Assembly (NCBI GenBank): GCA_964540305.1
Contig: CAZILZ010000002.1
Span: 28,330 to 92,329 of the forward strand
DNA length: 64,000 nt
Origin: an uncultured Microbacteriaceae bacterium
Lineage (GTDB): Bacteria > Actinomycetota > Actinomycetes > Actinomycetales > Microbacteriaceae
Reading direction: 5' to 3'
Position numbers and translations under genes: made by a program. The notes beneath the pieces were generated by a model that saw only the letters and a program-made list of their open reading frames with translations, made no database searches and was not told the origin of the DNA. Below, in pieces: positions 1 to 64,000 of this stretch (positions are counted from its first letter, which is position 1; each line of letters begins with the position of its first letter).

Positions 1-758
1 TCCTGACCTCGCCCGGTCAGCCGCTCCGTGTCGCCGTCTACTCGCGGTTGTCGCAGGGCATCCGATCCGGGGTGCTCGAGGCCGGAAGCATTCTGCCGCG
101 TGAGACGGAGCTCGCCGTCATGCTCGGCGTCAGCCGTACGGTCGTGCGCGAGGCGCTCATGCTGCTCGAGGAAGACGGGCACATCGTGACCCGCCGCGGC
201 ATCGGCCGATTCATCGCCGACACCCTGCCCGCACCCGGGCTCGAACGGCTTCAGTCGGTCGAGAGCCTGCTCGGGTCGACGGGGGTCGATGTCACCGTGA
301 TCGCGTTCAACGCGCAGCAGCCGACCGATTTCGTGACCGATCACGTCGCCATCGATCCCGGATCGCTCTCGTGGTTCCGGGAGTCTGTGCTAGCGCGCGA
401 CGGCCGACCACTCGCTCTTGTGCAGGAGTACACCGCGGACGAACCGCAACTCGAGGCGGTGAGCCCCGCACTTGCGTCGGCCTTCGCCCGCGTGGGCCCT
501 GCGGGGCCGACAATGCTGAGCACACTGCTCGCGTCTCTCGGGTCTGACCTCGCCCCGGGGCTGTGCGTCATCACAACGAGCGTCGCCGGCCAGACTCGAG
601 CCAGCCACTTGAGCATCAAGGCGAGCGACCCGGTGCTGCTCGTGACGCAGACGGCGCTCGTCGGCGGCGTTCCGGTGATCGCCGTGAAGTCGGCGTTCAC
701 CGCCGAGGCAGGGCACCTCTCCGTCGCGCAGTCGGGGGCGAGTCGCTCAGCGGTGTGA
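1..758 (+). CDS. GntR-family (HutC/UTRA-type) transcriptional regulator, 5' end cut by window edge
   Basis: Frame is open from nt 3. Winged-HTH signature LPRETELAVMLGVSRTVVREALMLLEEDGHIVTRRGIGRFI is followed by a ~150-aa effector-binding-like domain. Confidence 0.8.
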   Translation, partial: LTSPGQPLRVAVYSRLSQGIRSGVLEAGSILPRETELAVMLGVSRTVVREALMLLEEDGHIVTRRGIGRFIADTLPAPGLERLQSVESLLGSTGVDVTVIAFNAQQPTDFVTDHVAIDPGSLSWFRESVLARDGRPLALVQEYTADEPQLEAVSPALASAFARVGPAGPTMLSTLLASLGSDLAPGLCVITTSVAGQTRASHLSIKASDPVLLVTQTALVGGVPVIAVKSAFTAEAGHLSVAQSGASRSAV

Positions 759-2030
759 CCCACCACGGGTGCCGACGCCGGTTGGCACCACGAGACGGTA
801 GGCGAACGCGAGCCCCAGCAGCACGATCGCCAGCGCTGCGCCGACTCCGAAGACTGCCGTCGCCCCCATCGACTCTGCGATGAGCCCGCTGGTCGCGGTG
901 AGCACTGCCTGACCAACGACGAGACTGCTCTGCAGCGTCACGAGCACCGTGTTCGTACGGTCGGACGGAGCGACGCTCGCGCCGAGGCTAAAGAGCGCGA
1001 CGAGTGATGCGCCCACACCGCAGCCGGCAATGAAGAGGGCGAGAGCCACGAACGCGAGCTCCTCAGTCGTGGTGAGCGCGGCGACGCCGGCGACCGCCAT
1101 CGCGGACCCCGCCAGCCACCGAAGCGACAGGCTGACACCTGCCGGCATAGCCATCAGTGCGATCGCAATCGCAATCGCACCGACGCTCATGGCGCCGTAC
1201 AGCAGCCCAGTCTGCTCGACGGCTCCGAGGTGCTGCAGCAGCGCGGTGAGCCCGGTGAGGACCGAGCCGAAGATGCCGCCCACCGCGATCATGGCCAGCA
1301 CGAGCAGGGCGAGTTCCGCTGTGACGAGGGCGCGCACCGGTGTGCGTGATCCCGCAGGTCGATCGTCGGGGTCGGCGCGCATGAGGGTTGCGGTCGGATG
1401 CACTGCGAACGTGATCACGACCGTCAGGGTCACGACGGCTGACAGGGCGAGGGGTGCCCAGGGTGCGATGCCCGCGCTCAATGCGCCGACCAGCACCGGT
1501 CCGAGCACGAACGAGGCCTCGTCAGCCATCGACTCATAACTCATCACCACCGACTGCGCGCGTGCGCTCTCGGTGCGGGGGATCGACGAAACGGCTCCGA
1601 CGAGTCGCGTGCGTGAGAACGGAGCGACCTGCGGCGTCGTCGCCCCCAGTACCGCCGCGCTCGCGATTAATGCGGCCGCGGGCAGGTCGAGCCGCACGAG
1701 CACGAGGAAGCCCGCCGCCGCCAGCGCGCTCGACACGGCGAGTACGAGCAGCACCCGACGTTGACCGAATCGGTCGGCGAACGATCCGGACAGGGGGCCC
1801 AGCGACGCCGTGCCGAGACCGGCGGAGGCCGCGAGCACGCCGGCGAGTGCGAGCGACTCCTGCTCGATGGCAGTGACCGTGAGTACGCCGACGATCATCA
1901 TCGCGAAGGGAAGCCTGCCGACGAAGGCAAGGGGGAAGTAGGGGGCTCCGACGGTGCGAGCGAGCATCCGGAACAGCCGGGGGGTCGTCGTGGGAGTGGT
2001 CATCATGAGGCTCCGGTCGAAGGGGGGCAA
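747..2030 (-). CDS. MFS transporter
   Basis: 427-aa ORF that is hydrophobic throughout (~12 helices). MFS motif A-like loop GSFADRFGQRR. Start could instead be the internal Met at 2003. Confidence 0.75.
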   Translation of the reverse strand: MPPFDRSLMMTTPTTTPRLFRMLARTVGAPYFPLAFVGRLPFAMMIVGVLTVTAIEQESLALAGVLAASAGLGTASLGPLSGSFADRFGQRRVLLVLAVSSALAAAGFLVLVRLDLPAAALIASAAVLGATTPQVAPFSRTRLVGAVSSIPRTESARAQSVVMSYESMADEASFVLGPVLVGALSAGIAPWAPLALSAVVTLTVVITFAVHPTATLMRADPDDRPAGSRTPVRALVTAELALLVLAMIAVGGIFGSVLTGLTALLQHLGAVEQTGLLYGAMSVGAIAIAIALMAMPAGVSLSLRWLAGSAMAVAGVAALTTTEELAFVALALFIAGCGVGASLVALFSLGASVAPSDRTNTVLVTLQSSLVVGQAVLTATSGLIAESMGATAVFGVGAALAIVLLGLAFAYRLVVPTGVGTRGGSHR

Positions 2031-2059
2031 GGATGCCGCGGGCGTCGGTGAACGACGAA

Positions 2060-2092
2060 GCGCGCCCGGCCGTGGAGGACGACCGGGCGCGC
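2060..2092 (-). terminator. Hairpin downstream of the BMP lipoprotein gene
   Basis: Perfect 10-bp GC stem GCGCGCCCGG/CCGGGCGCGC with a 13-nt loop. On the minus strand it is followed by TTCGTCGTT. Confidence 0.5.
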
Positions 2093-2107
2093 TCGAGTAG
2101 TCCGTCG

Positions 2108-3199
2108 TTAGGGAGACGACGGGGAGTCGACAACGAACTCCCCAGAGATGATCGCGGCCTTCAGTTCCTCAACCTCGGCTATGAGCGCGGGGTCGAGCTT
2201 CGACTCCCAGTCGTGGAAGGGTGCGATCCCCACGCCGCCGTTGTCGAGTGTGCCGACGTACGGGTCGGAGGAGAAGCCGCCCTCGAACGATGCCATCGTG
2301 ACCTCGCGCGACGCCGTCGTGAGGTTCTTCATGACCGAGGTCAGGATGTAGGCGCTGTAGTCGGGTGCGGTGATCACGGTGTCGGAGTTCACGCCGATGA
2401 TGGCCGCGTCGGTGCCCTTCTCCTGCACTGCCTCGATGGAGGCGATGAAGAGCGTCCCGGCGACCGGCATCACGATGTCGGCACCCTGGTCGAGCAGTCC
2501 GAGCGTGATGTTCTTCGCCTGCAGCTGGTCGTCGAAGCTGCCGACGAACAGTCCGTTCTGCGCCTCGCGATCCCAGCCGAGCAGGCGCACGTCGGTGCCG
2601 TGCACCTCGTTGTAGTGCTCGATGCCGATCTGGAATCCGTCCATGAACACCGTCACCGAGGGGAAGGGCATCCCGCCGTAGGTGCCGACCACGCCGGTTG
2701 TCGAGGCGCCAGCCGCGACGTAACCGGCGAGCGCGGCTGCCTGGGCGGTGTCGAACAGCACGGGCTTCACGTTCGGCAGTTCGAGCGGGCTGAAGTCGTC
2801 GTTCGTCACTGTGCTGTCGATGAGCGCGAAGTTCACGTCTTCGTTCAGGAGGGCGCTGTCTCTCGTCGCATTCGCGAGGGCGAATCCGACCGTGACGATG
2901 AGATCGCAGCCCTCGTCGACGAGCGTGCCGATGTTGCCGGTGTACTGGTCCTCTGACGACGACTCGGCGCCGCGGGCCTCGACGCCGATTTCGGCCGCCG
3001 CCTCCTCGACTCCGGCGAAGGTCAGCTCGTTGAAGTCGTTGTCGTCGAAGCCCGTGAGGTCGGAGACCGCGCACGGCAGGAAGTCGGGCGCGCCGGCGTC
3101 GTCCGTCGCACCCGGTTCAGGAGCGGCGGCGCAAGCGCTGAGTGCGAGGGCGATGAGCGTGGTGCTGCCGATGAGGGCGAGCGGTGTGCGTCGGAACAT
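2108..3199 (-). CDS. BMP-family (Med/PnrA-like) ABC-transporter substrate-binding lipoprotein, likely nucleoside-binding
   Basis: Signal peptide with lipobox (LALSAC). The 363-aa sequence has BMP-family character, and nucleoside catabolic genes are adjacent. Confidence 0.75.
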   Translation of the reverse strand: MFRRTPLALIGSTTLIALALSACAAAPEPGATDDAGAPDFLPCAVSDLTGFDDNDFNELTFAGVEEAAAEIGVEARGAESSSEDQYTGNIGTLVDEGCDLIVTVGFALANATRDSALLNEDVNFALIDSTVTNDDFSPLELPNVKPVLFDTAQAAALAGYVAAGASTTGVVGTYGGMPFPSVTVFMDGFQIGIEHYNEVHGTDVRLLGWDREAQNGLFVGSFDDQLQAKNITLGLLDQGADIVMPVAGTLFIASIEAVQEKGTDAAIIGVNSDTVITAPDYSAYILTSVMKNLTTASREVTMASFEGGFSSDPYVGTLDNGGVGIAPFHDWESKLDPALIAEVEELKAAIISGEFVVDSPSSP

Positions 3200-3269
3200 G
3201 GAGTGGTGCCTCCTCTGGTGCAGGCGTCGTTGGTGCGGAGAGGGACGGCGGTCACGAGACCGCTTTGTT

Positions 3270-3290
3270 GTATGAAGTTATACCTCATAC
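3270..3290. promoter_or_regulatory. 21-nt near-palindrome GTATGAAGTTATACCTCATAC, candidate operator upstream of the BMP gene
   Basis: 8 of 10 arm pairs are complementary around a central base. It lies 71-91 nt upstream of the BMP start codon, is AT-rich in a GC-rich genome, and has a sister site at 5089-5109. Confidence 0.45.
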
Positions 3291-3309
3291 CTTGCTGAGC
3301 GACAAGCGC

Positions 3310-4284
3310 TCAGGAGAGCATCGATCGCAGGCGTTCTCGATCGGCGGGCTCGAGGAACGCGGCGGCCACGCTGACGCGGTCGAGCTCTGCCAGGTCGTCG
3401 TCGTGCCAGTCGAATGCCTGCTGCAGCACCGTGCGCTCCGCCGCGAGGTCGGAGCCCGTCTGCATCGGATTGTCGTCGCCGAGCACGAGGGGCACTCCCG
3501 CGGAGCGGAAGGCTGCCTCCGGGTGCTGGTCGAGTCGCGCGATGGCGCCCGTGAACACGTTCGATGTCGGGCAGATCTCGACGACGACGCCGTGGTCGGC
3601 GCACCACGCGAGCACCTCCGGATCGTCCACGATGTGCGCGCCATGCCCGATACGCGACGCTCCGAGCAGTTCAACGGCCTGCCGGGCCGCCGAGGCGGGT
3701 CCCGCCTCCGCGGCATGGCAGGTGATGCCGAGCCCCGCAGCGCGAGCGATCGCGAAGGCACCCGCGTGAGGCTCCAGCGCGGGGTAGAGCAACTCGTCGC
3801 CAGCGAGATCGAAGCCCACGACCCCTGATCCTGCGGCGCGAGCCGCCGCATGGGCGACGAGTTCGTTCGTCTCAGCGTCGTGGTGGCGCAGCGCGGCCAG
3901 CACGATCCCCGCGCTGATGCCGGTGGTCGCCGTTCCGTCTCTCAGGCCCTCACACGCCGCACCCACGATCTCGTCGATGCCGCTCGCGTCGGTGGCGTGG
4001 GTCGCTGGCCCGAACCGCAATTCGAGGTGCGACTGACCGCCCGCGGCCGCGTCGACTACGGCTTCGCGAGCGATCCGGCGCACCGACTCGGCCGACCGGA
4101 AGAACGGGTAGGTCGCCGCGACACGCACGAGGTACTGCGTGAGGGTGCCGGGGGCCTCCAGGGCGATCGCCCTGGCCCACCCCTCGAGCGGGTCATCCAG
4201 CCCGAGCACAGGCGCGAGTTCCGCGGCCGTGCTCGGGCGAACGCGCCCTTCGAGGTGGCTGTGCAGATTAACGAGAACGCTCAT
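3310..4284 (-). CDS. add: Adenosine deaminase
   Basis: N-terminus MSVLVNLHSHLEGR (HxH metal motif), then CHAAE, HG and GDDNP motifs. The ATG at 4284 overlaps the TGA of the upstream gene (ATGA). The track ORF extension to 4815 overlaps the phosphorylase gene and was rejected. Confidence 0.85.
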   Translation of the reverse strand: MSVLVNLHSHLEGRVRPSTAAELAPVLGLDDPLEGWARAIALEAPGTLTQYLVRVAATYPFFRSAESVRRIAREAVVDAAAGGQSHLELRFGPATHATDASGIDEIVGAACEGLRDGTATTGISAGIVLAALRHHDAETNELVAHAAARAAGSGVVGFDLAGDELLYPALEPHAGAFAIARAAGLGITCHAAEAGPASAARQAVELLGASRIGHGAHIVDDPEVLAWCADHGVVVEICPTSNVFTGAIARLDQHPEAAFRSAGVPLVLGDDNPMQTGSDLAAERTVLQQAFDWHDDDLAELDRVSVAAAFLEPADRERLRSMLS

Positions 4285-5054
4285 AGCTCGAGGCGAACGG
4301 CGGTCTCGAGCGCGGCCTCGATGCTGCGCATCCATCCCTCTTTCAGGGCTTCCTTGACGCCCGAGTAGAGGCTTGTGCCGTCGATGAGGTTGCTGGAGGT
4401 CGAGCAGATCATGCCAGCGCGCACACCCCGAAGGCGCGCGACGACGTAGAGCGCAGCGCTCTCCATCTCGACGTTCAGCACTCCGAGACGGTTCAGCTCG
4501 GCGATCCACTCGGGGGTCTCGGCGTAGAACGCGTCGTCGCTGGCATTGATGCCGCTGTGCACCGCCGCGTCGGTGCCGCTCGTCAGCTCGCGAGCGATCT
4601 CTGCGAGAGTCAGCGCGATCTGCAGGTCGGGCACAGCCGGGAATCCGTGGTGGGCGTAGGCCGCGGTCGTGCCGTCGTTGCGCAGCGCGCCTTCGCTGAT
4701 CAGCAGGTCGCCCGGCTTGACCCCGGGCTGGAGCCCTGCAGATGAGCCGACGCGGATGAACGACGTCACGCCGACCCGGATGAGCTCTTCGACCGCGATG
4801 GCGGTGGACGGGCATCCCATGCCGGTCGAGGTCGCGGTGATGTGGCGGCCCTTGTACCAGCCCGTCATCGTCATGTGCTCGCGATTGTGCGCCACTGTCT
4901 TCACGTCAGTGAGGAACTCGGCGACGAGCGGAACTCGGAATGGATCGCCGGGCAGAAGGGCGATGCTCGACACTTCTCCCGGTGCGACGGCGATGTGGTA
5001 CTGGCGCTCGCCGACGCCCACGGTGTCCTTGTCGACAACGGCAGACTCTGACAT
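4281..5054 (-). CDS. Nucleoside phosphorylase, PNP/UDP family 1 (uridine/purine nucleoside phosphorylase-like)
   Basis: Motifs STGMGCPSTAIAVEEL and EMESAAL. 257 aa, translationally coupled to add. Confidence 0.8.
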   Translation of the reverse strand: MSESAVVDKDTVGVGERQYHIAVAPGEVSSIALLPGDPFRVPLVAEFLTDVKTVAHNREHMTMTGWYKGRHITATSTGMGCPSTAIAVEELIRVGVTSFIRVGSSAGLQPGVKPGDLLISEGALRNDGTTAAYAHHGFPAVPDLQIALTLAEIARELTSGTDAAVHSGINASDDAFYAETPEWIAELNRLGVLNVEMESAALYVVARLRGVRAGMICSTSSNLIDGTSLYSGVKEALKEGWMRSIEAALETAVRLEL

Positions 5055-5088
5055 GGGGAACTCCTGACTGGGCGCCTCGATGCGCCAA

Positions 5089-5109
5089 GTAGGAGGTTAT
5101 ACCTCTTAC
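5089..5109. promoter_or_regulatory. 21-nt near-palindrome GTAGGAGGTTATACCTCTTAC, candidate operator upstream of the nucleoside phosphorylase-add operon
   Basis: 8 of 10 arm pairs are complementary. It shares the core GTTATACCTC with the 3270-3290 site and lies 35-55 nt upstream of the phosphorylase ATG. Confidence 0.45.
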
Positions 5110-6296
5110 CTCAGAAGGGTCAAACGCTCGACGATCTGCTCGACGATCGGCCGCGGTGTCGCGAGGATCATGCGCACGTGTCCGGCGCCGACGGCACCGC
5201 ACGCCCGACCGTCGGTGACCGACACCTTCGCGCGCTTCTGCAGCGTCACCGCCGGCTCGTCGCCGAGCCCGAGCCGTGAGACGTCGAGCCACGCGATGTA
5301 GGTGCCCTCGGGCGGTGTGTACCCGACCTCGGGCAGGCGGTCGGAGAGCAGCTCGGCGAGCAGCCGTCGGTTCGCGTCGTAGTAGGCGACGGTCGCGTCG
5401 AGCCAGTCGCGGCCCTCGCGGTAGGCGACGGTGTTCGCGATGACCCCGAGGATGCTCGCTCCGTGACTCGCGATCGGTCCGAGCCCGGCCCACACCTCGA
5501 CGTCGGCGTCGTTCGTGAGGATCACCTGGGCGGCCTTCAGACCGGGCAGGTTCCAGGCCTTCGAGGCGCTCGTGACCGTGATGCTGTGAGCGGATGCCGC
5601 GGGGCTGACGCTCGCGTACGGAACATGCCGCGCATCCCCGAACACGATCGGCGCATGCACCTCGTCGGCGAACACCCTCGCGCCGTGCCGCTCGACGACC
5701 TCGGAGAGTGCCAGCAGCTCGTCGCGCTCGAACACGCGCCCACCGGGGTTGAGCGGGTTGCACAGCACGACGAGCCCGGCTCCCGCGACGAGCTCGCGCT
5801 CGATCGCCTCGAGGTCGAGCACGGCGCGGCCGCCGCTCGCCGCCATCGGCACCTCGATCGCGGTGCGCCCGTGCGTGGCCGGCACGGTGAGGAAGGGCAT
5901 GTATGCCGGTGTCGGCACGATCACCGTCGAACCCGGCCGCGAGAAGTGCTCCATCGCGACGACGAAGCCTGCGATGACGTCGGGCAGGGCCTGCACGCGG
6001 GCGGCATCGACGTGCCACTCGTAGCGGTCGCGCATCCACTCGGCGGTCGCCCGCCCCATCTCGGCGGCGACCGAGCGGGGCAGGTAGCCCAGGCGCCCCG
6101 CGTCGACGGCGTCGTGCAGGGCGCGAGTGATCGCGGGAGCCGTGCCGAGATCGCTCTCGGCGACCCACGCGCCGATCGTGCCGGGGAAGAGGCTCCACTT
6201 CATGCTGCCCGCGGCATGCAGCTGCTCAGGGGTGATCGCGTCCCACTGCGCGAAGAGCGCCGCGCGGTCGGCAGGGTGCTCAGGCAAGAGCGCCAT
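5106..6296 (-). CDS. PLP-dependent aminotransferase class I/II, MalY/PatB-type C-S lyase
   Basis: 396 aa. The N-terminal region (...GSMKWSLFPGTIGAWVAESDLGTAPAI...) is typical of MalY/PatB cystathionine beta-lyases, and SASKAWNLPGLK holds the PLP lysine. The start overlaps the pgm stop by 17 nt. Confidence 0.75.
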   Translation of the reverse strand: MALLPEHPADRAALFAQWDAITPEQLHAAGSMKWSLFPGTIGAWVAESDLGTAPAITRALHDAVDAGRLGYLPRSVAAEMGRATAEWMRDRYEWHVDAARVQALPDVIAGFVVAMEHFSRPGSTVIVPTPAYMPFLTVPATHGRTAIEVPMAASGGRAVLDLEAIERELVAGAGLVVLCNPLNPGGRVFERDELLALSEVVERHGARVFADEVHAPIVFGDARHVPYASVSPAASAHSITVTSASKAWNLPGLKAAQVILTNDADVEVWAGLGPIASHGASILGVIANTVAYREGRDWLDATVAYYDANRRLLAELLSDRLPEVGYTPPEGTYIAWLDVSRLGLGDEPAVTLQKRAKVSVTDGRACGAVGAGHVRMILATPRPIVEQIVERLTLLR

Positions 6297-7902
6297 CCAC
6301 GATCGCCTTCGCCTCGCGCTGCACGAGCCGCAGGTGGTCGTCGCCCGCGAACGACTCGGCGTAGATCTTGTAGACGTTCTCGGTGCCGCTCGGCCGGGCC
6401 GCGAACCAGGCCCGGTCGGTGACGACCTTCACGCCACCGATACCCGCGCCGTTGCCGGGCGCGGCGCTGAGCCGCGCGGTGATCGGGTCGCCCGCGAGCT
6501 CGGTGGCCGTGATGGCGGCGCCGTCGAGCTTGCTCAACGCAGCCTTCTGCGCGGGGCTTGCGGGAGCATCCACCCGTTCGTAGACGGGCGTGCCGTACCG
6601 CTCGGTGAGACCGGTGTAGAGCCGCGAGGGCGTCGACCCGGTGACGGCGGTGATCTCAGCGGCGAGCAGGGCGAGCAGGATCCCGTCTTTGTCGGTCGTC
6701 CACGCACTGCCGTCGCGGCGCACGAAGCTCGCGCCCGCGCTCTCCTCGCCGCCGAACGCGACCGAGCCGTCGATGAGGCCCGGCACGAACCACTTGAAGC
6801 CGACGGGCACCTCCCACAGCCGCCGACCGAGCCCTGCCGCGACGTGGTCGATCATCGTCGACGAGACGAGCGTCTTGCCGATCGCGGCGTCGGGGCGCCA
6901 GCCGGGGCGGTGCGTGTAGAGGTACTCGATCGCGACCGCGAGGTAGTGGTTGGGGTTCATGAGCCCGCCGTCGGGCGTCACGATGCCGTGGCGGTCGGCG
7001 TCGGCGTCGTTGCCCGTCAGCAGGTCGAAGTCGTGACGGCGCGCGACGACGCTCGCCATCGCGCTCGGGCTCGACGGATCCATGCGGATCTTCTCGTCCC
7101 AGTCGAGCGTCATGAAGCCCCACTGCGGGTCGACGTTCGGGTTGACGACCGTCAGATCGAGGCCGTAGTGCTCGGCGATGAGCGCCCAGTAGTTCACGCT
7201 CGCGCCGCCGAGCGGGTCGGCGCCGATGCGCAGGCCGCTGGCGCGCACCGCCTCGAGGTCGAGGATGCTCGCGAGGTCGGCCACGTAGTGCAGCCGGTAG
7301 TCGTAGGGCTCGGTGAGCAGCGCCGCCTGGCGCTTCACCCCGCGGTTGCCGTCGGCGATGAGCGCGTTGGCGCGATCGGCGATCCAGTTCGTGGCGTCGC
7401 TGTCGGCCGGCCCGCCGTGCGGCGGGTTGTACTTGAAGCCGCCGTCGCGCGGGGGGTTGTGGCTCGGCGTGATGACGATGCCGTCGCTCTTCGCAGGGGC
7501 GTCGCGGTTGTAGCGGATGATCGCGTGGCTCAGCGCGGGCGTCGGCACGTAGTCGTCGTGCGCATCGATGAGCGCCGTCACGCCGTTCGCCGCGAGCACC
7601 TCGAGCGCGGTCTGCATCGCGGGCGCGCTGAGCGCGTGCGTGTCGGCGCCGACGAAGACCGGCCCGGTCGTGCCCTGACTCGCGCGGTACTCGACGATCG
7701 CCTGCGTGATCGCCGCGATGTGGGTGTCGGTGAAAGCACCGTCGAGGCTCGAGCCGCGGTGGCCGCTCGTGCCGAACACGACGCGCTGCGCCGGGTCGTC
7801 GAGGTCGGGCACGCGATCGACGTACGCGCCGAGCAGCGCGGAGAGGTCGACGAGGTCGGCGGGCTGGGCGGGGGTTGCGGCGCGGCTCATGCGCCCATCC
7901 AA
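6280..7902 (-). CDS. pgm: Phosphoglucomutase, alpha-D-glucose phosphate-specific
   Basis: GTSGHRG and the phosphoserine loop ITPSHNPPRDGGFKYN. 540 aa. Alternative start at 7890. Confidence 0.9.
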   Translation of the reverse strand: MDGRMSRAATPAQPADLVDLSALLGAYVDRVPDLDDPAQRVVFGTSGHRGSSLDGAFTDTHIAAITQAIVEYRASQGTTGPVFVGADTHALSAPAMQTALEVLAANGVTALIDAHDDYVPTPALSHAIIRYNRDAPAKSDGIVITPSHNPPRDGGFKYNPPHGGPADSDATNWIADRANALIADGNRGVKRQAALLTEPYDYRLHYVADLASILDLEAVRASGLRIGADPLGGASVNYWALIAEHYGLDLTVVNPNVDPQWGFMTLDWDEKIRMDPSSPSAMASVVARRHDFDLLTGNDADADRHGIVTPDGGLMNPNHYLAVAIEYLYTHRPGWRPDAAIGKTLVSSTMIDHVAAGLGRRLWEVPVGFKWFVPGLIDGSVAFGGEESAGASFVRRDGSAWTTDKDGILLALLAAEITAVTGSTPSRLYTGLTERYGTPVYERVDAPASPAQKAALSKLDGAAITATELAGDPITARLSAAPGNGAGIGGVKVVTDRAWFAARPSGTENVYKIYAESFAGDDHLRLVQREAKAIVDGALA

Positions 7903-7955
7903 CCACCGGCGGCCGTCGAGGGGGTGGGCGGATGCGCGGCAATAGACTGCCCACC

Positions 7956-8912
7956 ATGACGACCCAGCCCGCCCCGACCCCGGTGTACAGCTACCTGGGC
8001 CCGGCCGGTACCTTCACCTGGCACGCGCTCGGCCAGGTGCCCGAGGCCGCCGGGGCCGAGTGGCGCAGCGTCAGCAACGTCGGCGAGGCCCTCGACGATG
8101 TCGTCTCCGGCCGCAGCGTGGGCGCCATGATCGCGGTCGAGAACTCGATCGAGGGCGGGGTCAGTGCGACCCAGGATGCGCTCGCGACGATCCCGGGGCT
8201 GCGCATCATCGGCGAGTACCTGGTGCCCGTGAACTTCGTGCTCGTCGCCCGGCCCGGGGTGACCCTCGACGACGTGCGGGTCGTCGCCGGGCATCCCGTC
8301 GCCTACGCGCAGTGCCGGCGCTGGCTCGAAAGCGCGCTGCCCACCCACGGGCACATCCCTTCGGCGTCGAACGTCGCCGCGCCGCAGGGCCTGCTCGAGC
8401 CGGGCTCGCCCGCCCAGGCCGCCATCGCGCCACCGGGCATCACCGAGCTGCTCGACCTCGTCGAGCTCGCGAGCGGCATCGGCGACAACGCGAACGCCGT
8501 GACGCGCTTCGTGCTCGTGAGCCGCAGTCGCGAGCTGCCCCCACGCACGGGCGCCGACAAGACGAGCGTCATCGCCGAGCTGCCCGACGACGCCCCCGGC
8601 CGCCTGCTCGAGATGCTCGAGCAGTTCGCGACGCGCGGCGTCAACATGAGCCTCATCGAGTCGCGCCCCATCGGCGACGCCCTCGGCCGCTATCGCTTCG
8701 TCATCGACCTCGACGGGCACGTGCACGACGAGCGCGTCGCCGACGCGCTGCTCGGCCTGCGCCGCTTCAGCCCCAGCGTCATCTTCCTCGGCTCGTACCC
8801 CCGGGCGGATGCGCGGCAGATCGAGGTCGTCTCGCAGTACGGCGACGACGTCTTCACGGATGCCCGCGACTGGCTGCGCGCCATCCTCAGCGGCGAGCCC
8901 GACGCGCCCTAG
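7956..8912 (+). CDS. pheA: Prephenate dehydratase
   Basis: YLGPAGTFT N-terminus, TRF motif (NAVTRFVLV) and ESRP motif (SLIESRPIG) of the ACT domain. Start trimmed to the ATG at 7956 because the upstream part of the track ORF overlaps pgm. Confidence 0.88.
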   Translation: MTTQPAPTPVYSYLGPAGTFTWHALGQVPEAAGAEWRSVSNVGEALDDVVSGRSVGAMIAVENSIEGGVSATQDALATIPGLRIIGEYLVPVNFVLVARPGVTLDDVRVVAGHPVAYAQCRRWLESALPTHGHIPSASNVAAPQGLLEPGSPAQAAIAPPGITELLDLVELASGIGDNANAVTRFVLVSRSRELPPRTGADKTSVIAELPDDAPGRLLEMLEQFATRGVNMSLIESRPIGDALGRYRFVIDLDGHVHDERVADALLGLRRFSPSVIFLGSYPRADARQIEVVSQYGDDVFTDARDWLRAILSGEPDAP

Positions 8913-8960
8913 GTCAGCGCGCTTCTTCAGCGGAGGAGTTTCGAAGTCGCTGACCCTAGG
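8908..8960. terminator. Imperfect long hairpin overlapping the pheA stop codon
   Basis: CCTAGGTCAGCG pairs with CGCTGAC(C)CTAGG: 12 bp with a 1-nt bulge and a 28-nt partly self-pairing loop. No U-tract. Confidence 0.35.
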
Positions 8961-9042
8961 CGACAGGGCGATGTCGGTAAGTGCGACTAACGTCACTGTC
9001 ACCCGAGTGCGGGTCTTGAATCCTCGTCAATAACGGGAGAGT

Positions 9043-9156
9043 ATGAGCGACATGCCCCGCCCACCCCTCGGCGCTGATCATCTTCGCCTCGCCCAACACG
9101 CAGCCGCGCCTGAGTTCTGCGCGCTCTCGATCCTCGCCTCGGTTGATCACGCGTGA
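9043..9156 (+). CDS. Possible 37-aa leader ORF of the cassette (speculative)
   Basis: ATG preceded by GGGAGAG. The stop TGA (9154-9156) overlaps the GTG start (9153-9155) of the next gene. Sequence MSDMPRPPLGADHLRLAQHAAAPEFCALSILASVDHA. Too short for coding statistics to be reliable. Confidence 0.2.
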   Translation: MSDMPRPPLGADHLRLAQHAAAPEFCALSILASVDHA

Positions 9157-9542
9157 GCGCGCTGCCTCCCGCACCCCCTCAGCCCATCGCGGTCCCCGAC
9201 GGTGCCCAGCGCACTGCTCAGGTCATGCCCGTCATCGTGGCCACCGTCGCGGTTATCGTCAGCGCACTCGTGATTGTCGTCCAGGTCGTCTTCAGCCTCG
9301 ACGTCTGGCAGCTGTACGTGCTCGGCTGGGTGGCGACTCCCGTTGCCACCCTGTTGTGCGTGGGCTGGGATGCGATTGGGCAGCGCGCGGGACTCGCTGA
9401 CCCGTGGTTCGATGCGCGGCCGCAGTACTCGGCTGTGCTGCGCTTGGTCGCCGTGCTCGGGCTCATCCTGGGGGGCTTTCACATCGTTCGCATCGGAATC
9501 GCCGCCGGCACGGCGGCCGTGAGTTCGGGGTGGTTCGGTTGA
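9153..9542 (+). CDS. Small integral membrane protein (about 3 TM), first gene of the vWA/tubulin-like cassette
   Basis: 129 aa with three hydrophobic segments (VMPVIVATVAVIVSALVIVVQVVF, LYVLGWVATPVATLLCVGW, VLRLVAVLGLILGGFHIVRIGIAAG). Its stop overlaps the next ATG (TGATG). Confidence 0.6.
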   Translation: MSALPPAPPQPIAVPDGAQRTAQVMPVIVATVAVIVSALVIVVQVVFSLDVWQLYVLGWVATPVATLLCVGWDAIGQRAGLADPWFDARPQYSAVLRLVAVLGLILGGFHIVRIGIAAGTAAVSSGWFG

Positions 9543-12367
9543 TGCGGCGTCACATGGCACTCGTAGGTGTGCTCGTGGGCGCCCTCATTCTTCCCTTCGG
9601 GGCCGGAGCAGTCGCGTCGACCTCGGAGGAAGAGTCGACGTCGGGCGTCGGCATCCCTGACAGGAGTGCCGCCGCAGAGGCTGCCTTCAGGGACGTGACC
9701 CGCTGCCTTAACTCCGGTCAGAGCCCGAGCCTCGACGTTCTCTACCTCGTCGACCTCTCCGACTCCATCGACAAGTACGGCCTGGGCGGCATCCTTCAGA
9801 CGGTGCTCTCGACGAGCGTCCAGCAACTCGATCGGTTCCGCGATCGCGGCACGGAAGTGGCGTACTCGCTCGTGGCATTCGGGTTCGACCACGAGACTCT
9901 TATTCCGTGGACGGCGATCGACGGATCCGACCAGACGGATGCAGTTGAAGGGGCACTGTCTAACGCCTCCGTGGATGGACGGGGGACCAACTATCTTGCT
10001 GGCCTCGAGGCAGCTCAAGAGCAGCTTGAGATGCGTTCTGGGTCCTGCCGCATGCTCATCTGGATGACGGATGGTGCCGTCAACATGGGAGGTGCGTTTG
10101 ACAGCGTCTTCCCGAGCCTGGAGCGGATCTGCCGGCCTGGAATATCCAGAGATGGGCTCGGACCTGCAGGGGGTGGTTTCGGCATCATGCAAGAGCTGCG
10201 TGACTCCGGGATTCCCACCTTTGGCGTCTTCTTCACGAATGACCAGCTCAGGGAGGGTCTACTCGATTTCGAGCGTTGGAAGATCGACTTCTTGCGGCCG
10301 ATCGTCGAAGGCAGAGGTGTGGTCGCCCCCCTTGACTCCGAAACGGAAGGTGAGCTCAGCGGGTTCACTTTAGAGTGCGCAGAGGTCGATGACGAGGGCG
10401 TGGCTCCTTCGGGCTCCGCAAACGGAGCGCTCATTGAGTCGGAGGATCCCGTCGCTCTAGCGTTCGACTTCTTGCGGCTCGAGGCGGGCCTTTCTGGCGG
10501 TACTGGGGCACCGACCGCCGAAGATGGAAGCTTTGAGGTGCCTGCCGGCACTGCCTACTTCCGCGTCATCCTGCCGTCTGATCAGTGGTCGCTGACCGAC
10601 CCGAATGGCGAGGCCGTCCCCGTGAAGCCGAGTTCGATTACCCAGGCAGGCGGGGCGACCTCCATCGAGGTCGAGGTTGACGAGTCGGGATGGGGGGAAT
10701 GGACGGTCTCCAGCGAGGGAAACGCGATCGTCTACCTGTTCACGGGTCTGGCGCTGGTTCTCGACCGCGACTTGAACGACAGCATCCTCAGCGAAACAGA
10801 AAACACCCTGAGCGGCAGAGTGGTGGCGGAGAGCGGGCGCGAGATCGTCGTGAACGACGATCTCGTGCGCCATTTCTCAGACTGGGGAACCGTCGACGTC
10901 GAAGTGGTTGCGGGAGGCCTCCAGTCGCAACCTTCCGGGAGCCTCTCCTCCACCGGCGTGTTCGAAGTGTCCGGGCTCACGCCAGAGGACTCTGCGCCTA
11001 TCGAACTGCGAGTGTCGTTGGCGCTCGGCGGCGAGTTCGATCCCATCGAGTCGACCTTCCAGCTCCGTGTGGTTGACGGTGGGGCATTCGCGCTCCCTGC
11101 AAGCAAGAGCCTCGAACTGACGACGCTCGAGGGCCCGGACGGCGCGGCAACGGGCGTCCTGCAAATACTCCCGCCAGACGCTGCAGAGTCCGCTCAAGTC
11201 TGCGTGGCATCTCCGCAGCGCCTTGACGATCTCCCTAGTGCGCGAAATGACCCTGTGAGACCTCGAGGTTCCTTCACCTGGGCGATTGACTCTGACGCTG
11301 AGATCGATGGCGACGGGTGCTTCACCGTTCACCGTGACGAACCAGTCCAACTGTCGATTTCGATCGGGAATCCAGAGCAGCTCAACTCCCGAGTGGTTGG
11401 TGCATTCACCGTCGAGTCGCGAACCGCAGATGGAACCTCCGAGCACATTGAGCCCGTCCTCCTCGGATTCGACTCTCGAACGCAGCAGAACCCATGGATT
11501 GTCGCCGCGGCGATCATCCTGATGCTGATTCTCGGGCTAGGGCTGCCGATGTTCGCTCTCTGGCTCTGGAACCGCGCATCAACGAAGTTTGCGCCGGTCG
11601 AAGCGGTGACACGCGTTGCCTACCCCGTTCGAATAGAACGCGCTGGCCGACTGGCCGTACTGGACCGTCGACATGACTCCGACGGTCAACGGATCACAGT
11701 GCGCCCCAACGACTTCAGTTACGTGGCATCCCAGCCCACGAGCGCCGTTTTCGATTCAGGGCGCGGCCAGATGCGTGCGCGGGTGCCATGGTTCCCGCTG
11801 TCCAAGTCGTGGTTCGAGTGGGTAGCGCCTCCGGGTCACCGTGTCGTCTCCGTCGTCGCTGGCAGCACCAAGCAGACGCGGGAGGTCGAGTCGTTCCTGG
11901 CGACAGAGGTGTCGGCAGACATCGCCCGGGCGTGGGCGATCATCGTGTCCGATTCCGCGCTTCTCTCCGAAGACTCCTCGATTGACGGAGATCTCGTCGT
12001 ATTCAGCGGGATGCACAGTGACGTCAGGCAGTACCAGCGCCGCGTTGACGACGTCATTGCCACCCCCGGCCTTATCGATGCTTTGACGGCTGCCGCGGAA
12101 TCGGCCCGTGCTGATCGCCAGGTCGGCTCCACTGGTGCGGTGTCGTTTGAGCCTGTGAGCGTCGGGGTAGCCGTCCCTTCTTCTATGCCTGATCGGTCTG
12201 GACGGTCGATGCATCAGCCGGGAGCGCCCACGCCTCCGGGTGCGCGATCGTTCGACCCAGTGCAGAGCGAGCCCGCCGTCGGCTCAAACACTCCATCGGA
12301 ACCGGGTCCGCTCGCCCCGCCGCGGCCTCCGTCTGGACCGTTGGCGCCCCCGCCGCCCCCGCAATGA
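9542..12367 (+). CDS. Exported von Willebrand factor A (vWA) domain protein with a single C-proximal TM helix and a cytoplasmic Pro-rich tail
   Basis: Signal peptide MRRHMALVGVLVGALILPFGAGAVAS. MIDAS DxSxS (DLSDS at 9752-9766), later TNYLAG and MTDGA. TM helix WIVAAAIILMLILGLGLPMFALWLW (about 11495-11569). Tail ...PLAPPRPPSGPLAPPPPPQ. Start trimmed from 9404 to 9542. Confidence 0.8.
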   Translation: MRRHMALVGVLVGALILPFGAGAVASTSEEESTSGVGIPDRSAAAEAAFRDVTRCLNSGQSPSLDVLYLVDLSDSIDKYGLGGILQTVLSTSVQQLDRFRDRGTEVAYSLVAFGFDHETLIPWTAIDGSDQTDAVEGALSNASVDGRGTNYLAGLEAAQEQLEMRSGSCRMLIWMTDGAVNMGGAFDSVFPSLERICRPGISRDGLGPAGGGFGIMQELRDSGIPTFGVFFTNDQLREGLLDFERWKIDFLRPIVEGRGVVAPLDSETEGELSGFTLECAEVDDEGVAPSGSANGALIESEDPVALAFDFLRLEAGLSGGTGAPTAEDGSFEVPAGTAYFRVILPSDQWSLTDPNGEAVPVKPSSITQAGGATSIEVEVDESGWGEWTVSSEGNAIVYLFTGLALVLDRDLNDSILSETENTLSGRVVAESGREIVVNDDLVRHFSDWGTVDVEVVAGGLQSQPSGSLSSTGVFEVSGLTPEDSAPIELRVSLALGGEFDPIESTFQLRVVDGGAFALPASKSLELTTLEGPDGAATGVLQILPPDAAESAQVCVASPQRLDDLPSARNDPVRPRGSFTWAIDSDAEIDGDGCFTVHRDEPVQLSISIGNPEQLNSRVVGAFTVESRTADGTSEHIEPVLLGFDSRTQQNPWIVAAAIILMLILGLGLPMFALWLWNRASTKFAPVEAVTRVAYPVRIERAGRLAVLDRRHDSDGQRITVRPNDFSYVASQPTSAVFDSGRGQMRARVPWFPLSKSWFEWVAPPGHRVVSVVAGSTKQTREVESFLATEVSADIARAWAIIVSDSALLSEDSSIDGDLVVFSGMHSDVRQYQRRVDDVIATPGLIDALTAAAESARADRQVGSTGAVSFEPVSVGVAVPSSMPDRSGRSMHQPGAPTPPGARSFDPVQSEPAVGSNTPSEPGPLAPPRPPSGPLAPPPPPQ

Positions 12368-12416
12368 CAACGCCCTGAACCCACCCATCGACTTTCGCAA
12401 GAGAATAGGAATCGAC

Positions 12417-15400
12417 ATGCTGCAGCCGTTCATCCTCATCGGAGTCGGTGGTTCAGGGGGCAAGACGGTTCGTGCCGTGCGCCAGAACCTCCAATGGAAG
12501 CTCGAGCAGCTTGGCTGGTCGCACCTGCCCAAGGGCTGGCAGTTCCTGCACATCGACGCCCCGACCTCTCCCGATGGCATCGACTTTCCGGCACCCCTTC
12601 TTCCTCAGGACGACTACTTGTCGGTGGTGCCACGGGGGCTCAGCTACCGGCAGGTGCACGACCGCGCGATCAACGGGCTCGGCAAAGAGGTCGCTCGTGA
12701 AGCGATGCGCCCGCTGCCTGCTCCGCCGGACGTCACCGTGCCCATCGAACTCGGTGCAGGAGCACTTCGTGGCATCGGGCGGACGTTGCTCGTCGCTGGA
12801 TTGAAAGATGTCTCAGATCGCGTCCGGGGCATGCTCAGTGAAGCAACCGGGCAAGGGGCGGACGCGGAGTTGGCCCAGCTGACTCGTGAACTCGGCTTCA
12901 AGGTGGGTATCCCGAGCAGCACGCCGACGATCATCGTCATCTCTTCTGTGGCAGGGGGCTCCGGGGCAGGAATGTTCATCGACGTCTCGGAAGCGATCAA
13001 GGCTGCAGTGGGGCCCAAGGACGCCGCCCATCGGATCTTCTCCCTGTTGTACGCCCCGGACGTATTCGAAGAGCTTGGTCCCAAGGCGATGGCGGCCATG
13101 GTGCCGAACTCAATGGGCGCTTTGTCGGAGCTCGTCGCGGGCTTCTGGCGCGGAATGCCTACCCAGACGACGATGAGCGTCTACAAGCAGAAGGGCCTGA
13201 CGGTACCGACTGACGACAAGTCCACGATCGGCCCCGGCTTCAACTATGTGCTGGGTCGCCGAAACGGAGGCGCGAACGCTATCGACTTCGGTTCGCAACA
13301 GGGCGTGTACCTCGCAGTGGCGTCGAGCGTGACAGCGTGGATGACGGATGCGCGAGTGCAGGACAACCTGACCGCGTACGCCGTGGCGAACTTCCAGACG
13401 CTCTCTGCCAACCTCACGGACAACTCGCTGCTCAAACCGAGTGGCAAGGGTCAGCCGTTGTCGTCGTTGGGATTCGCCCGGGTCTCACTCGGTACCGAGA
13501 AGTTCTTCGAATACGCCGCAGAGCGAATCGCCAAGCAAGCCGTGACCACGATGCTGACGCAGCACCTCTCGACAGATCCAGAGCGTCGTGAGAAGAAGGA
13601 AGATCAGTGGATCGAGCACCACGCGAATCTGAATGAAGGAACCTTCATCGCGGATTCTGGCCTCAACGAGCGCACAGAACTCAACAATCAAGTCACTGAA
13701 GCGCTTCAGCCCGATCTCGAGCCGCACTATGCGAAGCTCCGGCGAGTCATCGAAGAGGCCGCGACGGCGGGAATGCCCGCCGGCGGGCAGTCCTTCGACC
13801 AGTGGACCACGAAGATCGTCAACGCCTACCAGTTGAACCTCTCTGACGTGCGCGACGAGGTGGAGCGGCTTCGCAACGAGAAGATCCGCTCGTGGGTCAT
13901 CACGCAGCCGACGGAAGTTCTCGCCCTGGTCACGAAGACGATGTCGCAGCTCGGTCTCCCCGTCACCGTGAAGCTCCTCGAGCGGTTGATTCAGCAGTGC
14001 AAAGAGGCCATTGGCGACTTGAAGGAAGAGCGGGGCCGGCACCTGCGTGACGCAGACGCCCTGACCCAGAACGTCTCGCAAGCGCTCGGTGCAGCGTCCG
14101 GCATGAGCACCATTCCGCGGACGAACCCTGCCGTTGCACAAGCACTTCACCAGGCCCAGATGTGCTTCTACTGGTCGACCATGGCTGACCTCAAGGAGTC
14201 AACCGGTGAGCTGCTCGAAGACTTCGTGGGCGGGTACTTGGCGCCGCTCACCAAGAGGCTCGCGGAGGGCTTGGAGGTCCTCCGTTCATCGGCCACGGAC
14301 CCGAATCTGCCGGACGGAAACGTCAATCCCTACCTCGTATGGCCGACCTTCGACCAGACGACCGTCGACCGCAGATTCGATCCTGCGCCCAACGAGCAGA
14401 TGTTGATCTCGCCTGACGCCTTCGCATCGGAGTTCGATCGACTGGTGCTTGACAGTGTGAGCGACCCTCATCTGCCTGCGCATCGCATCGTCATTGACGA
14501 AGTGCTCTTGGGGGCGAACCTTCCGGACGTCGCCAAGCTGAAGCACGAAGACCAGTGGAAGATTCTCTCCGTGCCGGATGGCAGAGGGTGGATTCCGAAG
14601 AATCGCCACTTCCAGCCGTCGACCGCGAGCAACCAAGTTGCGCAGTTCGCCTTCGAGACCGATCCATTGAAGTACCTGAGCGTCTCAAAGAAGTGGATTC
14701 GACTCCCCGGCCGCGCCTTCAGGGCATTCATCGAGCAGACGGTCGTGTCGTACCTGAAGACCAGCGACCAAGCAGAGCGAGCGCGTCGCGGTAAGCGCTT
14801 CACCGCTGCAATGGCCGCCGCAGCGCAGTCGTCGTACCCCTTGGTTGCGCTCGACCGGGCATTGCTCGATGCGACACACGGGCCTATTGAGGTGAGCGCG
14901 GTATGTTCCGGTATCCCGCTCGACCGTGAAGACCCGCTCTACGAGCCCATCGCGAACTCTCTGCTCACCAATGGGTATGACCCCGAGAAGGCCGCGAAAG
15001 ACTGGTTCGTCGGCGAGGGCAAGGGCAGCATGATCAAGTCGATCGAGATCTTCGCCCAACTGAGTGTCTCGATGGGCCCGATCCCGCTCGCCTCAATGCT
15101 CAGCCCGATCTTGAACGAGTGGAACCGCGTCTCGAAGAACACCGCGGCACGCATGGGCTTCATGTCCATGCGGCGGGCTCGCCTGCTCCCCGAGGCCATC
15201 CCCGCGCATCCTACGCATTGGCGAGCAATGCTTGCAGGGTGGTTCGTAGCTCGTCTCCTGAATCAGGTGCAGGAGGACAAGTCGGGCAAGGACTTCAAGG
15301 ATGCTGGGCCGCAGTTGAGCGTCTGGGCAGACGATGCCCGCGGCTTCGTCGATTTCCCGTTTCCGCTGTATTCGGCACATATTGCGAGCAGCATCCATCA

Positions 15401-15812
15401 CTACCCGGGGGTGATCCTCGATTCACTGATGATCGCACTGGCACAGTGTCATGGTGCGCACAATCTCAGCCCGCTCGCGCCATACCAGCGGCTGCTCGAG
15501 CTGGGCGGTGGTGGCGGACACTGGATCGATCTTCAGGAGTGGGTGCTCACCGGAAAGCCGCGACACGGGGCTCCTACCCCCAAGTCGGAGCGTGCGGGAT
15601 CGTCGGAGCTCGACGTCGAAGGTCGTCGTGCGGCGTGTGTGGCCTACCTCGAGTCGTGCCAGTCGACTTTTGACAAGTTCATCAGCGCGCTCAACCCGAA
15701 TGCTGACCCGCGCACCTACCCGGTCAGCTGGGAGATTCGCGAGGACGTCGAGTGGGCGATCAACCAGGCCATCGACGCGTGCAATCACGTCGATGACGGC
15801 GAAGAGCTCTAA
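12417..15812 (+). CDS. Large (1131 aa) tubulin/FtsZ-superfamily-like GTPase domain protein (Tubulin_2 / FtsZ-like type)
   Basis: N-terminus MLQPFILIGVGGSGGKTVRAV resembles the FtsZ T1 loop (compare IGVGGGGGNAV). IIVISSVAGGSGAGMFIDV resembles the tubulin signature/T4 loop (GGGTGSG). AGGA RBS 7 nt upstream of the ATG. No TM segments, and about 700 aa of uncharacterised C-terminal sequence. Confidence 0.7.
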   Translation: MLQPFILIGVGGSGGKTVRAVRQNLQWKLEQLGWSHLPKGWQFLHIDAPTSPDGIDFPAPLLPQDDYLSVVPRGLSYRQVHDRAINGLGKEVAREAMRPLPAPPDVTVPIELGAGALRGIGRTLLVAGLKDVSDRVRGMLSEATGQGADAELAQLTRELGFKVGIPSSTPTIIVISSVAGGSGAGMFIDVSEAIKAAVGPKDAAHRIFSLLYAPDVFEELGPKAMAAMVPNSMGALSELVAGFWRGMPTQTTMSVYKQKGLTVPTDDKSTIGPGFNYVLGRRNGGANAIDFGSQQGVYLAVASSVTAWMTDARVQDNLTAYAVANFQTLSANLTDNSLLKPSGKGQPLSSLGFARVSLGTEKFFEYAAERIAKQAVTTMLTQHLSTDPERREKKEDQWIEHHANLNEGTFIADSGLNERTELNNQVTEALQPDLEPHYAKLRRVIEEAATAGMPAGGQSFDQWTTKIVNAYQLNLSDVRDEVERLRNEKIRSWVITQPTEVLALVTKTMSQLGLPVTVKLLERLIQQCKEAIGDLKEERGRHLRDADALTQNVSQALGAASGMSTIPRTNPAVAQALHQAQMCFYWSTMADLKESTGELLEDFVGGYLAPLTKRLAEGLEVLRSSATDPNLPDGNVNPYLVWPTFDQTTVDRRFDPAPNEQMLISPDAFASEFDRLVLDSVSDPHLPAHRIVIDEVLLGANLPDVAKLKHEDQWKILSVPDGRGWIPKNRHFQPSTASNQVAQFAFETDPLKYLSVSKKWIRLPGRAFRAFIEQTVVSYLKTSDQAERARRGKRFTAAMAAAAQSSYPLVALDRALLDATHGPIEVSAVCSGIPLDREDPLYEPIANSLLTNGYDPEKAAKDWFVGEGKGSMIKSIEIFAQLSVSMGPIPLASMLSPILNEWNRVSKNTAARMGFMSMRRARLLPEAIPAHPTHWRAMLAGWFVARLLNQVQEDKSGKDFKDAGPQLSVWADDARGFVDFPFPLYSAHIASSIHHYPGVILDSLMIALAQCHGAHNLSPLAPYQRLLELGGGGGHWIDLQEWVLTGKPRHGAPTPKSERAGSSELDVEGRRAACVAYLESCQSTFDKFISALNPNADPRTYPVSWEIREDVEWAINQAIDACNHVDDGEEL

Positions 15813-15815
15813 GAG

Positions 15816-17702
15816 ATGGCGCTCGATCCGATTTGGAGCCAGTCGGGGCTTTCGGTAGTGCTTCTCCCGGCCGGGGAGCGTGGCCTCACTCTCCTCGAGC
15901 TCGCTCGAGACTGGACAGTACTGAAGCTCTTGAGACCGTCCGTGTGGGTGCGCCCCGAGGAAGTCACTGCTATTCCGGGTGAACCTCCCCGCGTACTTGC
16001 TCACATTCTGGGCAGCTCAACCACCAACGAGCTCGAAGAGATTGAAGTTGACCTCTTCGAACAGCTCGCGCGCCAGGGGTTGACGGGCACGCGCCTGTTG
16101 GTCGTCCGTCCGCTCGCGGAGGGCGTCGAGTTCGATGCCGACCAGGATCGTGCGGTCGACGTCCTCGCCCCATATTTGAAGAACTCGATTCCCCAGGTGC
16201 CGACGTCGGCGGTGACGTCGACCGATCAGATTCCTTTTCTCTTGATCAACCTCCTGGTGGGGCCGACGGAACACGTCACTGCGTGGGCCGACCAGGTTGT
16301 CGCAGCTCGGCAGCCCTTCAACGCGCACATCGTGGCTTCGCCGGAGGACCGTTCGAGTCCGTTCTCCGGCGATGCCTTCGTTCGGTATGACAATGCCGGT
16401 GGCCGGTTTGCTGGCTTCGCCATGATGCACATCGCCACGATCGCCGGATTCTGGCAGGGCTTGCCGCGCGGGGGCTACGAGTTGATCCGTGAGACCGCCT
16501 GGGAAGGGAACCGGGCTTATGTCTCGCGGGTATTCGCGAGCGCCATTCTTACCGACGGCCTGATTCAGCGCGCCTGCGCCCGTGTATTGGAGCGCGCCGC
16601 ATCGGCAGACCCCGAGCGATCGGCACTCACGGTCGAGGCCAACGTCAGCGACACGTTCGCAATCACCGACGATGTCAACGATCCGTGGATCAACTACCTG
16701 ATTGACCAGGCCTTCTCTCTGCGCGATGGCGCTCTCGCGTATCGCCCCGCGATCTCTGACGAAACCCCGGTGAAGACGGAGTTCACCCTGTGGAACCAGT
16801 TTTTAGACTTCTCTCGGTTCTCAGTCGACAAGCTCGTGCGCGCTCCGTACTACTTTGGTCTGGCCCTGTATCGCCGCATTGCACGAACGTCGAATGCGAC
16901 CCTTCAGGGAGGGGACCGCGGTTCGGCGTTCGTCGACGAGCGCGCAGACAAGCCTGACATCCGTGATCTCGAACTCCTGCGAAGGTACGACCAGATTGCG
17001 GAGGAGAAGAGTCGGGCAGATCGCGCGCTCGTCTCGCCCGTTCTCGCCAGTGCGACGCGCACCCCGCCCGAACTCTGGAGCGATCTCCGCAAACTGGTGT
17101 TTGCCTTCCTCGACGGTTCCGGTCAAGAACAGTTCGGTGTTCGCCGAACCGAGGCGGGCCGGCCCGTGTTTCCTCGAGTGCAGTCACTGTTCACTGACCC
17201 CAGCGTCACCGTGACCGTGGCAGACCCCGATCGACCGGGGGACATGATTGAACTCGGCTGGTTGGCGAGACGCGAGACGGCGGAAGCCCTCGACCGCCTG
17301 GCCCAATCGATCATTCGTGGCAATGACGAGCTCGATGCACTGTTGACCGAACTCGTCGACGCCTCCGCGAGACGCGACACACTCGTGGCGCGTCTCGATG
17401 AACTCGACCGTGAGCGCGTGGACGCGGTTGAGCAGCAAGAACGACAGCGTGCGGCTGAACGGGACGCCGAGCGACTCGCCGAGCGTGAGGCGGCTAAGGC
17501 AGCAAAGTCCGCAGCGGCAAAGTCGACAGCGGGGTCGGCCGCAGCGAAGCCGAGGAAGGGCCGTTCTGCGCCGGCGACCAATGCATCCGAGACCAGCAGC
17601 CCCGAGGTTGATTCTGACGACAGGGGGGAGATGGCAGACGAGGCGGCTCGCTCGTCTTCGTCGTCTCTCGCTTCGTCGTCGAAGGGAGTTCCCACGTCAT
17701 GA
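15816..17702 (+). CDS. Uncharacterised 628-aa protein with a C-terminal coiled-coil and an Ala/Lys/Ser-rich low-complexity tail
   Basis: Starts 3 nt after the tubulin-like gene stop. No recognisable catalytic motif. Heptad-like charged segment ...LTELVDASARRDTLVARLDELDRERVDAVEQQERQRAAERDAERLAEREAAKAAKSAAAK... Confidence 0.6.
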   Translation: MALDPIWSQSGLSVVLLPAGERGLTLLELARDWTVLKLLRPSVWVRPEEVTAIPGEPPRVLAHILGSSTTNELEEIEVDLFEQLARQGLTGTRLLVVRPLAEGVEFDADQDRAVDVLAPYLKNSIPQVPTSAVTSTDQIPFLLINLLVGPTEHVTAWADQVVAARQPFNAHIVASPEDRSSPFSGDAFVRYDNAGGRFAGFAMMHIATIAGFWQGLPRGGYELIRETAWEGNRAYVSRVFASAILTDGLIQRACARVLERAASADPERSALTVEANVSDTFAITDDVNDPWINYLIDQAFSLRDGALAYRPAISDETPVKTEFTLWNQFLDFSRFSVDKLVRAPYYFGLALYRRIARTSNATLQGGDRGSAFVDERADKPDIRDLELLRRYDQIAEEKSRADRALVSPVLASATRTPPELWSDLRKLVFAFLDGSGQEQFGVRRTEAGRPVFPRVQSLFTDPSVTVTVADPDRPGDMIELGWLARRETAEALDRLAQSIIRGNDELDALLTELVDASARRDTLVARLDELDRERVDAVEQQERQRAAERDAERLAEREAAKAAKSAAAKSTAGSAAAKPRKGRSAPATNASETSSPEVDSDDRGEMADEAARSSSSSLASSSKGVPTS

Positions 17703-19576
17703 CCGAGTCAGTGAAGACGGCGCCCGTTGCGGATGAACTGGATGAGCAACAGGAGCCGACACATCGAAGCGTTGCGGAGGTCGACGCAGAACTCGCAGCT
17801 GCTCGGGCGGAGATCGTCGCACTCGAGCGGCGGCGGGCTGAGGTTGCTGTCGCGACTGAGCACCTCCAGGAACTCATCAACGACCGAGATCTCGCACTTA
17901 AGGATCTGCAGGCCTGGGTGGACAGCATCGATCGAAGCTTCTCGTGGAAGCTCCAGGAGGGTATGTCGGAGAACCTCTCGAAGGCGCAGTCGCATCTAGG
18001 CGAATTCGAATCCGCGGTCTCGGGGCTGGAAGTCCCTGCTCGCGGTGTGCTCGCTGAACTTCGCGACCGGTTCTATCGCGGTCTCGCACGAGGGCTCGTC
18101 ATCCTGCTCATGCCCGCTCTCATCGGGGTGATCGTCTTCCTGCTCCTTCGTTTTGGCCTCGGGGAGACCCTGACGGCGCTTTTCGGCACGGGGGGAGAGC
18201 TGACTGGCGTTCTGACCGTGCTGGTGCTCAGCGGCGTGGTGCTCGGAGTACTCGCTCTCATCGGCCGCATGACTGGAAGTCGATGGCTGAGGGGAGCGGT
18301 GCTAGGACGCATCGGGGTGGTCCTGGCCGTGATCGCCGGGGTGCTCTTGCTTGTCGCGTGGTTGAGCCAACCCAGCGATACGGGCTCTGCGGAGGTGCCA
18401 GAGCCGATCGCTGGGGTGGCGGGAGACATCATCGCGGCGCAGGTATTGCGGTGGTTCGTCGACAACCTGTGGTGGATCATCCTCGCCTATGTTCTCGTGA
18501 TCGTCGCGACGATCGTCGCCCTTCTCGTGGCGTATTACACGGGTTGGTCGGTGTTCCGTCGTCAGGTGACTGAGCAGTTCACCCGGCTGGAAAACGTCTC
18601 GCGCGGATACAGGCAGACCAAGCAGGAGGTGAAGCGCCTCGAGCAGCTGTACGAACAACTCTCGACCTGGCTCGAGATCATCGCTCACAGCCTGTATCGG
18701 CCCTGGCGCATCGACCCGCGTTGGGTGACGTCGCATGAGCTGCAGTTGTCGGCTGAGAACTTTCCGTTCGCGCTGCGTGTCGCACAGGCGACCGATGCAG
18801 AGTCAGCGCAGGTCGCGAATCTCGAACGGCTGATTGCAGAGCGACTGCTTCAGCAGGGCTGGCGTCAAGAGGCGTTCGACGACATGCTCGGCGCCATTAA
18901 TGCGGCAGAGGGCTACGAGCACGGCCGCCTTACTCCACAACTCCTTGATGCTGACCTGCCCCACCAGAGCAACAACTCTCGGGAGCTCGTGCTCGCTCGA
19001 CTGCGGGCGGCCGCACTGGATGACGCAGACGGAGACGAGACTCGACAGCAGTTCCTCGTCGATGTCGCTCGTCTGCGCCTGCGCGACCTCATTCGACGGA
19101 CTCAGTCGCAGGTGCTGTCTGAGGCGCGACCCGATGTCGTGCAGATCGTAGTTGACCCGCTTTCAGGGGTGCGGGAGGGACACATGGGTGTCGCTGGCGA
19201 GGTCGCCCCGACGACCTGGGATGACTTCCTCAAGGATGCTCTCGGCATCACCGAGGAAGAGCCCGAACTCAGCCGGATGTCGTTCACCGAAGAGGGCTTG
19301 GCGAGCCGGGCCCCGTCCGCGGTCAAGACCCGACTCATCGTTCCGACGCGTCTTGCCGACACCTTGCCGCCAGTAGATGGACGCGTGGGCCAGGTTGTGC
19401 CGACGGCTGATGTGAGTACGGGACGGTCCGCGGAGGTGCTGGTGAGATTCGACGCCGTGGGACCGCTGCCGTTTGAGCATGTGCATCTGGTGCAGGCCGT
19501 GAGCGGGTCGTTTACGCGGGCCGCGGAGGAGACGGCCGTGGCGGTCGAGGTACCCGTCGACGACGAGGAGCTCTGA
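17699..19576 (+). CDS. Uncharacterised 625-aa membrane protein: N-terminal coiled-coil, 4-5 TM helices, C-terminal soluble domain
   Basis: ATGA overlap with the preceding gene. Coiled-coil AEVDAELAAARAEIVALERRRAEV... Hydrophobic block from GLVILLMPALIGVIVFLLL to WWIILAYVLVIVATIVALLVAYY. Confidence 0.6.
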   Translation: MTESVKTAPVADELDEQQEPTHRSVAEVDAELAAARAEIVALERRRAEVAVATEHLQELINDRDLALKDLQAWVDSIDRSFSWKLQEGMSENLSKAQSHLGEFESAVSGLEVPARGVLAELRDRFYRGLARGLVILLMPALIGVIVFLLLRFGLGETLTALFGTGGELTGVLTVLVLSGVVLGVLALIGRMTGSRWLRGAVLGRIGVVLAVIAGVLLLVAWLSQPSDTGSAEVPEPIAGVAGDIIAAQVLRWFVDNLWWIILAYVLVIVATIVALLVAYYTGWSVFRRQVTEQFTRLENVSRGYRQTKQEVKRLEQLYEQLSTWLEIIAHSLYRPWRIDPRWVTSHELQLSAENFPFALRVAQATDAESAQVANLERLIAERLLQQGWRQEAFDDMLGAINAAEGYEHGRLTPQLLDADLPHQSNNSRELVLARLRAAALDDADGDETRQQFLVDVARLRLRDLIRRTQSQVLSEARPDVVQIVVDPLSGVREGHMGVAGEVAPTTWDDFLKDALGITEEEPELSRMSFTEEGLASRAPSAVKTRLIVPTRLADTLPPVDGRVGQVVPTADVSTGRSAEVLVRFDAVGPLPFEHVHLVQAVSGSFTRAAEETAVAVEVPVDDEEL

Positions 19577-19662
19577 GCCAGCCCATCGGCACGTCGAGCT
19601 CGCTCTCTCCACCACCCGCGCCCAACGCGGCTCCTCTGTCGGGAAACGACGAGACGGGTGAG

Positions 19663-20469
19663 GTGTCGGAGAGCACAGACGGCGCCATCTCGCGCTGGAG
19701 TATTCGACCCTGGCTCGCGATCGTCGCACTTGTGGTCGCCTTCGCGATCGGCGGTCTCGCGGGATATGCGATTCGGGGGGAACCGGCCTCGAATGAAGGG
19801 ACCCCCCGTCCTGACGCCGCGCCATCTACCAGCTCGTCGGCTGTCGCCACCCCGATTCCCCCCGTCGGGGGTTCGCCGGCACCGAGTGGCCCAAACCGCG
19901 ATCCTTCCATCACGTCGGCAGACCTTCTCATTGATCAGCTGGACACCTTGACCACATCGAGGGGGTTCGTGGCGGACTACGACAGGGACTTGTTCGGTCA
20001 GAACGGCTTCGACTTGGACCGCAACGGCTGCGACACGAGAAACGACATTTTGCGCCGCGACCTACTCGACATCGTGCTCAAGGCTGACACCAACGGGTGC
20101 AAGGTGCTTCGAGGAACATTGATTGACCCGTACTCCGGGCAGGCGATCGACTTCATCTCAGGCGAAACGACCTCATTCGAGGTTCAGATCGACCATCTGG
20201 TGCCGCTGGCATGGGCCTGGCAGAACGGAGCAAGCCTCTGGACGATTGACCGGCGAACGGAGTTCGCCAACGATCCCGAGAACCTACTGGCGGTGGAAGG
20301 AGGTCTGAACCAGGAGAAGTCGGCGTCAGGGCCGGCAGAGTGGTTGCCCCCCAACCGCGCGTTCCACTGCGACTACGCGGCGGGCTTCGCGGCCGTGCTT
20401 GTCGAGTATGGCCTCGCCGTGCCTGACGACGATCGTGCTGTTCTGATCGACATCCTCGAGCGCTGCTGA
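19663..20469 (+). CDS. Membrane-anchored HNH-type nuclease, DUF1524 (GmrSD C-terminal-like) family
   Basis: N-terminal TM helix WLAIVALVVAFAIGGLAGYAI, a Ser/Pro linker, then ...RNGCDTRNDILRRDL...VQIDHLVPLAWAWQNGA...NLLAVEGGLNQEKS..., typical of DUF1524/HNH nucleases. GTG start is uncertain. Confidence 0.7.
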   Translation: MSESTDGAISRWSIRPWLAIVALVVAFAIGGLAGYAIRGEPASNEGTPRPDAAPSTSSSAVATPIPPVGGSPAPSGPNRDPSITSADLLIDQLDTLTTSRGFVADYDRDLFGQNGFDLDRNGCDTRNDILRRDLLDIVLKADTNGCKVLRGTLIDPYSGQAIDFISGETTSFEVQIDHLVPLAWAWQNGASLWTIDRRTEFANDPENLLAVEGGLNQEKSASGPAEWLPPNRAFHCDYAAGFAAVLVEYGLAVPDDDRAVLIDILERC

Positions 20470-20481
20470 CGGGTGCGTCGC

Positions 20482-21489
20482 CTAGGCGCGCGGCACGCGC
20501 ACCACCAGTGACGCCGGCGCCACCCGCGCCGAGATGGCGGTGACCTGGCCCATGCTCTCGCCGTCGATCTCGAACTCCTCCGGTCGTTCGAGGGCGAGCG
20601 TCATGCGACGGCCCTGGAAGTAGCGAAGGGCGCGCACGCTCTTATCGGCGGCCAGGATGCGGCGGCCGATCTTCGTGCGCTGCAGCACGCCGTTCTCCCA
20701 CGCCACGGCGTAGCCGACGCGCATCCAGCCCCACAGATTGCGCGGGCGCATGGCGACGACGTCGAGCAGGCCGTCGTCGATCTGCGCTTCGGGCAGCAGC
20801 AGCACGCCGCCGGGCAGGGTGCCGCAGTTGCCGATGAGCAGCGTGTGCACGGTCGTCGCCCGCTCGGGCGAGCCGTCGAGCGTGTAGCGCACGCGCACCG
20901 CGTCGACGTCGCGCACGATGCGCGCCGAGGCTTCGACATAAGCGAGCCAGCCGACACGTTTCTTGAGCTCGTCGTTCGTTGCCGCGATCATGCGGGCGTC
21001 GAGGCCGATGCCGAGCATGACGACGAAGGCGTGGGTCTCGCGCGAACCGTCGGCCCGCGTGATGTCGGCCACGCCGACGTCGATCGCGTGGTCGACCCCC
21101 GTGACGGCGGTGCTCACGGCCTCGGCGAGCCTGCCGATCGGAATGCTGAGGTTGCGGGCGAGCAGGTTGCCCGTTCCGGCCGGGAGCAGCACCATCGGGA
21201 TGCCCGAATCGAGCATCCCCTCGGCGACCGCCCGCACCGTGCCGTCGCCGCCGGCCGTGAGCACCGCGGTCGCGCGCGAGGCGATGGCCGCGCGAGCGCA
21301 CCCCTGGCCGGGGTCGTCGACGCTCGTCTCGAGCCACAGCGAGGGCGCCCAGCCCGCCTCGGCCTCGGCGGCGGCCACGGCCGCGCGCAAGGCATCCATG
21401 TCGACCTTCGTCGGGTTGACGACGACGGCGACGCGGGCGACGTCGGCCGCGCGCGCGGCGGGGTCGGGCGCCGAGCCGGGGGTGCTCAT
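20482..21489 (-). CDS. Diacylglycerol kinase-family lipid kinase
   Basis: VAVVVNPTK..., GGDGTVRAV and [14 protein letters not shown] motifs. Start trimmed to the ATG at 21489 (MSTPGS...). Confidence 0.8.
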
Positions 21490-21561
21490 GCGGTCAGAGT
21501 AGAGCATGGGCCCGTGACGACGCGGGGGCATGTGTTAACCCGCGCGTGCCAGACTAGAACG

Positions 21562-22827
21562 GTGATCGACCCCCAGCTGCTGCGTGATGACCCCGACCTC
21601 GTCCGACGTTCTCAGCAGGCTCGGCGGGCGAGCGTCGAGCTCGTCGACGAGGCCATCGCCGCCGATCGCGAGCGGCGGGATTCGATCACCGCGTTCGAGG
21701 CCCTGCGCGCCGAGCAGAACGCGTTCGGCAAGCGTGTCGCGGCCGCCGCGAAAGACGAGAAGGCCGCGCTCGTGCAGCAGGCGCAGCAGCTCGCTGCCGA
21801 CGTGAAGGCCGCCCAGGCCGTGGCCGGCGAGGCCGAGGCGCGGTTCGTGCGGGTCGCGGGGAGCATCCCGAACGTCATCATCGAGGGCGTGCCCGAAGGC
21901 GGCGAAGACGACTTCGTCACGCTGCGCGAGGTCGGCGAGAAGCCCGCCTTCGACTTCGAGCCGCGCGACCACCTCGCGCTCGGCGAGCTGCTCGACGCCA
22001 TCGACGTTCCGCGCGGCGTGAAGGTCTCGGGCTCGCGCTTCTACTTCTTGAAGGGCGTCGGCGCGCGGCTCGAGCTCGCGCTCATGACCTACGCGCTCGA
22101 CACCGCCCTCGACGCGGGCTTCACGCCCCTCATCACGCCGACGCTCGTGAAGCCCGAGATCATGAGCGGCACAGGTTTTCTCGGCGCGCACGCCGATGAG
22201 ATCTACTACCTCTCTGACGACGAGCTCTACCTGACCGGCACGAGCGAGGTCGCGCTCGCCGGGTACCACTCCGACGAGATCATCGACGTCTCGGCGGGCC
22301 CGCTGCGGTACGCCGGCTGGTCGACCTGCTACCGCCGCGAGGCCGGCAGCTACGGAAAAGACACGCGCGGCATCATCCGCGTGCACCAGTTCCAGAAGCT
22401 CGAGATGTTCAGCTACATCGACCCCGCTGATGCCGAGGCCGAGCACGAGCGGCTCTTGGCCCTGCAAGAGGGGATGCTGCGCTCGCTCGGTCTCGCCTAC
22501 CGCGTCATCGACACCGCGGCCGGCGACCTCGGCTCGAGCGCCGCGCGCAAGTTCGACGTCGAGGCCTGGGTGCCCACGCAGGGCGCGTACCGCGAGCTCA
22601 CGAGCACGAGCAACTGCACGACCTTCCAGGCGCGACGGCTCGAGACGCGCCACCGGGGCGAGAGCGGTAAGACGGCCCCCGTCGCGACGCTCAACGGCAC
22701 GCTCGCGACGACCCGCTGGCTCGTCGCCCTGCTCGAGACGCACCAGCGCGCTGACGGATCCGTCATAGTTCCCGAACCGCTGCGCCCCTACCTGCGCGGC
22801 CTCGAGGTGCTGGAGCCGGTGGCATGA
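21562..22827 (+). CDS. serS: Seryl-tRNA synthetase
   Basis: GTG start gives [18 protein letters not shown]..., the canonical SerS N-terminal coiled-coil arm. Class II core motifs (TGTSEV, YRREAGS, GTLATTR). The track ORF upstream part is antisense to the DAG-kinase gene. Confidence 0.9.
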
Positions 22828-23630
22828 GCACCGTGAAGAAGCTCATCGCGCTCGACATCGACGGCACGGTGCTGCACGAAGACGGCACGCTGCCCGACGC
22901 CGCCCTCGCGCAGGTGCACCGTCTGCGCGACGCGGGCCATGAGGTCATGCTCGCGACGGGCCGCTCGGTCGCCATGACCCTGCCCGTGCTCGACCGGCTC
23001 GACATCGCGCCCGCCTACGTGGTCGCCTCGAACGGCGCGATCCTGCTCAAGCGCGACCCGGACGCCCCGACGGGGTACCGGCGCCACCACGTCGAGACGT
23101 TCGATCCGACGGCGGTGCTCACGAGCATCCGGCCGCACCTGACCCACGCGAACTACGCCGTCGAAGACGAGACGGGCGTGTACCGCTACACCGGCTGGTT
23201 TCCCGACGGGGCGCTCGGCGCGGTGAGTCACGAGGTGCCGTTCGAGCAGCTGTGCCGCGAGCCGGCGACGCGCGTCGTCGTCATCTCGCCCGGCCACGCG
23301 ATGGAGGAGTTTCTCGCCGCGGTCGAGCTCATGGGCCTGCATCAGGTGAGCTACAACGTCGGTTGGACGGCGTGGCTCGACATCGCGCCCGACGGCGTCA
23401 ACAAGTCGACGGCCCTCGAGCGGGTTCGGGATGCCCTGGGCATTCCGGGCGAGCACGTCGTGACCGTGGGCGACGGCCGCAACGATATCGAGATGCTCGG
23501 CTGGGCGGTCGCGCACGGCGGGCGCGGCATCGCCATGGGGCAGGCGCCCGCCGAGGTCGTGGACGCCGCCTCCGAAGTCACGGCGCGCGACACCGACGAC
23601 GGCCTCGCGCAGGCGCTCGCCACGATCTGA
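22824..23630 (+). CDS. Cof-type HAD-IIB family hydrolase
   Basis: [10 protein letters not shown] (DxD) N-terminus and [10 protein letters not shown] near the C-terminus. ATGA overlap with serS. Confidence 0.8.
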
Positions 23631-23721
23631 GACACCGCCCCGCACGCTCGGAGCAGATGCATAGGCGCCCCGAACGGGGGTTCTGAGGGTGCGTCGGTTA
23701 GGATGGAAGACTGATATCCGA

Positions 23722-23806
23722 GGAGGGCTGTCCGAGCGGCCGATGGAGCCAGTCTTGAAAACTGGTGGGCAGCAATGTCTCGTGGGTTCGAATCCCACGC
23801 CCTCCG
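23722..23806 (+). tRNA. tRNA-Ser (anticodon UGA)
   Basis: Acceptor GGAGGGC/GCCCTCC, anticodon stem CCAGT/ACTGG with loop CTTGAAA, long variable arm, T-loop GGTTCGAATCC. CCA is not encoded. Confidence 0.9.
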
Positions 23807-23842
23807 CTCGACCAGCGCCCCGACGTGTCCGAGGGGGACAAC

Positions 23843-25147
23843 ATGACTGAACCGATCCGCGATCGCGGAACCCGGTCATTGCCGACCGCTCAGGTGCGCC
23901 ACGGACGGCTGCGCCGCTCCCACGCCGCGAAGACGATCGTCGCGACGCTGGCCGCGTCGCTCGCGGTCGTGCTCGTGAGCACGGTCTCCGTCGGTGCGAT
24001 CACGATCGCGCAGATCAACGCCAACATCGAGGTCGTCGACCTCGCGGTGGTCGAGGGCGACGACGAGCGCGTCATCCCGACGGTCGGCGAGTGGGAGGGC
24101 GGCTTCAACGTGCTCTTCGTCGGCGTCGACAACGACGAAGGGCAGTCCGACGCGGATGAGCGCGGCGGTGCCACGCTCAACGACGTCAACATCCTCGTGC
24201 ACGTCGCGGAGGACCAGCAGTCGGCGGTCGCCGTCAGCTTCCCCCGCGACCTCGTCGTGCCCATCCCCTCGTGCCCCGACCCCGACGGCGAGGGCGCGTC
24301 GTACGCGATGTCGGCCCAACCGCTCAACGTCGCTTACTCGTACGGCGAGCTCGGGTGCGTCGTGCTCACGATCGAGGCGCTCACGGGCCTCTCGATCCCG
24401 TACGCCGGCACGATCTCGTTCGGCGGCGTCGCGCAGATGTCGACCGCGGTCGGCGGTGTCGACGTGTGCGTCGACGGCCCGATCGAGGACCCGTACACGG
24501 GGCTGTCGCTTCCTGCCGCCGGCACCTACACGGTCGAGGGCAAGCAGGCGCTCGCCTTCCTGCGCTCGCGCTACGGCGTCGGCGACGGCAGCGACCTCGG
24601 GCGCATCAGCTCGCAGCAGGTCTACATGTCGTCGCTCATCCGCAAGGTGCAGAACGAGGGCGTGCTCACCGACTTCACGAAGCTCTACGGCCTCGCCCAG
24701 GTGGCGACGTCGTCGATGAAGCTCTCGCGCAGCCTCGCGAGCCTCGACACGATGGTGTCGATGGCGCAGGCGCTTCGCAACATCCCCACCGAGAACATCG
24801 TGTTCGTGCAGTACCCGGGTCGCACGGGCGGCACGGGCGTCTACGCGGGCAAGGTGCAGCCGATCGTCTCGGCGGCCGACGCGCTCTTCTCGCGCATCCG
24901 GGCCGACGAGCGCTTCACCCTCGAAGCGGGCAACACCGGCATCGGATCGACGGTCAACCCGGATGCGCCCGCCGCGGGGCCGACCCCCGAGCCGACCCCC
25001 ACCGAGGTCGCCGTGCCGAAGAACGGCAAGGTCGTGCCCGAGGTCGAGCCGACGCTCGAGCCGGTCGCCCCCGAGGTGCCCGCCGGTGTTCTCGAGGGCG
25101 TGCAGGGTCAGACCGCGGCCGACTACACCTGCTCGGTCGCCAACTAG
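23843..25147 (+). CDS. LCP (LytR-CpsA-Psr) family cell-envelope phosphotransferase
   Basis: N-terminal TM anchor, FNVLFVGVDND..., NILVHV... and AVSFPRDL motifs. Start trimmed to 23843 because the track start overlaps the tRNA. Confidence 0.8.
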   Translation: MTEPIRDRGTRSLPTAQVRHGRLRRSHAAKTIVATLAASLAVVLVSTVSVGAITIAQINANIEVVDLAVVEGDDERVIPTVGEWEGGFNVLFVGVDNDEGQSDADERGGATLNDVNILVHVAEDQQSAVAVSFPRDLVVPIPSCPDPDGEGASYAMSAQPLNVAYSYGELGCVVLTIEALTGLSIPYAGTISFGGVAQMSTAVGGVDVCVDGPIEDPYTGLSLPAAGTYTVEGKQALAFLRSRYGVGDGSDLGRISSQQVYMSSLIRKVQNEGVLTDFTKLYGLAQVATSSMKLSRSLASLDTMVSMAQALRNIPTENIVFVQYPGRTGGTGVYAGKVQPIVSAADALFSRIRADERFTLEAGNTGIGSTVNPDAPAAGPTPEPTPTEVAVPKNGKVVPEVEPTLEPVAPEVPAGVLEGVQGQTAADYTCSVAN

Positions 25148-25154
25148 CGCGTGC

Positions 25155-25175
25155 CCGGCCGCGGCTCGCGGCCGG
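25155..25175 (+). terminator. GC hairpin after the LCP gene
   Basis: CCGGCCGCG-gct-CGCGGCCGG, a perfect 9-bp stem with a 3-nt loop, 8 nt after the stop codon. Confidence 0.5.
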
Positions 25176-25196
25176 TATAGTAGAGACGCTTTGCTA

Positions 25197-25285
25197 GGAG
25201 ACGTCGCATAGTTCGGCCTAGTGCACCACCCTGCTAAGGTGGAGTCCCCGCAAGGGGACCGCGGGTTCAAATCCCGCCGTCTCCG
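25197..25285 (+). tRNA. tRNA-Ser (anticodon GCU)
   Basis: Acceptor GGAGACG/CGTCTCC, anticodon stem CCACC/GGTGG with loop CTGCTAA, long variable arm, T-loop GGTTCAAATCC. Confidence 0.9.
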
Positions 25286-25358
25286 CTCAAGCCTTCCGTT
25301 CACCACTGGTAGGCTTGCACGGTTGCTTTCGCAGCCACTCGCTGACGAGAGTCAGCAT

Positions 25359-25431
25359 GCGCCCGTAGCTCAATGGATAGAGCATCTGACTACGGATCAG
25401 AAGGTTAGGGGTTCGAGTCCCTTCGGGCGCG
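25359..25431 (+). tRNA. tRNA-Arg (anticodon ACG)
   Basis: Acceptor GCGCCCG/CGGGCGC, D-loop AGCTCAATGGATAGAGC, anticodon loop CTACGGA, T-loop GGTTCGAGTCC. Confidence 0.9.
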
Positions 25432-25487
25432 CGATCAGCCCCCCGCCACCGGCGGGGGGCTTTCTCGTTGCCCGATAGCCTGACAGG

Positions 25488-26399
25488 GTGAACTCCCGCC
25501 TGCGTCTCTCCGACGACGTCGCCGCCGCGCTCGCCGCCGGCCGCCCCGTCGTCGCCCTCGAATCGACCATCATCAGCCACGGGCTGCCGCGGCCGCGCAA
25601 CCACGCCGCCGCGCTCGAGTTCGAGAGCATCCTGCGCGATGCGGGGGTCACCCCCGCGACGATCGCCGTGCTCGACGGCGTGCCGCGCATCGGCCTCGAC
25701 GCGGAGGGCGTGCGGCGCATCGCCGACGAGGATCTCGCCAAGGCGAGCGTGCGCGACCTGCCCATCCTCGCCGCGCGCGGAGCGAGCGGCGCCACGACCG
25801 TCGCCGCCACCGCGCACCTCGCGGCGAAGGCCGGAATCCGCGTCTTCGCGACGGGCGGTCTCGGTGGCGTGCACCGCGGTGCGAGCGAGACCTTCGACGA
25901 GTCGGCCGACCTGTCGACGCTCGCCGTCACGCCCATCACGGTCGTCTCGGCCGGCGTCAAGAGCGTGCTCGACATCGCCGCCACGCTCGAGCGGCTCGAG
26001 ACCTACTCCGTGCCCGTCGTCGGGCTCGGCACGACGGTCTTCCCGAGCTTCTGGCTGCGCGAGAGCGCCTACACCCTCGACTGGGCGGTCGAGTCGCCCG
26101 AACAGGTGGCCGACATCATGGCGGCGCACGACGCGCTGGGCCACACCCAGGGCATCGTCGTCGCCAACCCGATCCCCGCCGATCAGGCGTGGGATCGCGA
26201 AGAGCATGACCGCGTGCTCGCAACGGCGTTCTCCGAGGCCGAGGCGCAGGGCATCCGCGGCAAGGCCGTCACGCCGTTCCTGCTCGGCCGCATCGTCGAG
26301 CTCAGCGAGGGCCGCAGCCTCGAGGTCAACCTCGACCTCGCGCGCAACAACGTGCGCGTGGCCGGCCGCATCGCCGCGGCCTGGGCCGCTCGAGCCTGA
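25488..26399 (+). CDS. psuG: Pseudouridine-5'-phosphate glycosidase
   Basis: LSDDVAAALAAGRPVVALESTIISHGLPRPRN... is a typical PsuG/IndA N-terminus. 303 aa. Confidence 0.88.
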   Translation: MNSRLRLSDDVAAALAAGRPVVALESTIISHGLPRPRNHAAALEFESILRDAGVTPATIAVLDGVPRIGLDAEGVRRIADEDLAKASVRDLPILAARGASGATTVAATAHLAAKAGIRVFATGGLGGVHRGASETFDESADLSTLAVTPITVVSAGVKSVLDIAATLERLETYSVPVVGLGTTVFPSFWLRESAYTLDWAVESPEQVADIMAAHDALGHTQGIVVANPIPADQAWDREEHDRVLATAFSEAEAQGIRGKAVTPFLLGRIVELSEGRSLEVNLDLARNNVRVAGRIAAAWAARA

Positions 26400-26410
26400 G
26401 CGGCAGGGTC

Positions 26411-27304
26411 GTGCCCGGCTCGCGCGCTCTCGTCGTCGGCGACGTCATCGACGACATCATCGTCGTTCCCCGCGGGCCCATCCGCACCGACACCGACACG
26501 GCCGCGAGCATCACGCGGCACCCGGGCGGCTCGGCGTGCAACACCGCCGCCTGGCTGGGCTGGCTCGGCGCTGCCGTCGACCTCGTGGGGCGGGTCGGAA
26601 CGGGCGACGCCGAGCGGCACGCGAGCGCGCTGCGGGCATCCGGCGTCACGCCGCATCTGGGGGAGGACGCCGTGCTTCCGACGGGCACGATCGTCATCGT
26701 CGTCGACGGCGAGACGCGCACGATGCTGACCGATCGGGGCGCTAATGCGACGCTGCCGGTGTCGGCGGTGACGGATGCTCTGCTCGACGGTGCGGCCGTG
26801 CTGCACCTGACCGGCTACAGCCTCTTCGACGCGTTCAGCCTCGACGACCTCGCAGCTCTCGTCGATCGTGCGCACGCGCACGGGGTGCTCGTGACCTTCG
26901 ACCCCGGCTCGACGGGGTTCATCACCGACTTCGGGCTCGAGCGGTTCCGCACCGCGCTCGCGGGCGTCGACGTGCTGCTGCCGAATCTCGATGAGGGCCG
27001 ACTGCTCTCGGGCGAGCACGATCGGGCCGCCGTCGCGGGGGCGCTGCTCGCGCACTGCCCGGCGGTCGTGATCACGGGCGGCTCGTCGTCGGTGCTCGTC
27101 GCTCGGCGCGGCGAGGCGGCCGTCGAGGTCGACGTGGAGGCCCACCGCGCTGTCGACCCCACGGGCGCGGGCGACGCCTTCACGGCGGGCCTCGTCGCGG
27201 CCCTCGTCACCGGCGCCGACCTCGTTGCCGCCGCGCACGAGGGAGTGCGCGTCGCCGCCCGCGCGGTGATGCAGGCGGGCGGGCGGCCCCCCACGACGCG
27301 CTGA
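26411..27304 (+). CDS. PfkB-family carbohydrate/nucleoside kinase (probable pseudouridine kinase by context)
   Basis: PfkB signature DPTGAGDAF near the C-terminus. Lies immediately downstream of psuG. Confidence 0.7.
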   Translation: MPGSRALVVGDVIDDIIVVPRGPIRTDTDTAASITRHPGGSACNTAAWLGWLGAAVDLVGRVGTGDAERHASALRASGVTPHLGEDAVLPTGTIVIVVDGETRTMLTDRGANATLPVSAVTDALLDGAAVLHLTGYSLFDAFSLDDLAALVDRAHAHGVLVTFDPGSTGFITDFGLERFRTALAGVDVLLPNLDEGRLLSGEHDRAAVAGALLAHCPAVVITGGSSSVLVARRGEAAVEVDVEAHRAVDPTGAGDAFTAGLVAALVTGADLVAAAHEGVRVAARAVMQAGGRPPTTR

Positions 27305-27314
27305 CCGCGCACGC

Positions 27315-27355
27315 GAACGTGCCCCGCCCCTCACGAGGAGGAGCGGGGCACGTTC
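27315..27355. terminator. Strong hairpin between the convergent kinase gene and the S/P-rich protein gene
   Basis: Perfect 13-bp stem GAACGTGCCCCGC/GCGGGGCACGTTC with a 15-nt loop. Extendable by CGCACGC/GCGTGCG. Confidence 0.6.
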
Positions 27356-27398
27356 TCTGCGTGCGTCTGACGACCCGAACGTCGGACGCGGACCGGTG

Positions 27399-27770
27399 CT
27401 AGTCGGAGGAGCCGACGCTCGCGACCGACGCGGCCGAGGCGACCGACGCGGGCGAGACGGGGCTCACGGGCGACGGGGGCGTGACCGGCGAGACGGCCGA
27501 GGCCGGCGAGACCGGGCTGTCGCTCGCGGTCGGCTCGGGGCTGGGGCTCGACGAGGGGTCGGGGCTGACGATGCTATCGCTCGACACCGAGAAGTCGAGG
27601 TTCGCACCCGAGCCCTTGACGTCGTCGGTCACCGTGATGCCGGGAACCTCGAGGTTCGTGGCGCCGGCGATGAGCGGCAGGGCGCTCGCCGTCGAGACGG
27701 CTCCGGCGGCCATGACGCCGAGTCCGAGGGCTGAGGCGGCGCCGATGGCGATCCAGTTCTTCGCGTCCAT
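27399..27770 (-). CDS. Small secreted/anchored Ser-Pro-rich repeat protein
   Basis: MDAKNWIAIGAASALGLGVMAAGAV signal/anchor, then SPV/SPA repeats. AAGGA RBS upstream of the ATG at 27770. Confidence 0.55.
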   Translation of the reverse strand: MDAKNWIAIGAASALGLGVMAAGAVSTASALPLIAGATNLEVPGITVTDDVKGSGANLDFSVSSDSIVSPDPSSSPSPEPTASDSPVSPASAVSPVTPPSPVSPVSPASVASAASVASVGSSD

Positions 27771-27869
27771 GAGGGTGTCCTTTCGAGCTGCGGGGGAGCC
27801 GGTGCAGGTGCGCATCCGTGCTCCGTGATGAGTACAGACTGCGGCTCGTGCATGAGACCACCAGGAGGT

Positions 27870-27891
27870 TCGGATGAGAGGGTTCTCATCC
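27870..27891 (-). terminator. Hairpin overlapping the photolyase stop codon
   Basis: CGGATGAGA-gggt-TCTCATCCG, a 9-bp perfect stem with a tetraloop. Confidence 0.45.
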
Positions 27892-29256
27892 GGCGGAGAG
27901 CGCGGCGGCCTTCACCGCCTCGTACGCCGCGAGCGCGCGCGTGCGCGAGACGGCGAGGTCGACGATCGGCCGCGGGTACTCCGGCCCGTCGACCTCGGGC
28001 ACCCAGCGCTGCACGTAGGCCCGGTCGGGGTCGAAACGGTCGGCCTGCAGCACGGGGTTGAAGACGCGGAAGTACGGTGCGGCATCCGCCCCCGACCCCG
28101 CGACCCACTGCCAACTGGCCGCGTTGCTGGCCTCGTCGGCGTCGACGAGGGTGTCCCAGAACCAGGCCTCGCCGATGCGCCAGTCGACGAGAAGGTTCTT
28201 CGTCAGCAGCGAGGCGACGATCATGCGGACGCGGTTGTGCATCCAACCGCTCGTCCACAGCTGCCGCATGCCCGCGTCGACGATCGGGATGCCCGTGCGC
28301 CCGTGCTGCCACGCCTCGAGCACGGCCGGCTCGGGCGCCTCCCACGGGAACGCATCGAAATCGCGCCGCACGTTCACGCTCGCCAGCTGCGGCTGGTGGA
28401 ACAGGATGCTGTACGAGAACTCGCGCCAGCCGATCTCGCTGAGAAACTTGGCGCGGTTCACCGCGGCTTCCGGAGCCAGGCGCTCGTGCACGCGCGCCCA
28501 GATCTGGTGCGGGCTCAGCTCGCCGAACCGCAGGTGCGGGCTCAGGCGGCTCGTGGCCTCGATGCCGGGCTCGTCGCGCCGGTGGTAGAGCGGCAGCCCG
28601 TGCTCGACGAACTGCTCGAGGCGCGCGTGGGCGCCCTCGGCCCCCGGCGTCCACGCCTCACGCAGCCCCGTCGCCCAGTCGGGGCGGGTCGGCAGCAGCG
28701 CCCACTCGTCGAGAGCGTCTCCCGCGACCGCGAGCCCGTCGACGGATGCCGGGGCGGGCAGCGGCGACCGAGGCTCGCCCGCCGCGAGGCACGCCCGCCA
28801 GAACGGCGTGAAGACCCGGTACGCGCCACCGGAGCCCGAGGTGATCGTCCACGGCTCGTGCAGCAGGGAAGCCCCGAAGCTCTCGACCACGACGCCCTCG
28901 GCGCGCAGGCGCGACTTGAGTGCGGCATCCACGTCGCGCAGCGCCCCGTACCGGCGGTTCCAGTAGACGGCACCCGCTCCGGTCTCGGCCACGAGCGCGG
29001 GGATGACCTCGGCGGCCGCCCCGCGCCGCAGGGCCAGGCTGCCGCCGAGCTCGGCGAGGTCGTCGGCGAGCGACTGCAGGCTGCCGTGCAGCCACCACCG
29101 GCTCGCCCCGCCGAGCGGCCGCACGCCGGGTGACTGCTCGTCGAGCAGGAACACGACGACGACGGGCGCCCCGCGCTCGACGGCGGCGGTCAGGGCCGGG
29201 TTGTCGGCGACACGGAGGTCGTCGCGCAGCCACACGATGCTGGGGGAGGAGGCCAT
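27886..29256 (-). CDS. phr: Deoxyribodipyrimidine photolyase (cryptochrome/photolyase family)
   Basis: N-terminus IVWLRDDLRVADNPAL. C-terminal FAD-binding motifs (WREF, TGIPIVDAGMRQL, GWMHNRVRM, SWQWVAG). Confidence 0.9.
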   Translation of the reverse strand: MASSPSIVWLRDDLRVADNPALTAAVERGAPVVVVFLLDEQSPGVRPLGGASRWWLHGSLQSLADDLAELGGSLALRRGAAAEVIPALVAETGAGAVYWNRRYGALRDVDAALKSRLRAEGVVVESFGASLLHEPWTITSGSGGAYRVFTPFWRACLAAGEPRSPLPAPASVDGLAVAGDALDEWALLPTRPDWATGLREAWTPGAEGAHARLEQFVEHGLPLYHRRDEPGIEATSRLSPHLRFGELSPHQIWARVHERLAPEAAVNRAKFLSEIGWREFSYSILFHQPQLASVNVRRDFDAFPWEAPEPAVLEAWQHGRTGIPIVDAGMRQLWTSGWMHNRVRMIVASLLTKNLLVDWRIGEAWFWDTLVDADEASNAASWQWVAGSGADAAPYFRVFNPVLQADRFDPDRAYVQRWVPEVDGPEYPRPIVDLAVSRTRALAAYEAVKAAALSAG

Positions 29257-29291
29257 GAGGCGAGGCTAGCCGCGCCCGGCCGCGAGAATGC

Positions 29292-29720
29292 TCAGTCGCG
29301 CAGGCGCCGACACAGCTCGGTGAGCTGCTCGAGCTCGTCGACGTCGAGTCGTGAGCCCACCCGCCGCGCGATCGCGTCGGCGTGGATGACGGCCACGCGC
29401 TTGAACAGCTCGTAGCCCTCGGGGCGCAGCGCGACGATCGTGCCCCGGGCATCGGTGGCATCGGGGAGCTTGTCGACGAGGCCGCGTGCGGCGAGCCGGT
29501 CGATGAGTCGGCTGACGCTCGGCTGGCTCAGCAGGAGGTGGGGGATGAGGTCGCGGATGCGCATCCGGCGCTCGGGCGTGCGCGAGAGGTTGAACAGCAC
29601 GTCGTACTCGGTGAACGAGATCTCGCTCGTCGGAAACTCGGCGTTGAGCTGCCGCAGCACCGAGACCTGGGCGCGGAACAGCGCCTCCCAGGCACCGACC
29701 GCGATCGCCTTCTCCGTCAT
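29292..29720 (-). CDS. MarR-family transcriptional regulator
   Basis: 142 aa with a central wHTH (...ISFTEYDVLFNLSRTPERRMRIRDLIPHLLLSQPSVSRLIDRLAARGLV...). Confidence 0.8.
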   Translation of the reverse strand: MTEKAIAVGAWEALFRAQVSVLRQLNAEFPTSEISFTEYDVLFNLSRTPERRMRIRDLIPHLLLSQPSVSRLIDRLAARGLVDKLPDATDARGTIVALRPEGYELFKRVAVIHADAIARRVGSRLDVDELEQLTELCRRLRD

Positions 29721-29806
29721 GCGCCAACTCTATGCGCGGGAATGGGCCGATGGCGGCGGATGACGCGGGGTTCTCGCCGATGTCGTGCCGCGTCGCGGGC
29801 AAGCGA

Positions 29807-29838
29807 AGGGCCGGTCACCGAGGCGGGCGACCGGCCCT
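29807..29838. terminator. Hairpin downstream of the wHTH regulator gene
   Basis: Perfect 10-bp stem AGGGCCGGTC/GACCGGCCCT with a 12-nt loop. Pyrimidine/T-containing flanks on both strands. Confidence 0.5.
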
Positions 29839-29844
29839 CTTCCC

Positions 29845-29960
29845 TTGCACCAAGAGTGTCCTGCAATCACATTCCGCGTCTCCCGCCACAGCAAACGATC
29901 GACGCATGACGAATGTATAACGGAAAGGTAACGGTGTCTAGTTATCGAACCGTTATTTTT
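29845..29960 (+). ncRNA. Candidate small RNA in an AT-rich intergenic region (speculative)
   Basis: Promoter-like TTGCAC-N17-CACATT at 29845-29873. Downstream terminator-like hairpin TAACGGT-N13-ACCGTTA followed by TTTTT (29929-29960). It lies on the strand opposite both flanking genes. Confidence 0.2.
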
Positions 29961-29998
29961 CGAGATCGGTCGAGGGATGCCCGCGCGACCCGCGAGCC

Positions 29999-30907
29999 CT
30001 AGAAGAAGTCGGGGCTCGGCGTCGAGGCGTACCGGATCGACACGTCGGCGTGCCGGTCGAAGCGGTAGCCCGAGCCGCGCACGGTGCGCACGATGTCTTC
30101 GTAGCCCCCGAGCTTGGCGCGCAGGCGCCGCACGTGCACGTCGATCGTGCGCTCGTTCGGCACGTCGTCGTCACCCTCGGCGCCGTCGGCCCACAGCGCG
30201 CTGATGAGCTCGGCGCGCTCGATCGTGCGCCCCTCGCGCAGCACGAGGTACTGCAGCAGTTCGAACTCCTTGTACGTGAGCGACGCGGTCTCGCCGTCGA
30301 GCAGCACTCGCTTGCGCGAGATGTCGATGACGACGCCCTCGGCCACCGGCTCGGCCGGGGCCTCGTCGGCGCGGCGGTAGCGGGCGAGCGCCGAGGGGTC
30401 TTGCAGGGCGAGTCGCACGACCTCGACATCGCGGCCCCCCGCACCCGCGGGCGCGAGCGCGACAGCAGCGTGGGTCTCGGCGCCCGGAGCGAGCTCGCCC
30501 GTGAGGCGCTTGAGCTCGAGAACGAGCCGCCCGAGGTCGATGCCCGCGGCGGCGGCCTTGGCCTCGTCGAGACCGACGTAGAGCACGAAGCCGCGCGCCT
30601 CGGTGCCTTCCGGCACGGCACGGAGGCGCGGTGCGGGCGCGACCGGAGCGGCCGGCGGAGCGGCCGGCGCGACCGGCTGCGCAGCGGCGGGGGGAGCGGA
30701 GGAGGGACGGGGGGAGAGGGTGGCGAGAGACATCGTGGTGACGCTTTCTGCGGAGTCGAACGGCTCGTCGCCCGTCGCCGTAGCGGATGCGGAGGAGGTG
30801 CCGTTCGGAAGCTGTGTACCGAGGGTGCGCGGGCTGAGGCCGCGCGTGTCGGGAGCCGGGGCATCCGGACCCGAGGGGGGGAGCGCGTCGTGCGTCGGAT
30901 CAGACAT
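29999..30907 (-). CDS. Winged-helix (OmpR/PhoB C-terminal type) DNA-binding protein lacking a receiver domain
   Basis: C-terminal LTYKEFELLQYLVLREGRTIERAELISALW...IDVHVRRLRAKLG...IVRTVRGSGYRF. The N-terminus is Ala/Pro-rich and low-complexity. Confidence 0.75.
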   Translation of the reverse strand: MSDPTHDALPPSGPDAPAPDTRGLSPRTLGTQLPNGTSSASATATGDEPFDSAESVTTMSLATLSPRPSSAPPAAAQPVAPAAPPAAPVAPAPRLRAVPEGTEARGFVLYVGLDEAKAAAAGIDLGRLVLELKRLTGELAPGAETHAAVALAPAGAGGRDVEVVRLALQDPSALARYRRADEAPAEPVAEGVVIDISRKRVLLDGETASLTYKEFELLQYLVLREGRTIERAELISALWADGAEGDDDVPNERTIDVHVRRLRAKLGGYEDIVRTVRGSGYRFDRHADVSIRYASTPSPDFF

Positions 30908-31155
30908 CGTCGTGTCAGACGATGGATCGTGACGCCGCAGCGGCTCGGGCAGACACGGTGGGTGCCACGAGAGGGCCGATTAGGCGCACATTCGACAGCA
31001 CACGTCAGCGCTCGCCGGCATCATCATGCCAGCGGTCTCCACAGCCTCGGGGGCGGTCAGGAGGTTCGCGGTGACGGTCATGCGGGCAAGTATCCCCGAG
31101 GGTGCGGCAGAGCGTCAAGTCGAGGGCAGGTCGGCGGATGCTCGGCCGACGCCGC

Positions 31156-31791
31156 TCAGCCGACCGTGCCGTACAGCCGATCGCCGGCGTCGCCGAGCCC
31201 GGGCACGATGTAGCCCTTCTCGTTGAGCTTCTCGTCGAGGGCGCCCAGCACGATCGTGACGTCGCGCCCGGCGGTGGCCTTCTCGATCATCGCGAGCCCC
31301 TCCGGGGCGCCGAGGATGCAGACCGCGGTGACGTCGTCGGCGCCTCGGTCGAACAAGAAGTCGATCGCCGCGAGCAGTGAGCCGCCGGTCGCGAGCATGG
31401 GGTCGAGCACGAAGCACTGCCGCCCCTCGAGGTGGTCGGGCAGGCGCTCGGCGTACACGCTCGGCTCGAGCGTGTCGTGGTCGCGCACCATGCCGAGGAA
31501 CCCGACCTCGGCGCTCGGCACGAGCTTGACCATGCCTTCGAGCATGCCGAGCCCCGCGCGAAGGATGGGCACGATGAGCGGGCGAGGCTCGCTGATGGCG
31601 AGGCCGACCGTCTGGGCGACGGGGGTCTGGATGGTGACCTCGTGCGTGCGCACGTGGCGCGTCGCCTCGTACGCGAGAAGAGTGACGAGCTCTTCGGTGA
31701 GCGCCCGGAAGGTCGCCGACGGGGTGCCCTGGTCACGCAGCACGGTGAGCTTGTGGGTGATCAGGGGGTGGTCGGCAACGTGTACTCGCAT
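31156..31791 (-). CDS. upp: Uracil phosphoribosyltransferase
   Basis: [21 protein letters not shown]-terminus. PRPP loop [12 protein letters not shown]-terminal [17 protein letters not shown]. Confidence 0.92.
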
Positions 31792-31797
31792 AGGCTC

Positions 31798-31803
31798 AAT
31801 CTA
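31798..31803 (-). promoter_or_regulatory. Candidate -10 hexamer TAGATT for a leaderless upp mRNA
   Basis: On the minus strand TAGATT is followed by 6 nt (gagcct) and then the ATG, matching TANNNT at -12 to -7 relative to the A of the start codon. Confidence 0.3.
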
Positions 31804-31818
31804 ACGGAAGGGCGGGGC

Positions 31819-32286
31819 ATGACCACGGTGTCCGACGGCGATCGCACGGCCATGCGCGCCGCCCTCGACGAGGCCCGCAGCGCTCTGGCCTCGGGCGACG
31901 TGCCCGTCGGAGCGGTCGTGCTCGATGCCGCCGGAGCCATCATTGGCCGCGGCCGCAACGAGCGCGAGCTGCACCACGACCCGACCGCGCACGCCGAGGT
32001 GGTCGCGCTGCGAGCGGCGGCGGCCGCGACGGGCGACTGGCAGCTGACCGGATGCTCGCTCGTCGTCACCCTCGAACCCTGCGTGCTCTGCGCCGGCGCG
32101 ATCCTCGCCGCGCGCATCGACCGCGTGGTGTTCGGGGCGTGGGACGCCAAGGCCGGAGCCGCGGGCAGCGTCGTCGACCTGCTGCGCGAGCGGCGCCTGC
32201 CCCACCGGGTGGCCGAGGTCGTCGGCGGGGTCGACGAGCAGGAGTGCGCATCCCTGCTCGCCGCATTCTTCAGCGAGCGGCGCTGA
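31819..32286 (+). CDS. tadA: tRNA adenosine(34) deaminase
   Basis: HAEVVAL and PCVLCAG zinc motifs. 155 aa. Start trimmed to the ATG at 31819, which has a GGAAGGG RBS. Confidence 0.88.
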   Translation: MTTVSDGDRTAMRAALDEARSALASGDVPVGAVVLDAAGAIIGRGRNERELHHDPTAHAEVVALRAAAAATGDWQLTGCSLVVTLEPCVLCAGAILAARIDRVVFGAWDAKAGAAGSVVDLLRERRLPHRVAEVVGGVDEQECASLLAAFFSERR

Positions 32287-32320
32287 GTCGAGCGGCGCTG
32301 AGTCGAGCGGCGCTGAGTCG
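32276..32320. repeat. Perfect 3 x 15-bp tandem repeat AGCGGCGCTGAGTCG spanning the tadA stop codon
   Basis: Three identical units read directly from the sequence at 32276-32290, 32291-32305 and 32306-32320. Each unit contains an in-frame TGA. Confidence 0.95.
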
Positions 32321-32337
32321 CCCCGCGGTGCTGCGGT

Positions 32338-33261
32338 TCAGACCGCGGTGCTGACGCTCGCGAGCCCGGGCTCGATGTAGATCACGCGCGCGATCGGCAC
32401 GGCGGCGCGCACGGCGACCTCGAGCTCGTTGATGATCGCCGCGACCTCTTCGATGTCGGTGCCCGGCGAGAAGGTGACCTTGGCGCCGACGAGCAGCTCG
32501 TCGGGCCCGAGGTACAGGGTCTTCATGTGCACGACGGCCGTCACGTCGTCGTGCGCGTCGAGCGCCTGGCGGATGGCTCGCACGTCGTCGACCGAGGCGC
32601 CTTCGCCGACGAGCAGGCTCTTGGTCTCGATGCCGAGCACGATGGCGACGAGCACGAGCAGGAGGCCGATCATGATGGTGCCGACGGCGTCCCACAGCGA
32701 GTCGCCGGTGAGCACCGTGAGGCCCACCCCCAGCAGGGCGAAGACGAGCCCGAGCAGCGCCGCGACGTCTTCGAGCAGCACGACGGGCAGCTCGGGCGCC
32801 TTCGAGCGGCGGATGAACTGGATCCAGCCCTGGGTTCCGCGCACGTGGTTCGATTCGCGCACCGCGGTGCGTAGTGAGAACGACTCGAGCGCGATCGCGA
32901 TGAGCAGCACGACGATCGGCAGCCACGCGTTCTCGAGCGGGTGCGGATCCTGCAGCTTGCTGACGCCCTCGTAGAGCGAGAAGACCCCGCCGATCGAGAA
33001 CAGGATGATCGCGACGACGAAGGCGTACACGTAGCGCTCGCGGCCGAAGCCGAAGGGGTGCTCGGCATCGGCCGCTCGCCGGGCCTTGCGGCCGCCGAGC
33101 AGCAGCAGCAGCTGGTTGCCGGCATCGGCCACCGAGTGCACGCTCTCGGCGAGCATCGCGCTCGATCCTGAGACGAGGAACGCGATGAACTTGGTGATGG
33201 CGATTCCGGTGTTGGCGAGCAGCGCCGCGACGATCGCCTTGGCACCGCCGGAGGCGCTCAC
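32338..33261 (-). CDS. Cation diffusion facilitator (CDF) family metal efflux transporter
   Basis: GTG start at 33261 preceded by GGAGGAGG. TM2 ...MLAESVHSVADAGNQ... C-terminal dimerisation domain. Confidence 0.82.
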   Translation of the reverse strand: MSASGGAKAIVAALLANTGIAITKFIAFLVSGSSAMLAESVHSVADAGNQLLLLLGGRKARRAADAEHPFGFGRERYVYAFVVAIILFSIGGVFSLYEGVSKLQDPHPLENAWLPIVVLLIAIALESFSLRTAVRESNHVRGTQGWIQFIRRSKAPELPVVLLEDVAALLGLVFALLGVGLTVLTGDSLWDAVGTIMIGLLLVLVAIVLGIETKSLLVGEGASVDDVRAIRQALDAHDDVTAVVHMKTLYLGPDELLVGAKVTFSPGTDIEEVAAIINELEVAVRAAVPIARVIYIEPGLASVSTAV

Positions 33262-33307
33262 GGCGCCTCCTCCGACCGGTAGCCCGCAGCGGCGCGAGGG
33301 CGGCGGA

Positions 33308-33682
33308 TCACCAGAAGACGGCGAGCGCGATGTTGACGAAGGCGAGGCCGCCCGCGGCGTGGAAGAAGGGCAGCAGCTCGCGACCGCCGCCACCCTCGGT
33401 CTTGCGCTGCTTGAGGAAGCCCAGCAGGGCCGCGACGAAGATCACGACGGCGATCGTCAGCTTGACGCCGATCTTGGCGTAGTTGAGGGGGCCGTCGTCG
33501 TCGCCGCCCATCTCGGCGAGGCCGACGAGTGCGAGGCCGGTGACGAGCTGCGTGATGGCACCGCCGAGCACGACGGGGAAGGCGTACTGGCCCTTCCAGC
33601 GGGCCTGCATGAGGAACGGGCCGACGATCGCGGCGAGGCCGATGAAGTGGCCGACGAGGATGACAGAGTGCAGCACGTCCAT
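33308..33682 (-). CDS. Small integral membrane protein (about 4 TM), unknown function
   Basis: 124 aa with four hydrophobic segments. Same strand as the CDF gene and directly upstream of it. Confidence 0.55.
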   Translation of the reverse strand: MDVLHSVILVGHFIGLAAIVGPFLMQARWKGQYAFPVVLGGAITQLVTGLALVGLAEMGGDDDGPLNYAKIGVKLTIAVVIFVAALLGFLKQRKTEGGGGRELLPFFHAAGGLAFVNIALAVFW

Positions 33683-33763
33683 GAAGAGCTCCTACGCGAG
33701 GGGATGCCGTTCGGCACGGTGCCGTGCCGAGTCACAGCGTAGTGATGTGCGAGCCCGAGCGGG

Positions 33764-34054
33764 TCAGTCGGCGCCGCGGATGACGAAGACGTCGGTCGGC
33801 GGGTTCGCGTCGTCGCGCGGAGCCGCGATCTCGGGCTCGAGCACGATGTCTGAGGCCTCCGGCGCGACAGCCCGGATGCCCGTGCGCACGGCGTCGAGGA
33901 TGGTGACGATGTCGCCGACCGGAGTGCTCGGGCCGAAGCCGAGTCGGGCCGTCACGAGGTGCCCGCCGTCGGCCAGCTCGACTGCCGCGATGGCACCGAC
34001 GCTCTGCACGCCCGCCGTCGCCAGCAGCACCTCTCGGATCGCCGATGTCTGCAT
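33764..34054 (-). CDS. 96-aa stand-alone protein resembling a CDF C-terminal (ZT_dimer-like) domain
   Basis: ATG at 34054 with a GGAGG RBS. The alternating pattern ...GHLVTARLGFGP...IVTILDAVRTGIRAVAPEASDIVLEP parallels the C-terminus of the adjacent CDF (...LLVGAKVTFSP...INELEVAVRAAVPIARVIYIEP). The remaining 400 aa of the track ORF was rejected. Confidence 0.5.
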   Translation of the reverse strand: MQTSAIREVLLATAGVQSVGAIAAVELADGGHLVTARLGFGPSTPVGDIVTILDAVRTGIRAVAPEASDIVLEPEIAAPRDDANPPTDVFVIRGAD

Positions 34055-34120
34055 GTCTGCCTCCGACTGTCGCGCGCTGTTCCCTCGGATGGTGGCTCCC
34101 GACCAACCTACACTCGTGGC

Positions 34121-34948
34121 ATGAGCGCCTCCCTTCCCGCGATCGCGATCCTCGGCACCGGCTCGATGGGCGGCGCGATCCTGCGCGGTCTGCGGCAGCC
34201 CGGCGTCGCCGTCGACGCGCTGCGTGCCACCACCCGCACCGATGCGTCGGCGGCCGCGCTGCGGGCCGAGGGGGTCGAGGCGCGCGGCACCGAGCACGAC
34301 TCGGCGGCCAATCAATGGGCGGTGGCGGATGCCCGCCTCGTGCTGCTCGGCGTCAAACCCGCGCAGATCACGGCGCTGCTCGCCGACCTGGGCCCGAGCC
34401 TGCACCCCGAGGCGCTCGTCGTGAGCGTCGCGGCCGGCATCACGACCGAGTCGATGCAGTCGGTGGTGCCGAACGCGATCGTGCGCGCGATGCCGAACAC
34501 GCCCGCGCTCATCGGCCGCGGGGTCACGGGCATCAGCGGCGGCTCGCGCGCGACGGCCGCGCACCTCGCGCTCGCCGACGACCTCTTCCGCACCGTCGGC
34601 ACGGTCGTCGAGCTGCCCGAGACGCAGATCGACGCCCTCTCGACTATCAGCGGCTCGGGCCCCGCCTACGTGTTCCTGCTCATCGAGGAGCTCACGCGCG
34701 CGGCCGAGGCGATGGGCTTCGAGCCCGACGTCGCGAGCCTGCTCGTGCAGCAGACCTTCACGGGTGCGGCTCTGCTGCTCGAGGCGACGGGCGACGATCC
34801 GGCCGAGCTGCGACGCCGCGTCACGAGCCCGAAGGGCACGACCGAGCGCGCGATCGCGGTGCTGCAGGATGCCCGCCTCGCCGACCTCTTCGAACGGGCC
34901 GCGCGCGCCGCACAGGAACGCGCACGGCAACTGGCCGCCGGAGCATAG
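34121..34948 (+). CDS. proC: Pyrroline-5-carboxylate reductase
   Basis: IAILGTGSMGGAIL Rossmann N-terminus, AMPNTPA, and C-terminal SPKGTTERAI. Confidence 0.9.
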   Translation: MSASLPAIAILGTGSMGGAILRGLRQPGVAVDALRATTRTDASAAALRAEGVEARGTEHDSAANQWAVADARLVLLGVKPAQITALLADLGPSLHPEALVVSVAAGITTESMQSVVPNAIVRAMPNTPALIGRGVTGISGGSRATAAHLALADDLFRTVGTVVELPETQIDALSTISGSGPAYVFLLIEELTRAAEAMGFEPDVASLLVQQTFTGAALLLEATGDDPAELRRRVTSPKGTTERAIAVLQDARLADLFERAARAAQERARQLAAGA

Positions 34949-35038
34949 GCAGGCCATAGTGCGCTCATAGGATCGGGGCGAACTGTGGCGTCGTCGATCC
35001 GCGAACCGTCGCGGGTCTCCGACTCGAGGGAGCATCCC

Positions 35039-35482
35039 ATGGCCACGACCACCGACCCCGCCGCCGAGCCCACCCCGGACGCCGCGGCGCAGCCCGCCGC
35101 CGAGACCGGGTCTGCGGCGACCACGACGGCCGATGCCGCAGCCGCCCCGCAGCGCTCGGGCGTGCCGAAGGCGCTCGCCATCACGGGCATCGCCGTCGGC
35201 GCGGCCCTGCTGCTCGGCCTCACCTTCGCGGGCGGCGTCGCCGTCGGCCACGTGCTGCCCGACGGCCGTGGCCCCAGCGGCCCCGGCGCGATGGGTCCGC
35301 TCGGCGATCGCGCCGAGCAGCTCGACCGCATCGGCGAGCGGGTGGAGCAGCGCATGGATGAGCGCATGGATGAGCGCATGGAGCAGCGCGACGAGCTGCG
35401 CGACGAGCGCCGTGCCGAGTTCGAGCAGTGGCTCGACGACCAGGGCATCGACCCGAGCGCTCCGGCCGAGCCCACCGAGTAG
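35039..35482 (+). CDS. Membrane-anchored acidic protein with RMDE repeats, unknown function
   Basis: GGGAG RBS. One TM helix (ALAITGIAVGAALLLGLTFAGGVAVG) and a charged helical C-terminus. Confidence 0.5.
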   Translation: MATTTDPAAEPTPDAAAQPAAETGSAATTTADAAAAPQRSGVPKALAITGIAVGAALLLGLTFAGGVAVGHVLPDGRGPSGPGAMGPLGDRAEQLDRIGERVEQRMDERMDERMEQRDELRDERRAEFEQWLDDQGIDPSAPAEPTE

Positions 35483-35503
35483 CGGCCGTCGACGTCGACC
35501 GGT

Positions 35504-36175
35504 TCAGTTGTCGAGCGAGGCGAACCGGTCGATGTCGGCCTCGGTGCCCGAGACGATGATGAGGTCGTGGTTCGAGACCACGGTCTGCTCGGTCGCGTAG
35601 GTGAACGGCTTGCCGGGGCTCTTCACGCCGACGACCGTGATGCGGTACTTCGAGCGCACCTCCGACTCGCTGAGCGAGAGCCCGCGGATCGGCTTCGGCG
35701 GGTACATCTTGACGAGCACGAAGTCGTCGTCGAACTCGATGAAGTCGATCAGTCGGCCCGACACGAGGTGGGCGACTCGCTCGCCCGCCTCGGCCTCGGG
35801 GTAGATGACATGGTTCGCGCCGATGCGGGCGAGGATCTTGCCGTGCGACTGGCTGATGGCCTTCGACCAGATCTGGGGGATCTTGAGGTCGACGAGGTTC
35901 GCGGTGATGAGCACGCTCGACTCGATCGACGAGCCCGTCGCGACGACGGCGATGCTGAACTCGTCGGCGCCGATCTGGCGCAGGGCATCCAGCGACCGGG
36001 CGTCGGCCTGCACCGCGTGGGTGACCCGTTCGGCCCACTTCTGCACGAGCGCCGGGTCTTCATCGACGGCGAGCACCTCGCGGCCCATGCGCTGCAGCTG
36101 CCCGGCGGTGGCGGCCCCGAACCGGCCCAGGCCGATGACGAGCACGGGAGCGTCGTGGCGGATTCTCTCAACCAA
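35504..36175 (-). CDS. trkA: Trk system potassium uptake protein TrkA (RCK/NAD-binding)
   Basis: VLVIGLGRFGAATA Rossmann motif plus an RCK_C domain. The track start is a TTG at 36175, and a later GTG is possible. Confidence 0.85.
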   Translation of the reverse strand: MVERIRHDAPVLVIGLGRFGAATAGQLQRMGREVLAVDEDPALVQKWAERVTHAVQADARSLDALRQIGADEFSIAVVATGSSIESSVLITANLVDLKIPQIWSKAISQSHGKILARIGANHVIYPEAEAGERVAHLVSGRLIDFIEFDDDFVLVKMYPPKPIRGLSLSESEVRSKYRITVVGVKSPGKPFTYATEQTVVSNHDLIIVSGTEADIDRFASLDN

Positions 36176-37619
36176 CGATGGGCCTCTCTTCTGCCCGGCG
36201 GAACAGCTGCCGGCGCTGACTGGCGGCGAGGGCCGCGGCGAGGGTCACTGTACCAACGCGTCCCGCCCACATGGTGGCCGCCAGCACGTACTTGGCGGCA
36301 TCGGGCAGCTCGTTGCTCGTGAGCCCCGTCGACAGCCCGCACGTCGCGAAGGCCGAGATGACGTCGAAGAGCACGAGGTCGAGCGGCGCTTTCGTGATGT
36401 GCAGGATGATGATCGACGCCGTCGCGACGATCGACGCGCCCCACAGCACGATGCTGACCGAGAGGCGCAGCACGTCGTTGGGGATGCGCCGCTCGAACGC
36501 CTCCATGTCGTCGACACCGCGCGCCTCAGCGAGGGCCGCGAAGAACAGCACGGCGAGCGTCGTCACCTTGATGCCGCCGGCGGTGGATGCCGAGCCGCCG
36601 CCCACGAACATGAGCATGTCGAGCACGAGCAGGGTCGAGCCGTTCATCTCGCCGATGTCGACCGTGCTGAGGCCGCCCGACCGCGACATGATCGAGGTGA
36701 AGACGGCCGTCATCGGCCGCACGACGCCGTCTTGCCCGCCGAGGGTCGCCGAGTTCGACCACTCGAGCACTCCGATCGCGAGCGCTCCGACGACGATGAG
36801 GATGAGCGTGGTCATGAGCGTGATGCGGGCGTGGATGCTGAGGCGGGCGCGCGTGCGCAGCCAGCGCGCGAGCGCGAAGATCACGGGGAACCCGATGGCG
36901 CCGAGGAACACCGCGATCGAGAGCACGGAGAGCATCCACGGGTCGGTCGCGAAGCGCTCCATGCCGGGGGCGAAAGGCACGAACCCGGTGTTGGTGAAGG
37001 CGGAGAGCGACAGGTAGAAGCCCTGCCAGATCGCCGTCCACGGGTCGAAGCCCTCGAGCAGCAGCCGCGGCACGACGAGCGCGGTGATGGCGAGCTCGAT
37101 GACGATCGCGCTCGCCGCGACCGTGAAGAGCAGCCCGCCGATCTCGCCGAGGCGCACGGCCTGCGACTCGGAGACGGGGCCGCCGTGCACGCGCGCGGCG
37201 TTGGTGTCGCTCGCGGCCATGAGCTTCGCGCGCAGACCGATGCGCCGCGCCACGATGAGGCCCAGGATGCTCGCCATCGTCAGCACGCCGATGCCGCCGA
37301 TCTGCATCGCGAGGATGATGACGATGGTGCCGAAGGGCGACCAGTAGCTCGCCATGTCGACCGTCGTGAGACCCGTGACGCAGACGGCCGAGACCGCCGT
37401 GAAGAAGGCGTCGGCGAGCGGTGCGCTCGAGCCCGCGCCGGCCTTCGCGATCGGCAGCGTGAGTAGCAGCGTCGTGATGAGGATGAGGCCCGTGAAGATG
37501 AGGATCGCGAAGCGCGCGGGCGATGCCGTGGCCGCCTCGCTGAGGGCCGACCAGGTGCGCACGAGCGGGTTTCCGCGCTCGTCGATCCGGTTGCCGCGGA
37601 TGCGGTTGCTCGTGGCCAT
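36168..37619 (-). CDS. trkH: TrkH-family potassium transporter membrane subunit
   Basis: 483 aa, polytopic, with repeated pore-loop GGxS/TG-like motifs (VGGGSASTAGGIKV). Overlaps the trkA start. Confidence 0.85.
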   Translation of the reverse strand: MATSNRIRGNRIDERGNPLVRTWSALSEAATASPARFAILIFTGLILITTLLLTLPIAKAGAGSSAPLADAFFTAVSAVCVTGLTTVDMASYWSPFGTIVIILAMQIGGIGVLTMASILGLIVARRIGLRAKLMAASDTNAARVHGGPVSESQAVRLGEIGGLLFTVAASAIVIELAITALVVPRLLLEGFDPWTAIWQGFYLSLSAFTNTGFVPFAPGMERFATDPWMLSVLSIAVFLGAIGFPVIFALARWLRTRARLSIHARITLMTTLILIVVGALAIGVLEWSNSATLGGQDGVVRPMTAVFTSIMSRSGGLSTVDIGEMNGSTLLVLDMLMFVGGGSASTAGGIKVTTLAVLFFAALAEARGVDDMEAFERRIPNDVLRLSVSIVLWGASIVATASIIILHITKAPLDLVLFDVISAFATCGLSTGLTSNELPDAAKYVLAATMWAGRVGTVTLAAALAASQRRQLFRRAEERPIVG

Positions 37620-37687
37620 CGACGCTCCTCCCGGCCCGCGGACCGCGTGCCATGGTACTCCCGGGCCGGGCTGACTAGCCTGGTGCC

Positions 37688-38179
37688 ATGGCCGACATCT
37701 TCGACGTGATCGCCGACTCCACCCGTCGGGAACTCCTCCAGCACCTGCTCGACGCCTCCCTGCGGGGTGACGGCGGCACGGGCGAGCTCAGTGTGAGCGA
37801 GCTCGTCGAGCGCATGGATGCCACGCAGCCGACGGTCTCGAAGCACCTCAAGGTGCTGCGCGATCACGGGCTCGTGACGGTGCGCGAAGAGGGGCAGCAC
37901 CGGTACTACGCGGTCGACCCCTCGCCCCTGGAAGACGTCGAAGACTGGGTGATCCCCTTCCTGAGCGCCGACTTCGATCCCGCCGCCGACGGCTCGCCGG
38001 CATTCGCCGCCTGGTCGGGCGCCGACGTCTCGGGCGCGGGCAGCACCGTCGGCCGGGTCGCTGCCGACGCCTCGCACCAGGCGCGCACGATCATCGAGGG
38101 CGCGCAGGAGAAGCTGCACGACGTGCAGGAGGCCGTCACGAAGCGGCTGCCCTGGAAGAACCACGACGACGCACGCTGA
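37688..38179 (+). CDS. ArsR/SmtB-family transcriptional regulator with a C-terminal extension
   Basis: IFDVIADSTRRELLQHLL...SVSELVERMDATQPTVSKHLKVLRDHGLVTVREEGQHRYY. Confidence 0.8.
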   Translation: MADIFDVIADSTRRELLQHLLDASLRGDGGTGELSVSELVERMDATQPTVSKHLKVLRDHGLVTVREEGQHRYYAVDPSPLEDVEDWVIPFLSADFDPAADGSPAFAAWSGADVSGAGSTVGRVAADASHQARTIIEGAQEKLHDVQEAVTKRLPWKNHDDAR

Positions 38180-38286
38180 TCCCCCTCCTTCGGGCGTCTT
38201 TACACGAGTCACACCAGCCCCTACTCTGAACTCCGTGCACATGCGCCACGAGGGCGCTGGGTGCGTGAGCGACAGGACGACAGCCG

Positions 38287-38481
38287 ATGGCCCGGGATCT
38301 CTCTGAGGTGCGGTTCCTCACCGTCGCCGAAGTCGCCGATATGATGCGCGTCTCGACGATGACGGTGTACCGCATGGTGCACGCCGGCGATCTGCCCGCG
38401 ATCCGATTCGGGCGCAGCTTCCGCATCCCCGAATCGGCGGTCGCGACGGCCATCGAGACGCCCATCGCCGACGTCGGCTAG
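38287..38481 (+). CDS. Excisionase-family helix-turn-helix DNA-binding protein
   Basis: FLTVAEVADMMRVSTMTVYRMVHAGDLPAIRFGRSFRIPESAV. A conserved actinobacterial neighbour of the bS22 gene. Confidence 0.75.
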   Translation: MARDLSEVRFLTVAEVADMMRVSTMTVYRMVHAGDLPAIRFGRSFRIPESAVATAIETPIADVG

Positions 38482-38551
38482 ACTCGGTCGGTACATGACA
38501 CGGTCCTGAACGGGCCGTTGCTCCCGTTCAGTCGACGATCAGAGGATTTCC

Positions 38552-38650
38552 ATGGGTTCTGTCATCAAGAAGCGCCGCAAGCGGATGGCCAAGAAGAAGC
38601 ACCGCAAGCTGCTGCGCAAGACGCGTCACCAGCGTCGCAACAAGAAGTAG
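38552..38650 (+). CDS. 30S ribosomal protein bS22 (AURKAIP1/COX24-like, 32 aa)
   Basis: Absent from the ORF track because it is under 60 aa. My translation is [32 protein letters not shown], with AGAGGA 5 nt upstream of the ATG. Confidence 0.85.
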
Positions 38651-38686
38651 GGCATCCGCCCGTGCAGTGAGGGCATCCGCCCGGCG

Positions 38687-38714
38687 AAGCGCTCGACCGT
38701 GAGGTCGGGCGCTT
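38687..38714. terminator. Hairpin between the convergent bS22 and HAD-IB genes
   Basis: AAGCGC-T-CGACC GTGA GGTCG-G-GCGCTT: a 12-bp stem including one G.T pair, with a GTGA tetraloop. Confidence 0.6.
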
Positions 38715-38717
38715 TCG

Positions 38718-39473
38718 TCATGTGCCCGACGAGCGGCGGGATGCCCGCGGGCGGTCGTGCATGACCGGCCAGCCGCGCGCCTGCGCGTAGCGGGCCAGCG
38801 CGGCATCGGGGTTCACGACCTGCTGATGGCCCACGAGCTCGAGCAGGGGGATGTCGTTGCGCGAGTCGCTGTACGCCCAGCAGTCGGCGAGCCGCACGCT
38901 CTTCTCGCCCGCGAGCCGCCCGGCCGCGTCGGCCTTGTGCCCGCCGTGCATGACGGGCCCGACGAGCGCTCCGGTGAAGGTGCCGTCGACGCTCTCGATG
39001 CGCGTGCCGATCGCTCCGGTGAGGCCGAGCCGTTCGGCGATGACGCGCGCGCACGCTTCGGGCGTCGCCGTGATGAGCCACACCTCGTGTCCCTGAGCGA
39101 GGTGGTCGCGGGCGCGCTCGACCACGGCGGGCAGCAGCAGGGCCTGCAAGTAGGCGTCGTAGGTCTCTTCGGCGATCTCTTCGAGCTCGGCGACCGAGTG
39201 CCCCGCGACGAGCTCGAGCGCACGGTCGCGCACCGCGAGCTGATGACGGTGGTTCTCGCCGACCGAGGTGAAGCGCGCCTGCTGCCAGGCGAAGCGGCTG
39301 AGGTCGCGCCAGCCCAGGTGGCCGCGCTTCCAGGCGATGCGCCCCAGGTGGTACACGCTCGCTCCGCGCATGAGCGTGTTGTCGACGTCGAAGAACGCGA
39401 GCACGGGCGCGGGCGCGGAAGGGTGCTCGCCGGGGCCGGCGTCGCTGACGGGGGTGGGCATCCCGACCAGCAT
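38718..39473 (-). CDS. HAD-IB family hydrolase (SerB-like phosphatase family)
   Basis: FFDVDNTLM (DxDxT) and C-terminal YSDSRNDIPLL. Start ambiguous (39473 or 39461). Confidence 0.78.
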   Translation of the reverse strand: MLVGMPTPVSDAGPGEHPSAPAPVLAFFDVDNTLMRGASVYHLGRIAWKRGHLGWRDLSRFAWQQARFTSVGENHRHQLAVRDRALELVAGHSVAELEEIAEETYDAYLQALLLPAVVERARDHLAQGHEVWLITATPEACARVIAERLGLTGAIGTRIESVDGTFTGALVGPVMHGGHKADAAGRLAGEKSVRLADCWAYSDSRNDIPLLELVGHQQVVNPDAALARYAQARGWPVMHDRPRASRRSSGT

Positions 39474-39496
39474 AGGCAGGTGCCTAGGCTGGGGGC

Positions 39497-39751
39497 GTGC
39501 CCTCCGTCACCGTGACCCTCATCGGCAAGCCCGGCTGCCACCTGTGCGACGACGCGCGCGCCGTCGTCACCGAGGTGGTCGCGGGCCGCGAGGGCGTCGA
39601 GCTCGTCGAGCTCTCGATCGTCGACGACGACGCGCTGCACGCGCGGTACTGGGACGAGATTCCTGTCGTGCTCCTCGACGACGCCGTGCACACCATCTAT
39701 CGAGTGGATGCCGAGCGCCTGCGGGCGGCGCTCGCCGAGAGGGGTCACTGA
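39497..39751 (+). CDS. Glutaredoxin-like protein (DUF836 type)
   Basis: 84 aa, CHLC (CxxC) motif near the N-terminus, thioredoxin-fold length. GTG start. Confidence 0.7.
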   Translation: MPSVTVTLIGKPGCHLCDDARAVVTEVVAGREGVELVELSIVDDDALHARYWDEIPVVLLDDAVHTIYRVDAERLRAALAERGH

Positions 39752-40464
39752 TGTGCGGTCGCTACGCCAACACCAAGAGCGGCGAAGAGCTCGGGCAGTA
39801 CTTCGAGGCGGATGAGGTCGACGACGTCGCGATGCCGCCGAGCTGGAACATCGCGCCGACGCAGCAGGTGCCGATCGTCGTCGACCGGGTGCCGAAGGAC
39901 GACCCCGACGGGATGCCCTCCCGCCTCGTCACCGCGGCACGCTGGTCGCTCGTGCCGCGGTGGGCGACCGAGCTCGCCTCGCCGTACCCCACGTTCAACG
40001 CCCGCAGCGAGACCGTGCACGAGAAGAACACCTTCAAGGGCCCCCTCGTGCGCTCGCGGGCGATCCTGCCCGCCGACGGCTACTACGAGTGGCACACGGT
40101 CGGCTCGACCAAGACCCCGCACTACATCACCGACCCCGAGGCCGGCGAGCTCGCCTTCGCGGGGCTCTACTCGTGGTGGCGGGCGCCTTTCCCCGAGGGC
40201 GGCACTCCCACGCCGTGGGTGCTGACGGCGACGATGCTCACGCGGGCGGCGCACGGGCCGGCGGCGAGCATCCACGATCGCGCTCCCGTCATGCTGCCGC
40301 GCGAGGTGTGGGACGAATGGCTCGACCCCACGATCGAGGGCGATGAATCGCTCGTCGAGATGGTGGTGGCCGAGAGCGAGGCCGTGCTCGAGCGGCTCGA
40401 GCTGCACGCGGTGGCGCCGCTCAAGGGCGACGGCCCCCAGCTCATCGAGCCGATCGGCACGTGA
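39751..40464 (+). CDS. SOS response-associated peptidase (SRAP/YedK family, abasic-site processing)
   Basis: MCGRY N-terminus (catalytic Cys2), WNIAPTQ and PADGYYEW motifs. The ATG overlaps the glutaredoxin-like stop (TGATG). The 160-aa upstream part of the track ORF was rejected. Confidence 0.85.
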   Translation: MCGRYANTKSGEELGQYFEADEVDDVAMPPSWNIAPTQQVPIVVDRVPKDDPDGMPSRLVTAARWSLVPRWATELASPYPTFNARSETVHEKNTFKGPLVRSRAILPADGYYEWHTVGSTKTPHYITDPEAGELAFAGLYSWWRAPFPEGGTPTPWVLTATMLTRAAHGPAASIHDRAPVMLPREVWDEWLDPTIEGDESLVEMVVAESEAVLERLELHAVAPLKGDGPQLIEPIGT

Positions 40465-40480
40465 CAGGCCAGCGCCTGAT

Positions 40481-41014
40481 TCAGCACTCGCCCCAGAGCC
40501 CGAGCCCCGCACGCTGAGCATCGCGCTCGGCCGCGACGAGGTCGTCGTAGTAGCGGTCGTTGGGCTCGACCAGCAGGGCCTCGGCGTAGCCCTGCGCGAC
40601 GAGCTCGTAGTTGAGGAAGGTGCCGTCGGCGGCGAACAGGTACATCAGCTCGCGGTCGTAGCGGTCGCGCGGGTCGCGGCCGTACGCGAAGGCGAGGGTG
40701 CTGCCCAGGGGCGCGAGCTCGGCGAGCGCGTCTTCGGCCTCGGGCCCGAAGCACTCGACCTCGGGGTAGACCTCCGGGGTGTCGATGCCGACGAGGCGCA
40801 CGCGCAGCTCGACGCCGTCGACCTCGAGGCGCAGGGTGTCGCCATCGGTGATGCCCGTGACGGTGCCGCTGCCCTCGGCCGTTGCGGCGGGCGACCCCGG
40901 CGCGCCGGGCTGCAGCGGCGAGCTCGTGCCGCCCGATTCGAGGCAGCCGTCGAGCGAGCCGATGACCCCGACGAGAGCGACGAGGGCGAGCGGGCGCAAG
41001 ACGGCGGCGATCAT
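40481..41014 (-). CDS. Thermonuclease (SNase) family lipoprotein
   Basis: Lipobox SLDGC. VTGITDGDTL...VRLVGIDTPE...RYDRELMYLF...GYA, typical of micrococcal nuclease homologues. Confidence 0.8.
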   Translation of the reverse strand: MIAAVLRPLALVALVGVIGSLDGCLESGGTSSPLQPGAPGSPAATAEGSGTVTGITDGDTLRLEVDGVELRVRLVGIDTPEVYPEVECFGPEAEDALAELAPLGSTLAFAYGRDPRDRYDRELMYLFAADGTFLNYELVAQGYAEALLVEPNDRYYDDLVAAERDAQRAGLGLWGEC

Positions 41015-41111
41015 GCTGTGAGGCTACCGGGCGCCCCCTGACACGGCGCGCGGCCGGGGTTAGGCTGGCGGCGCACGGTGGGCGGAGCAGCCCGGTCAGC
41101 GAAGGAGCACC

Positions 41112-41627
41112 ATGGCAACGGCATCCTCGGGCGGCATCGACCCCCGGTATCCGTCGGGCTTCCAGCGGGGTGGCGCGGCGCAGGCCCCCGTTGTCGACGA
41201 GGCGGCGACCGTGCGCGGCACGACTGCTCCGACCGTCCGCACGCCCGGCGCGGGCCGGGCTGCGCGCTCGGCCGCCGTACCGGCACCGGGGCCCGCCGCC
41301 GAGCTCGACGGCGCCCTCGTCGAGCCCGCCGACGAGCGCCATTTCGAGCTCATCGTCGCGGGCAACCCGTGGCTGCGCTCGCTGTGGATCGTCGGAACGA
41401 TCGCGACGCTCATCGGCTTCGCCCTCACCGTCTACGCCGAGTTCGCCTTCAGCGTGCCGCCCGCGTCGGGCATCTACGACCCGAGCGTCTACGTCGTGCC
41501 GCGCATCGCCGAGGCCGTGGCGCAGCCGCTCATCATCGCGGGCGTCATCGCCCTTGTGTCAGCGACTGCCCTGCGCATCGTCGCGTGGCGGCCGAGCCGC
41601 ATCCGCGAGGTCATCAGCGAGAAGTAG
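41112..41627 (+). CDS. Hypothetical membrane protein (2 TM)
   Basis: GAAGGAG RBS. Disordered N-terminus followed by two hydrophobic helices. Confidence 0.5.
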   Translation: MATASSGGIDPRYPSGFQRGGAAQAPVVDEAATVRGTTAPTVRTPGAGRAARSAAVPAPGPAAELDGALVEPADERHFELIVAGNPWLRSLWIVGTIATLIGFALTVYAEFAFSVPPASGIYDPSVYVVPRIAEAVAQPLIIAGVIALVSATALRIVAWRPSRIREVISEK

Positions 41628-41668
41628 GCGCAGTGGGGGTGCGGTGTCACTCCGCACCCCCACTCTCG

Positions 41669-42559
41669 TCAGAACTCGGCGACGATCGACCAGGTGGCTC
41701 CCCGGTCATCCGATCGGTGAACTCCGTCGAGTCCGGCGGCCACGAGGGTTCCCCGACGACCCACCGCGATGGCTTCCGTACCGGGGGGAGCGAGCCCTGC
41801 GGGGGTCCAGGTCTCACCGTCGGCGCTCAGATGCACCCGACCATCGAGATCGAGCCCCATGAGCAACCCACCCGTCGGGGTACTGGGCGGTGGAGCCGAA
41901 ATCAGGAGCAGCACAGGGGCGCTGTCGACAAGAGTGAACGTCGCTCCATCATCGATGCTGACCTGGAGGCCTTGCTCTGTCGTGGCGAACAGATGCTCGG
42001 CATCCGCATCCCAGCTCACGGATCGTGCTCCGAGCGCAGCGCCAGCACTCCACGTCGCACCGCCGTCGCGACTCACCACCACGCGCCCGGTGACCGAGTC
42101 GATCCCCGCGAGAGCGGTACTCCCGTCAGCCGCGGCCATCACGGCCATACTGTGGAAGTCCGCGTCGCCCTCGAGCGCGAGCGAAGCGAACTCGGCCCCG
42201 CTCCTGTCAGTGGTGTAGACGCCGATGTTCATCGGCGCGTCGGTGTCCGGTGCGGGATGACCGGAGAGGTAAATGGTGTCGTCGAGCCTCGCCATGCCCA
42301 TCACGTCGCCCCGCCATGCTCCGAGGCGCTCGACCGATCCGACTCCGCCGACGCGAACATCGTCGGCACCCGATTCGACCGTCGCGCGAAGGATTCCTTC
42401 GTGCGTCGCGAGGTAGATGTCACCGCTCTCATCGTCGATATCGACTGCGTGCAGGTGGGAAACGACGATCGGCGGTTCTGAGGTCGTTGCTGAGCACCCG
42501 GCGAGCACGACGGAGAGGGCGGCGACCGCGCCAGCGGCCGCCGCACCTGTCCGCCGCAT
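41669..42559 (-). CDS. Lipoprotein with Asp-box (BNR) repeats, beta-propeller-like
   Basis: Lipobox VLAGC. Four Asp-box-like motifs (SRDGGATWS, SIDDGATFT, SADGETWT, SDDRGATWS). The ATG at 42559 overlaps the stop of the DUF305 gene. The track N-terminal extension was rejected. Confidence 0.7.
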   Translation of the reverse strand: MRRTGAAAAGAVAALSVVLAGCSATTSEPPIVVSHLHAVDIDDESGDIYLATHEGILRATVESGADDVRVGGVGSVERLGAWRGDVMGMARLDDTIYLSGHPAPDTDAPMNIGVYTTDRSGAEFASLALEGDADFHSMAVMAAADGSTALAGIDSVTGRVVVSRDGGATWSAGAALGARSVSWDADAEHLFATTEQGLQVSIDDGATFTLVDSAPVLLLISAPPPSTPTGGLLMGLDLDGRVHLSADGETWTPAGLAPPGTEAIAVGRRGTLVAAGLDGVHRSDDRGATWSIVAEF

Positions 42560-43152
42560 CAGGAGTCGAGCATCGAGCGCATGCGCTCGATCTCCGCGGC
42601 CTGACTCGAGACGATGTTCTCGGCCAGCTGTCGCACCTCGGGGTGTTCGCCATCGTCGAGCACATCCTCGGCCATCTCGATGGCGCCTTCGTGGTGCACG
42701 ATCATCAGCTCGAGAAAGAGCTCTTCCGCTTCCGGCCCGCTCGCGGCCTCGAGCGACTCGAGGTCGTCCTCGGTCATGCCGTCCATCCCCCCCATGCCGT
42801 CCATGCCGCCGTGGTCCATGCCGTCCATGCCGCCATCGGCGTTCATTTCCGGCATGCCCCAGTCGTCGAGCCATGCCTTCATCTGCTCGATCTCAGGACC
42901 TTGCGCCGCCTTGATCTCCTCGGCCAGCTCCGCGACGTCAGGATCGATTCCGGACTTGGCGAGCAGGATGTCGCTCATCTCGATCGCACCCTCGTGGTGC
43001 GGGATCATCATCTGCACGAACATGACGTCGGCCATGTTGGCGCCGGAGTCCTCAGCGGGTTCAGCCGTCGGCGCACAGGCGGCGAGACCGAGCGCCGTGA
43101 CGAGAGCGAGCGCGCTGGTCGTGATCGCGCGCACGCGGAATGTCTTCTTCAT
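42559..43152 (-). CDS. DUF305-family lipoprotein (four-helix-bundle, copper/metal-stress associated family)
   Basis: Lipobox LAAC. Duplicated MIPHHEGAIEM / MIVHHEGAIEMA motifs. Confidence 0.75.
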   Translation of the reverse strand: MKKTFRVRAITTSALALVTALGLAACAPTAEPAEDSGANMADVMFVQMMIPHHEGAIEMSDILLAKSGIDPDVAELAEEIKAAQGPEIEQMKAWLDDWGMPEMNADGGMDGMDHGGMDGMGGMDGMTEDDLESLEAASGPEAEELFLELMIVHHEGAIEMAEDVLDDGEHPEVRQLAENIVSSQAAEIERMRSMLDS

Positions 43153-43226
43153 GTCTTCTTCTACTTTCGTCGTGAGTGAATGTTCGATCGCAACGGTGAC
43201 GGGCGATGCCGCCACCCCGCGCTCAT

Positions 43227-43670
43227 TCACTGGCGACTGATGCAGAGCTCTGCGAGATCCGGCGGACGCGGTTCGGCCATCCCGCGCGGTGCGTGACCGT
43301 GCAGCGACACCCCGGGCGCCGCGACGCCGAATCGCATCGCGAGAAGGGGAACCAGAACGCCGACAACGACGATCAGGGCGAGAAAGGCGCAGGCCACGGC
43401 GAGGCCTGCGTGGTCCTCATGGCAATCGGCGCACAGCGCTTCCGCCAGGGTGCTTCCTTCGGAATCGACGTGGGGCGCTGCCGAAGAGACGTCAGCGTGC
43501 GGAGCGTGCGCGACGCTCGAGATCATGGGCGGCGTCGATGCAGTGGTGTGGGGTGCCAGCGTCGAACCGTGCGCGCTCATGGCGATGCCGACGACGGCGA
43601 GCGCTGCGATAAGCAGCACATACGCGACGCGCCTCACCATGACGAGTACCTCCAGGGGGTATCTTCTCAC
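43227..43670 (-). CDS. Small membrane protein with His/Cys-rich segments (possible metal-related)
   Basis: Two TM helices. HAPHADV, CADCHEDH and HGH motifs. Upstream of the DUF305 gene on the same strand. An alternative start at 43640 is possible. Confidence 0.5.
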   Translation of the reverse strand: MRRYPLEVLVMVRRVAYVLLIAALAVVGIAMSAHGSTLAPHTTASTPPMISSVAHAPHADVSSAAPHVDSEGSTLAEALCADCHEDHAGLAVACAFLALIVVVGVLVPLLAMRFGVAAPGVSLHGHAPRGMAEPRPPDLAELCISRQ

Positions 43671-43673
43671 GCC

Positions 43674-44621
43674 TCACGATGGCGTGGCCGCGTATTCGCT
43701 GAGTGCGGCGAGCACGACCGCGGCGCACCCGACCGGGTCGCTCAGCGGGAGGCGGTGGCCGCCTGGCAGGCTGATCGCCGCGATGTTCGCGTGGGTGCGG
43801 GCGAGCTCGCGGGCCCTCCCCGGCACCGGAACCGGATCATCGATCCCGTCGACCAGTCGCACGACGACGCTCCGAGCCTCCAGCTCGCGAAGCGCCTCCG
43901 CCCACGCCGGGTCGCGCACGAGCGCGTCGAACCCGGTGACGTAGCCGTGCCACGTGTGCTGCACGGCATCGCGTGCGACGGCCACGGGTAGGCGCGGGCT
44001 AACGACGACGGCGACACCCTGGGCGACGGCGCGGTTCTCGCACATCCAGTGGCACACGCGCTCCGCGAGCGGCCCCTGCGCGAGCAGCGCCTCGAACCAC
44101 CCCATGTGCCGCACGCGGTGGTCGGCCTCCTCATGCGTGTCGTAGAGGGGGGCATCGAAGGCGACCACCGCGCGTGCGGGGGCGTGCCGGGCGGCGACGC
44201 GCAGCGCGAGGGATGCCCCCATCGAGTGGCCGACCACGACGGCCGGCAGGGCATCCAGGCCGAGCTCGCGCAGCACGGCGAGCACGCCGTCGACGTGCGC
44301 ATCGGCATCGATCGGGTGGTCCAGCGCCGGACTGTGCATGGATGTCCCGAACCCGATGGGGTCGATGGCGACCACGCGCGCCCGCTTCCCGAGAACGTCG
44401 TAGGCGGCTCCCCAGAGCCGTTCACTCGAGGCGAGCCCCGAGAGCAGCACGACGAGGGTGTCGCCCGCCCCGAACTGCCGCACACCGAGACCCGCCACGA
44501 TCGTGCGGTCGCCCGCTCCCGGCCGCCACCGTCGAACCTCCGGTGACGAGAGGTGAGCGCTCGCCCACGCGACCACGGGCGCGGCGAGGGCGGCGGCGGC
44601 CCCGACCCGTGATGCCCTCAT
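43674..44621 (-). CDS. Alpha/beta hydrolase
   Basis: Nucleophile elbow GHSMGA. 315 aa. Confidence 0.75.
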   Translation of the reverse strand: MRASRVGAAAALAAPVVAWASAHLSSPEVRRWRPGAGDRTIVAGLGVRQFGAGDTLVVLLSGLASSERLWGAAYDVLGKRARVVAIDPIGFGTSMHSPALDHPIDADAHVDGVLAVLRELGLDALPAVVVGHSMGASLALRVAARHAPARAVVAFDAPLYDTHEEADHRVRHMGWFEALLAQGPLAERVCHWMCENRAVAQGVAVVVSPRLPVAVARDAVQHTWHGYVTGFDALVRDPAWAEALRELEARSVVVRLVDGIDDPVPVPGRARELARTHANIAAISLPGGHRLPLSDPVGCAAVVLAALSEYAATPS

Positions 44622-44696
44622 GGTCGACGAGCGTAGTCACCGCGTCCCGGCGCGTCGTGCGAATCCTGTCGTGGGTCGAGACCCCCGCGCCGCTCC

Positions 44697-45488
44697 TCAG
44701 CGCTGGCAGCTCGGGCAGAACCACGTGATGCGCTCGGTGAGCGCGTCATCGCCGAGCAGGCCGCGGCGGATGCGCGTGCCGCAGCGTCGGCACGGCTGGC
44801 CGTCGCGGTGCGCGACCCACAGGCGCTCGCCGCGGCGCGTGTTGCCCGTCGTCGTGCGCTCGTCGCGATCGCGGTTGGCGCGGATGAGGCGCACGCCGAG
44901 GTCGAGAGCCGCCGCGGCATCCACCATGCCGACGGGCGTCTCGGGCAGCACCCCGCGCAGGAAGAGCAGCTCGTTGCGGTAGTCGTTGCCGAATCCGGCG
45001 ACGGTGCGCTGGTCGAGCAGCGCGAGCCCGATGGGGCGCTCGGGGTCGGCGGTGAGGCGCCGCAGGGCCTCGTCGCGATCGAAGTCGGGTGCGAGCGGGT
45101 CGGGGCCGAGGTGGCCGACGACCTCGTGCTCGGCATCGCGGGCGACGAGCTCGAGCTCGCCGAGCGCGAAGCCCACGGCCTGCCACGGCGCCCCCTCGGC
45201 CGCCGTCGTCTCGAGCACCATGCGCGCCTCGAAGGCGGGCCGGCGCCAGCGCTCGCCGCGCCGCATGACGTGCCAGACGCCCTCCATCTTCAGGTGCGAG
45301 TGCACCGTCACGTCGCCGATGCGCATGAGCAGGTGCTTGCCGAGCGCGACGACCTCGTCGACGCGCTCGCCGCTGAGGTCGGCGGTCGCGAAGCGCGGCA
45401 CGCGCACGTCGCTCCGCAGCACGGTCTGGCCCGCGAGCGCCGCGTGCAGCCGCGCGGCCGCGCGATGGATGGTGTCACCCTCGGGCAT
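44697..45488 (-). CDS. nei: Fpg/Nei-family DNA glycosylase (endonuclease VIII, Nei2-like)
   Basis: MPEGDTIHR N-terminus (catalytic Pro2/Glu3), H2TH region, C-terminal zinc finger CRRCG...CPSCQ. Lies 8 nt downstream of lhr. Confidence 0.85.
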   Translation of the reverse strand: MPEGDTIHRAAARLHAALAGQTVLRSDVRVPRFATADLSGERVDEVVALGKHLLMRIGDVTVHSHLKMEGVWHVMRRGERWRRPAFEARMVLETTAAEGAPWQAVGFALGELELVARDAEHEVVGHLGPDPLAPDFDRDEALRRLTADPERPIGLALLDQRTVAGFGNDYRNELLFLRGVLPETPVGMVDAAAALDLGVRLIRANRDRDERTTTGNTRRGERLWVAHRDGQPCRRCGTRIRRGLLGDDALTERITWFCPSCQR

Positions 45489-45496
45489 CGCTCACC

Positions 45497-48400
45497 TCAC
45501 ACCCTGATGCGCAGGCCCTGGGGCGTCGCCACGAACCCAGCGGCCTGCAGCGCCTCGGCGAGCGGCGTGCCGAAGGCGCTCGCGCCGTTCACCCGCTCGA
45601 CCCGCAGCGAGCGCAGGCACGCGCGCACGACGGCGGCGAGCTCGATGGCGGCCGCCTCGAGCACGGCGGGCTCGTCGGTGAAGGTCAGCACGCTCTTGCC
45701 GCCGCGCTCGAGGTAGAGCGCGAGGTGCCCGTCGACGAGCACGACGAGCGATCCGGCCTTGCGCCCGGGCCGGTGCGCGGTCGACCCCGCGGCCGCGTCG
45801 GGCAGGCTCGCGGGCCACGGCAGGGCCGCGCCGTAGGGGTTGGCGGGGTCGGTCGCGGCGAGGACGAGGGGGGCGAGGGCGGGGGCCGCATCCGCGTCTC
45901 TGCCGAAGGTGCGCACGCGGTCGATCGTGGCGGGCGTCGCGAACTGCGCCGCGCCGAGGCCCTCGACGATGTAGCCGCGGCGCACCGAGCCGGCCTCCTC
46001 CATGCGCGCGAGCACCGAGTAGGCGAGCGCGAATCCGCCGCGCAGCCCCTCGGCCTGCACCGCGCCGCGCGTGACGATGCCGTGGCGCTCGAGCATGCGG
46101 TCGATCGCGACGGCCGTGCGGCGCGTGGGGTCGGTCTCGCGCTCCGGCAGCAGCGACCAGCGACCGGCGACCGTGGGTGGGCCCGATTGCGTGACGGATG
46201 CCGGGCGCGCGTACCCCCGATAACTGCGGGCCCGCGGCGCGGCCTTGCGGGTCGTCGTGCCCCCGAGCGTCGCGCGAAGCGGCGCGAGCGTGTCGTTGGT
46301 GAGGTGCCCGGCCCACACGAGCTGCCAGAGCTCGTCGACGAGGGCCGCGTCGTCACCCCCGGCCTCGCCGGCCTCGGTCACCGCGGCCGAGAGCTGCCGG
46401 AAGAAGAAGCCGCCACCGCCCGCGAGCGCGTCGAGCACGCGCTGCTGGCGCGGGGTGGGCTCGAGGTCGTCGGGCTCGGCGAGGCTCAGCGGAGCCGTGC
46501 CCGCGAGGTGCAGGCTCACCCAGCCGTCGCTGCCGGGCAGGCTGCCGGCGCCGGCCCAGACGACCTCGCCGCTCGCGCACAGCTCGTCGAGCCAGGCGGG
46601 CGAGTAGTCGCGCACGCGGCTCGGCAGCACGAGGGTCTCCCACGCGCTCGCCGGCAGGGCCGCGCCCTGCAGCTGCTCGATCGCCTGCAGCACGCCGTCG
46701 GGGCCCTGCAGGCCGGGTCGTGCCGTCGTGCCGGCGGCCGACCCCACGTGCTGCCACGCGGGCAGGAACCGCCCGAGCGTGCCGTGGCTGACGGGCTCGA
46801 TCTCCTTCCGCAGCGCCGCGAGGCTGCGCGAGCGCAAGCGGCGCAGCACCTCGGCATCGACCCACTCGGTGCCCGAGGCGCCGGGCCGGAACTCGCCCTC
46901 GATGAGGCGCCGGTCGGCCGCGAGCCGGCGCAGGGCATCCGTCGCGACGGCGATGCCGAGGCCGTAACGGCTCGCGACGTCGGTAGCGGCGAAAGGGGTG
47001 CGGGTGCGCGCGAAGCGCGCGACGAGGTCGCCGACGGGGTCGGGCACGGGCTCGAGGAACGCGGCGGGCACGCCGTGCGGGATGGGCGTGCCGAGGGCGT
47101 CGCGCAGCCGGGCGGCGTCCTCCACGCCGGCCCAGCGCTGCTCGCCCGCGATCGTCGCGCGGAAGACGCGGTTCTCGCGCGCGAGCCGCTCGAGCTCGGC
47201 GGTCACGTCGACCTCGTCGAGAGTGCGGTCGTCGACCTCTGCGATCGACAGCGGGCCCAGGATGCGCAGCAGGTCGACGACGCCCTCCGCGTCGCGCGCG
47301 CGGCGATCGGGGGCGAGGCGCTGCAGCTCGGCCTCGAGCTGCGCGATGACGGCGGGGTCGAGCACCTCGCGCAGCTCGGCGCGGCCGAGCAGCTCGGCGA
47401 GCAGCGCGGGGTCGATGCTGAGCGCCGCCGCGCGCCGCTCGGCGAGGGGGCTGTCGCCCTCGTAGAGGAAGGCCGCGACGTAGCCGAACAGCAGGCTGCG
47501 GGCGAACGGCGAGGGGCTCGGGGTCTCGACCTCGACGATGCGGATGCTGCGCTGCGCGATGCCCGCCGCGAGCTCGACGAGGGAGGGCAGGTCGTACACG
47601 TCTTGCAGCACCTCGCGCACGGTCTCGAGCACGATGGGGAAGTCGGGGAACTCGCGCGCCACCTCGAGCAGCTGGCTCGCCCGCTGGCGCTGCTGCCAGA
47701 GCGGGCTGCGGTGGCCCGGGTCGCGGCGGGGCAGCAGCAGGGCGCGCGCGGCGCACTCGCGGAAGCGCGCGGCGAACACCGCCGAGCCGCCGACCTCGGC
47801 GGTCACGAGGTCGTGCAGCTCGTCGGCCTCGAAGAGGAAGAGCTCGGCGCCGGGCGGCTGGGCCTCGGTGTCGGGCAGGCGCACGACGATGCCGTCATCG
47901 GCCGCGATCGCCGCCCCGTCGTAGCCGTGCCGCTCGCGGATGCGCGCCGTCACCGCGAGGGCCCACGGCGCGTGCACCGCCATGCCGTAGGGCGAGTGCA
48001 GCACCACGCGCCAGTCGCCGAGCTCGTCGCGGAACCGCTCGACCACGAGCGTCAGCTCGCTCGGCAGCTGACCGGTGGCCTCGGCCTGCTCGCGCAGCAG
48101 CGCGTCGAGGTTCGCCTCGGCGCGGGCGTCGAGGCCGGCAGCCGCGAGGCGCTCGTGGCGGGCATCCGGGGTCGCCGCCCCCAGCTCGCGCGTCGTGCGC
48201 CCGAGCGCGCGGCCGAGCTCGGCGGGGCGCCCGAGCCCGTCGCCCTTCCAGAACGGCACCTTGCCGGGCTGGCCGAAGGCGGGGGTCACGATGACCTGGT
48301 CGTGTGTGATCTCCTGGATGCGCCAGCTCGTGGTGCCGAGCGCGAACACGTCGCCCACCCGCGACTCGTAGACCATCTCTTCATCGAGCTCGCCGACGCG

Positions 48401-50008
48401 GCGGCCGTTGCCCTCGCCCGCGATGAAGACGCCGAACAGCCCGCGGTCGGGGATCGTGCCGCCGCTCGTCACGGCAAGTCGTTGTGCACCGGGGCGGCCC
48501 GTGAGCGTGCCGTTGACGCGGTCCCACACGACGCGCGGGCGCAGTTCGCTGAACCGGTCGCTCGGGTACCGGCCGCTCAGCAGGTCGAGCACGGCGTCGA
48601 AGGCCGACCGGGGCAGGGTCGCGAAGGGCGCGCTGCGCCGCACCTGCTCGAACCACTGCTCGATGTCGCACGGCTCGAGGGCGACGTGGGCCACGGTCTG
48701 CTGGGCGAGCACGTCGAGGGGGTTCGCGAGCACGCGCAGCTCTTCGATGAGCCCGGCCGTCATGCGCTCGCTCGTGACCGTCGCGTGCAGCACGTCGAGC
48801 CGGTGCTTGGGCACGAGCACGCCGCGGCTGATCTCGCCGACCTGGTGGCCCGCGCGCCCGACGCGCTGCAGGCCGCTCGCGACGCTCGGGGGTGCTTCGA
48901 CCTGGATGACGAGGTCGACCGCCCCCATGTCGATGCCGAGCTCGAGGCTGCTCGTCGCGACGACGCAGCGCAGGCGGCCGGTCTTGAGCGCCTCCTCGAT
49001 CTCGCCGCGCTGCTCCTTGCTCACCGAGCCGTGGTGGGCGCGGGCGAGCAGCTCGTCGGTCTCGGTCCTCAACGCGTAGATCTCGTTCAGCCGGGCCGTC
49101 AGCCGCTCGGCGAGCCGGCGCGAGTTGGCGAACACGATCGTCGAGCGGTGCTGCAGCACGCGATCGACGATGTCCTCCTCGACGTGCGGCCAGATCGAGG
49201 GCGTCTGCGGGGCACCCGAGGCGTCGAGCGGCCCGTCGCCGCCGATCGTCGGCGGCTGCGTCATGTCGTCGACGGGCACGACGACGCTGAGGTCGAAGGT
49301 CTTCGCGGCCGGCGGCTGCACGATCGTCACCGGCTGGGCTCCGCCCAGGAAGCGGGCGACCTCCTCCGGGGGGCGCACCGTGGCCGAGAGGCCGATGCGC
49401 TGCGCGGGGGTCGCGAGCCGGGCATCCAACCGCTCGAGGGTGAGCGCGAGGTGCGCGCCGCGCTTGGTGCCCGCGACGGCGTGCACCTCGTCGATGATGA
49501 CGGTCGTGACGCCGTCGAGCGTCTCGCGGGCGCTCGCCGTGAGCATGAGGTACAGGCTCTCGGGCGTCGTGATGAGGATGTCGGGGGGCGACTTCTGCAG
49601 CGCCCGGCGGTCGGCGCTCGGGGTGTCGCCGCTGCGCACCCCCACGGTGATCGAGGGCGCGGTGCCGCCGAGCCGCAGCGCCGTCTGCGTCACGCCGATG
49701 AGCGGCGAGCGCAGGTTGCGCTCGACGTCGACGCCGAGCGCCTTGAGCGGGCTGATGTAGAGAACGCGCGTGCGCCGCCGCGGGTCGTCGGGGGGTGGCT
49801 CGGCGGCCAGCCGGTCGATCGACCAGAGGAAGGCCGCGAGCGTCTTGCCCGAGCCAGTCGGCGCGACGACGAGCGCATGACGGCCGGTCGAGATGGCGTC
49901 CCACGCCCCGAGCTGCGCGGGCGTCGGCGCGGGGAACGCGCCCGTGAACCACTCGCGCGTGGCGGGCGCGAACCGGCCCAGCACGGTGGCGGGCTCGAGC
50001 GCGGTCAT
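45497..50008 (-). CDS. lhr: ATP-dependent helicase Lhr (large helicase-related, about 1503 aa)
   Basis: Walker A APTGSGKT, DEVH box (IIDEVHAV), long C-terminal extension. Start set at the ATG at 50008 (MTALEPATV...) because the rest of the 1743-aa track ORF overlaps the esterase gene. Confidence 0.88.
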   Translation of the reverse strand: MTALEPATVLGRFAPATREWFTGAFPAPTPAQLGAWDAISTGRHALVVAPTGSGKTLAAFLWSIDRLAAEPPPDDPRRRTRVLYISPLKALGVDVERNLRSPLIGVTQTALRLGGTAPSITVGVRSGDTPSADRRALQKSPPDILITTPESLYLMLTASARETLDGVTTVIIDEVHAVAGTKRGAHLALTLERLDARLATPAQRIGLSATVRPPEEVARFLGGAQPVTIVQPPAAKTFDLSVVVPVDDMTQPPTIGGDGPLDASGAPQTPSIWPHVEEDIVDRVLQHRSTIVFANSRRLAERLTARLNEIYALRTETDELLARAHHGSVSKEQRGEIEEALKTGRLRCVVATSSLELGIDMGAVDLVIQVEAPPSVASGLQRVGRAGHQVGEISRGVLVPKHRLDVLHATVTSERMTAGLIEELRVLANPLDVLAQQTVAHVALEPCDIEQWFEQVRRSAPFATLPRSAFDAVLDLLSGRYPSDRFSELRPRVVWDRVNGTLTGRPGAQRLAVTSGGTIPDRGLFGVFIAGEGNGRRVGELDEEMVYESRVGDVFALGTTSWRIQEITHDQVIVTPAFGQPGKVPFWKGDGLGRPAELGRALGRTTRELGAATPDARHERLAAAGLDARAEANLDALLREQAEATGQLPSELTLVVERFRDELGDWRVVLHSPYGMAVHAPWALAVTARIRERHGYDGAAIAADDGIVVRLPDTEAQPPGAELFLFEADELHDLVTAEVGGSAVFAARFRECAARALLLPRRDPGHRSPLWQQRQRASQLLEVAREFPDFPIVLETVREVLQDVYDLPSLVELAAGIAQRSIRIVEVETPSPSPFARSLLFGYVAAFLYEGDSPLAERRAAALSIDPALLAELLGRAELREVLDPAVIAQLEAELQRLAPDRRARDAEGVVDLLRILGPLSIAEVDDRTLDEVDVTAELERLARENRVFRATIAGEQRWAGVEDAARLRDALGTPIPHGVPAAFLEPVPDPVGDLVARFARTRTPFAATDVASRYGLGIAVATDALRRLAADRRLIEGEFRPGASGTEWVDAEVLRRLRSRSLAALRKEIEPVSHGTLGRFLPAWQHVGSAAGTTARPGLQGPDGVLQAIEQLQGAALPASAWETLVLPSRVRDYSPAWLDELCASGEVVWAGAGSLPGSDGWVSLHLAGTAPLSLAEPDDLEPTPRQQRVLDALAGGGGFFFRQLSAAVTEAGEAGGDDAALVDELWQLVWAGHLTNDTLAPLRATLGGTTTRKAAPRARSYRGYARPASVTQSGPPTVAGRWSLLPERETDPTRRTAVAIDRMLERHGIVTRGAVQAEGLRGGFALAYSVLARMEEAGSVRRGYIVEGLGAAQFATPATIDRVRTFGRDADAAPALAPLVLAATDPANPYGAALPWPASLPDAAAGSTAHRPGRKAGSLVVLVDGHLALYLERGGKSVLTFTDEPAVLEAAAIELAAVVRACLRSLRVERVNGASAFGTPLAEALQAAGFVATPQGLRIRV

Positions 50009-50014
50009 CCTCCC

Positions 50015-50036
50015 ATTGTCGCCCTGCCCGCTGACA
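50015..50036 (-). promoter_or_regulatory. RecA-NDp/PafBC-type promoter-like motif upstream of lhr
   Basis: The minus strand reads TGTCAGCG-N8-GACAAT-gggagg-ATG. The mycobacterial consensus, as I recall it, is tTGTCRgtg-N8-TAnnnT. The spacing is compatible with a leaderless or very short-leader transcript. Confidence 0.3.
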
Positions 50037-50046
50037 GGCCGCTCGC

Positions 50047-50682
50047 TCAGGAGTATTGGGTGCGCAGGAACGCGAGCACGTCGGCGAGCTCGGCCTCGCT
50101 CACGCTGTGGCCGAGCCCCTCGTAGATGCGCTCGGTGAGGGTCGTGTGCCGCGGCAGCCAGGCCTGGGTGTCGTCGATGAACGCGGCGGGGATCACCGTG
50201 TCGTGGGTTCCGCGGCCCCAGAACACGGGCGGCGCGAGGGCCGCGAGCCGATCGTCGGCCGGAGCCTCGCCGCGCACGACGAAGCCCGCGAGCGAGACCG
50301 CGAAGGCGAACCGCTCGGGGGCGTGCCGCATGAGGTGGATGCTCATCGCCCCGCCCTGCGAGAACCCCAGCAGCCCGACCGAGGTCGCCTGCACCCCGTC
50401 GAGCCACTGCAGCAGGCCGCGCGCCGCAGCGTCGGCGCCCTCGGATCGGCTCGCGGGCGTCGCCCCCTCGAGCCCGTACCAGGCGTAGCCGGGGCCCGCG
50501 CGCAGGGGAGCCCGCACGGAGGCGATGACGGGCTGCAGCGGCAGGTGCGGGGCGAGCCCGAAGAGGTCGCCCTCGTGCGAGCCGTAGCCGTGCAGCAGCA
50601 CGAGCAGGGGGCGATCGGCGCGCTCGGCGGCGGGAGCCGACCACAGGATGGCGGATTCGTCGATCAGCTGCATCGCGCTCAT
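50047..50682 (-). CDS. Phospholipase/carboxylesterase-family alpha/beta hydrolase
   Basis: LLVLLHGYGSHEGDL, nucleophile elbow GFSQGG, C-terminal GLGHS. Confidence 0.78.
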   Translation of the reverse strand: MSAMQLIDESAILWSAPAAERADRPLLVLLHGYGSHEGDLFGLAPHLPLQPVIASVRAPLRAGPGYAWYGLEGATPASRSEGADAAARGLLQWLDGVQATSVGLLGFSQGGAMSIHLMRHAPERFAFAVSLAGFVVRGEAPADDRLAALAPPVFWGRGTHDTVIPAAFIDDTQAWLPRHTTLTERIYEGLGHSVSEAELADVLAFLRTQYS

Positions 50683-50736
50683 GCTCCCATCGTGTCAGGT
50701 GCGCCCGCGACGGCGTTGCACGAGACACAATGGAGC

Positions 50737-51279
50737 ATGGCCACCGTGCGCACCCCCGACCCCAACCCGGGCTGGCTCTCCGATGAGGAGCTCGAGCAGA
50801 TCCGGCAGCGCCTGCCGCTCGTCTATGTCGAGGCGATCCCGGTGCGGGTCGACGGCATGGGCATGGTGACCGAGGTCGGGGTACTGCTGCGCGTGAACCC
50901 GGCGGGCAGCATCACGCGCACGCTCGTGAGCGGCCGGGTGATGCACGGCGAGACGCTGCGCGAGGCGCTCTTCCGCCATCTGGAGAAAGATCTCGGGCCC
51001 ATGGCGTTCCCGCAACTGCCCGCCTCGCCGACCCCGTTCTCGGTGGCCGAGTACTTTCCGTTCCCCAGCCCGACGCGGTTCAGCGACGATCGGCAACACG
51101 CCGTCGCGCTCGCCTACGTCGTGCCCGTGACGGGAACCTGCGAGCCCCGGCAGGATGCGCTCGAGCTGACGTGGATGACGCCCGATGAGGCGGCCTCGCA
51201 GCGCGTGACGGACGAGCTCGAGGGCGGGCGCGGCGCGCTGCTGCGCGCGGGCCTGGCGTCGGTGGGCGTACTGCCCTGA
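50737..51279 (+). CDS. NUDIX-fold protein (DUF4916-like)
   Basis: 180 aa with a degenerate Nudix box GRVMHGETLREALFRHLEKDLG. The upstream part of the track ORF is antisense to the esterase gene. Confidence 0.6.
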   Translation: MATVRTPDPNPGWLSDEELEQIRQRLPLVYVEAIPVRVDGMGMVTEVGVLLRVNPAGSITRTLVSGRVMHGETLREALFRHLEKDLGPMAFPQLPASPTPFSVAEYFPFPSPTRFSDDRQHAVALAYVVPVTGTCEPRQDALELTWMTPDEAASQRVTDELEGGRGALLRAGLASVGVLP

Positions 51280-51359
51280 CGGTCGCCGCACCCCCCGAAC
51301 TGGGACACAAATGACCCCCCGGCGGGGTACGCGCTCGAGGGGGGTCGCGCCAGTAGGGT

Positions 51360-51391
51360 GAAAACCGTTCGTACTCGAGCGAACGTTTTTC
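51360..51391 (+). terminator. Intrinsic-terminator-like hairpin after the NUDIX gene
   Basis: GAAAACCGTTCG-tactcgag-CGAACGTTTTTC: stem with an A-run upstream and a T5 run downstream. Confidence 0.5.
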
Positions 51392-51455
51392 ATGTCACCC
51401 GAACGGGGCACCTCGTGCAATCCCTCCGGATGGCGACCCGGGGGGATCACGCACC

Positions 51456-54400
51456 ATGGCTTTCATCACCACTCGCCGCCGCGCACGCCGCGTCATGCCG
51501 GGCATCGCGGTCGTCGCGCTCGTCACGCTGTTCGCCCCCTTCGTGGCCTTCCAGCCGGCCGTCGCCGCCGAGGGCGACCCCGACGAGCCCGTCTACGTGC
51601 AGTTCGAGAAAGAGGCGATCCCTGCCGCCGCCGACTCCGCCGTCGTTCCCGGCGGCACCGTCACCTACCAGTTCACGATCAACTGCTCGTCGCTCGAGAC
51701 CGACTGCCTCGACCTCACGCTCGACGATCTCGTTCCTGAACCGCTCGAGCTGCAGACCGTCACGACCGCCCAGTCGATCCCGCCCATCGAGGTCGACATC
51801 ACGGGCAACGCCTTCACCGTGCGGGTCACCGACGACCTCGGGGGTGGTCGCGTGGGCCTGCAGGCCGGCACGGGCATCCAGATCAATGCCACGGCGACCG
51901 TCCCCTCCGATCTCTCTGCCGACTTCGACGGCGCCGTTCTGCCCAATACCGCCACGGTGACCGTCACGAACCGCGCCGACCTCACTCTCGACCCGCCGCG
52001 GCCGAACGTCATCGAGTCGAGCGCCGAGGTGCTGCTCGCCGTCGACCTCACCCTCGCGTCGCAGGTCACGAAGACGGTGACCCCCGCGTCGGCGACGGCG
52101 GTGCTGGGCACGCCCGTCGCCATCGCGCTCGGCGCGACCAACTCGAGCAACGGCTCGGTCGACTCGCTCGTCATCCAAGAGCCGGCCGACACCGCCTCGA
52201 CCGTGCTCGACCTGCTGCAGCCCGCGAGCCTGAGCGGGCTCGTGCTGCCGAGCGGGGCCGACCGCGTGCGCGTCGACTGGTTCGACGGGAGCAGCTGGAT
52301 CACCGGAACCGCCGCCGCGACCGCGAGCCTGCCGAGCGGTGCCGCCCCGGCCGACATCCGAGCGCTGCGGTTCGTGTTCACGAGCTCGACGGGTGGTCGT
52401 ATCGCCGTCGGTGCGACGGCCGCGATCACCCTCGACGCCGAGCTCACGGCGGCCGCCGCGGCCGTCGTCGAGCCCACGACGATCGTCAACACCGCCTCGT
52501 CGTGGGTGACCTTCGCCGCCGACTCGACACCTGCCGTGCAGGCCACCGACTCGATCGTGATCGGGCCGCCGAGCATCAGCCCGGTCGCCACCAAGCAGTT
52601 CGATGTCGCCTCGATCATCGGGGGCGAGCAGGTTCTCGCGACCCTCGGCGGCTCGAACGGCGGCGACTTCGGCCTGCGTGAGCTGACCCTCACCGAGCCC
52701 GCCCCCGGCAGCACCTCGCTCGCCGACCAGGGTCTGACCTTCGACGGCTGGGTGCAGGCCGACATCGAGTGGCCGATCGGCGCGACGAGCGTCGAGGTGA
52801 GCTACCGCTACGACGGCGACCTCGACTACAGCGCCCCGCTCGTGTCGACCACGCCGGGCGCGCTGCCCGACCCGGTCGACGCGGCCGCCGTGACCGACAT
52901 CCGGGTGCGCTTCCTCAGCACCCTCCCGCAGGGCATGGCTCCTGGCCAGTACGCCCTGCTGCCCTTCCTGGCCCTCACCGACGCCGTCGTGAGCGACATC
53001 ACCACGGTCAACACCGTGCGGGTCGATGTCGTCACGCTCGCCGACGAGACGGCGTCGGCCGAGGCGAGCGACGACCTCACCCGCCGCACGGCGCGCGTCA
53101 ACACTGCGATCAGCAAGACCGCGCTGCCCGACGAGCTCTACTCCATCGCGGGCGCGACCACCCTGATCTCCATCCCGGCCCGCATCACGCCGCTGCCGAC
53201 GGCCGCCGTCGACCCGACCGCGTCGACCGTGGGCTCGACCTCGCTCGTCATCACCGACCCGCTCGACGCGAGCGCTGACGAGTTCTGGAACTGGTTCGAC
53301 CTCACCGCCATCGTCGCGACCGCGGTTCCCGGAAACACCCTGCTCTCGGTCGAGTACTTCGACGGCACCGACTGGCTCGCCCTGCCGGGCGCGACCGACA
53401 TCGCGGGCCCCGCGTTCCTCTCCACGACCATCGACCCCGCCCTGCGGCCCTCGATCGAGGGCGTGCGGTTCACCTACCGGCACGCCGACTACGACACCCT
53501 CGGCACTCTTCTCAACCCCGGCTTCAGCGCGCAGCCCAACCTCTCGGTGAGCCTGCGCGACCAGCTGCGCGACGGCACGGGCGAGGCCGCCTCCTCGACA
53601 CGGCTCGAGGCCGTCGTGATCGACAACGCCGCGCAGAGCCGCGTCGCGAACCCGACCGCCGACCCTTCGGAGGCCACGGCCGACACCGTCGAGATGATCA
53701 CGCTGCTGCCGACCGCCACCGAAGACGGCGACGGCTTCGGCAATGTCGTCGCGATCGACAAGAACTGGCTGCCCGTCGCGAGCACCGGAACGCAGGCCGT
53801 CAACGCGCGGTCGGCCGACGAGGCGACCGTCGAGATCAGCTGGGGCACCGGCAGCGCGGCCTTCGACTCGGTCGTGATCAGCGACTCCGCGAGCGACCCC
53901 GCGGTGACGCCCGTCGCCGACACCGTCTTCGAGGCCTTCGATCTCGTGCGCATCCCCGCGATCACGCCCGCCATGGACCCGTTGCTGACCTACGACCGCA
54001 TCGCGGCCGTCGAGCTCTACCTGCCCGGCCTCGGCTGGACGCCGGCGAGCGGCAACCCCTGCGCCGGCACCGCGTGCGACGGCACCTTCCCCGGCTACAC
54101 GCTGACGGCCGGCGAGAGCGCGAACGCCACCGGCGTGCGGCTCATCGTCGACGAGAGCCCGACGCGCTCGGCCCGCGTCGGCACGAACCCGATCGCGCCG
54201 CCGGTCGGCACCGGCGTCGCGCCGTCGATGAGCCTGAGCCGCGAACTGCGCCTCGTGTTCGAGGTGCGCGACGTGCGGCGATCCGACCCCGCGACCGCCG
54301 TGCTCGGTGCGACGCGCCTGGCCGAGTACAACATCCCCGGCCAGGTCGGCCAGGTGCTCAACACGGCTCTGCTGCAAGGGCGCGACGCGACGGATGCTGT

Positions 54401-57400
54401 GCTCCTGTCGCGCACGGCGGCTGACGACATCCTCATCCTCGACACGCCCCTGACGGTCGAGATCACGAAGACCTGGGTCGACGGCCCGCTCGGCACGCCG
54501 CCCGCGGGCACTCCGCAGGCGCTCTACCCGCGAGCGCGCATGACCGTTCTGGCCACCAACGAGTCGGTCTCGCGCGTCGATGAGCTCGCGATCGTCGACC
54601 CGGTCGCCGGTACCGACCCCTTCGACGCCGTCAACCTCTTCGACATCGTCTCGATCACCGTGCCCGCGGGCGCGACGGCGAGCCAGGTGCTGCTCACCCG
54701 CGACGGCGGAGCCGTCGACGCGATCACGATCTCCGCCGCGCTCGCCCTGACGACCGCGCAGCTGGCCGACGTGGTCGGCTTCGAGGTCGTGCACACGGGC
54801 CGCATCGACGTGCAGGCGAGCACGCGCGTCGTCGTCGACACGCAGCTGCGCGCCGAGCTGCGCAGCGCACCCGGCACGACCGTCGACTCGACGAGCAGCC
54901 CCGTGGTCGACAACACGGCCGAGGCGCGTATCGTCGACCCGGGCGGCGTCACGCTGCCGCCCGAGGGCGAGAGCGCCATCACGCTCACGGCGCAAGACTC
55001 GGCCGCCGTGTCGGTCGTCGACTACACCTACGGCGTCACCGCGACCAAGGGCATCGTGGCCGACACGACGGCGACGCCCGCGACCCCCGCGACCCAGATC
55101 GAGGGCAACTCGCGCGTCGCGACGGTCACGCTCACCGGCCAGCCTTCGGGCACCGTGCGCACGACCGACATGCGGTTCGTCGACATCAGCCCGACGTTCT
55201 GGAACGCCTACTCGTTCACCGGGTTCGGCTCGCACTCGTTCGCGACGCCCATCAACCGGGTCAAGGTCGACGTGCTCGTCGGCGTCGACTACGTCATCGA
55301 CAGCGGCACCGGTGCGATCACGGTCGAGTGCGCCGGCAGCACCGACCTCGACGCCTGCTGGGTCGAGGGCGCGTACTCGGCCTCGCTCGCGCTGCCGACA
55401 CTGCCGCCCGGGGCGACGGTGGCCGACATCCGGGGCCTGCGCGCCCAGTACACGCGCGCCGACGGAACCTCGTGGGAGCGCCCGTTCAACCCCAGCCAGA
55501 CCCTGCGGTTCACGGCGACGCGGCGCGACGTGCTCGTCGCCCCCGTCGGCGAGCCCGTGCCGTCGACGCTCTACGTCTACACCGAGCCCGCACCGGGCGA
55601 GGCGACGGTCGGCGTGTTCACGAACGACCTCACGGTCACGTCGTGGGCCGACAACGGGGTGGATGCTCCGCTCTGGCAGGCCACCGATGACGACACGAAG
55701 CGCCTGCTGTTCCAGCACCGCCCGGCCAAGGTCGAGATCGTGAAGTCGCCGGTCGGCTCGAACACGCTCGGCGTCGCGATCCCCTACGAGATCGACGTCA
55801 CGAACCGAGGTACGGGGCTCGACAAGCAGCTCACGGGCCTCGAGATCGTCGACCTCATCCCCGTGGATTCTTCTGGCCCGCAGCTCGTCATGGGCATCGA
55901 CCCCGAGACGGGTCTCGACCTCGACCCGCAAGACGTGTTCGTGATCACGGTACTCGACGAGGCGAACGCCCCCGTGACCGCGCCGAGCTTCACGGCCGTG
56001 CTCGGCACCGCCGAGGTGACCGGGCAGCCGCTCACGATCACGATCGACCCGGCCTTCGTGCTCGAGCACGACTGGACGATGACGATCAGCGCGCCGCTCG
56101 AGTTCCGCCCGTTCTTCGAGGCGGGCAGCGCCACGGAGAACTTCGTGCTCAACACGGCGACCGTGACCTCCGACCAGCCGTTCGACGAGTGCACGCCCGC
56201 GATCGACGGCGCCCTGCAGCCGACCATCGTCGAGGTGACGTCGTGCACCGCCGAGACGCGCGTGTGGGCCCTGCCGAGCGCCCCCATGACGATCATCAAG
56301 GGCGTGAAGGGCGTCGAAGCGGGCCCGCTCGACCTCGACGGCGCGCCGCTCATCGACCCGGCCACGGGGTCGCCGTACGACGACCTCGGCGTCATCAAGA
56401 CGGTGGCGAGCAACCCGGCGACGTGCGAGGAGCCCCTGCTCGCGGTCGATGGCGAGCTGTACTACCGCTACCCCTGCGTGCCCATCACCCGCCCGGGCGG
56501 CACGGAGGAGTGGGTCGGCTACTTCTTCAACTCGGGCAACGTGCGCGTGCACCAGATCTCGTCCATCGATGTGCTGCCGCGTGAGAACGACCGCGGGGTC
56601 ATCATCAACGACGCCCGCAGCTCGCGGTGGGCGCCCATCCTGCTCGAGCGCCCGCGACTCGTGGGCTGGCCCGACGAGGCCCTGACGGTGTACTACACCG
56701 CTCGCCTCGACATGGCCACGCCGACGTGCAACGGCGCCGACATCCAGAACGATCTGGGCATGTCGCCGACGAGCTCGCCGCCCATGGTCACCTCATACTG
56801 GCCGTGCGTGACAAGCAGCGCGCCCGGCGGTCTGCTCGACCGCCAGAACGCGACCACGGGGTGGCAGGTCATGCCCGCTGTGCCGTCGACGGCGCTGCTC
56901 GAGAGCGTCGTGGCGATGAAGTTCGTCATCGACTTCAAAGTGGGCGGCGTCTCGCCCGTCGGCCTCGCTCCCGGCGAATCGGTCTCGGTCGCGTACCGCA
57001 CGCGCACGGCCCTCGAGCCCGCGCTGCGCGAGACCGACGCCAACCTCGCTCGCGACTCGATCGCCTACAACTCGATCGCCGGCGCGGCGCGCGGCTTCGA
57101 CGGCGTCAACGATCTGCCGTACCGCTTCGTCACCGAGCCCCGCAAGGTCGGCATCGCACTGGCCACCGGTGCCGTCGACCTCGCCAAGGTCGTCGACGGG
57201 GCGGGGGAGCGCTTCGCGCCCAGCACCGTGCGCATCGCGCTCGCCTGCACGCTCGACATCGACGGCACCGGCACCGAGCACGCTCCCGAGCCGATCGAGC
57301 TGCGCTCGAGCACGGGCGCCGACCGCTCGCCGTTCACGCTCACCGGCGATGCCGCGGCGACGCGCATCCTGGGCATTCCGCTGTACGCCGTGTGCGACGT

Positions 57401-60400
57401 GAGCGAGGTCGGCACGACCGGCGCGACCGAGACCACCTACTCGCAGCAGCAGGTGGTCGCCCGCGCGCTCGGCACGAGCCCCTCGATCGTCGTCGACCCC
57501 GTACCGGCGTTCGACGAGCGCCCGGCGGTCGAGCAGAGCACCGTCACGAACACCTACGACGAGGCCTCGCTCACGATCACGAAGACCGTGAACATGAACG
57601 GCGCGGTCAACGAGGCGGGCAACCCCGTCATGCAGTCGAGCTTCTCGTTCAGCATCGCGTGCACGTTCGACAACGGCGCCGGCCCCGTCGCTCTCACGAT
57701 GACGCCGGCGACGTTCACGCTCAACAACGGCGGATCGCGCACCTACACCGACCTGCCCGCCGGAGCCGTGTGCACCGTCACCGAGACGCAGACGCGCAGT
57801 GCGACCGTCACGAAGACCGTCACGATCGGCGACGTCGCTGGATCGTCGACGAGCGGCGCGACGGCCGCGGGCATCGTGCTCGCGCCCGACACCGAGCTCG
57901 GCGCACCCACCAACTCGGTCGCCTACACGAACTCGATCGCGGTCGGCTCGCTCACCGTGACGAAGGCCGTCACGGGTGCCGGAGCATCCGAGTACGGAGA
58001 CGGCGCCTTCACCGTGCGCGTCAGCTGCACGCGCACCTCGGCGGCGGCGACGCCCGTGACCGCGGGCGCCCCGGCCAACTCGGTCTACTACGGCCTGCTG
58101 ACCTTCAGCGCGTCGACCGTGCTGTCGCGCACGATCGACAACCTGCCCGCGGGGTCGTCGTGCGCCATCACCGAGACCGTGAGCGCCGGCGCCACGCAGG
58201 TGACCAACCCGAGCAACGTGACGATCGTCGGCGGCTCGACCGTGTCGCGCACCGTGACCAACCGCTTCGACCTCGCGTCGATCACGGTGGGCAAGACGGT
58301 GCAGACGAGCGCGGTCGACGCCGAGGGCGCGCCGGTCTACCCGGCCGACCCCTTCGCGTACTCCGTCGCCTGCACCTTCCAGAGCGAGACCGTGCTCGCC
58401 ACCGGCTTCGCCGCCTCGCCCATGACGTTCACGCTGCGGCACGGTGAGACGCGCACGCTCGCGGGGCTGCCCGCCGGCGCCGCGTGCACCGTGACCGAGA
58501 CCGACGATCAGAACGCCGACTCGACCTCGGTGCTGCGCACCGTCAACGGCACGGCCACGTCGATCGACGGCACGACCGCGACGATCGCCTCGCTCGCGGC
58601 CGACGCGACGAGCCCGGTGACGCGCAACACGACGCAGTTCACGAACCGCTACGGCGTCTCGAGCTTCACGATCAGCAAAGACGTCATCGGCGGAGGTGTC
58701 GGCCAGTTCGCGCCCGACTCGTTCACGGCAGCCGTGTACTGCGAGACGGCCGACGGCCTCGTCTCGTTCGACGGCGATGTCACCGTGCCGGCCGATGGCG
58801 TGACGACGATCGAGAACCTCGCCGATGGATCGACCTGCACCGTGTTCGAGCGCGACGTCGAGCTGACGGGCGCCGACGCGCACCGCATCGTCGACGACGA
58901 GGGCACGGTCATCGACGGTGCCGACATCGTCATCACGGCCGCCGAACCGGGCCGCGTCACGTTCGAGAACTACTACCTCACGGGCGAGCTCGAGGTCTCG
59001 AAGACGGTCGTCGGGGCGGGCGCGGGCTTCGGCTCCGGGCCCTTCGAGGTGACCCTCGTCTGCGAGCGCGACGGCATCGACGTCGACATCGTCGGCGGCG
59101 CGACCCGCTCGCTCTCCGCCGGAGGCACCGCGAGCTACACGCTGCTGCCCTCGGGCGCCGAGTGCACGCTCACCGAGACCGGCCCGGCCGGTGCCACGTC
59201 GAGCCGCCTGCTCGACGCCGCCGGCGCCGAGCTGACCGACGACGTCGCGGCCGGCACGACGTTCACCGTCGTCGTCGACGAGACGGTGCTGCTCGACGAC
59301 CAGGCGCAGCCGGCGCTCGAGGTCGAGAACACGTTCGAGCTGGCCTCCCTCACCGTCACCAAGACGGTCGAGAGCGACGCCGTCGACGAGACCGGCACGG
59401 CCATCGCCTTCGGCCCCTTCCCCGTCGCGATCGACTGCCTGTTCGAGGGCGCGACCGTCTACGGCACGGGCTACGACGCCGAATCGCCGATGGTCGACAG
59501 CCTCGCCGACGGCGCGAGCTGGACCATCGAGGGGCTTCCGCACGGCGCCGTCTGCACGGTCACCGAGACCGACACGATGGATGCCGCGAGCACCGGTCTG
59601 GTCGTCATCGTCGACGGATCGGACCCCGATGCGGTGGAGGGCGCGACGGTCGACGTGACCCTCGGCACCGCGAGCTCGGTGGCCATCACGAACGCGTACT
59701 CGGTCGGCTCGCTGACCCTCACCAAGGCGGTCACCGGTGTGGGCGCCGAGGCGTGGGCGGATGCCTCGTACCAGCTCGACGTGAGCTGCGTGCTCGACGA
59801 CGCGAGCGGGGAGCGCACCGTCTACACCGGCGCGTTCACGGTCGTGCGCGGCGACGACCCGATCGTGATCGACGACCTCGCCCTCGGCGCGCTGTGCACG
59901 ATCACCGAGTCGAAGACCGGCGGAGCATCCGCCACCTCGATCGTCGTCGACGACGGCGAGCCGTTCGCGGGCCTCACGGCCGGAGTGGTCATCAGCGAGG
60001 TCGACCACGCCGTGACGGTGACGAACCGGTTCGACCTCGGCGAGGTCTCGGTGATCAAGGAGCGCGACGGAACGGGGTGGGAGACCTGGGGCGCTGGGCC
60101 GTTCACGGTCGAGCTGTCGTGCACGCGCGACATCGACGGCGTCGAGCAGACGATCGCGGTTCCGGGCGGAGCCTCGCGCGAGCTGAGCTCCGACACCCTG
60201 TACCGCGCGACCTGGTCGGGCCTGCCGCACGGCGCCGAGTGCCAGGCTGACGAGACGCGCAGCGCCGGTGCGACCTCGAGCTCGATCGACCTCGAGAGCG
60301 TGACCGTGGGCGACGCGCCCGTCGGCTTCGTCATCACCAACACCTTCGAGGTCGGCGGCGTCACGGTCGAGAAGACCTTCGAGGGCGACGGCACGGGCCT

Positions 60401-61166
60401 GTACGTGCGCGGGCCTTTCGAGGCGACGCTCGCCTGCACGCTCGAGATCGACGGGGTCGTCACCGACCTCGAGATCCCGGGCGGGGCGACGCGCGAGCTC
60501 ACGATCGAGAACGGCTACCGCAACGCGTGGGACCAGATCCCCGCCGGCGCCGACTGCACCGTGACCGAGTCGCGCACGGGCGGCGCGACGCGCACCGACA
60601 CGACCGACGGCGAGTTCACGGTCGTCGCCGACGAGGATCACGCGGTCAGCATCCAGAACACCTTCCTGCTCGCCGCGTTCTCGATCACGAAAGAGCTCGC
60701 TGGTCCGTTCGCCTTCGAGGCTCGCGACTCGGTGTTCCTCATCGAGACCTCGTGCACGTGGGAGCGCGACGGCGAGCTCGTGCCGATGCTGCCGACCAGC
60801 TGGCCGAGCGAGGGCGGCGCTCCCGTCGACCCCGAGGCGCCCGAGGCGGCGACGAGCGTGCGCTCCGAGATCTCCGACGGCGTGACGGTGACGTTCGAGA
60901 ACCTGCCGGCCAGCTCGGTCTGCTCGATCTCGGAGGTCGACAGCGGCGGCGCTACGGCGCAGCTCGTCTGGCTCGGCGGCGTGCTGCAGCTCGGCGATCT
61001 GACCCTCGAGGGCGGGCTCACCGATGCCACGCTGTCGAACGTGTTCATGATCACGCTCGCCGAGACCGGCGTCGAGATCATGCTCTGGCTGTGGGTCATC
61101 GCCGCGCTGCTGTTCGGCGGCGTCGTGCTGCTGGCGATCGCGCGCCGACGGGCCGCGGCCGCGTAG
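51456..61166 (+). CDS. Giant (3236 aa) sortase-anchored cell-surface protein
   Basis: Signal peptide (…VALVTLFAPFVAFQPAVAAEG). DUF11-like conserved-repeat segments (VPGGTVTYQFTI, IPYEIDVTNRG). About 11 C-terminal tandem Ig-like domains. LAETG (61056-61070) followed by a hydrophobic helix and an RRRAAAA tail. Confidence 0.88.
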   Translation: MAFITTRRRARRVMPGIAVVALVTLFAPFVAFQPAVAAEGDPDEPVYVQFEKEAIPAAADSAVVPGGTVTYQFTINCSSLETDCLDLTLDDLVPEPLELQTVTTAQSIPPIEVDITGNAFTVRVTDDLGGGRVGLQAGTGIQINATATVPSDLSADFDGAVLPNTATVTVTNRADLTLDPPRPNVIESSAEVLLAVDLTLASQVTKTVTPASATAVLGTPVAIALGATNSSNGSVDSLVIQEPADTASTVLDLLQPASLSGLVLPSGADRVRVDWFDGSSWITGTAAATASLPSGAAPADIRALRFVFTSSTGGRIAVGATAAITLDAELTAAAAAVVEPTTIVNTASSWVTFAADSTPAVQATDSIVIGPPSISPVATKQFDVASIIGGEQVLATLGGSNGGDFGLRELTLTEPAPGSTSLADQGLTFDGWVQADIEWPIGATSVEVSYRYDGDLDYSAPLVSTTPGALPDPVDAAAVTDIRVRFLSTLPQGMAPGQYALLPFLALTDAVVSDITTVNTVRVDVVTLADETASAEASDDLTRRTARVNTAISKTALPDELYSIAGATTLISIPARITPLPTAAVDPTASTVGSTSLVITDPLDASADEFWNWFDLTAIVATAVPGNTLLSVEYFDGTDWLALPGATDIAGPAFLSTTIDPALRPSIEGVRFTYRHADYDTLGTLLNPGFSAQPNLSVSLRDQLRDGTGEAASSTRLEAVVIDNAAQSRVANPTADPSEATADTVEMITLLPTATEDGDGFGNVVAIDKNWLPVASTGTQAVNARSADEATVEISWGTGSAAFDSVVISDSASDPAVTPVADTVFEAFDLVRIPAITPAMDPLLTYDRIAAVELYLPGLGWTPASGNPCAGTACDGTFPGYTLTAGESANATGVRLIVDESPTRSARVGTNPIAPPVGTGVAPSMSLSRELRLVFEVRDVRRSDPATAVLGATRLAEYNIPGQVGQVLNTALLQGRDATDAVLLSRTAADDILILDTPLTVEITKTWVDGPLGTPPAGTPQALYPRARMTVLATNESVSRVDELAIVDPVAGTDPFDAVNLFDIVSITVPAGATASQVLLTRDGGAVDAITISAALALTTAQLADVVGFEVVHTGRIDVQASTRVVVDTQLRAELRSAPGTTVDSTSSPVVDNTAEARIVDPGGVTLPPEGESAITLTAQDSAAVSVVDYTYGVTATKGIVADTTATPATPATQIEGNSRVATVTLTGQPSGTVRTTDMRFVDISPTFWNAYSFTGFGSHSFATPINRVKVDVLVGVDYVIDSGTGAITVECAGSTDLDACWVEGAYSASLALPTLPPGATVADIRGLRAQYTRADGTSWERPFNPSQTLRFTATRRDVLVAPVGEPVPSTLYVYTEPAPGEATVGVFTNDLTVTSWADNGVDAPLWQATDDDTKRLLFQHRPAKVEIVKSPVGSNTLGVAIPYEIDVTNRGTGLDKQLTGLEIVDLIPVDSSGPQLVMGIDPETGLDLDPQDVFVITVLDEANAPVTAPSFTAVLGTAEVTGQPLTITIDPAFVLEHDWTMTISAPLEFRPFFEAGSATENFVLNTATVTSDQPFDECTPAIDGALQPTIVEVTSCTAETRVWALPSAPMTIIKGVKGVEAGPLDLDGAPLIDPATGSPYDDLGVIKTVASNPATCEEPLLAVDGELYYRYPCVPITRPGGTEEWVGYFFNSGNVRVHQISSIDVLPRENDRGVIINDARSSRWAPILLERPRLVGWPDEALTVYYTARLDMATPTCNGADIQNDLGMSPTSSPPMVTSYWPCVTSSAPGGLLDRQNATTGWQVMPAVPSTALLESVVAMKFVIDFKVGGVSPVGLAPGESVSVAYRTRTALEPALRETDANLARDSIAYNSIAGAARGFDGVNDLPYRFVTEPRKVGIALATGAVDLAKVVDGAGERFAPSTVRIALACTLDIDGTGTEHAPEPIELRSSTGADRSPFTLTGDAAATRILGIPLYAVCDVSEVGTTGATETTYSQQQVVARALGTSPSIVVDPVPAFDERPAVEQSTVTNTYDEASLTITKTVNMNGAVNEAGNPVMQSSFSFSIACTFDNGAGPVALTMTPATFTLNNGGSRTYTDLPAGAVCTVTETQTRSATVTKTVTIGDVAGSSTSGATAAGIVLAPDTELGAPTNSVAYTNSIAVGSLTVTKAVTGAGASEYGDGAFTVRVSCTRTSAAATPVTAGAPANSVYYGLLTFSASTVLSRTIDNLPAGSSCAITETVSAGATQVTNPSNVTIVGGSTVSRTVTNRFDLASITVGKTVQTSAVDAEGAPVYPADPFAYSVACTFQSETVLATGFAASPMTFTLRHGETRTLAGLPAGAACTVTETDDQNADSTSVLRTVNGTATSIDGTTATIASLAADATSPVTRNTTQFTNRYGVSSFTISKDVIGGGVGQFAPDSFTAAVYCETADGLVSFDGDVTVPADGVTTIENLADGSTCTVFERDVELTGADAHRIVDDEGTVIDGADIVITAAEPGRVTFENYYLTGELEVSKTVVGAGAGFGSGPFEVTLVCERDGIDVDIVGGATRSLSAGGTASYTLLPSGAECTLTETGPAGATSSRLLDAAGAELTDDVAAGTTFTVVVDETVLLDDQAQPALEVENTFELASLTVTKTVESDAVDETGTAIAFGPFPVAIDCLFEGATVYGTGYDAESPMVDSLADGASWTIEGLPHGAVCTVTETDTMDAASTGLVVIVDGSDPDAVEGATVDVTLGTASSVAITNAYSVGSLTLTKAVTGVGAEAWADASYQLDVSCVLDDASGERTVYTGAFTVVRGDDPIVIDDLALGALCTITESKTGGASATSIVVDDGEPFAGLTAGVVISEVDHAVTVTNRFDLGEVSVIKERDGTGWETWGAGPFTVELSCTRDIDGVEQTIAVPGGASRELSSDTLYRATWSGLPHGAECQADETRSAGATSSSIDLESVTVGDAPVGFVITNTFEVGGVTVEKTFEGDGTGLYVRGPFEATLACTLEIDGVVTDLEIPGGATRELTIENGYRNAWDQIPAGADCTVTESRTGGATRTDTTDGEFTVVADEDHAVSIQNTFLLAAFSITKELAGPFAFEARDSVFLIETSCTWERDGELVPMLPTSWPSEGGAPVDPEAPEAATSVRSEISDGVTVTFENLPASSVCSISEVDSGGATAQLVWLGGVLQLGDLTLEGGLTDATLSNVFMITLAETGVEIMLWLWVIAALLFGGVVLLAIARRRAAAA
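57139..61055 (+). repeat. Array of about 11 tandem 105-135-aa two-cysteine domains (DUF5979/CnaB-like) within the giant gene
   Basis: Recurrent pattern N-x-[FY]-x(3,4)-[LFV]-[ST]-[IV]-x-K ... C ... [LI]P-x-G-[AS]-x-C-x-[IV]-[ST]-E. Example: TNRFDLASITVGK...ACTF...LPAGAACTVTETD. Confidence 0.8.
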
Positions 61167-61194
61167 ACCGCCCGCCTCGGGCGCAGAAACGGCC

Positions 61195-61228
61195 GGGCCC
61201 CGGCAGAGCGGATGCTCTACCGGGGCCC
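61195..61228. terminator. Bidirectional hairpin between the giant gene and the convergent DEAD-box helicase gene
   Basis: GGGCCCCGG-c-AGAGC-ggat-GCTCT-a-CCGGGGCCC (9 + 5 bp). Confidence 0.55.
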
Positions 61229-61258
61229 GTGTGCCGTGCTCGGTGGGTGCGGCGCGGG

Positions 61259-62818
61259 TCAGCGCCCGCGGCGCTGGCCGCCCGACGAGTTGGTGCGCAC
61301 GACCTGGCCGACGCGGATGCCGCCGGCGCTCGCGCCCCCGGCCGACGATGCCCGGCGCGAGCCCTGACGCGCGCGGGGAGCCGCGGCGGGGGCATCGGTG
61401 CGCGGTGCCCCGGTACGGGGTGCCGCCGAGGCGGTGCCGGTGCTGGTGGCGCCGCTGGTCGTGGCGCCCGAGCGGCGCTGGCCGCCCTGGCCGCCACGGC
61501 CGCCGCGCGACGACTGACCGCTGCCGGCCTGGCCCTCGCGCGTGGAGCGCTTGCGCTGGGCGTTGGCGCCCTGCGAGCGTCCGCCGCCCTCGGGCTGGCG
61601 CTGGAGAACCGCGGGCAGTTCGTGCGCGGCCACGCGCGGCGCGACCTCGCCGATCAGGCGCGTGACGGCCGCCGACTCGGTCGTGACCTGCTGGGGCTGC
61701 ACGCGGATGCTGGCCTTGCGCAGCAGGTCGGCCGTGTCGCGGCGCTGCTCGGGCAGCACGAGGGTCACGACGTCGCCCGCGGCGCCGGCGCGGGCGGTAC
61801 GGCCCGAGCGGTGCAGGTACGCCTTGTGCTCCATGGGCGGGTCGACGTGGATGACGAGCTCGATGTCGTCGACGTGCACGCCGCGCGCCGCGACATCCGT
61901 CGCCACGAGCACGCGCACGCTGCCGTCGCCGAACGCGGCGAGGTTGCGGTCGCGGGCCGGCTGCGACAGGTTGCCGTGCAGGTCGACCGCGGGGATTCCC
62001 TGCTCGGTGAGCGACTTCGCGAGCTTCTTGGCGGTGTGCTTGGTGCGCATGAACAGGATGCGGCGGCCGCTTCCTGAGGCGAGCGCGGTGATCATGCGCT
62101 TCTTCTCGTCGGCGCCCGAGAGCTCGAACACGTGGTGCGTCATGTCGGCGACGGGCGAGTTCGCCTCGTCGACCGAGTGCATGACGGGGTTGTGGAGGAA
62201 CTGCTTGACGAGCTTGTCGACCCCGTTGTCGAGGGTCGCGCTGAACAGCAGGCGCTGGCCGTCGTTCGGCGTCGCCTTCATGATGCGCGTGACGCCGGGC
62301 AGGAAGCCGAGGTCGGCCATGTGGTCGGCCTCGTCGAGCACGGTGATCTCGACGGCGTCGAGCGTCACGAAGCGCTGCTGCATGAGGTCTTCGAGGCGGC
62401 CGGGGCACGCCACGATGATGTCGACGCCCGCGTTGAGCGCCTGCACCTGGCGATGCTGCGAGACGCCGCCGAAGATCGTCGTCGTCGTGAGGCCGTAGGC
62501 CTTCGCGAGCGGCTCGAGCACGGCGTTGATCTGCGTGGCGAGCTCGCGCGTCGGCGCGAGCACCATGCCGAGCGGGGCGCCCTTGCGGCGCGATCCGCCG
62601 GCGAGGCGCGTGCCGAGGCGCGCGATCATCGGGATCGAGAAGGCGAGGGTCTTGCCCGAGCCGGTCTTGCCGCGGCCGAGCACGTCGCGCCCGGCGAGGG
62701 TGTCGGGCAGGGTGTCGACCTGAATGGGGAAAGCCTCGGTCTTGCCCTGCGCGGTCAGCACCTCGACGAGCGGGTACGGAACGCCGAGGGCGCTGAAGGT
62801 GGTGTTCTGGGTGGTCAT
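61259..62818 (-). CDS. DEAD-box ATP-dependent RNA helicase with an Arg/Gly/Ser-rich C-terminal tail
   Basis: Q-motif region FPIQ, Walker A GKTGSGKT, DEAD (VLDEADHM), SAT, HRSGRTARAG. Confidence 0.88.
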   Translation of the reverse strand: MTTQNTTFSALGVPYPLVEVLTAQGKTEAFPIQVDTLPDTLAGRDVLGRGKTGSGKTLAFSIPMIARLGTRLAGGSRRKGAPLGMVLAPTRELATQINAVLEPLAKAYGLTTTTIFGGVSQHRQVQALNAGVDIIVACPGRLEDLMQQRFVTLDAVEITVLDEADHMADLGFLPGVTRIMKATPNDGQRLLFSATLDNGVDKLVKQFLHNPVMHSVDEANSPVADMTHHVFELSGADEKKRMITALASGSGRRILFMRTKHTAKKLAKSLTEQGIPAVDLHGNLSQPARDRNLAAFGDGSVRVLVATDVAARGVHVDDIELVIHVDPPMEHKAYLHRSGRTARAGAAGDVVTLVLPEQRRDTADLLRKASIRVQPQQVTTESAAVTRLIGEVAPRVAAHELPAVLQRQPEGGGRSQGANAQRKRSTREGQAGSGQSSRGGRGGQGGQRRSGATTSGATSTGTASAAPRTGAPRTDAPAAAPRARQGSRRASSAGGASAGGIRVGQVVRTNSSGGQRRGR

Positions 62819-63082
62819 GGTGGTGCCTTTCGAGCAGGGTGATCCCCCGCATCCGCGACCGATCGGTCGGGATGCTCAGCTCACGCCATGCGGGCGTGCG
62901 AACAGGAATCGAGTGGCGACGGCGGCAAGGGCCGACATCGTTCGCCGTGAGAAAGTATCGAACCGTTCCGGTGCGCGAGTCAGTGCGCGGGGGACGGGAT
63001 GAGGAAGCGTTCTACGACGCAGGAGAACTGAGAACAGTTCTGCCTATGCCTCCACCGTAGCAGGTCGCCCTGACGGCCACCC

Positions 63083-63754
63083 TCAGAGCGTCAGCCGCCC
63101 GTCGCCGTAGCGCTCGCCGACCGGGATCTCGACGTCGACGACGTTGCCCGCCGGCGCGAGCGGGCACGCCCACGCCTCGTCGTAGGCGCACGAGGGGTTG
63201 TAGGCGAAGTTGAGGTCGAGCACGAGCGACCACGGCGCGCGGCCCCCGCCGAGGTCGGCGCCCTTCACGGTGTCGAGCAGGTAGCGCCCGCCGCCGTAGG
63301 TGCCGCCGGGCACGCGCGAGAGGGCGTCGCGCACGGGCACGAAGAGCCCGCCTCCGTACGAGGCGAGCCGCCACACGTCGAGCGAGCCGACGCCGGGCAC
63401 CTCGACGAGCCCGAGCCGCTCGAAGGGTACGACCCCGTCGGTGCCGGTCTCGACCTCGATGCGCGCGGGCTCCGCATCCTGGATCACGCACTCGAAGCGC
63501 CACGCCGGGTCGTAGGGCTTCACGCGCAGGCCCGTGAAGGCTTCGCGGTCGGCGGGCAGCAGGGGCGAGGCGGGGTGGTGCGCGAAGAGCTCGTCGCGCG
63601 TGCGCCGCCAGTGGTCGTGCGCGGCGGGCAGGTCGGTCGCGGCGCGCAGCTCGGCGTAGAGCGCGGCCGTGCGCCGCCGCCAGTCGGCGACGGCGAGAGC
63701 GCTGATGGCGCGGTCTGGGGCCGAGCCGTTCGCGGCTCCGCTGTCGCCGGTCAC
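63083..63754 (-). CDS. DUF1684 domain-containing protein
   Basis: ...LDLNFAYNPSCAYDEAWACPLAPAGN... is a characteristic DUF1684 C-terminus. GTG start at 63754 overlaps the TGA of the upstream gene (GTGA). The track N-terminal extension was rejected. Confidence 0.7.
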   Translation of the reverse strand: MTGDSGAANGSAPDRAISALAVADWRRRTAALYAELRAATDLPAAHDHWRRTRDELFAHHPASPLLPADREAFTGLRVKPYDPAWRFECVIQDAEPARIEVETGTDGVVPFERLGLVEVPGVGSLDVWRLASYGGGLFVPVRDALSRVPGGTYGGGRYLLDTVKGADLGGGRAPWSLVLDLNFAYNPSCAYDEAWACPLAPAGNVVDVEIPVGERYGDGRLTL

Positions 63755-64000
63755 GTCGTACCACCGGGGGCTCGAGTACCACCGAACTGTGCCGCCCACC
63801 CGGGCGCGAGCTTCTGGATCTGCCGCCCGCGCAGCCGCCAGAACACCGCGAAGCCGAGCCCCGCGAACGGCGTCAGCAGCCCCGCGCGCACGTCGAGCGT
63901 GTCGTGGAAGCGCGTGCGCGTCGCGGGGCTCAGCGGGTTGGGCGCCACGGCCATGCGGTGGTGCCACCCCGTGACGACCGTCATCGCCCCGCTCAGCGGG
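63751..64000 (-). CDS. C-terminal fragment of an unidentified protein (gene continues beyond the window)
   Basis: The frame is open to the window edge and its stop overlaps the DUF1684 start. No recognisable motif. Confidence 0.35.
   Translation of the reverse strand, partial: PLSGAMTVVTGWHHRMAVAPNPLSPATRTRFHDTLDVRAGLLTPFAGLGFAVFWRLRGRQIQKLAPGWAAQFGGTRAPGGTT

Follow-up and report, generated by a model that had tools for sequence, protein, structure and literature searches.

What do five tightly packed genes for membrane, vWA and FtsZ-like proteins in an uncultured Microbacteriaceae bacterium encode, and has such a cassette been described before? The genes, designated g1 to g5, occupy positions 9153-19576 on the forward strand of the window, which is the whole stretch of DNA that was analysed (64,000 nucleotides of contig CAZILZ010000002.1), and overlap or are closely packed (Table 1). 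All open reading frames and junctions listed in a first-pass annotation were borne out when the sequence was re-read. A possible leader ORF (9043-9155) shares a GTGA overlap with the GTG start codon of g1 at 9153, and g1 (9153-9542) is joined to the ATG of g2 at 9542 by a TGATG overlap. The stop codon of g2 at 12367 is followed by a 49-nt gap to the ATG of g3 at 12417, the TAA stop codon of g3 at 15812 by a 3-nt gap to the ATG of g4 at 15816, and g4 and g5 overlap by ATGA at 17699-17702, with GGGAG upstream. The leader ORF has GGGAG 3 nt before its ATG, and the GTG of g1 is not preceded by a Shine-Dalgarno sequence; a tblastn search with the leader, which at 37 amino acids is too short for homology testing, gave no match. 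Ten terminator-like sites were found within the cassette, compared with 6.5 ± 2.3 expected, which is not above chance. Overlapping stop and start codons, gaps of 3 to 49 nt and the lack of a terminator excess mark g1 to g5 as a predicted operon. The presumed lower-GC islet is likewise real: counted in 1-kb bins, the GC content is 0.61-0.666 over 9-21 kb; the three bins before it (6-9 kb) have 0.72, the two that follow have 0.73 and 0.70, and the remainder of the stretch has 0.66-0.77.

Table 1. Features of the cassette and of the gene that follows it (positions are those of the window).
Feature	Position	Strand	Basis
Possible leader ORF, 37 aa	9043-9155	+	Translation; overlaps g1 start as GTGA
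g1, 129 aa, 3 TM helices	9153-9542	+	Hydropathy; homologues
g2, 941 aa, single-pass membrane protein	9542-12367	+	Pfam, hydropathy, homologues
vWA domain of g2, residues 65-208	9734-10165	+	Pfam coordinates
TM anchor of g2, residues 653-671	11498-11554	+	Kyte-Doolittle score 2.67
Proline-rich cytoplasmic C-terminal tail of g2 (...PLAPPRPPSGPLAPPPPPQ)	12254-12364	+	Translation
AGGA ribosome-binding site for g3	12407-12410	+	Sequence read
g3, 1131 aa, cytoplasmic FtsZl1 protein, no TM	12417-15812	+	Pfam, AlphaFold, Foldseek, homologues
Tubulin_2 domain of g3, residues 6-376	12432-13544	+	Pfam coordinates
C-terminal tail of g3 (DDGEEL)	15792-15809	+	Disordered in model; matches g5 tail
g4, 628 aa, soluble, no TM	15816-17702	+	Hydropathy, alignment, homologues
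g5, 625 aa, membrane protein	17699-19576	+	Hydropathy, homologues, fusion proteins, HMM
Four TM helices of g5, residues 132-278	18092-18532	+	Hydropathy
C-terminal tail of g5 (VDDEEL)	19556-19573	+	Matches g3 tail
g6, 268 aa, accessory membrane-anchored predicted nuclease	19663-20469	+	Pfam, hydropathy, homologues

Proteins Encoded by the Cassette

Co-conservation was assessed by searching the ORFs of 80 loci from other Actinomycetota iteratively with HMMs, and the topology of g1 to g6 was assigned by hydropathy (the Kyte-Doolittle score is given for the g2 anchor). g1 has three TM segments, as had been read from the sequence, and by homology corresponds to family B2 of Makarova and Koonin; in 60 of the 80 loci a homologue precedes the vWA gene, and in an FtsZl1 operon of Rhodococcus the ORF at this place is matched by the g1 HMM (E 3.9e-5). 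For g2, Pfam and hydropathy agree with the proposed exported vWA/MIDAS protein with a single anchor and a polyproline tail: a signal-like N-terminus is followed by an extracytoplasmic vWA/MIDAS domain and a beta-rich region, the TM helix, a cytoplasmic domain and the tail. The Pfam matches to VWA_2 (4.7e-9) and VWA (2.2e-6) are both above threshold, and the MIDAS motif is intact (D71-x-S73-x-S75, T149, D177). Across 33 diverse homologues, conservation of the MIDAS residues and of five cysteines is 90% or higher; such conserved cysteines are typical of exported proteins. Homologues of g2 occur in 74 of the 80 loci, and those of most loci again carry polyproline tails.

g3 is a member of the FtsZl1 family with an FtsZ-type nucleotide-binding fold. 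It matches Tubulin_2 (PF13809) at 2.4e-43, with 149.2 bits against a cut-off of 27 and over profile positions 1-355 of 356. Two Gly-rich loops, GVGGSGGKT (residues 8-17, T1-like) and SSVAGGSGAG (176-185, T4-like), are invariant or nearly so in 70 sequences down to 34% identity, and D335, which follows an H7-like helix and is only a candidate T7 residue, is invariant. The protein is conserved over its full length in 528 homologues. In the AlphaFold model (pLDDT 91.2), helices at residues 460-512, 514-547 and 571-627 are followed by a mixed helix-rich region to residue 1123; the C-terminal region after the long helices (about residues 460-627) is mixed alpha/beta. When the model was compared with the PDB using Foldseek, the best 37 matches were all FtsZ or CetZ and the 38th was TubZ (probability 1.00, E-values starting at 1.6e-4); the best viral matches were phage FtsZ and tubulins. 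Profile searches support both the tubulin/FtsZ fold and the vWA fold that the cassette had been said to encode, and for the former the structural matches to FtsZ, CetZ and TubZ agree. The TM-scores to FtsZ, however, are modest (0.39-0.48, normalised to the target), which suggests that modelled g3 and FtsZ mainly have the nucleotide-binding domain in common. These scores and the lack of a PF00091 or FtsZ_C match in Pfam at E ≤ 0.1 keep g3 outside the canonical FtsZ/tubulin class; a PDB sequence search with a 12-sequence profile gave no match. We infer that g3 may hydrolyse GTP and polymerise, and that the cassette proteins may form a complex. The T6-H7 elements, which are required for FtsZ-type filaments, were not detected in FtsZl1 proteins (Makarova and Koonin 2010, Biol Direct 5:33).

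The proposal that g4 is a soluble coiled-coil protein holds for solubility; a coiled coil throughout was not found, since g4 consists mainly of a conserved, globular N-terminal alpha/beta domain (about residues 1-470), one long helix and a low-complexity Ala/Ser/Lys tail. The gene is present in 75 of the 80 loci, and its product has no Pfam, PDB or PADLOC match beyond noise level; the family is small, with 361 representatives among 1.84 billion proteins. g5 comprises a cytoplasmic helical N-terminal part, four TM helices, where four or five had been estimated, and a C-terminal domain that is again cytoplasmic; with an even number of helices, both termini lie on the cytoplasmic side. A fused homologue (P0160) has two TM helices where g5 has its TM region. 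g5 was found in 59 of the 80 loci, and in 45 of these 59 it forms one ORF with g4. Judging from sequence, g4 and g5 correspond to the N-terminal and C-terminal halves of Makarova and Koonin's family B3. In L082, a locus of Rhodococcus, the ORF that follows FtsZl1 is matched by the g4 HMM at 6e-24 (residues 39-496) and by the g5 HMM at 4.4e-15 (502-747); this ORF was taken as B3 from its position, with R. opacus ROP_13790 and cgR_2625 as analogues, rather than from comparing it directly with cgR_2625. Taken together, the HMMs of g1 to g5 match the B2, vWA, FtsZl1 and B3 positions of one Rhodococcus operon. The fusion of g4 and g5 in most relatives and the correspondence to B3 are added here to the published family.

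The first-pass annotation had pointed to a computational study of FtsZ-like families by Makarova and Koonin; this was correct, and the cassette belongs to the FtsZl1 family described there. In Xylanimonas cellulosilytica, Xcel_1380-1377 encode an 84-aa protein, a 918-aa vWA protein, a 1118-aa FtsZl1 protein and a 1027-aa protein (Makarova and Koonin 2010, Additional file 5), and because this layout had already been listed, the cassette is less new than was hoped. It is a compact actinobacterial form of the FtsZl1-vWA operon, a kind that has been described before. The further claim that it matches no characterised system was upheld. Sequence searches of PADLOC, PHROGs, the PDB and NCBIfam were all negative, and the literature search yielded only computational work on this kind of cassette, no experimental study of it, and no assay of GTP binding, GTP hydrolysis or self-assembly for any FtsZl1 member.

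Conservation and Origin

The gene order g1-g2-g3-g4(-g5), always on one strand, recurs in essentially all of the 80 loci, 53 of which contain all five genes. This recurrence puts the cassette far beyond chance, and the co-conservation that had been suggested as a check was thus confirmed: the genes are kept as a unit across Actinomycetota. The nuclease gene that follows the cassette, g6, turns out to be a linked component and not a chance neighbour. It matches GmrSD_C/DUF1524 (His-Me finger/HNH-like) in Pfam (9.5e-16, residues 124-257) and consists of a TM anchor (residues 19-37), a Pro/Ser linker and an extracytoplasmic DUF1524 domain. The residues DH (177-178), N207, N216 and K219 and four cysteines are conserved to at least 90% among 25 homologues, 23 of which have a hydrophobic anchor. 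Where enough flanking sequence was available, g6 adjoins the cassette in 22 of 51 loci (43%), directly after it in 19 and divergently upstream in three; in the closest relative, it starts 14 nt after g5. That g6 travels with the cassette is a further addition to the published family; as it is missing from more than half of the loci, it is not the core output. No other gene between positions 1 and 32000 of the window is co-conserved with the cassette, and genes beyond g6 downstream show no conservation across loci.

In this genome, the cassette is inserted between pheA and the DAGK/serS genes, none of which is ever close to it in the 80 other loci. The GC dip, the unshared flanks and the varied housekeeping genes that flank it elsewhere indicate that it was, in all probability, acquired horizontally. 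On plasmids, it was found only on two Rhodococcus megaplasmids.

Matching C-Terminal Tails of g3 and g5

The last three to five residues of g3 and g5 agree within a locus and co-vary between loci, which was newly noticed here. The BLOSUM62 score of the last four residues is 10.98 for proteins of the same locus versus -0.64 across loci, and 9.86 versus -2.01 when one locus per motif class is used (35 classes); neither difference was reached in 20000 permutations. Residues -12 to -7, which served as control, show no matching. The tails mismatch in a few of 45 loci (e.g., L003 and L004), and they do not match in the single Rhodococcus (Corynebacterineae-type) locus checked. Of 150 identical tail residues, only 67 share the same codon, so gene conversion is not the cause and was rejected as the origin of the matching. 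Both tails are disordered in the models. Their matching and co-variation point to a docking site that is common to g3 and g5. The C-terminal peptide of FtsZ tethers FtsZ to FtsA, ZipA or SepF; to our knowledge, no membrane partner that carries the same tail as the GTPase is known for FtsZ.

Proposed Mechanism and Alternative Functions

We regard it as probable, with some reservation, that the cassette is a horizontally acquired B2-vWA-FtsZl1-B3 operon with a split B3 and a facultative DUF1524 gene, whose proteins work as a complex spanning the envelope. In such a single assembly, the extracytoplasmic vWA/MIDAS domain of g2 would bind a surface or external ligand, and g3 would be brought to the membrane by the g4/g5 membrane protein jointly with the polyproline tail of g2 and its cytoplasmic domain; once there, g3 may assemble or change its state in a GTP-dependent manner. 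The C-terminal peptides of both g3 and g5, disordered in the models, would dock into, or compete for, one co-evolving putative cytoplasmic pocket, which might be located in g4, in the cytoplasmic domain of g2 or in g3 itself; docking could serve as a tether or a switch, comparable to that of the FtsZ C-terminal peptide with FtsA, ZipA or SepF. The output would be a local change of the membrane or envelope and, where g6 is present, DNA might be cut outside the membrane.

A conflict or immune system, in which the vWA/MIDAS domain senses a phage, an epibiont or a toxin, the FtsZ-like GTPase assembles, and either the g5 hairpins disrupt the membrane (abortive infection) or g6 destroys incoming DNA, is unlikely. 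In its favour, Kaur et al. classed actinobacterial neighbourhoods of tubulin and membrane vWA genes as GTPase-centred conflict systems, and experiments have shown vWA-based threat sensing in Actinomycetota, in the unrelated MoxR-vWA Esr pathway. The cassette occurs patchily, in 176 of 185,579 species representatives, its GC content is low and its chromosomal sites differ; the domain of the linked g6 is the half of GmrSD type IV restriction enzymes that carries out catalysis, the interaction tails of g3 and g5 diversify fast, and one relative has a ubiquitin-like E1/E2/JAB cluster wedged into the locus. However, PADLOC-DB v2 contains no significant match for the six proteins or a fused homologue (g3 and g4 gave noise-level matches at E 0.006-0.014, g6 and the fused homologue none), a PHROGs search was negative and no phage record carries the cassette. 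The flanks elsewhere are heterogeneous, and the 127 flanking genes from 17 cultured genomes encode transport and housekeeping functions; defence and mobile genes are not enriched among them. The GAP1, GTPase and FNIII-HRDC parts of the systems of Kaur et al. are missing, g6 faces outward and is absent from most loci, and the cassette is kept in streamlined Nanopelagicaceae genomes of ~1.5 Mb (L029). The defence role that the first-pass annotation had considered was thus neither supported nor refuted: no defence-database match and no defence or mobile neighbours were found, although the adjacent nuclease gene is linked to the cassette.

An envelope or membrane-remodelling role was the original proposal of Makarova and Koonin, argued from gene context (2010, Biol Direct 5:33). 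It would make the cassette a housekeeping-type device, that is, an accessory cytoskeletal element that shapes membrane or wall (e.g., by vesicles, wall insertion or anchoring) while the vWA protein binds a wall component. The membrane-rich gene set with its FtsZ-family protein and the ordinary cellular genes in the flanks agree with this, and the conserved cysteines and the intact MIDAS in the exported part of g2 suggest stable extracellular binding. Nevertheless, such a role seems improbable: a core envelope function is not usually distributed so patchily or passed on by horizontal transfer, the linked nuclease and the fast-evolving matched tails are left unexplained, and the searches found no known membrane-remodelling domain (ESCRT-III/PspA, dynamin, BAR) in any cassette protein. 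A surface-triggered switch is just as doubtful; here, capture of a ligand by the MIDAS would free the g5 tail from the pocket, the identical g3 tail would dock there, and GTP-dependent assembly would open or remodel the membrane and, where g6 is present, license it against incoming DNA. If true, such tail competition would add a new class to bacterial immunity or envelope signalling, one that is based on a cytoskeleton and works by tail mimicry. In the same picture, the N-domain of g4, which gave a weak Foldseek match (E 0.51), might be a nucleotide-free FtsZ-like 'pseudo-subunit' and cap the polymer. Handling of extracellular DNA, with g6 and the vWA protein capturing and cutting environmental DNA for nutrition or uptake and the GTPase powering or organising this from inside, is very improbable, for despite an anchored extracytoplasmic His-Me nuclease with conserved catalytic residues beside the cassette in 19 plus three loci, the nuclease is missing in 57% of loci with enough flank, competence, pilus and transporter genes are not linked to the cassette, and we know of no DNA-binding role of a vWA domain.

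Comparison with Known Systems

The preferred reading, an envelope-spanning FtsZl1-vWA complex, can be set against several known systems. In the MoxR-vWA/Esr pathway (Wang et al. 2026, bioRxiv 10.64898/2026.09.08.750141), a vWA protein is also part of an envelope-associated multi-gene module; the cassette, however, lacks a MoxR ATPase, a beta-propeller sensor, a kinase/phosphatase and an FHA output, and its NTPase is FtsZ-like. With the GmrSD and DUF262-DUF1524 type IV restriction enzymes, g6 shares the DUF1524 His-Me finger and its DH...N...N..K residues, but it is membrane-anchored, predicted to face outward, has conserved cysteine pairs and lacks the DUF262 NTPase domain. Identity of g6 with a GmrSD type IV restriction endonuclease was rejected, as only GmrSD_C is present and the N-terminus consists of TM anchor and linker.

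The TubZ/TubR/tubC systems and phage PhuZ likewise use a divergent tubulin/FtsZ-family GTPase on accessory DNA, and TubZ is among the structural matches of g3; in contrast to these, the cassette has no DNA-binding adaptor or centromere, its partners are membrane proteins, and it is absent from phage records. Canonical FtsZ has the same nucleotide-binding fold as g3 and, like it, a disordered C-terminal peptide that plausibly serves for tethering. g3 differs in having 750 extra residues and a T7/activation domain that is only a candidate, and in belonging to a patchy accessory operon instead of a division locus.

In the GAP1-N2 conflict systems, an actinobacterial single tubulin with a C-terminal helical domain is encoded beside a membrane protein with an extracellular vWA and a beta-rich domain (Kaur et al. 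2020, eLife 9:e52696), which is the same pairing as that of g3 and g2. These systems, however, are defined by GAP1, one or more zinc-ribbon GTPases and an FNIII-HRDC protein, none of which is encoded in or beside the cassette; Pfam gave no match to a P-loop GTPase, HRDC or FN3 domain in g1 to g6 or their immediate flanks. With the defining parts missing, membership in this GTPase-centric class was rejected.

The closest counterparts are the published FtsZl1-vWA operons. The cassette has neither the B4, B5, B6 and GTPase genes found in the Corynebacterium/Rhodococcus type nor the kinases known from the Frankia/Streptomyces type; the large membrane protein, single in the published operons, is encoded here by two translationally coupled genes, and a DUF1524 nuclease gene is attached, unlike in those operons. 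The tails of g3 and g5 match in the compact type and not in the one Rhodococcus locus checked. In gene families and order, nevertheless, the cassette is like Xcel_1380-1377 and the B2-vWA-FtsZl1-B3 core of Corynebacterium glutamicum R (cgR_2628-2625). The products of the published operons are a small membrane protein, a membrane-bound vWA protein (~900-1000 aa), an FtsZl1 protein (~1100-1200 aa) and a large membrane protein (~900-1030 aa), and the three-part build of their FtsZl1 protein is also that of g3.

Organization of the cassette

The cassette consists of five genes, g1 to g5, to which a sixth gene, g6, may be added. The first-pass annotation described g1 to g5 as a closely joined array on one strand, and translation together with direct reading of the sequence bore out both the array and its junctions, which comprise three overlaps (GTGA, TGATG and ATGA) and two gaps, one of 3 nt and one of 49 nt that contains an AGGA motif. 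Terminator-like sites within the array were not above the shuffled expectation, and a search of the array for a sigma-70-like site found none. Hydropathy analysis gave three TM segments for the small protein g1, a signal-like N-terminus and a single TM segment (residues 653-671) for g2, whose residues 672-941 make up the cytoplasmic domain, no TM segments for g3 and g4, and four TM segments within residues 132-278 for g5; with four segments, both ends of g5 would be cytoplasmic.

Coordinates of the cassette genes in the window
Feature	Position	Strand	Basis
possible 37-aa leader ORF	9043-9155	+	translation
g1, 129 aa	9153-9542	+	translation
g2, 941 aa	9542-12367	+	translation
g3, 1131 aa	12417-15812	+	translation
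g4, 628 aa	15816-17702	+	translation
g5, 625 aa	17699-19576	+	translation
g6, DUF1524/GmrSD_C ORF	19663-20469		Pfam domain and TM anchor

The lower GC content noted earlier for this region, next to a nuclease gene, is real: the GC content of 9-21 kb is 0.61-0.666 in 1-kb windows, and the nuclease-like gene g6 lies inside this dip. The three 1-kb windows upstream (6-9 kb) have a GC content of 0.72, the next two downstream of 0.73 and 0.70, and the values elsewhere in the window range from 0.66 to 0.77. The most GC-rich part (0.74-0.77) is the region of a large Lhr-type helicase gene (45497-50728, minus strand), which encodes DEAD, Helicase_C and DEAD_assoc domains and four Lhr winged-helix domains. 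It is followed by a giant ORF of 3236 amino acids (51456-61166, plus strand) with 10 DUF5979 repeats and a DUF7601 domain, which probably encodes a surface adhesin-like protein; the long minus-strand ORFs antisense to it have no Pfam matches and are probably spurious. The cumulative GC skew of the window peaks at about 50-51 kb and then falls, which coincides with the boundary between these two genes (about 50000-52000).

Identity of the FtsZ-like and vWA proteins

Both fold assignments of the first-pass annotation, a vWA/MIDAS domain in g2 and a tubulin/FtsZ fold in g3, held. In the Pfam scan, g2 matched VWA_2/VWA and g3 matched Tubulin_2 (PF13809, 2.4e-43); PF00091 was not matched by g3. No Pfam family was assigned to g1, g4 and g5, and scans of all components against PADLOC, NCBIfam and PHROGs gave nothing significant. 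In 33 diverse homologues of g2, which contain the vWA domain as their only Pfam domain, conservation reaches at least 90% at the MIDAS residues D71, S73, S75, T149 and D177 and at five cysteines, a pattern that fits a functional, exported, metal-dependent binding domain.

For g3, 528 homologues were found, with conservation across the whole length of about 1130 residues. The glycine-rich loops GVGGSGGKT and SSVAGGSGAG are invariant or nearly so down to 34% identity (70 sequences). An AlphaFold2 model built from 70 sequences (pLDDT 91.2, pTM 0.82) was compared with the PDB; FtsZ and CetZ account for the best 37 matches, followed by TubZ in place 38, with E-values from 1.6e-4, a probability of 1.00 and about 360-380 aligned columns, and the best viral structural matches are phage FtsZ and tubulins. 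However, the TM-scores, normalised to the target, reach only 0.39-0.48, and a PDB sequence search with the g3 profile found nothing. Thus, g3 has an FtsZ-like nucleotide-binding domain without being a canonical FtsZ or tubulin. The invariant residue D335 is a candidate residue of a possible T7-type catalytic loop.

g4 and g5 as parts of one protein

The g4 homologues come in two length classes; in the class of about 1050-1090 amino acids, the first half aligns with g4 and the second half with g5. The two are fused in 45 of the 59 loci of the locus set. Only 361 relatives of g4 were found among 1.84 billion representative proteins; their length distribution has two peaks, and all of them carry the g4 domain at the N-terminus. 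A fused homologue was modelled with AlphaFold (pLDDT 75); its N-terminal alpha/beta domain leads into long helices, then a TM hairpin and finally a mixed C-terminal domain. A Foldseek search of this model against the PDB gave no match below an E-value of 0.02, and the best matches (the glutathione synthetase N-domain, FtsZ with E 0.51 and alpha-pore-forming toxins with E 0.5-2) are too weak to be used. A PDB sequence search with the g4 profile found nothing either. The idea that g4 is a 'pseudo-FtsZ' was examined by a profile-profile comparison of g4 and g3, which was negative (probability 0.2).

A partial copy of g4 (P0124; window 15816-17699), which is 100% identical, was deposited as a hypothetical protein of a Rhodoglobus sp. 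MAG. This identity suggests that the window derives from a Rhodoglobus-like member of the Microbacteriaceae.

Conservation and mobility

A pattern-based scan that took one genome for each species yielded 176 loci with a relative, 80 of which were retrieved, and components were counted in all ORFs of these 80 loci using tblastn followed by iterative HMM searches. By name, nearly all loci belong to Actinomycetota (Microbacteriaceae, Nanopelagicales, Acidimicrobiia, Georgenia, Occultella, Amycolatopsis and others). Four records carry other labels (Chitinophagales, Planococcus, Acidobacteriota). g1 is present in 60 loci, g2 in 74, g4 in 75 and g5 in 59. The neighbourhood comparison across Actinobacteria that had been proposed found all five genes together in 53 of the 80 loci; the genes present share one strand, and their order is g1-g2-g3-g4(-g5) in every case.

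Within window positions 1-32000, no other gene except the g6 ORF is co-conserved. Here and in the closest relative, the cassette is flanked by pheA, a diacylglycerol-kinase-like gene and serS, which are near the cassette in none of the other 80 loci. In 17 cultured genomes, the 127 flanking genes are heterogeneous transport and housekeeping genes without enrichment of defence or mobile-element families, so a defence island was rejected as the general context. Direct or att-like repeats flanking the segment were not found, and the nearest tRNA genes lie 3 kb past the low-GC segment, none of them adjoining its boundary. Thus, the cassette moves as a unit, outside any recognisable mobile element or defence island. 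It has no phage match, and a distant homologue is carried by just two Rhodococcus megaplasmids.

The tRNA genes (two tRNA-Ser, tga and gct, and one tRNA-Arg, acg) are located at 23722-25432, 3-5 kb downstream of the low-GC segment. A different arrangement was seen on a JGI metagenome contig (L085, 1-13375, protein P0035), where the FtsZ-like gene lies about 9 kb from g1-g2 on the opposite strand and is not followed by g4 or g5; the intervening segment encodes JAB, ThiF-like E1, YukD ubiquitin-like, FHA-like and UQ_con E2-like proteins.

A predicted surface nuclease as a facultative component

In g6, an N-terminal TM anchor is joined by a Pro/Ser linker to a DUF1524/GmrSD_C domain. Its homologues adjoin the cassette in 22 of the 51 loci with sufficient flank, in 19 cases directly after the g4g5 stop codon and in three cases (Occultella, Georgenia) divergently, upstream of g1. 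In the window, g5 and g6 are separated by 86 nt; in the closest relative, the start of g6 lies 14 nt after g5. This linkage is not explained by broader synteny, since none of the genes past g6 recurs in more than 6 of 24 loci. Conservation extends to the His-Me finger residues and four cysteines of the protein, and 23 of 25 homologues have the hydrophobic anchor. Thus, g6 is a facultative sixth component that, like the vWA domain, is predicted to face outward.

Matching C-terminal tails of g3 and g5

g3 ends in DDGEEL (15792-15809) and g5 in VDDEEL (19556-19573). The last three to five residues of the two proteins are alike within a locus and differ between lineages, as in the pairs DEREFL/DREFL, EDRLS/EDRLS, AKSGI/VNSGI, DDDGD/DDEGD and TPEF/GPEF, and the tail classes follow clades. 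The BLOSUM62 score of the last four residues in 45 loci was 10.98 within the same locus and -0.64 across loci (0/20000 permutations); when each of the 35 motif classes was represented by a single locus, the values were 9.86 and -2.01 (0/20000 permutations). No matching was found at residues -12 to -7. Gene conversion as the source of the tail matching was excluded, because the codons differ at 83 of the 150 identical residues. The match is absent from the single Rhodococcus locus examined, and some loci of the compact type, the short actinobacterial FtsZl1-vWA operon, mismatch too (e.g., L003, L004).

Both tails are disordered in the models and cytoplasmic by topology. The simplest reading is that they dock to one co-evolving pocket, and such shared docking could provide a tether or a competitive switch. 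One Microbacteriaceae MAG (CANBWO01) carries two paralogous cassettes (L004 and L050; 38% and 29% identity to g3) with unlike tails, which is compatible with insulation between paralogous systems.

Proposed role

Beyond the established parts list, topology, co-inheritance, g4-g5 fusion and tail matching, we infer an envelope-spanning complex of the cassette proteins. In such a complex, the extracellular MIDAS domain would be coupled via the membrane proteins to the cytoplasmic FtsZ-like putative GTPase, whose assembly or change of state could alter the membrane or envelope; in loci with g6, an external nuclease might be an additional output. The cassette may serve envelope remodelling or may have a role in conflict, which the first-pass annotation had considered conceivable. 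The patchy, horizontally transferred distribution, the link to the nuclease and the fast-evolving interaction tails speak for conflict; however, there is neither a defence-database match nor a defence-island context, and the cassette is kept in streamlined genomes.

Comparison with described systems

The original observation is real and was correctly interpreted, and systems of this kind have already been described computationally. Within the tubulin/FtsZ superfamily, FtsZl1, the family of g3, is the branch that diverges most; in the sixteen years since it was described, none of its members has gained a known function or solved structure, and no later experimental work was found in the literature. 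The compact form of five to six genes is present in Microbacteriaceae that can be cultured and are open to genetics (Clavibacter, Microbacterium, Leifsonia, Rathayibacter) and is a good minimal study system, since it is free of the many extra components of the Corynebacterium/Rhodococcus type. The value of the cassette is that this version is minimal and tractable and makes specific predictions that can be tested. The fusion of g4 with g5, the surface nuclease linked to the cassette and, above all, the matching and co-evolving tails open cheap and concrete tests of function.

The 2026 Esr study deals with MoxR-vWA systems, a different family. Larger actinobacterial neighbourhoods were described as GAP1-N2 GTPase-centric conflict systems by Kaur et al. 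(2020); the defining GAP1, GTPase and FNIII-HRDC parts given there are missing from the cassette. Tail matching does not appear in the accessible parts of that study or of Makarova and Koonin (2010); the proposed docking of the g3 and g5 tails would be functionally akin to the C-terminal peptide of FtsZ. According to Makarova and Koonin (2010), FtsZl1 proteins start with an FtsZ-like N-domain, continue as a coiled coil and end in a helical C-domain; alongside a vWA protein, their operons encode lineage-specific membrane proteins (B1-B9) as well as kinases, a new GTPase and OmpA-like proteins, and membrane remodelling was proposed as the role. Their Additional file 5 lists B2-vWA-FtsZl1-B3-B4-B5-B6-GTPase for Corynebacterium and Rhodococcus. 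At a Rhodococcus megaplasmid locus, the g1-g5 HMMs match four ORFs that follow one another and partly overlap, and the g4 and g5 matches both fall within the one ORF after FtsZl1; judged by these matches, the cassette is the B2-vWA-FtsZl1-B3 core. The link to the FtsZ-like operon families raised in the first-pass annotation is likewise correct, as the same file lists for Xylanimonas cellulosilytica an ORF of 84 aa, a vWA protein of 918 aa, an FtsZl1 protein of 1118 aa and a hypothetical protein of 1027 aa, which is the layout of the window with g4 and g5 fused.

Follow-up and report, generated by a model that had tools for sequence, protein, structure and literature searches.

The closest described relatives of the protein analysed here belong to the FtsZl1 family of Makarova and Koonin (2010), which was described computationally and corresponds to Pfam Tubulin_2 (PF13809). 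As described there (Biol Direct 5:33, PMC2875224), FtsZl1 proteins, like ours, are about 1100 amino acids long and combine an FtsZ-like domain at the N-terminus, carrying T1 and T4 loops separated by insertions, with a long middle part that is helical or coiled-coil and with a large region at the C-terminus; T6-H7/T7 and the FtsZ C-terminal domain are not recognisable, and the gene adjoins a vWA gene and genes for membrane-associated partners. A novel P-loop GTPase, a Ser/Thr kinase and an OmpA-family protein frequently, though not obligatorily, accompany FtsZl1 in many other lineages, e.g. Rhodococcus, Corynebacterium and cyanobacteria. The Xylanimonas-type locus is without a predicted GTPase, kinase or OmpA, and Xcel_1380-1377 encode, in order, a small protein, a vWA protein (918 aa), FtsZl1 (1118 aa) and a 1027-aa protein (Additional file 5 of the same source). 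The 'tubulin theme' DO-GTPase/GAP1-N2 systems (Kaur et al. 2020, eLife 9:e52696, PMC7159879), which are found only in Actinobacteria and Firmicutes and are proposed to act near the membrane, resemble our locus in having a single tubulin, to which a C-terminal domain of uncharacterised nature is fused, and a vWA protein that is bound to the membrane and has extracellular parts. TubZ and PhuZ are, like the protein described here, divergent prokaryotic tubulin-superfamily GTPases on mobile DNA, but they are only about 300-480 aa long and have retained the C-terminal subdomain and T7. They act with DNA-binding adaptors (TubR) and are not known to act with vWA or membrane proteins, and the C-terminal tail is important in them for assembly or for binding partners.

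We analysed a stretch of 64,000 nucleotides from an uncultured Microbacteriaceae bacterium (the window), in which a tubulin-like gene is the centre of a tightly packed, membrane-associated operon:

9153..9542, + strand: small predicted 3-TM protein, 129 aa, first gene of the cassette (tblastn)
9542..12367, + strand: vWA membrane protein (Pfam VWA_2 5e-9, VWA 2.4e-6)
12417..15812, + strand: tubulin-like protein, 1131 aa, FtsZl1/Tubulin_2 family (translation, Pfam, homologues, model, Foldseek)
15816..17702, + strand: P3, a 628-aa soluble protein, starting 3 nt past the tubulin-like stop
17699..19576, + strand: P4, a 625-aa membrane protein, whose start overlaps the P3 stop (ATGA)
19663..20469, + strand: membrane-anchored GmrSD_C/DUF1524 (HNH-type) nuclease (Pfam GmrSD_C 9.5e-16)

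At three junctions, start and stop codons either overlap or are separated by 3 nt; the stop of the small protein (TGA, 9540-9542), for instance, shares one base with the next ATG (TGATG). The gene order is the small 3-TM protein, vWA, tubulin-like, P3, P4 and often the extracytoplasmic DUF1524 nuclease, and the four genes from vWA to P4 stand in this order on one strand in most of 80 Actinomycetota genome loci. For Xylanimonas, PMC2875224 lists the same order. Across 81 loci, window included, homologues of the small protein lie upstream of vWA in 42 and a vWA homologue directly precedes the tubulin-like gene in 65, and P3 and P4 are syntenic in 71 and 59, respectively.

The small protein, which has no Pfam match, is supported by tblastn matches of the small upstream ORFs of three loci (L025, L010 and L082) to 9153..9542 (E 1.9e-14 to 4e-10). 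We reassigned the start of the vWA protein from GTG 9404 to ATG 9542; it consists of a signal or anchor peptide, an extracytoplasmic vWA domain with an intact MIDAS motif DxSxS (VDLSDS), a long intervening region, one TM helix (WIVAAAIILMLILGLGLPMFALWLW) and a cytoplasmic part of about 270 aa with a Pro-rich end. P3 has a conserved N-terminal region of alpha/beta and helical character (~480 aa), followed by a coiled coil and then by a tail that is disordered and rich in Ser, and found no match in Pfam, NCBIfam or PADLOC and no fold match in the PDB. Twelve of its 57 homologues (1028-1089 aa) are P3-P4 fusions, which occur in Clavibacter, Leifsonia and others. P4, for which no Pfam family was matched, has a coiled coil at its N-terminus; about 4-5 TM helices follow (residues ~130-290), and its C-terminal domain is conserved and cytoplasmic. 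The nuclease, with an N-terminal TM helix and a Pro/Ser linker, is present in 26 of 80 genome loci (within ~10-kb flanks), mostly directly downstream, and GmrSD_C/DUF1524 is the sole recurrent family among 142 flanking ORFs (13 matches). In contrast to the FtsZl1 operons of many other lineages, the operon of this actinobacterial sub-type encodes no predicted GTPase, protein kinase or OmpA: Pfam and NCBIfam searches of the cassette found no GTPase, Ser/Thr kinase or OmpA partner, and none appeared as a recurrent flanking gene.

The tubulin-like gene is, as the earlier note had read it, a single open frame on the + strand (12417-15812; 1131 aa plus stop). An alternative upstream GTG at 12240 would overlap the preceding gene, and because the homologues all begin at an equivalent MLxPF we take ATG 12417 as the real start. 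The gene encodes a member of the FtsZl1/Tubulin_2 branch of the FtsZ-tubulin superfamily that is very divergent from FtsZ. Pfam Tubulin_2 (PF13809) matches residues 6-376 (E=2.4e-43; 149.2 bits, cutoff 27; positions 1-355 of the 356 in the profile) and is carried by all 120 homologues listed; at E<=0.01 it is the sole Pfam match, with neither PF00091 nor FtsZ_C/Tubulin_C recovered. Thus the suggestion that tubulin likeness accounts for only about the first third of the protein agrees with the extent of the Pfam match. An index-free HMM search matched 2189 clusters (50% identity) at E<=1e-3 and, at the stricter E<=1e-30, 767; nearly all of the best 150 clusters listed are 1100-1200 aa long and align end to end. 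Searched against PDB sequences, the family HMM matched neither an FtsZ nor a tubulin chain; hhalign against E. coli FtsZ aligned T4, T5 and H7 (E=0.012).

In a Foldseek search of the PDB with a full-length AlphaFold2 model (pLDDT 91.5, pTM 0.82), nearly all of the top 50 matches are FtsZ (probability 1.00, E ~1e-3), with moderate TM-scores of 0.44-0.49 normalised to the target and a high rmsd, so clear superposition is confined to the core GTPase domain. Phage FtsZ and tubulins lead the matches in a viral structure library, a further point of contact with the TubZ/PhuZ group. The tubulin/FtsZ reading proposed from the glycine loops is therefore upheld by the Pfam match, the model and FtsZ as the best PDB structure match. 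The novelty that it implied for such a giant tubulin-like protein was overstated; the kind is not new, since its size and context are those of the published FtsZl1 family (PF13809; PMC2875224). In the literature searched we found no experiment on any family member.

It is very improbable that the glycine loops are instead part of an unrelated nucleotide-binding domain of the P-loop (Walker A) or Rossmann type with a superficial likeness to tubulin, the alternative that the earlier note had offered as grounds for giving up its reading. GGSGGKT does superficially resemble a Walker A motif ending in GK[ST], but the Gx4GK[ST] spacing is not matched (position 10 is V, L, I or C), the Pfam match is Tubulin_2, the structural matches in the PDB and the viral library are FtsZ and tubulins and not P-loop NTPases, and the T3 motif is in register with FtsZ. 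These four observations contradict a P-loop/Rossmann identity.

The protein has four parts, an FtsZ-fold N-domain of ~390 aa containing T1, T3, T4, T5 and a T2-like Asp, a stalk of long helices, an alpha/beta region of ~490 aa and a short tail:

12417..13586, + strand: predicted N-terminal FtsZ/tubulin-fold GTPase domain, residues ~1-390 (PF13809 at 6-376; model; Foldseek)
12441..12467, + strand: T1-like loop GVGGSGGKT, residues 9-17 (conservation)
12555..12557, + strand: Asp47 after strand S2 (HID), putatively T2-like (D47 in 137/137 sequences)
12753..12782, + strand: T3-like motif GAGALRGIGR, residues 113-122 (same register as FtsZ GAGANPEVGR)
12942..12971, + strand: strand S4 and T4/tubulin-signature-like loop SSVAGGSGAG, residues 176-185 (conservation; hhalign)
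13050..13076, + strand: T5-like segment YAPDVFEEL, residues 212-220 (conservation; hhalign)
13599..14336, + strand: helical stalk or bundle, residues ~395-640 (DSSP on model)
14337..15791, + strand: conserved mixed alpha/beta C-terminal region, residues ~641-1125, ~490 aa (confident in model)
15792..15809, + strand: C-terminal tail DDGEEL (co-varies with the P4 tail)
19556..19573, + strand: C-terminal tail of P4, VDDEEL (matches the tubulin-like tail)

Conservation was assessed in a close set of 81 homologues (34-85% identity) and in a distant set of 136 representatives sampled independently through the index-free HMM search (24-38% identity), the latter giving counts over 137 sequences. Both loops from which the tubulin reading had started lie where they were placed, GVGGSGGK at residues 9-16 (nt 12441-12464) and AGGSGAGM at residues 179-186 (nt 12951-12974), and a check of conservation set beforehand indicates that they are not chance occurrences, as they are conserved across homologues and invariant in the 81 close ones. 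Invariant in this close set are G9, G11, G12, G14, G15, T17, S177, G180, G183 and G185. In the 137 sequences, conservation is at least 95% for G9, G11, G12, S13, G14 and G15 of the T1-like loop, for G113, A114, G115, R118, G121 and R122 of the T3-like motif (signature GAGxxRxxGR), and for S177, G180, G181, G183 and G185 of the T4-like loop; K16 is found in 118/137 and T17 in 129/137, and in the T5-like segment F217 is invariant, with P214 in 112/137 and D/E215 in 134/137. By hhalign the T4-like loop lands on AAGMGGGTGTG of FtsZ and the T5-like segment on TKPFNFEG, and the T3-like motif corresponds to GAGANPEVGR of E. coli FtsZ. From the order of elements and by comparison with the 'NTD' of FtsZ, we infer that Asp47 may be T2-like.

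The N-domain thus shares with FtsZ the fold of the GTPase domain (strands S1-S6 alternating with helices in the model, then two long helices at 294-331) together with T1, T3 (GAGxxxxxGR), T4 (GGxxGxG) and T5 (P-x-x-F). It differs in that its T1 loop ends in K-T and not in N, and in that the whole protein is three times larger. The earlier placement of T1 and T4 holds for the order of elements; the spacing, said to be as expected, is not. Some 170 residues separate the two loops here owing to insertions between them, compared with ~85 in FtsZ and ~135 in tubulin.

Beyond the N-domain the likeness to FtsZ fades. After helices 294-331 the model shows only a hairpin and then long helices, the longest at 460-512, 514-547 and 571-627, so that in the model the four-stranded FtsZ C-terminal subdomain appears to be missing; neither FtsZ_C nor a conserved NxDxxD T7 loop like that of FtsZ was recognised. 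A T7-loop equivalent, which the earlier note had named as a prerequisite of polymer-activated hydrolysis, is not borne out as a strictly conserved acidic residue after the central helices in 137 diverse members, where the candidate acids are partly kept (D311 45%, D/E316 58%, D335 67%). Makarova and Koonin likewise could not identify T6-H7 in FtsZl1, and the stalk agrees with their 'extended coiled-coil' (PMC2875224). The C-terminal region, in contrast to the 'mostly alpha-helical' description given there, is modelled as mixed alpha/beta; residues 641-1125 found no match in Pfam or PDB sequences and no credible Foldseek match in the PDB or viral library, and conservation across the 137 sequences is at least 95% for W725, R791, P808, R920, P929, G941, W942, P981 and Y1023.

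Because the C-terminal subdomain of FtsZ seems to be lacking and a strictly conserved T7 acid was not found, canonical polymer-activated GTP hydrolysis is doubtful. We accordingly regard it as unlikely that the protein forms a canonical cytomotive filament, assembled head to tail like FtsZ, TubZ or tubulin, in which a T7 equivalent such as D335 activates the neighbour's GTP hydrolysis and the C-terminal part merely decorates. In its favour, the nucleotide-binding loops remain intact, neither Q315 nor D335 varies in the close subfamily (81 sequences), Foldseek alignments cover ~370 columns of FtsZ chains ~305 residues long, and the authors of FtsZl1 argue (PMC2875224) that all characterised superfamily members form filaments. 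Yet D335 is retained in only 67% of the diverse members with no other acidic position after H7 invariant, Pfam recovers neither FtsZ_C nor Tubulin_C, TM-scores reach only 0.44-0.49, and the model is without the four-stranded subdomain.

Locus by locus, the tubulin-like protein and P4 change together in their last 3-4 residues, with a mean of 2.0 of the last 3 residues common to both tails (60 loci). Across 22 tail classes 37/66 positions are identical against 7.9 expected, a value that none of 20,000 permutations reaches; these counts are not fully independent phylogenetically, though the 22 classes are distinct. Profile comparison of P4 with the tubulin-like protein showed no similarity beyond the coiled coil, so the co-variation is not explained by a homologous domain. 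Both AlphaFold2 monomer models show the tail as disordered, and because the last block of the tubulin-like model falls to a pLDDT of ~34, this tail is not docked on its own chain. The co-variation therefore implies a putative docking site shared by the two tails; a column-association scan singled out no cassette protein as the receptor. We did not find this co-variation in the literature searched, nor is it mentioned in the parts of PMC2875224 available.

Taken as a whole, the locus is best explained, with rather more confidence than doubt, by an FtsZl1-branch GTPase-fold protein that works in a membrane operon through a non-canonical interface and tail docking. The N-domain would bind GTP through its invariant glycine loops and could serve as a nucleotide-dependent assembly or switch module on the membrane's cytoplasmic side. 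For self-association, and for GTPase activation if there is any, the protein would probably rely on the family-specific stalk and C-terminal region and not on the FtsZ head-to-tail interface, given the apparent loss of the C-terminal subdomain and of a strictly conserved T7 acid. The C-terminal peptide of FtsZ tethers it to FtsA/ZipA, and by analogy the tails of the tubulin-like protein and P4 may dock in a single pocket that co-evolves with them on a partner encoded in the cassette, a presumed likeness to FtsZ that would hold the complex at the membrane or regulate it there, the vWA protein forming its link to the cell surface. A more far-reaching version is tentative, and we would sooner doubt than accept it: a self-contained transmembrane machine in which an FtsZ-fold GTPase has lost its canonical interface and assembles or switches via the stalk and C-terminal region, and in which a short C-terminal 'zip-code' peptide, mimicked by P4, directs the GTPase to its partner, pocket and tails co-evolving as a specificity code against cross-talk between cassettes. 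If true, this would give the tubulin superfamily a new operating mode, one coupled to a vWA sensor on the surface and in some cases to an extracellular nuclease.

The biological role may lie in remodelling of the envelope or membrane or in biological conflict or defence. The operon lies on a low-GC island (62-64% vs ~70%), and because of this horizontally acquired setting and its patchy distribution the tubulin-like protein is unlikely to be a division protein. Compatible with the mechanism proposed above, though in our estimation somewhat improbable, is an anti-phage or abortive-infection system as in Kaur, Burroughs, Iyer and Aravind (2020), in which the tubulin-like protein is an effector that forms nucleotide-dependent multimers once a surface or vWA sensor is triggered. 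The GC-poor island, flanks that vary between genomes, the frequent GmrSD_C/DUF1524 neighbour and a few flanking genes that match defence models (type IV restriction enzyme, ZacA, HEC-06, SoFic) are consistent with this idea, as are the actinobacterial systems in which a single tubulin with a helical domain fused at its C-terminal end accompanies a membrane-bound vWA protein (PMC7159879). Against it, the pair of a TRAFAC-clade DO-GTPase and an N2-type GAP1 that marks those systems was found by Pfam/NCBIfam neither in the cassette proteins nor among recurrent flanking genes (no recurrent extra gene in 40 related loci), although the Pfam copy may not hold such models; no HRDC-FNIII protein was found there either, the vWA protein, P3 and P4 showing no FNIII or HRDC domain (Pfam, E<=0.01) and P3 and P4 matching no Pfam family. 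PADLOC-DB 2.0 gave no credible model for any cassette protein, with one marginal match to the tubulin-like protein (PprDinG, E=0.006, 12.7 bits) and none to the others. Furthermore, the cassette is kept in two complete Nanopelagicaceae chromosomes of ~1.5 Mb (L030 and L053), which we take to be streamlined genomes, and its immediate neighbours are mostly housekeeping or transport genes. In the window, these neighbours are a prephenate dehydratase and a phosphoglucomutase upstream and a DAG-kinase-like gene downstream.

The reading frame at 12417-15812 (+) runs uninterrupted for 1131 codons, and its product is a further member of FtsZl1/Tubulin_2, a family that has already been described. A mechanical ORF list extends the same frame upstream to a GTG at 12240, which we ruled out as the start because it runs into the end of the upstream gene. 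This overlap, the purine-rich stretch that precedes ATG 12417, and the N-terminal MLxPF common to all homologues together place the start at ATG 12417. An earlier note, made from the sequence alone, had likened two glycine loops of this protein to the FtsZ T1 loop and the tubulin signature. Translation puts both at the positions it gave, with GVGGSGGK at residues 9-16 (nt 12441-12464) and AGGSGAGM at residues 179-186 (nt 12951-12974). Residues G9, G11, G12, G14, G15, T17, S177, G180, G183, and G185 are invariant in 81 homologues sharing 34-85% identity, and the same positions are at least 95% conserved in 136 further representatives (24-38% identity), which were sampled from the matches of an index-free HMM search covering 1.84 billion proteins. 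Judged from these alignments, the motifs are not chance glycine runs.

The FtsZ/tubulin reading of the loops is supported by profile, model, and motif evidence. Pfam Tubulin_2 (PF13809) covers residues 6-376 with its whole profile (E=2.4e-43, 149 bits, cutoff 27), and searches with NCBIfam and PADLOC returned nothing meaningful. A full-length AlphaFold2 model, made with the 81-sequence alignment as input, has very high confidence (mean pLDDT 91.5, pTM 0.82). When it was compared with the PDB by Foldseek, FtsZ chains filled nearly all of the top 50 places, headed by 8gzx_A (E=7.7e-4, probability 1.00); the FtsZ matches have TM-scores normalised to the target of 0.44-0.49 over ~370 aligned columns at 10-16% identity. 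A phage FtsZ and phage tubulins were matched among viral models. The family HMM found only spurious coiled-coil matches among PDB sequences, and thus there is no solved relative by sequence. An hhalign comparison of the family profile with the E. coli FtsZ sequence aligned the T4 loop, T5 segment, and H7 region (E=0.012), at a probability that is low because the template was a single sequence. Beyond the two glycine loops, the alignment contains an invariant, T2-like Asp47 after strand S2, a T3 motif (G113-A-G-x-x-R118-x-x-G121-R122) whose register matches that of FtsZ GAGANPEVGR, and a T5-like YAPDVF with invariant F217. Because of these additional matches we rejected a Walker-A/Rossmann domain; GGSGGKT also misfits Gx4GK[ST], since position 10 is aliphatic. 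Together these results show that the protein has a domain of FtsZ fold whose nucleotide-binding loops are nearly invariant.

Like the FtsZ GTPase domain, the modelled N-domain has helices interleaved with its strands S1-S6. After these come two long helices (294-310 and 312-331), only a hairpin (348-357), and further long helices in succession. No four-stranded FtsZ C-terminal subdomain can be made out there, neither FtsZ_C nor Tubulin_C has a Pfam match in the protein, and the subdomain is, as modelled, apparently absent. This picture agrees with the original family description, where the T6-H7 elements and C-terminal domain were likewise not identifiable and filament formation was left open (PMC2875224). 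The earlier note had also raised the matter of a T7-loop equivalent, needed for polymer-activated GTP hydrolysis. The candidate T7-region residues Q315 and D335 are invariant in the close subfamily (81 sequences); no T7 catalytic acid is kept universally across 137 diverse members, in which D335 is present in 67%, D311 in 45%, and D/E316 in 58%.

Residues ~395-640 are modelled as very long helices (460-512, 514-547, and 571-627), and residues ~641-1125 as a confidently predicted mixed alpha/beta region that has no Pfam, PDB-sequence, or Foldseek match. The latter is conserved along its whole length, with a mean column identity of ~50% in the homologue alignment (A2), and, even at an identity of ~28%, at least 95% of sequences retain W725, R791, P808, R920, P929, G941, W942, P981, and Y1023. 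These data show that the large stalk and C-terminal region are family-specific. The terminal residues have a pLDDT of ~34, and the tail is therefore free in the monomer model.

The tubulin-like gene stands third in a compact cassette whose genes all run in one direction:

9153-9542 (+), small 3-TM protein of 129 aa, newly recognised by homology to small ORFs of other loci
Start ATG 9542 (+), vWA membrane protein (VWA_2, 5e-9) with an intact DxSxS, one TM helix, and a cytoplasmic part
12417-15812 (+), tubulin-like protein, from PF13809 and the AlphaFold2 model
15816-17702 (+), P3, a soluble protein beginning 3 nt past the stop of the tubulin-like gene
17699-19576 (+), P4, overlapping P3 by ATGA, with a coiled coil, 4-5 TM helices, and a cytoplasmic domain
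19663-20469 (+), TM-anchored GmrSD_C/DUF1524 HNH-type nuclease (Pfam, 9.5e-16)

We moved the vWA start from GTG 9404 to ATG 9542 because the stop of the small protein overlaps it there (TGATG). The small ORF is unannotated-looking, and in roughly half of related loci a conserved counterpart precedes the vWA gene. The nuclease has a Pro/Ser-rich linker and probably faces outward. The operon partners thus described show a membrane-spanning set. GC content is 62-64% at ~10000-20000, coinciding with the vWA/tubulin-like/P3/P4/nuclease block, compared with ~70% on either side, and the flanks are housekeeping genes for a pgm-like phosphoglucomutase (6280-7902), a pheA-like prephenate dehydratase (7875-8912), and a DAG-kinase-like protein (20482-21531). 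Because of this GC drop and these flanks, the cassette looks like a horizontally acquired island in this genome.

A scan for relatives, limited to one genome per species, found 117 and kept 80 loci, nearly all annotated as Actinomycetota (Microbacteriaceae, Nanopelagicaceae, Cellulomonas, Cellulosimicrobium, Nocardioidaceae, Kutzneria, and others). A Rhodoglobus sp. MAG (Microbacteriaceae) is the annotated source of one cluster member. The order vWA, tubulin-like, P3, P4 recurs on the same strand; with the window included, vWA is present in 65/81 loci, P3 in 71/81, P4 in 59/81, and the small protein in 42/81. P3 and P4, encoded separately in the window, are fused into proteins of ~1030-1090 aa (P0159-P0179) in Clavibacter, Leifsonia, Subtercola, Microbacterium, and others, as in two of the related loci:

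L025, 13416-16544, P3-P4 fusion gene
L010, 13412-16642, P3-P4 fusion gene

These natural fusions imply a physical interaction between P3 and P4. The ~10-kb cassette is also kept in two complete Nanopelagicaceae chromosomes of 1.49 and 1.50 Mb (L030 and L053), which we take to be streamlined freshwater actinobacterial genomes; its retention at this genome size suggests a role worth its cost.

The features described above are exactly those by which Makarova and Koonin (2010) defined FtsZl1, for which they suggested a part in membrane remodelling (PMC2875224). For Xylanimonas, Additional file 5 of that paper gives Xcel_1380-1377, encoding proteins of 84 aa, 918 aa (vWA), 1118 aa (FtsZl1), and 1027 aa; this is the cassette found here except that P3 and P4 are fused in Xylanimonas. 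With features and gene order already published, this kind of protein is not new. A 2023 phylogeny included Tubulin_2 proteins solely as an outgroup, and we found no experimental study of the family in the literature under its name or its known members' locus tags. By our estimate it comprises about 770 to 2200 clusters at 50% identity, and within the tubulin superfamily it is probably the branch that has diverged furthest.

The cassette may function in membrane or envelope remodelling or in conflict or defence. Actinobacterial neighbourhoods that combine a tubulin with vWA were assigned by Kaur et al. (2020) to the DO-GTPase/GAP1-N2 conflict systems (PMC7159879). The GTPase-GAP1 pair that defines those systems was not found at this locus. 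No GTPase, GAP1, kinase, or OmpA partner occurs in the cassette or recurs in the flanks. Gene content outside the cassette differs between genomes, and among 142 ORFs immediately flanking 38 cassettes GmrSD_C is the sole recurrent family (13), the rest being mixed transport and housekeeping genes, with defence matches only sporadic. A GmrSD_C/DUF1524 nuclease lies within the ~10-kb flanks fetched for 26/80 related loci.

Within a locus, the tubulin-like protein and P4 (or the P3-P4 fusion) end in matching residues at their last three or four positions, and these residues differ between loci.

C-terminal tails of the tubulin-like protein and P4 in the window and in related loci
Window: tubulin-like DDGEEL (15792-15809), P4 VDDEEL (19556-19573)
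L002: tubulin-like APDDL, P4 HNDDL
L009: tubulin-like KKSGI, P4 RKSGI
L010: tubulin-like ERSGV, P4 TYSGV
L030: tubulin-like SEEEE, P4 EEEDD
L039: tubulin-like LESFN, P4 DGGFN
L055: tubulin-like PGVWN, P4 PNVWN
L058: tubulin-like DRAFL, P4 SDAFL
L074: tubulin-like EDRLS, P4 EDRLS
L078: tubulin-like DELFT, P4 DDVFT

Over 60 loci, a mean of 2.0 of the last 3 residues are identical. With one locus taken from each of 22 tail classes, 37/66 positions are identical versus 7.9 expected, a value reached in 0/20,000 permutations. An hhalign comparison of P3 and of P4 with the tubulin-like family found no similarity, so that the matching tails are not due to a shared domain; the same result ruled out P3 as a degenerate second tubulin. 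Read most simply, these sequences point to a single cassette-encoded pocket that binds both tails and co-evolves with them. An AlphaFold2 model of the natural fusion P0162, examined for docking of the tail on P3, was mediocre (pLDDT 73.8) and left the tail disordered, as it is in the monomer model of the tubulin-like protein, and Foldseek gave this fusion no credible fold match (best, a glutathione-synthetase N-domain, E=0.034). A scan for association between tail class and alignment columns in the five cassette proteins, meant to locate the receptor, mostly reflected one large clade and singled out no protein.

We infer that the tubulin-like N-domain would bind GTP and that, on the cytoplasmic side of the membrane, it would assemble or switch in a nucleotide-dependent way by means of a non-canonical interface. 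Docking by a tail common to it and P4, comparable to the C-terminal peptide of FtsZ, may accompany this, and the complex would be coupled to the surface vWA protein. In the literature searched, we did not find the tail co-variation reported. It offers a direct experimental entry point into the family, and the tail common to P4 is a concrete, testable handle that could reveal an interaction tethering or regulating the tubulin-like protein. The hosts include culturable, mostly plant-associated or environmental Microbacteriaceae (Clavibacter, Leifsonia, Rathayibacter, and Microbacterium). To the published description the locus adds a confident model that supports an FtsZ fold for the N-domain and apparently lacks the FtsZ C-terminal subdomain, and evidence on the incomplete retention of the T7 acid.

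In a solitary homologue with 48% identity (P0035; L084, 10001-13375), the T3 and T4 loops are degenerate (LAPAPYR and SSLFGVSGSG) and the tail has drifted (PTVQL). Its gene has no vWA, P3, or P4 gene beside it, a bacterial ubiquitin-like set (JAB, ThiF, YukD, and UQ_con) lies nearby, and the copy may be decaying or have been repurposed. Elsewhere in the window, a 74-77% GC stretch contains a 1743-aa Lhr-type large helicase (45497-50728, -) with DEAD, Helicase_C, DEAD_assoc, and four Lhr winged-helix domains, and a 3236-aa ORF (51456-61166, +) with 10 matched stretches of DUF5979 and 2 of DUF7601 is probably a giant repetitive surface protein.
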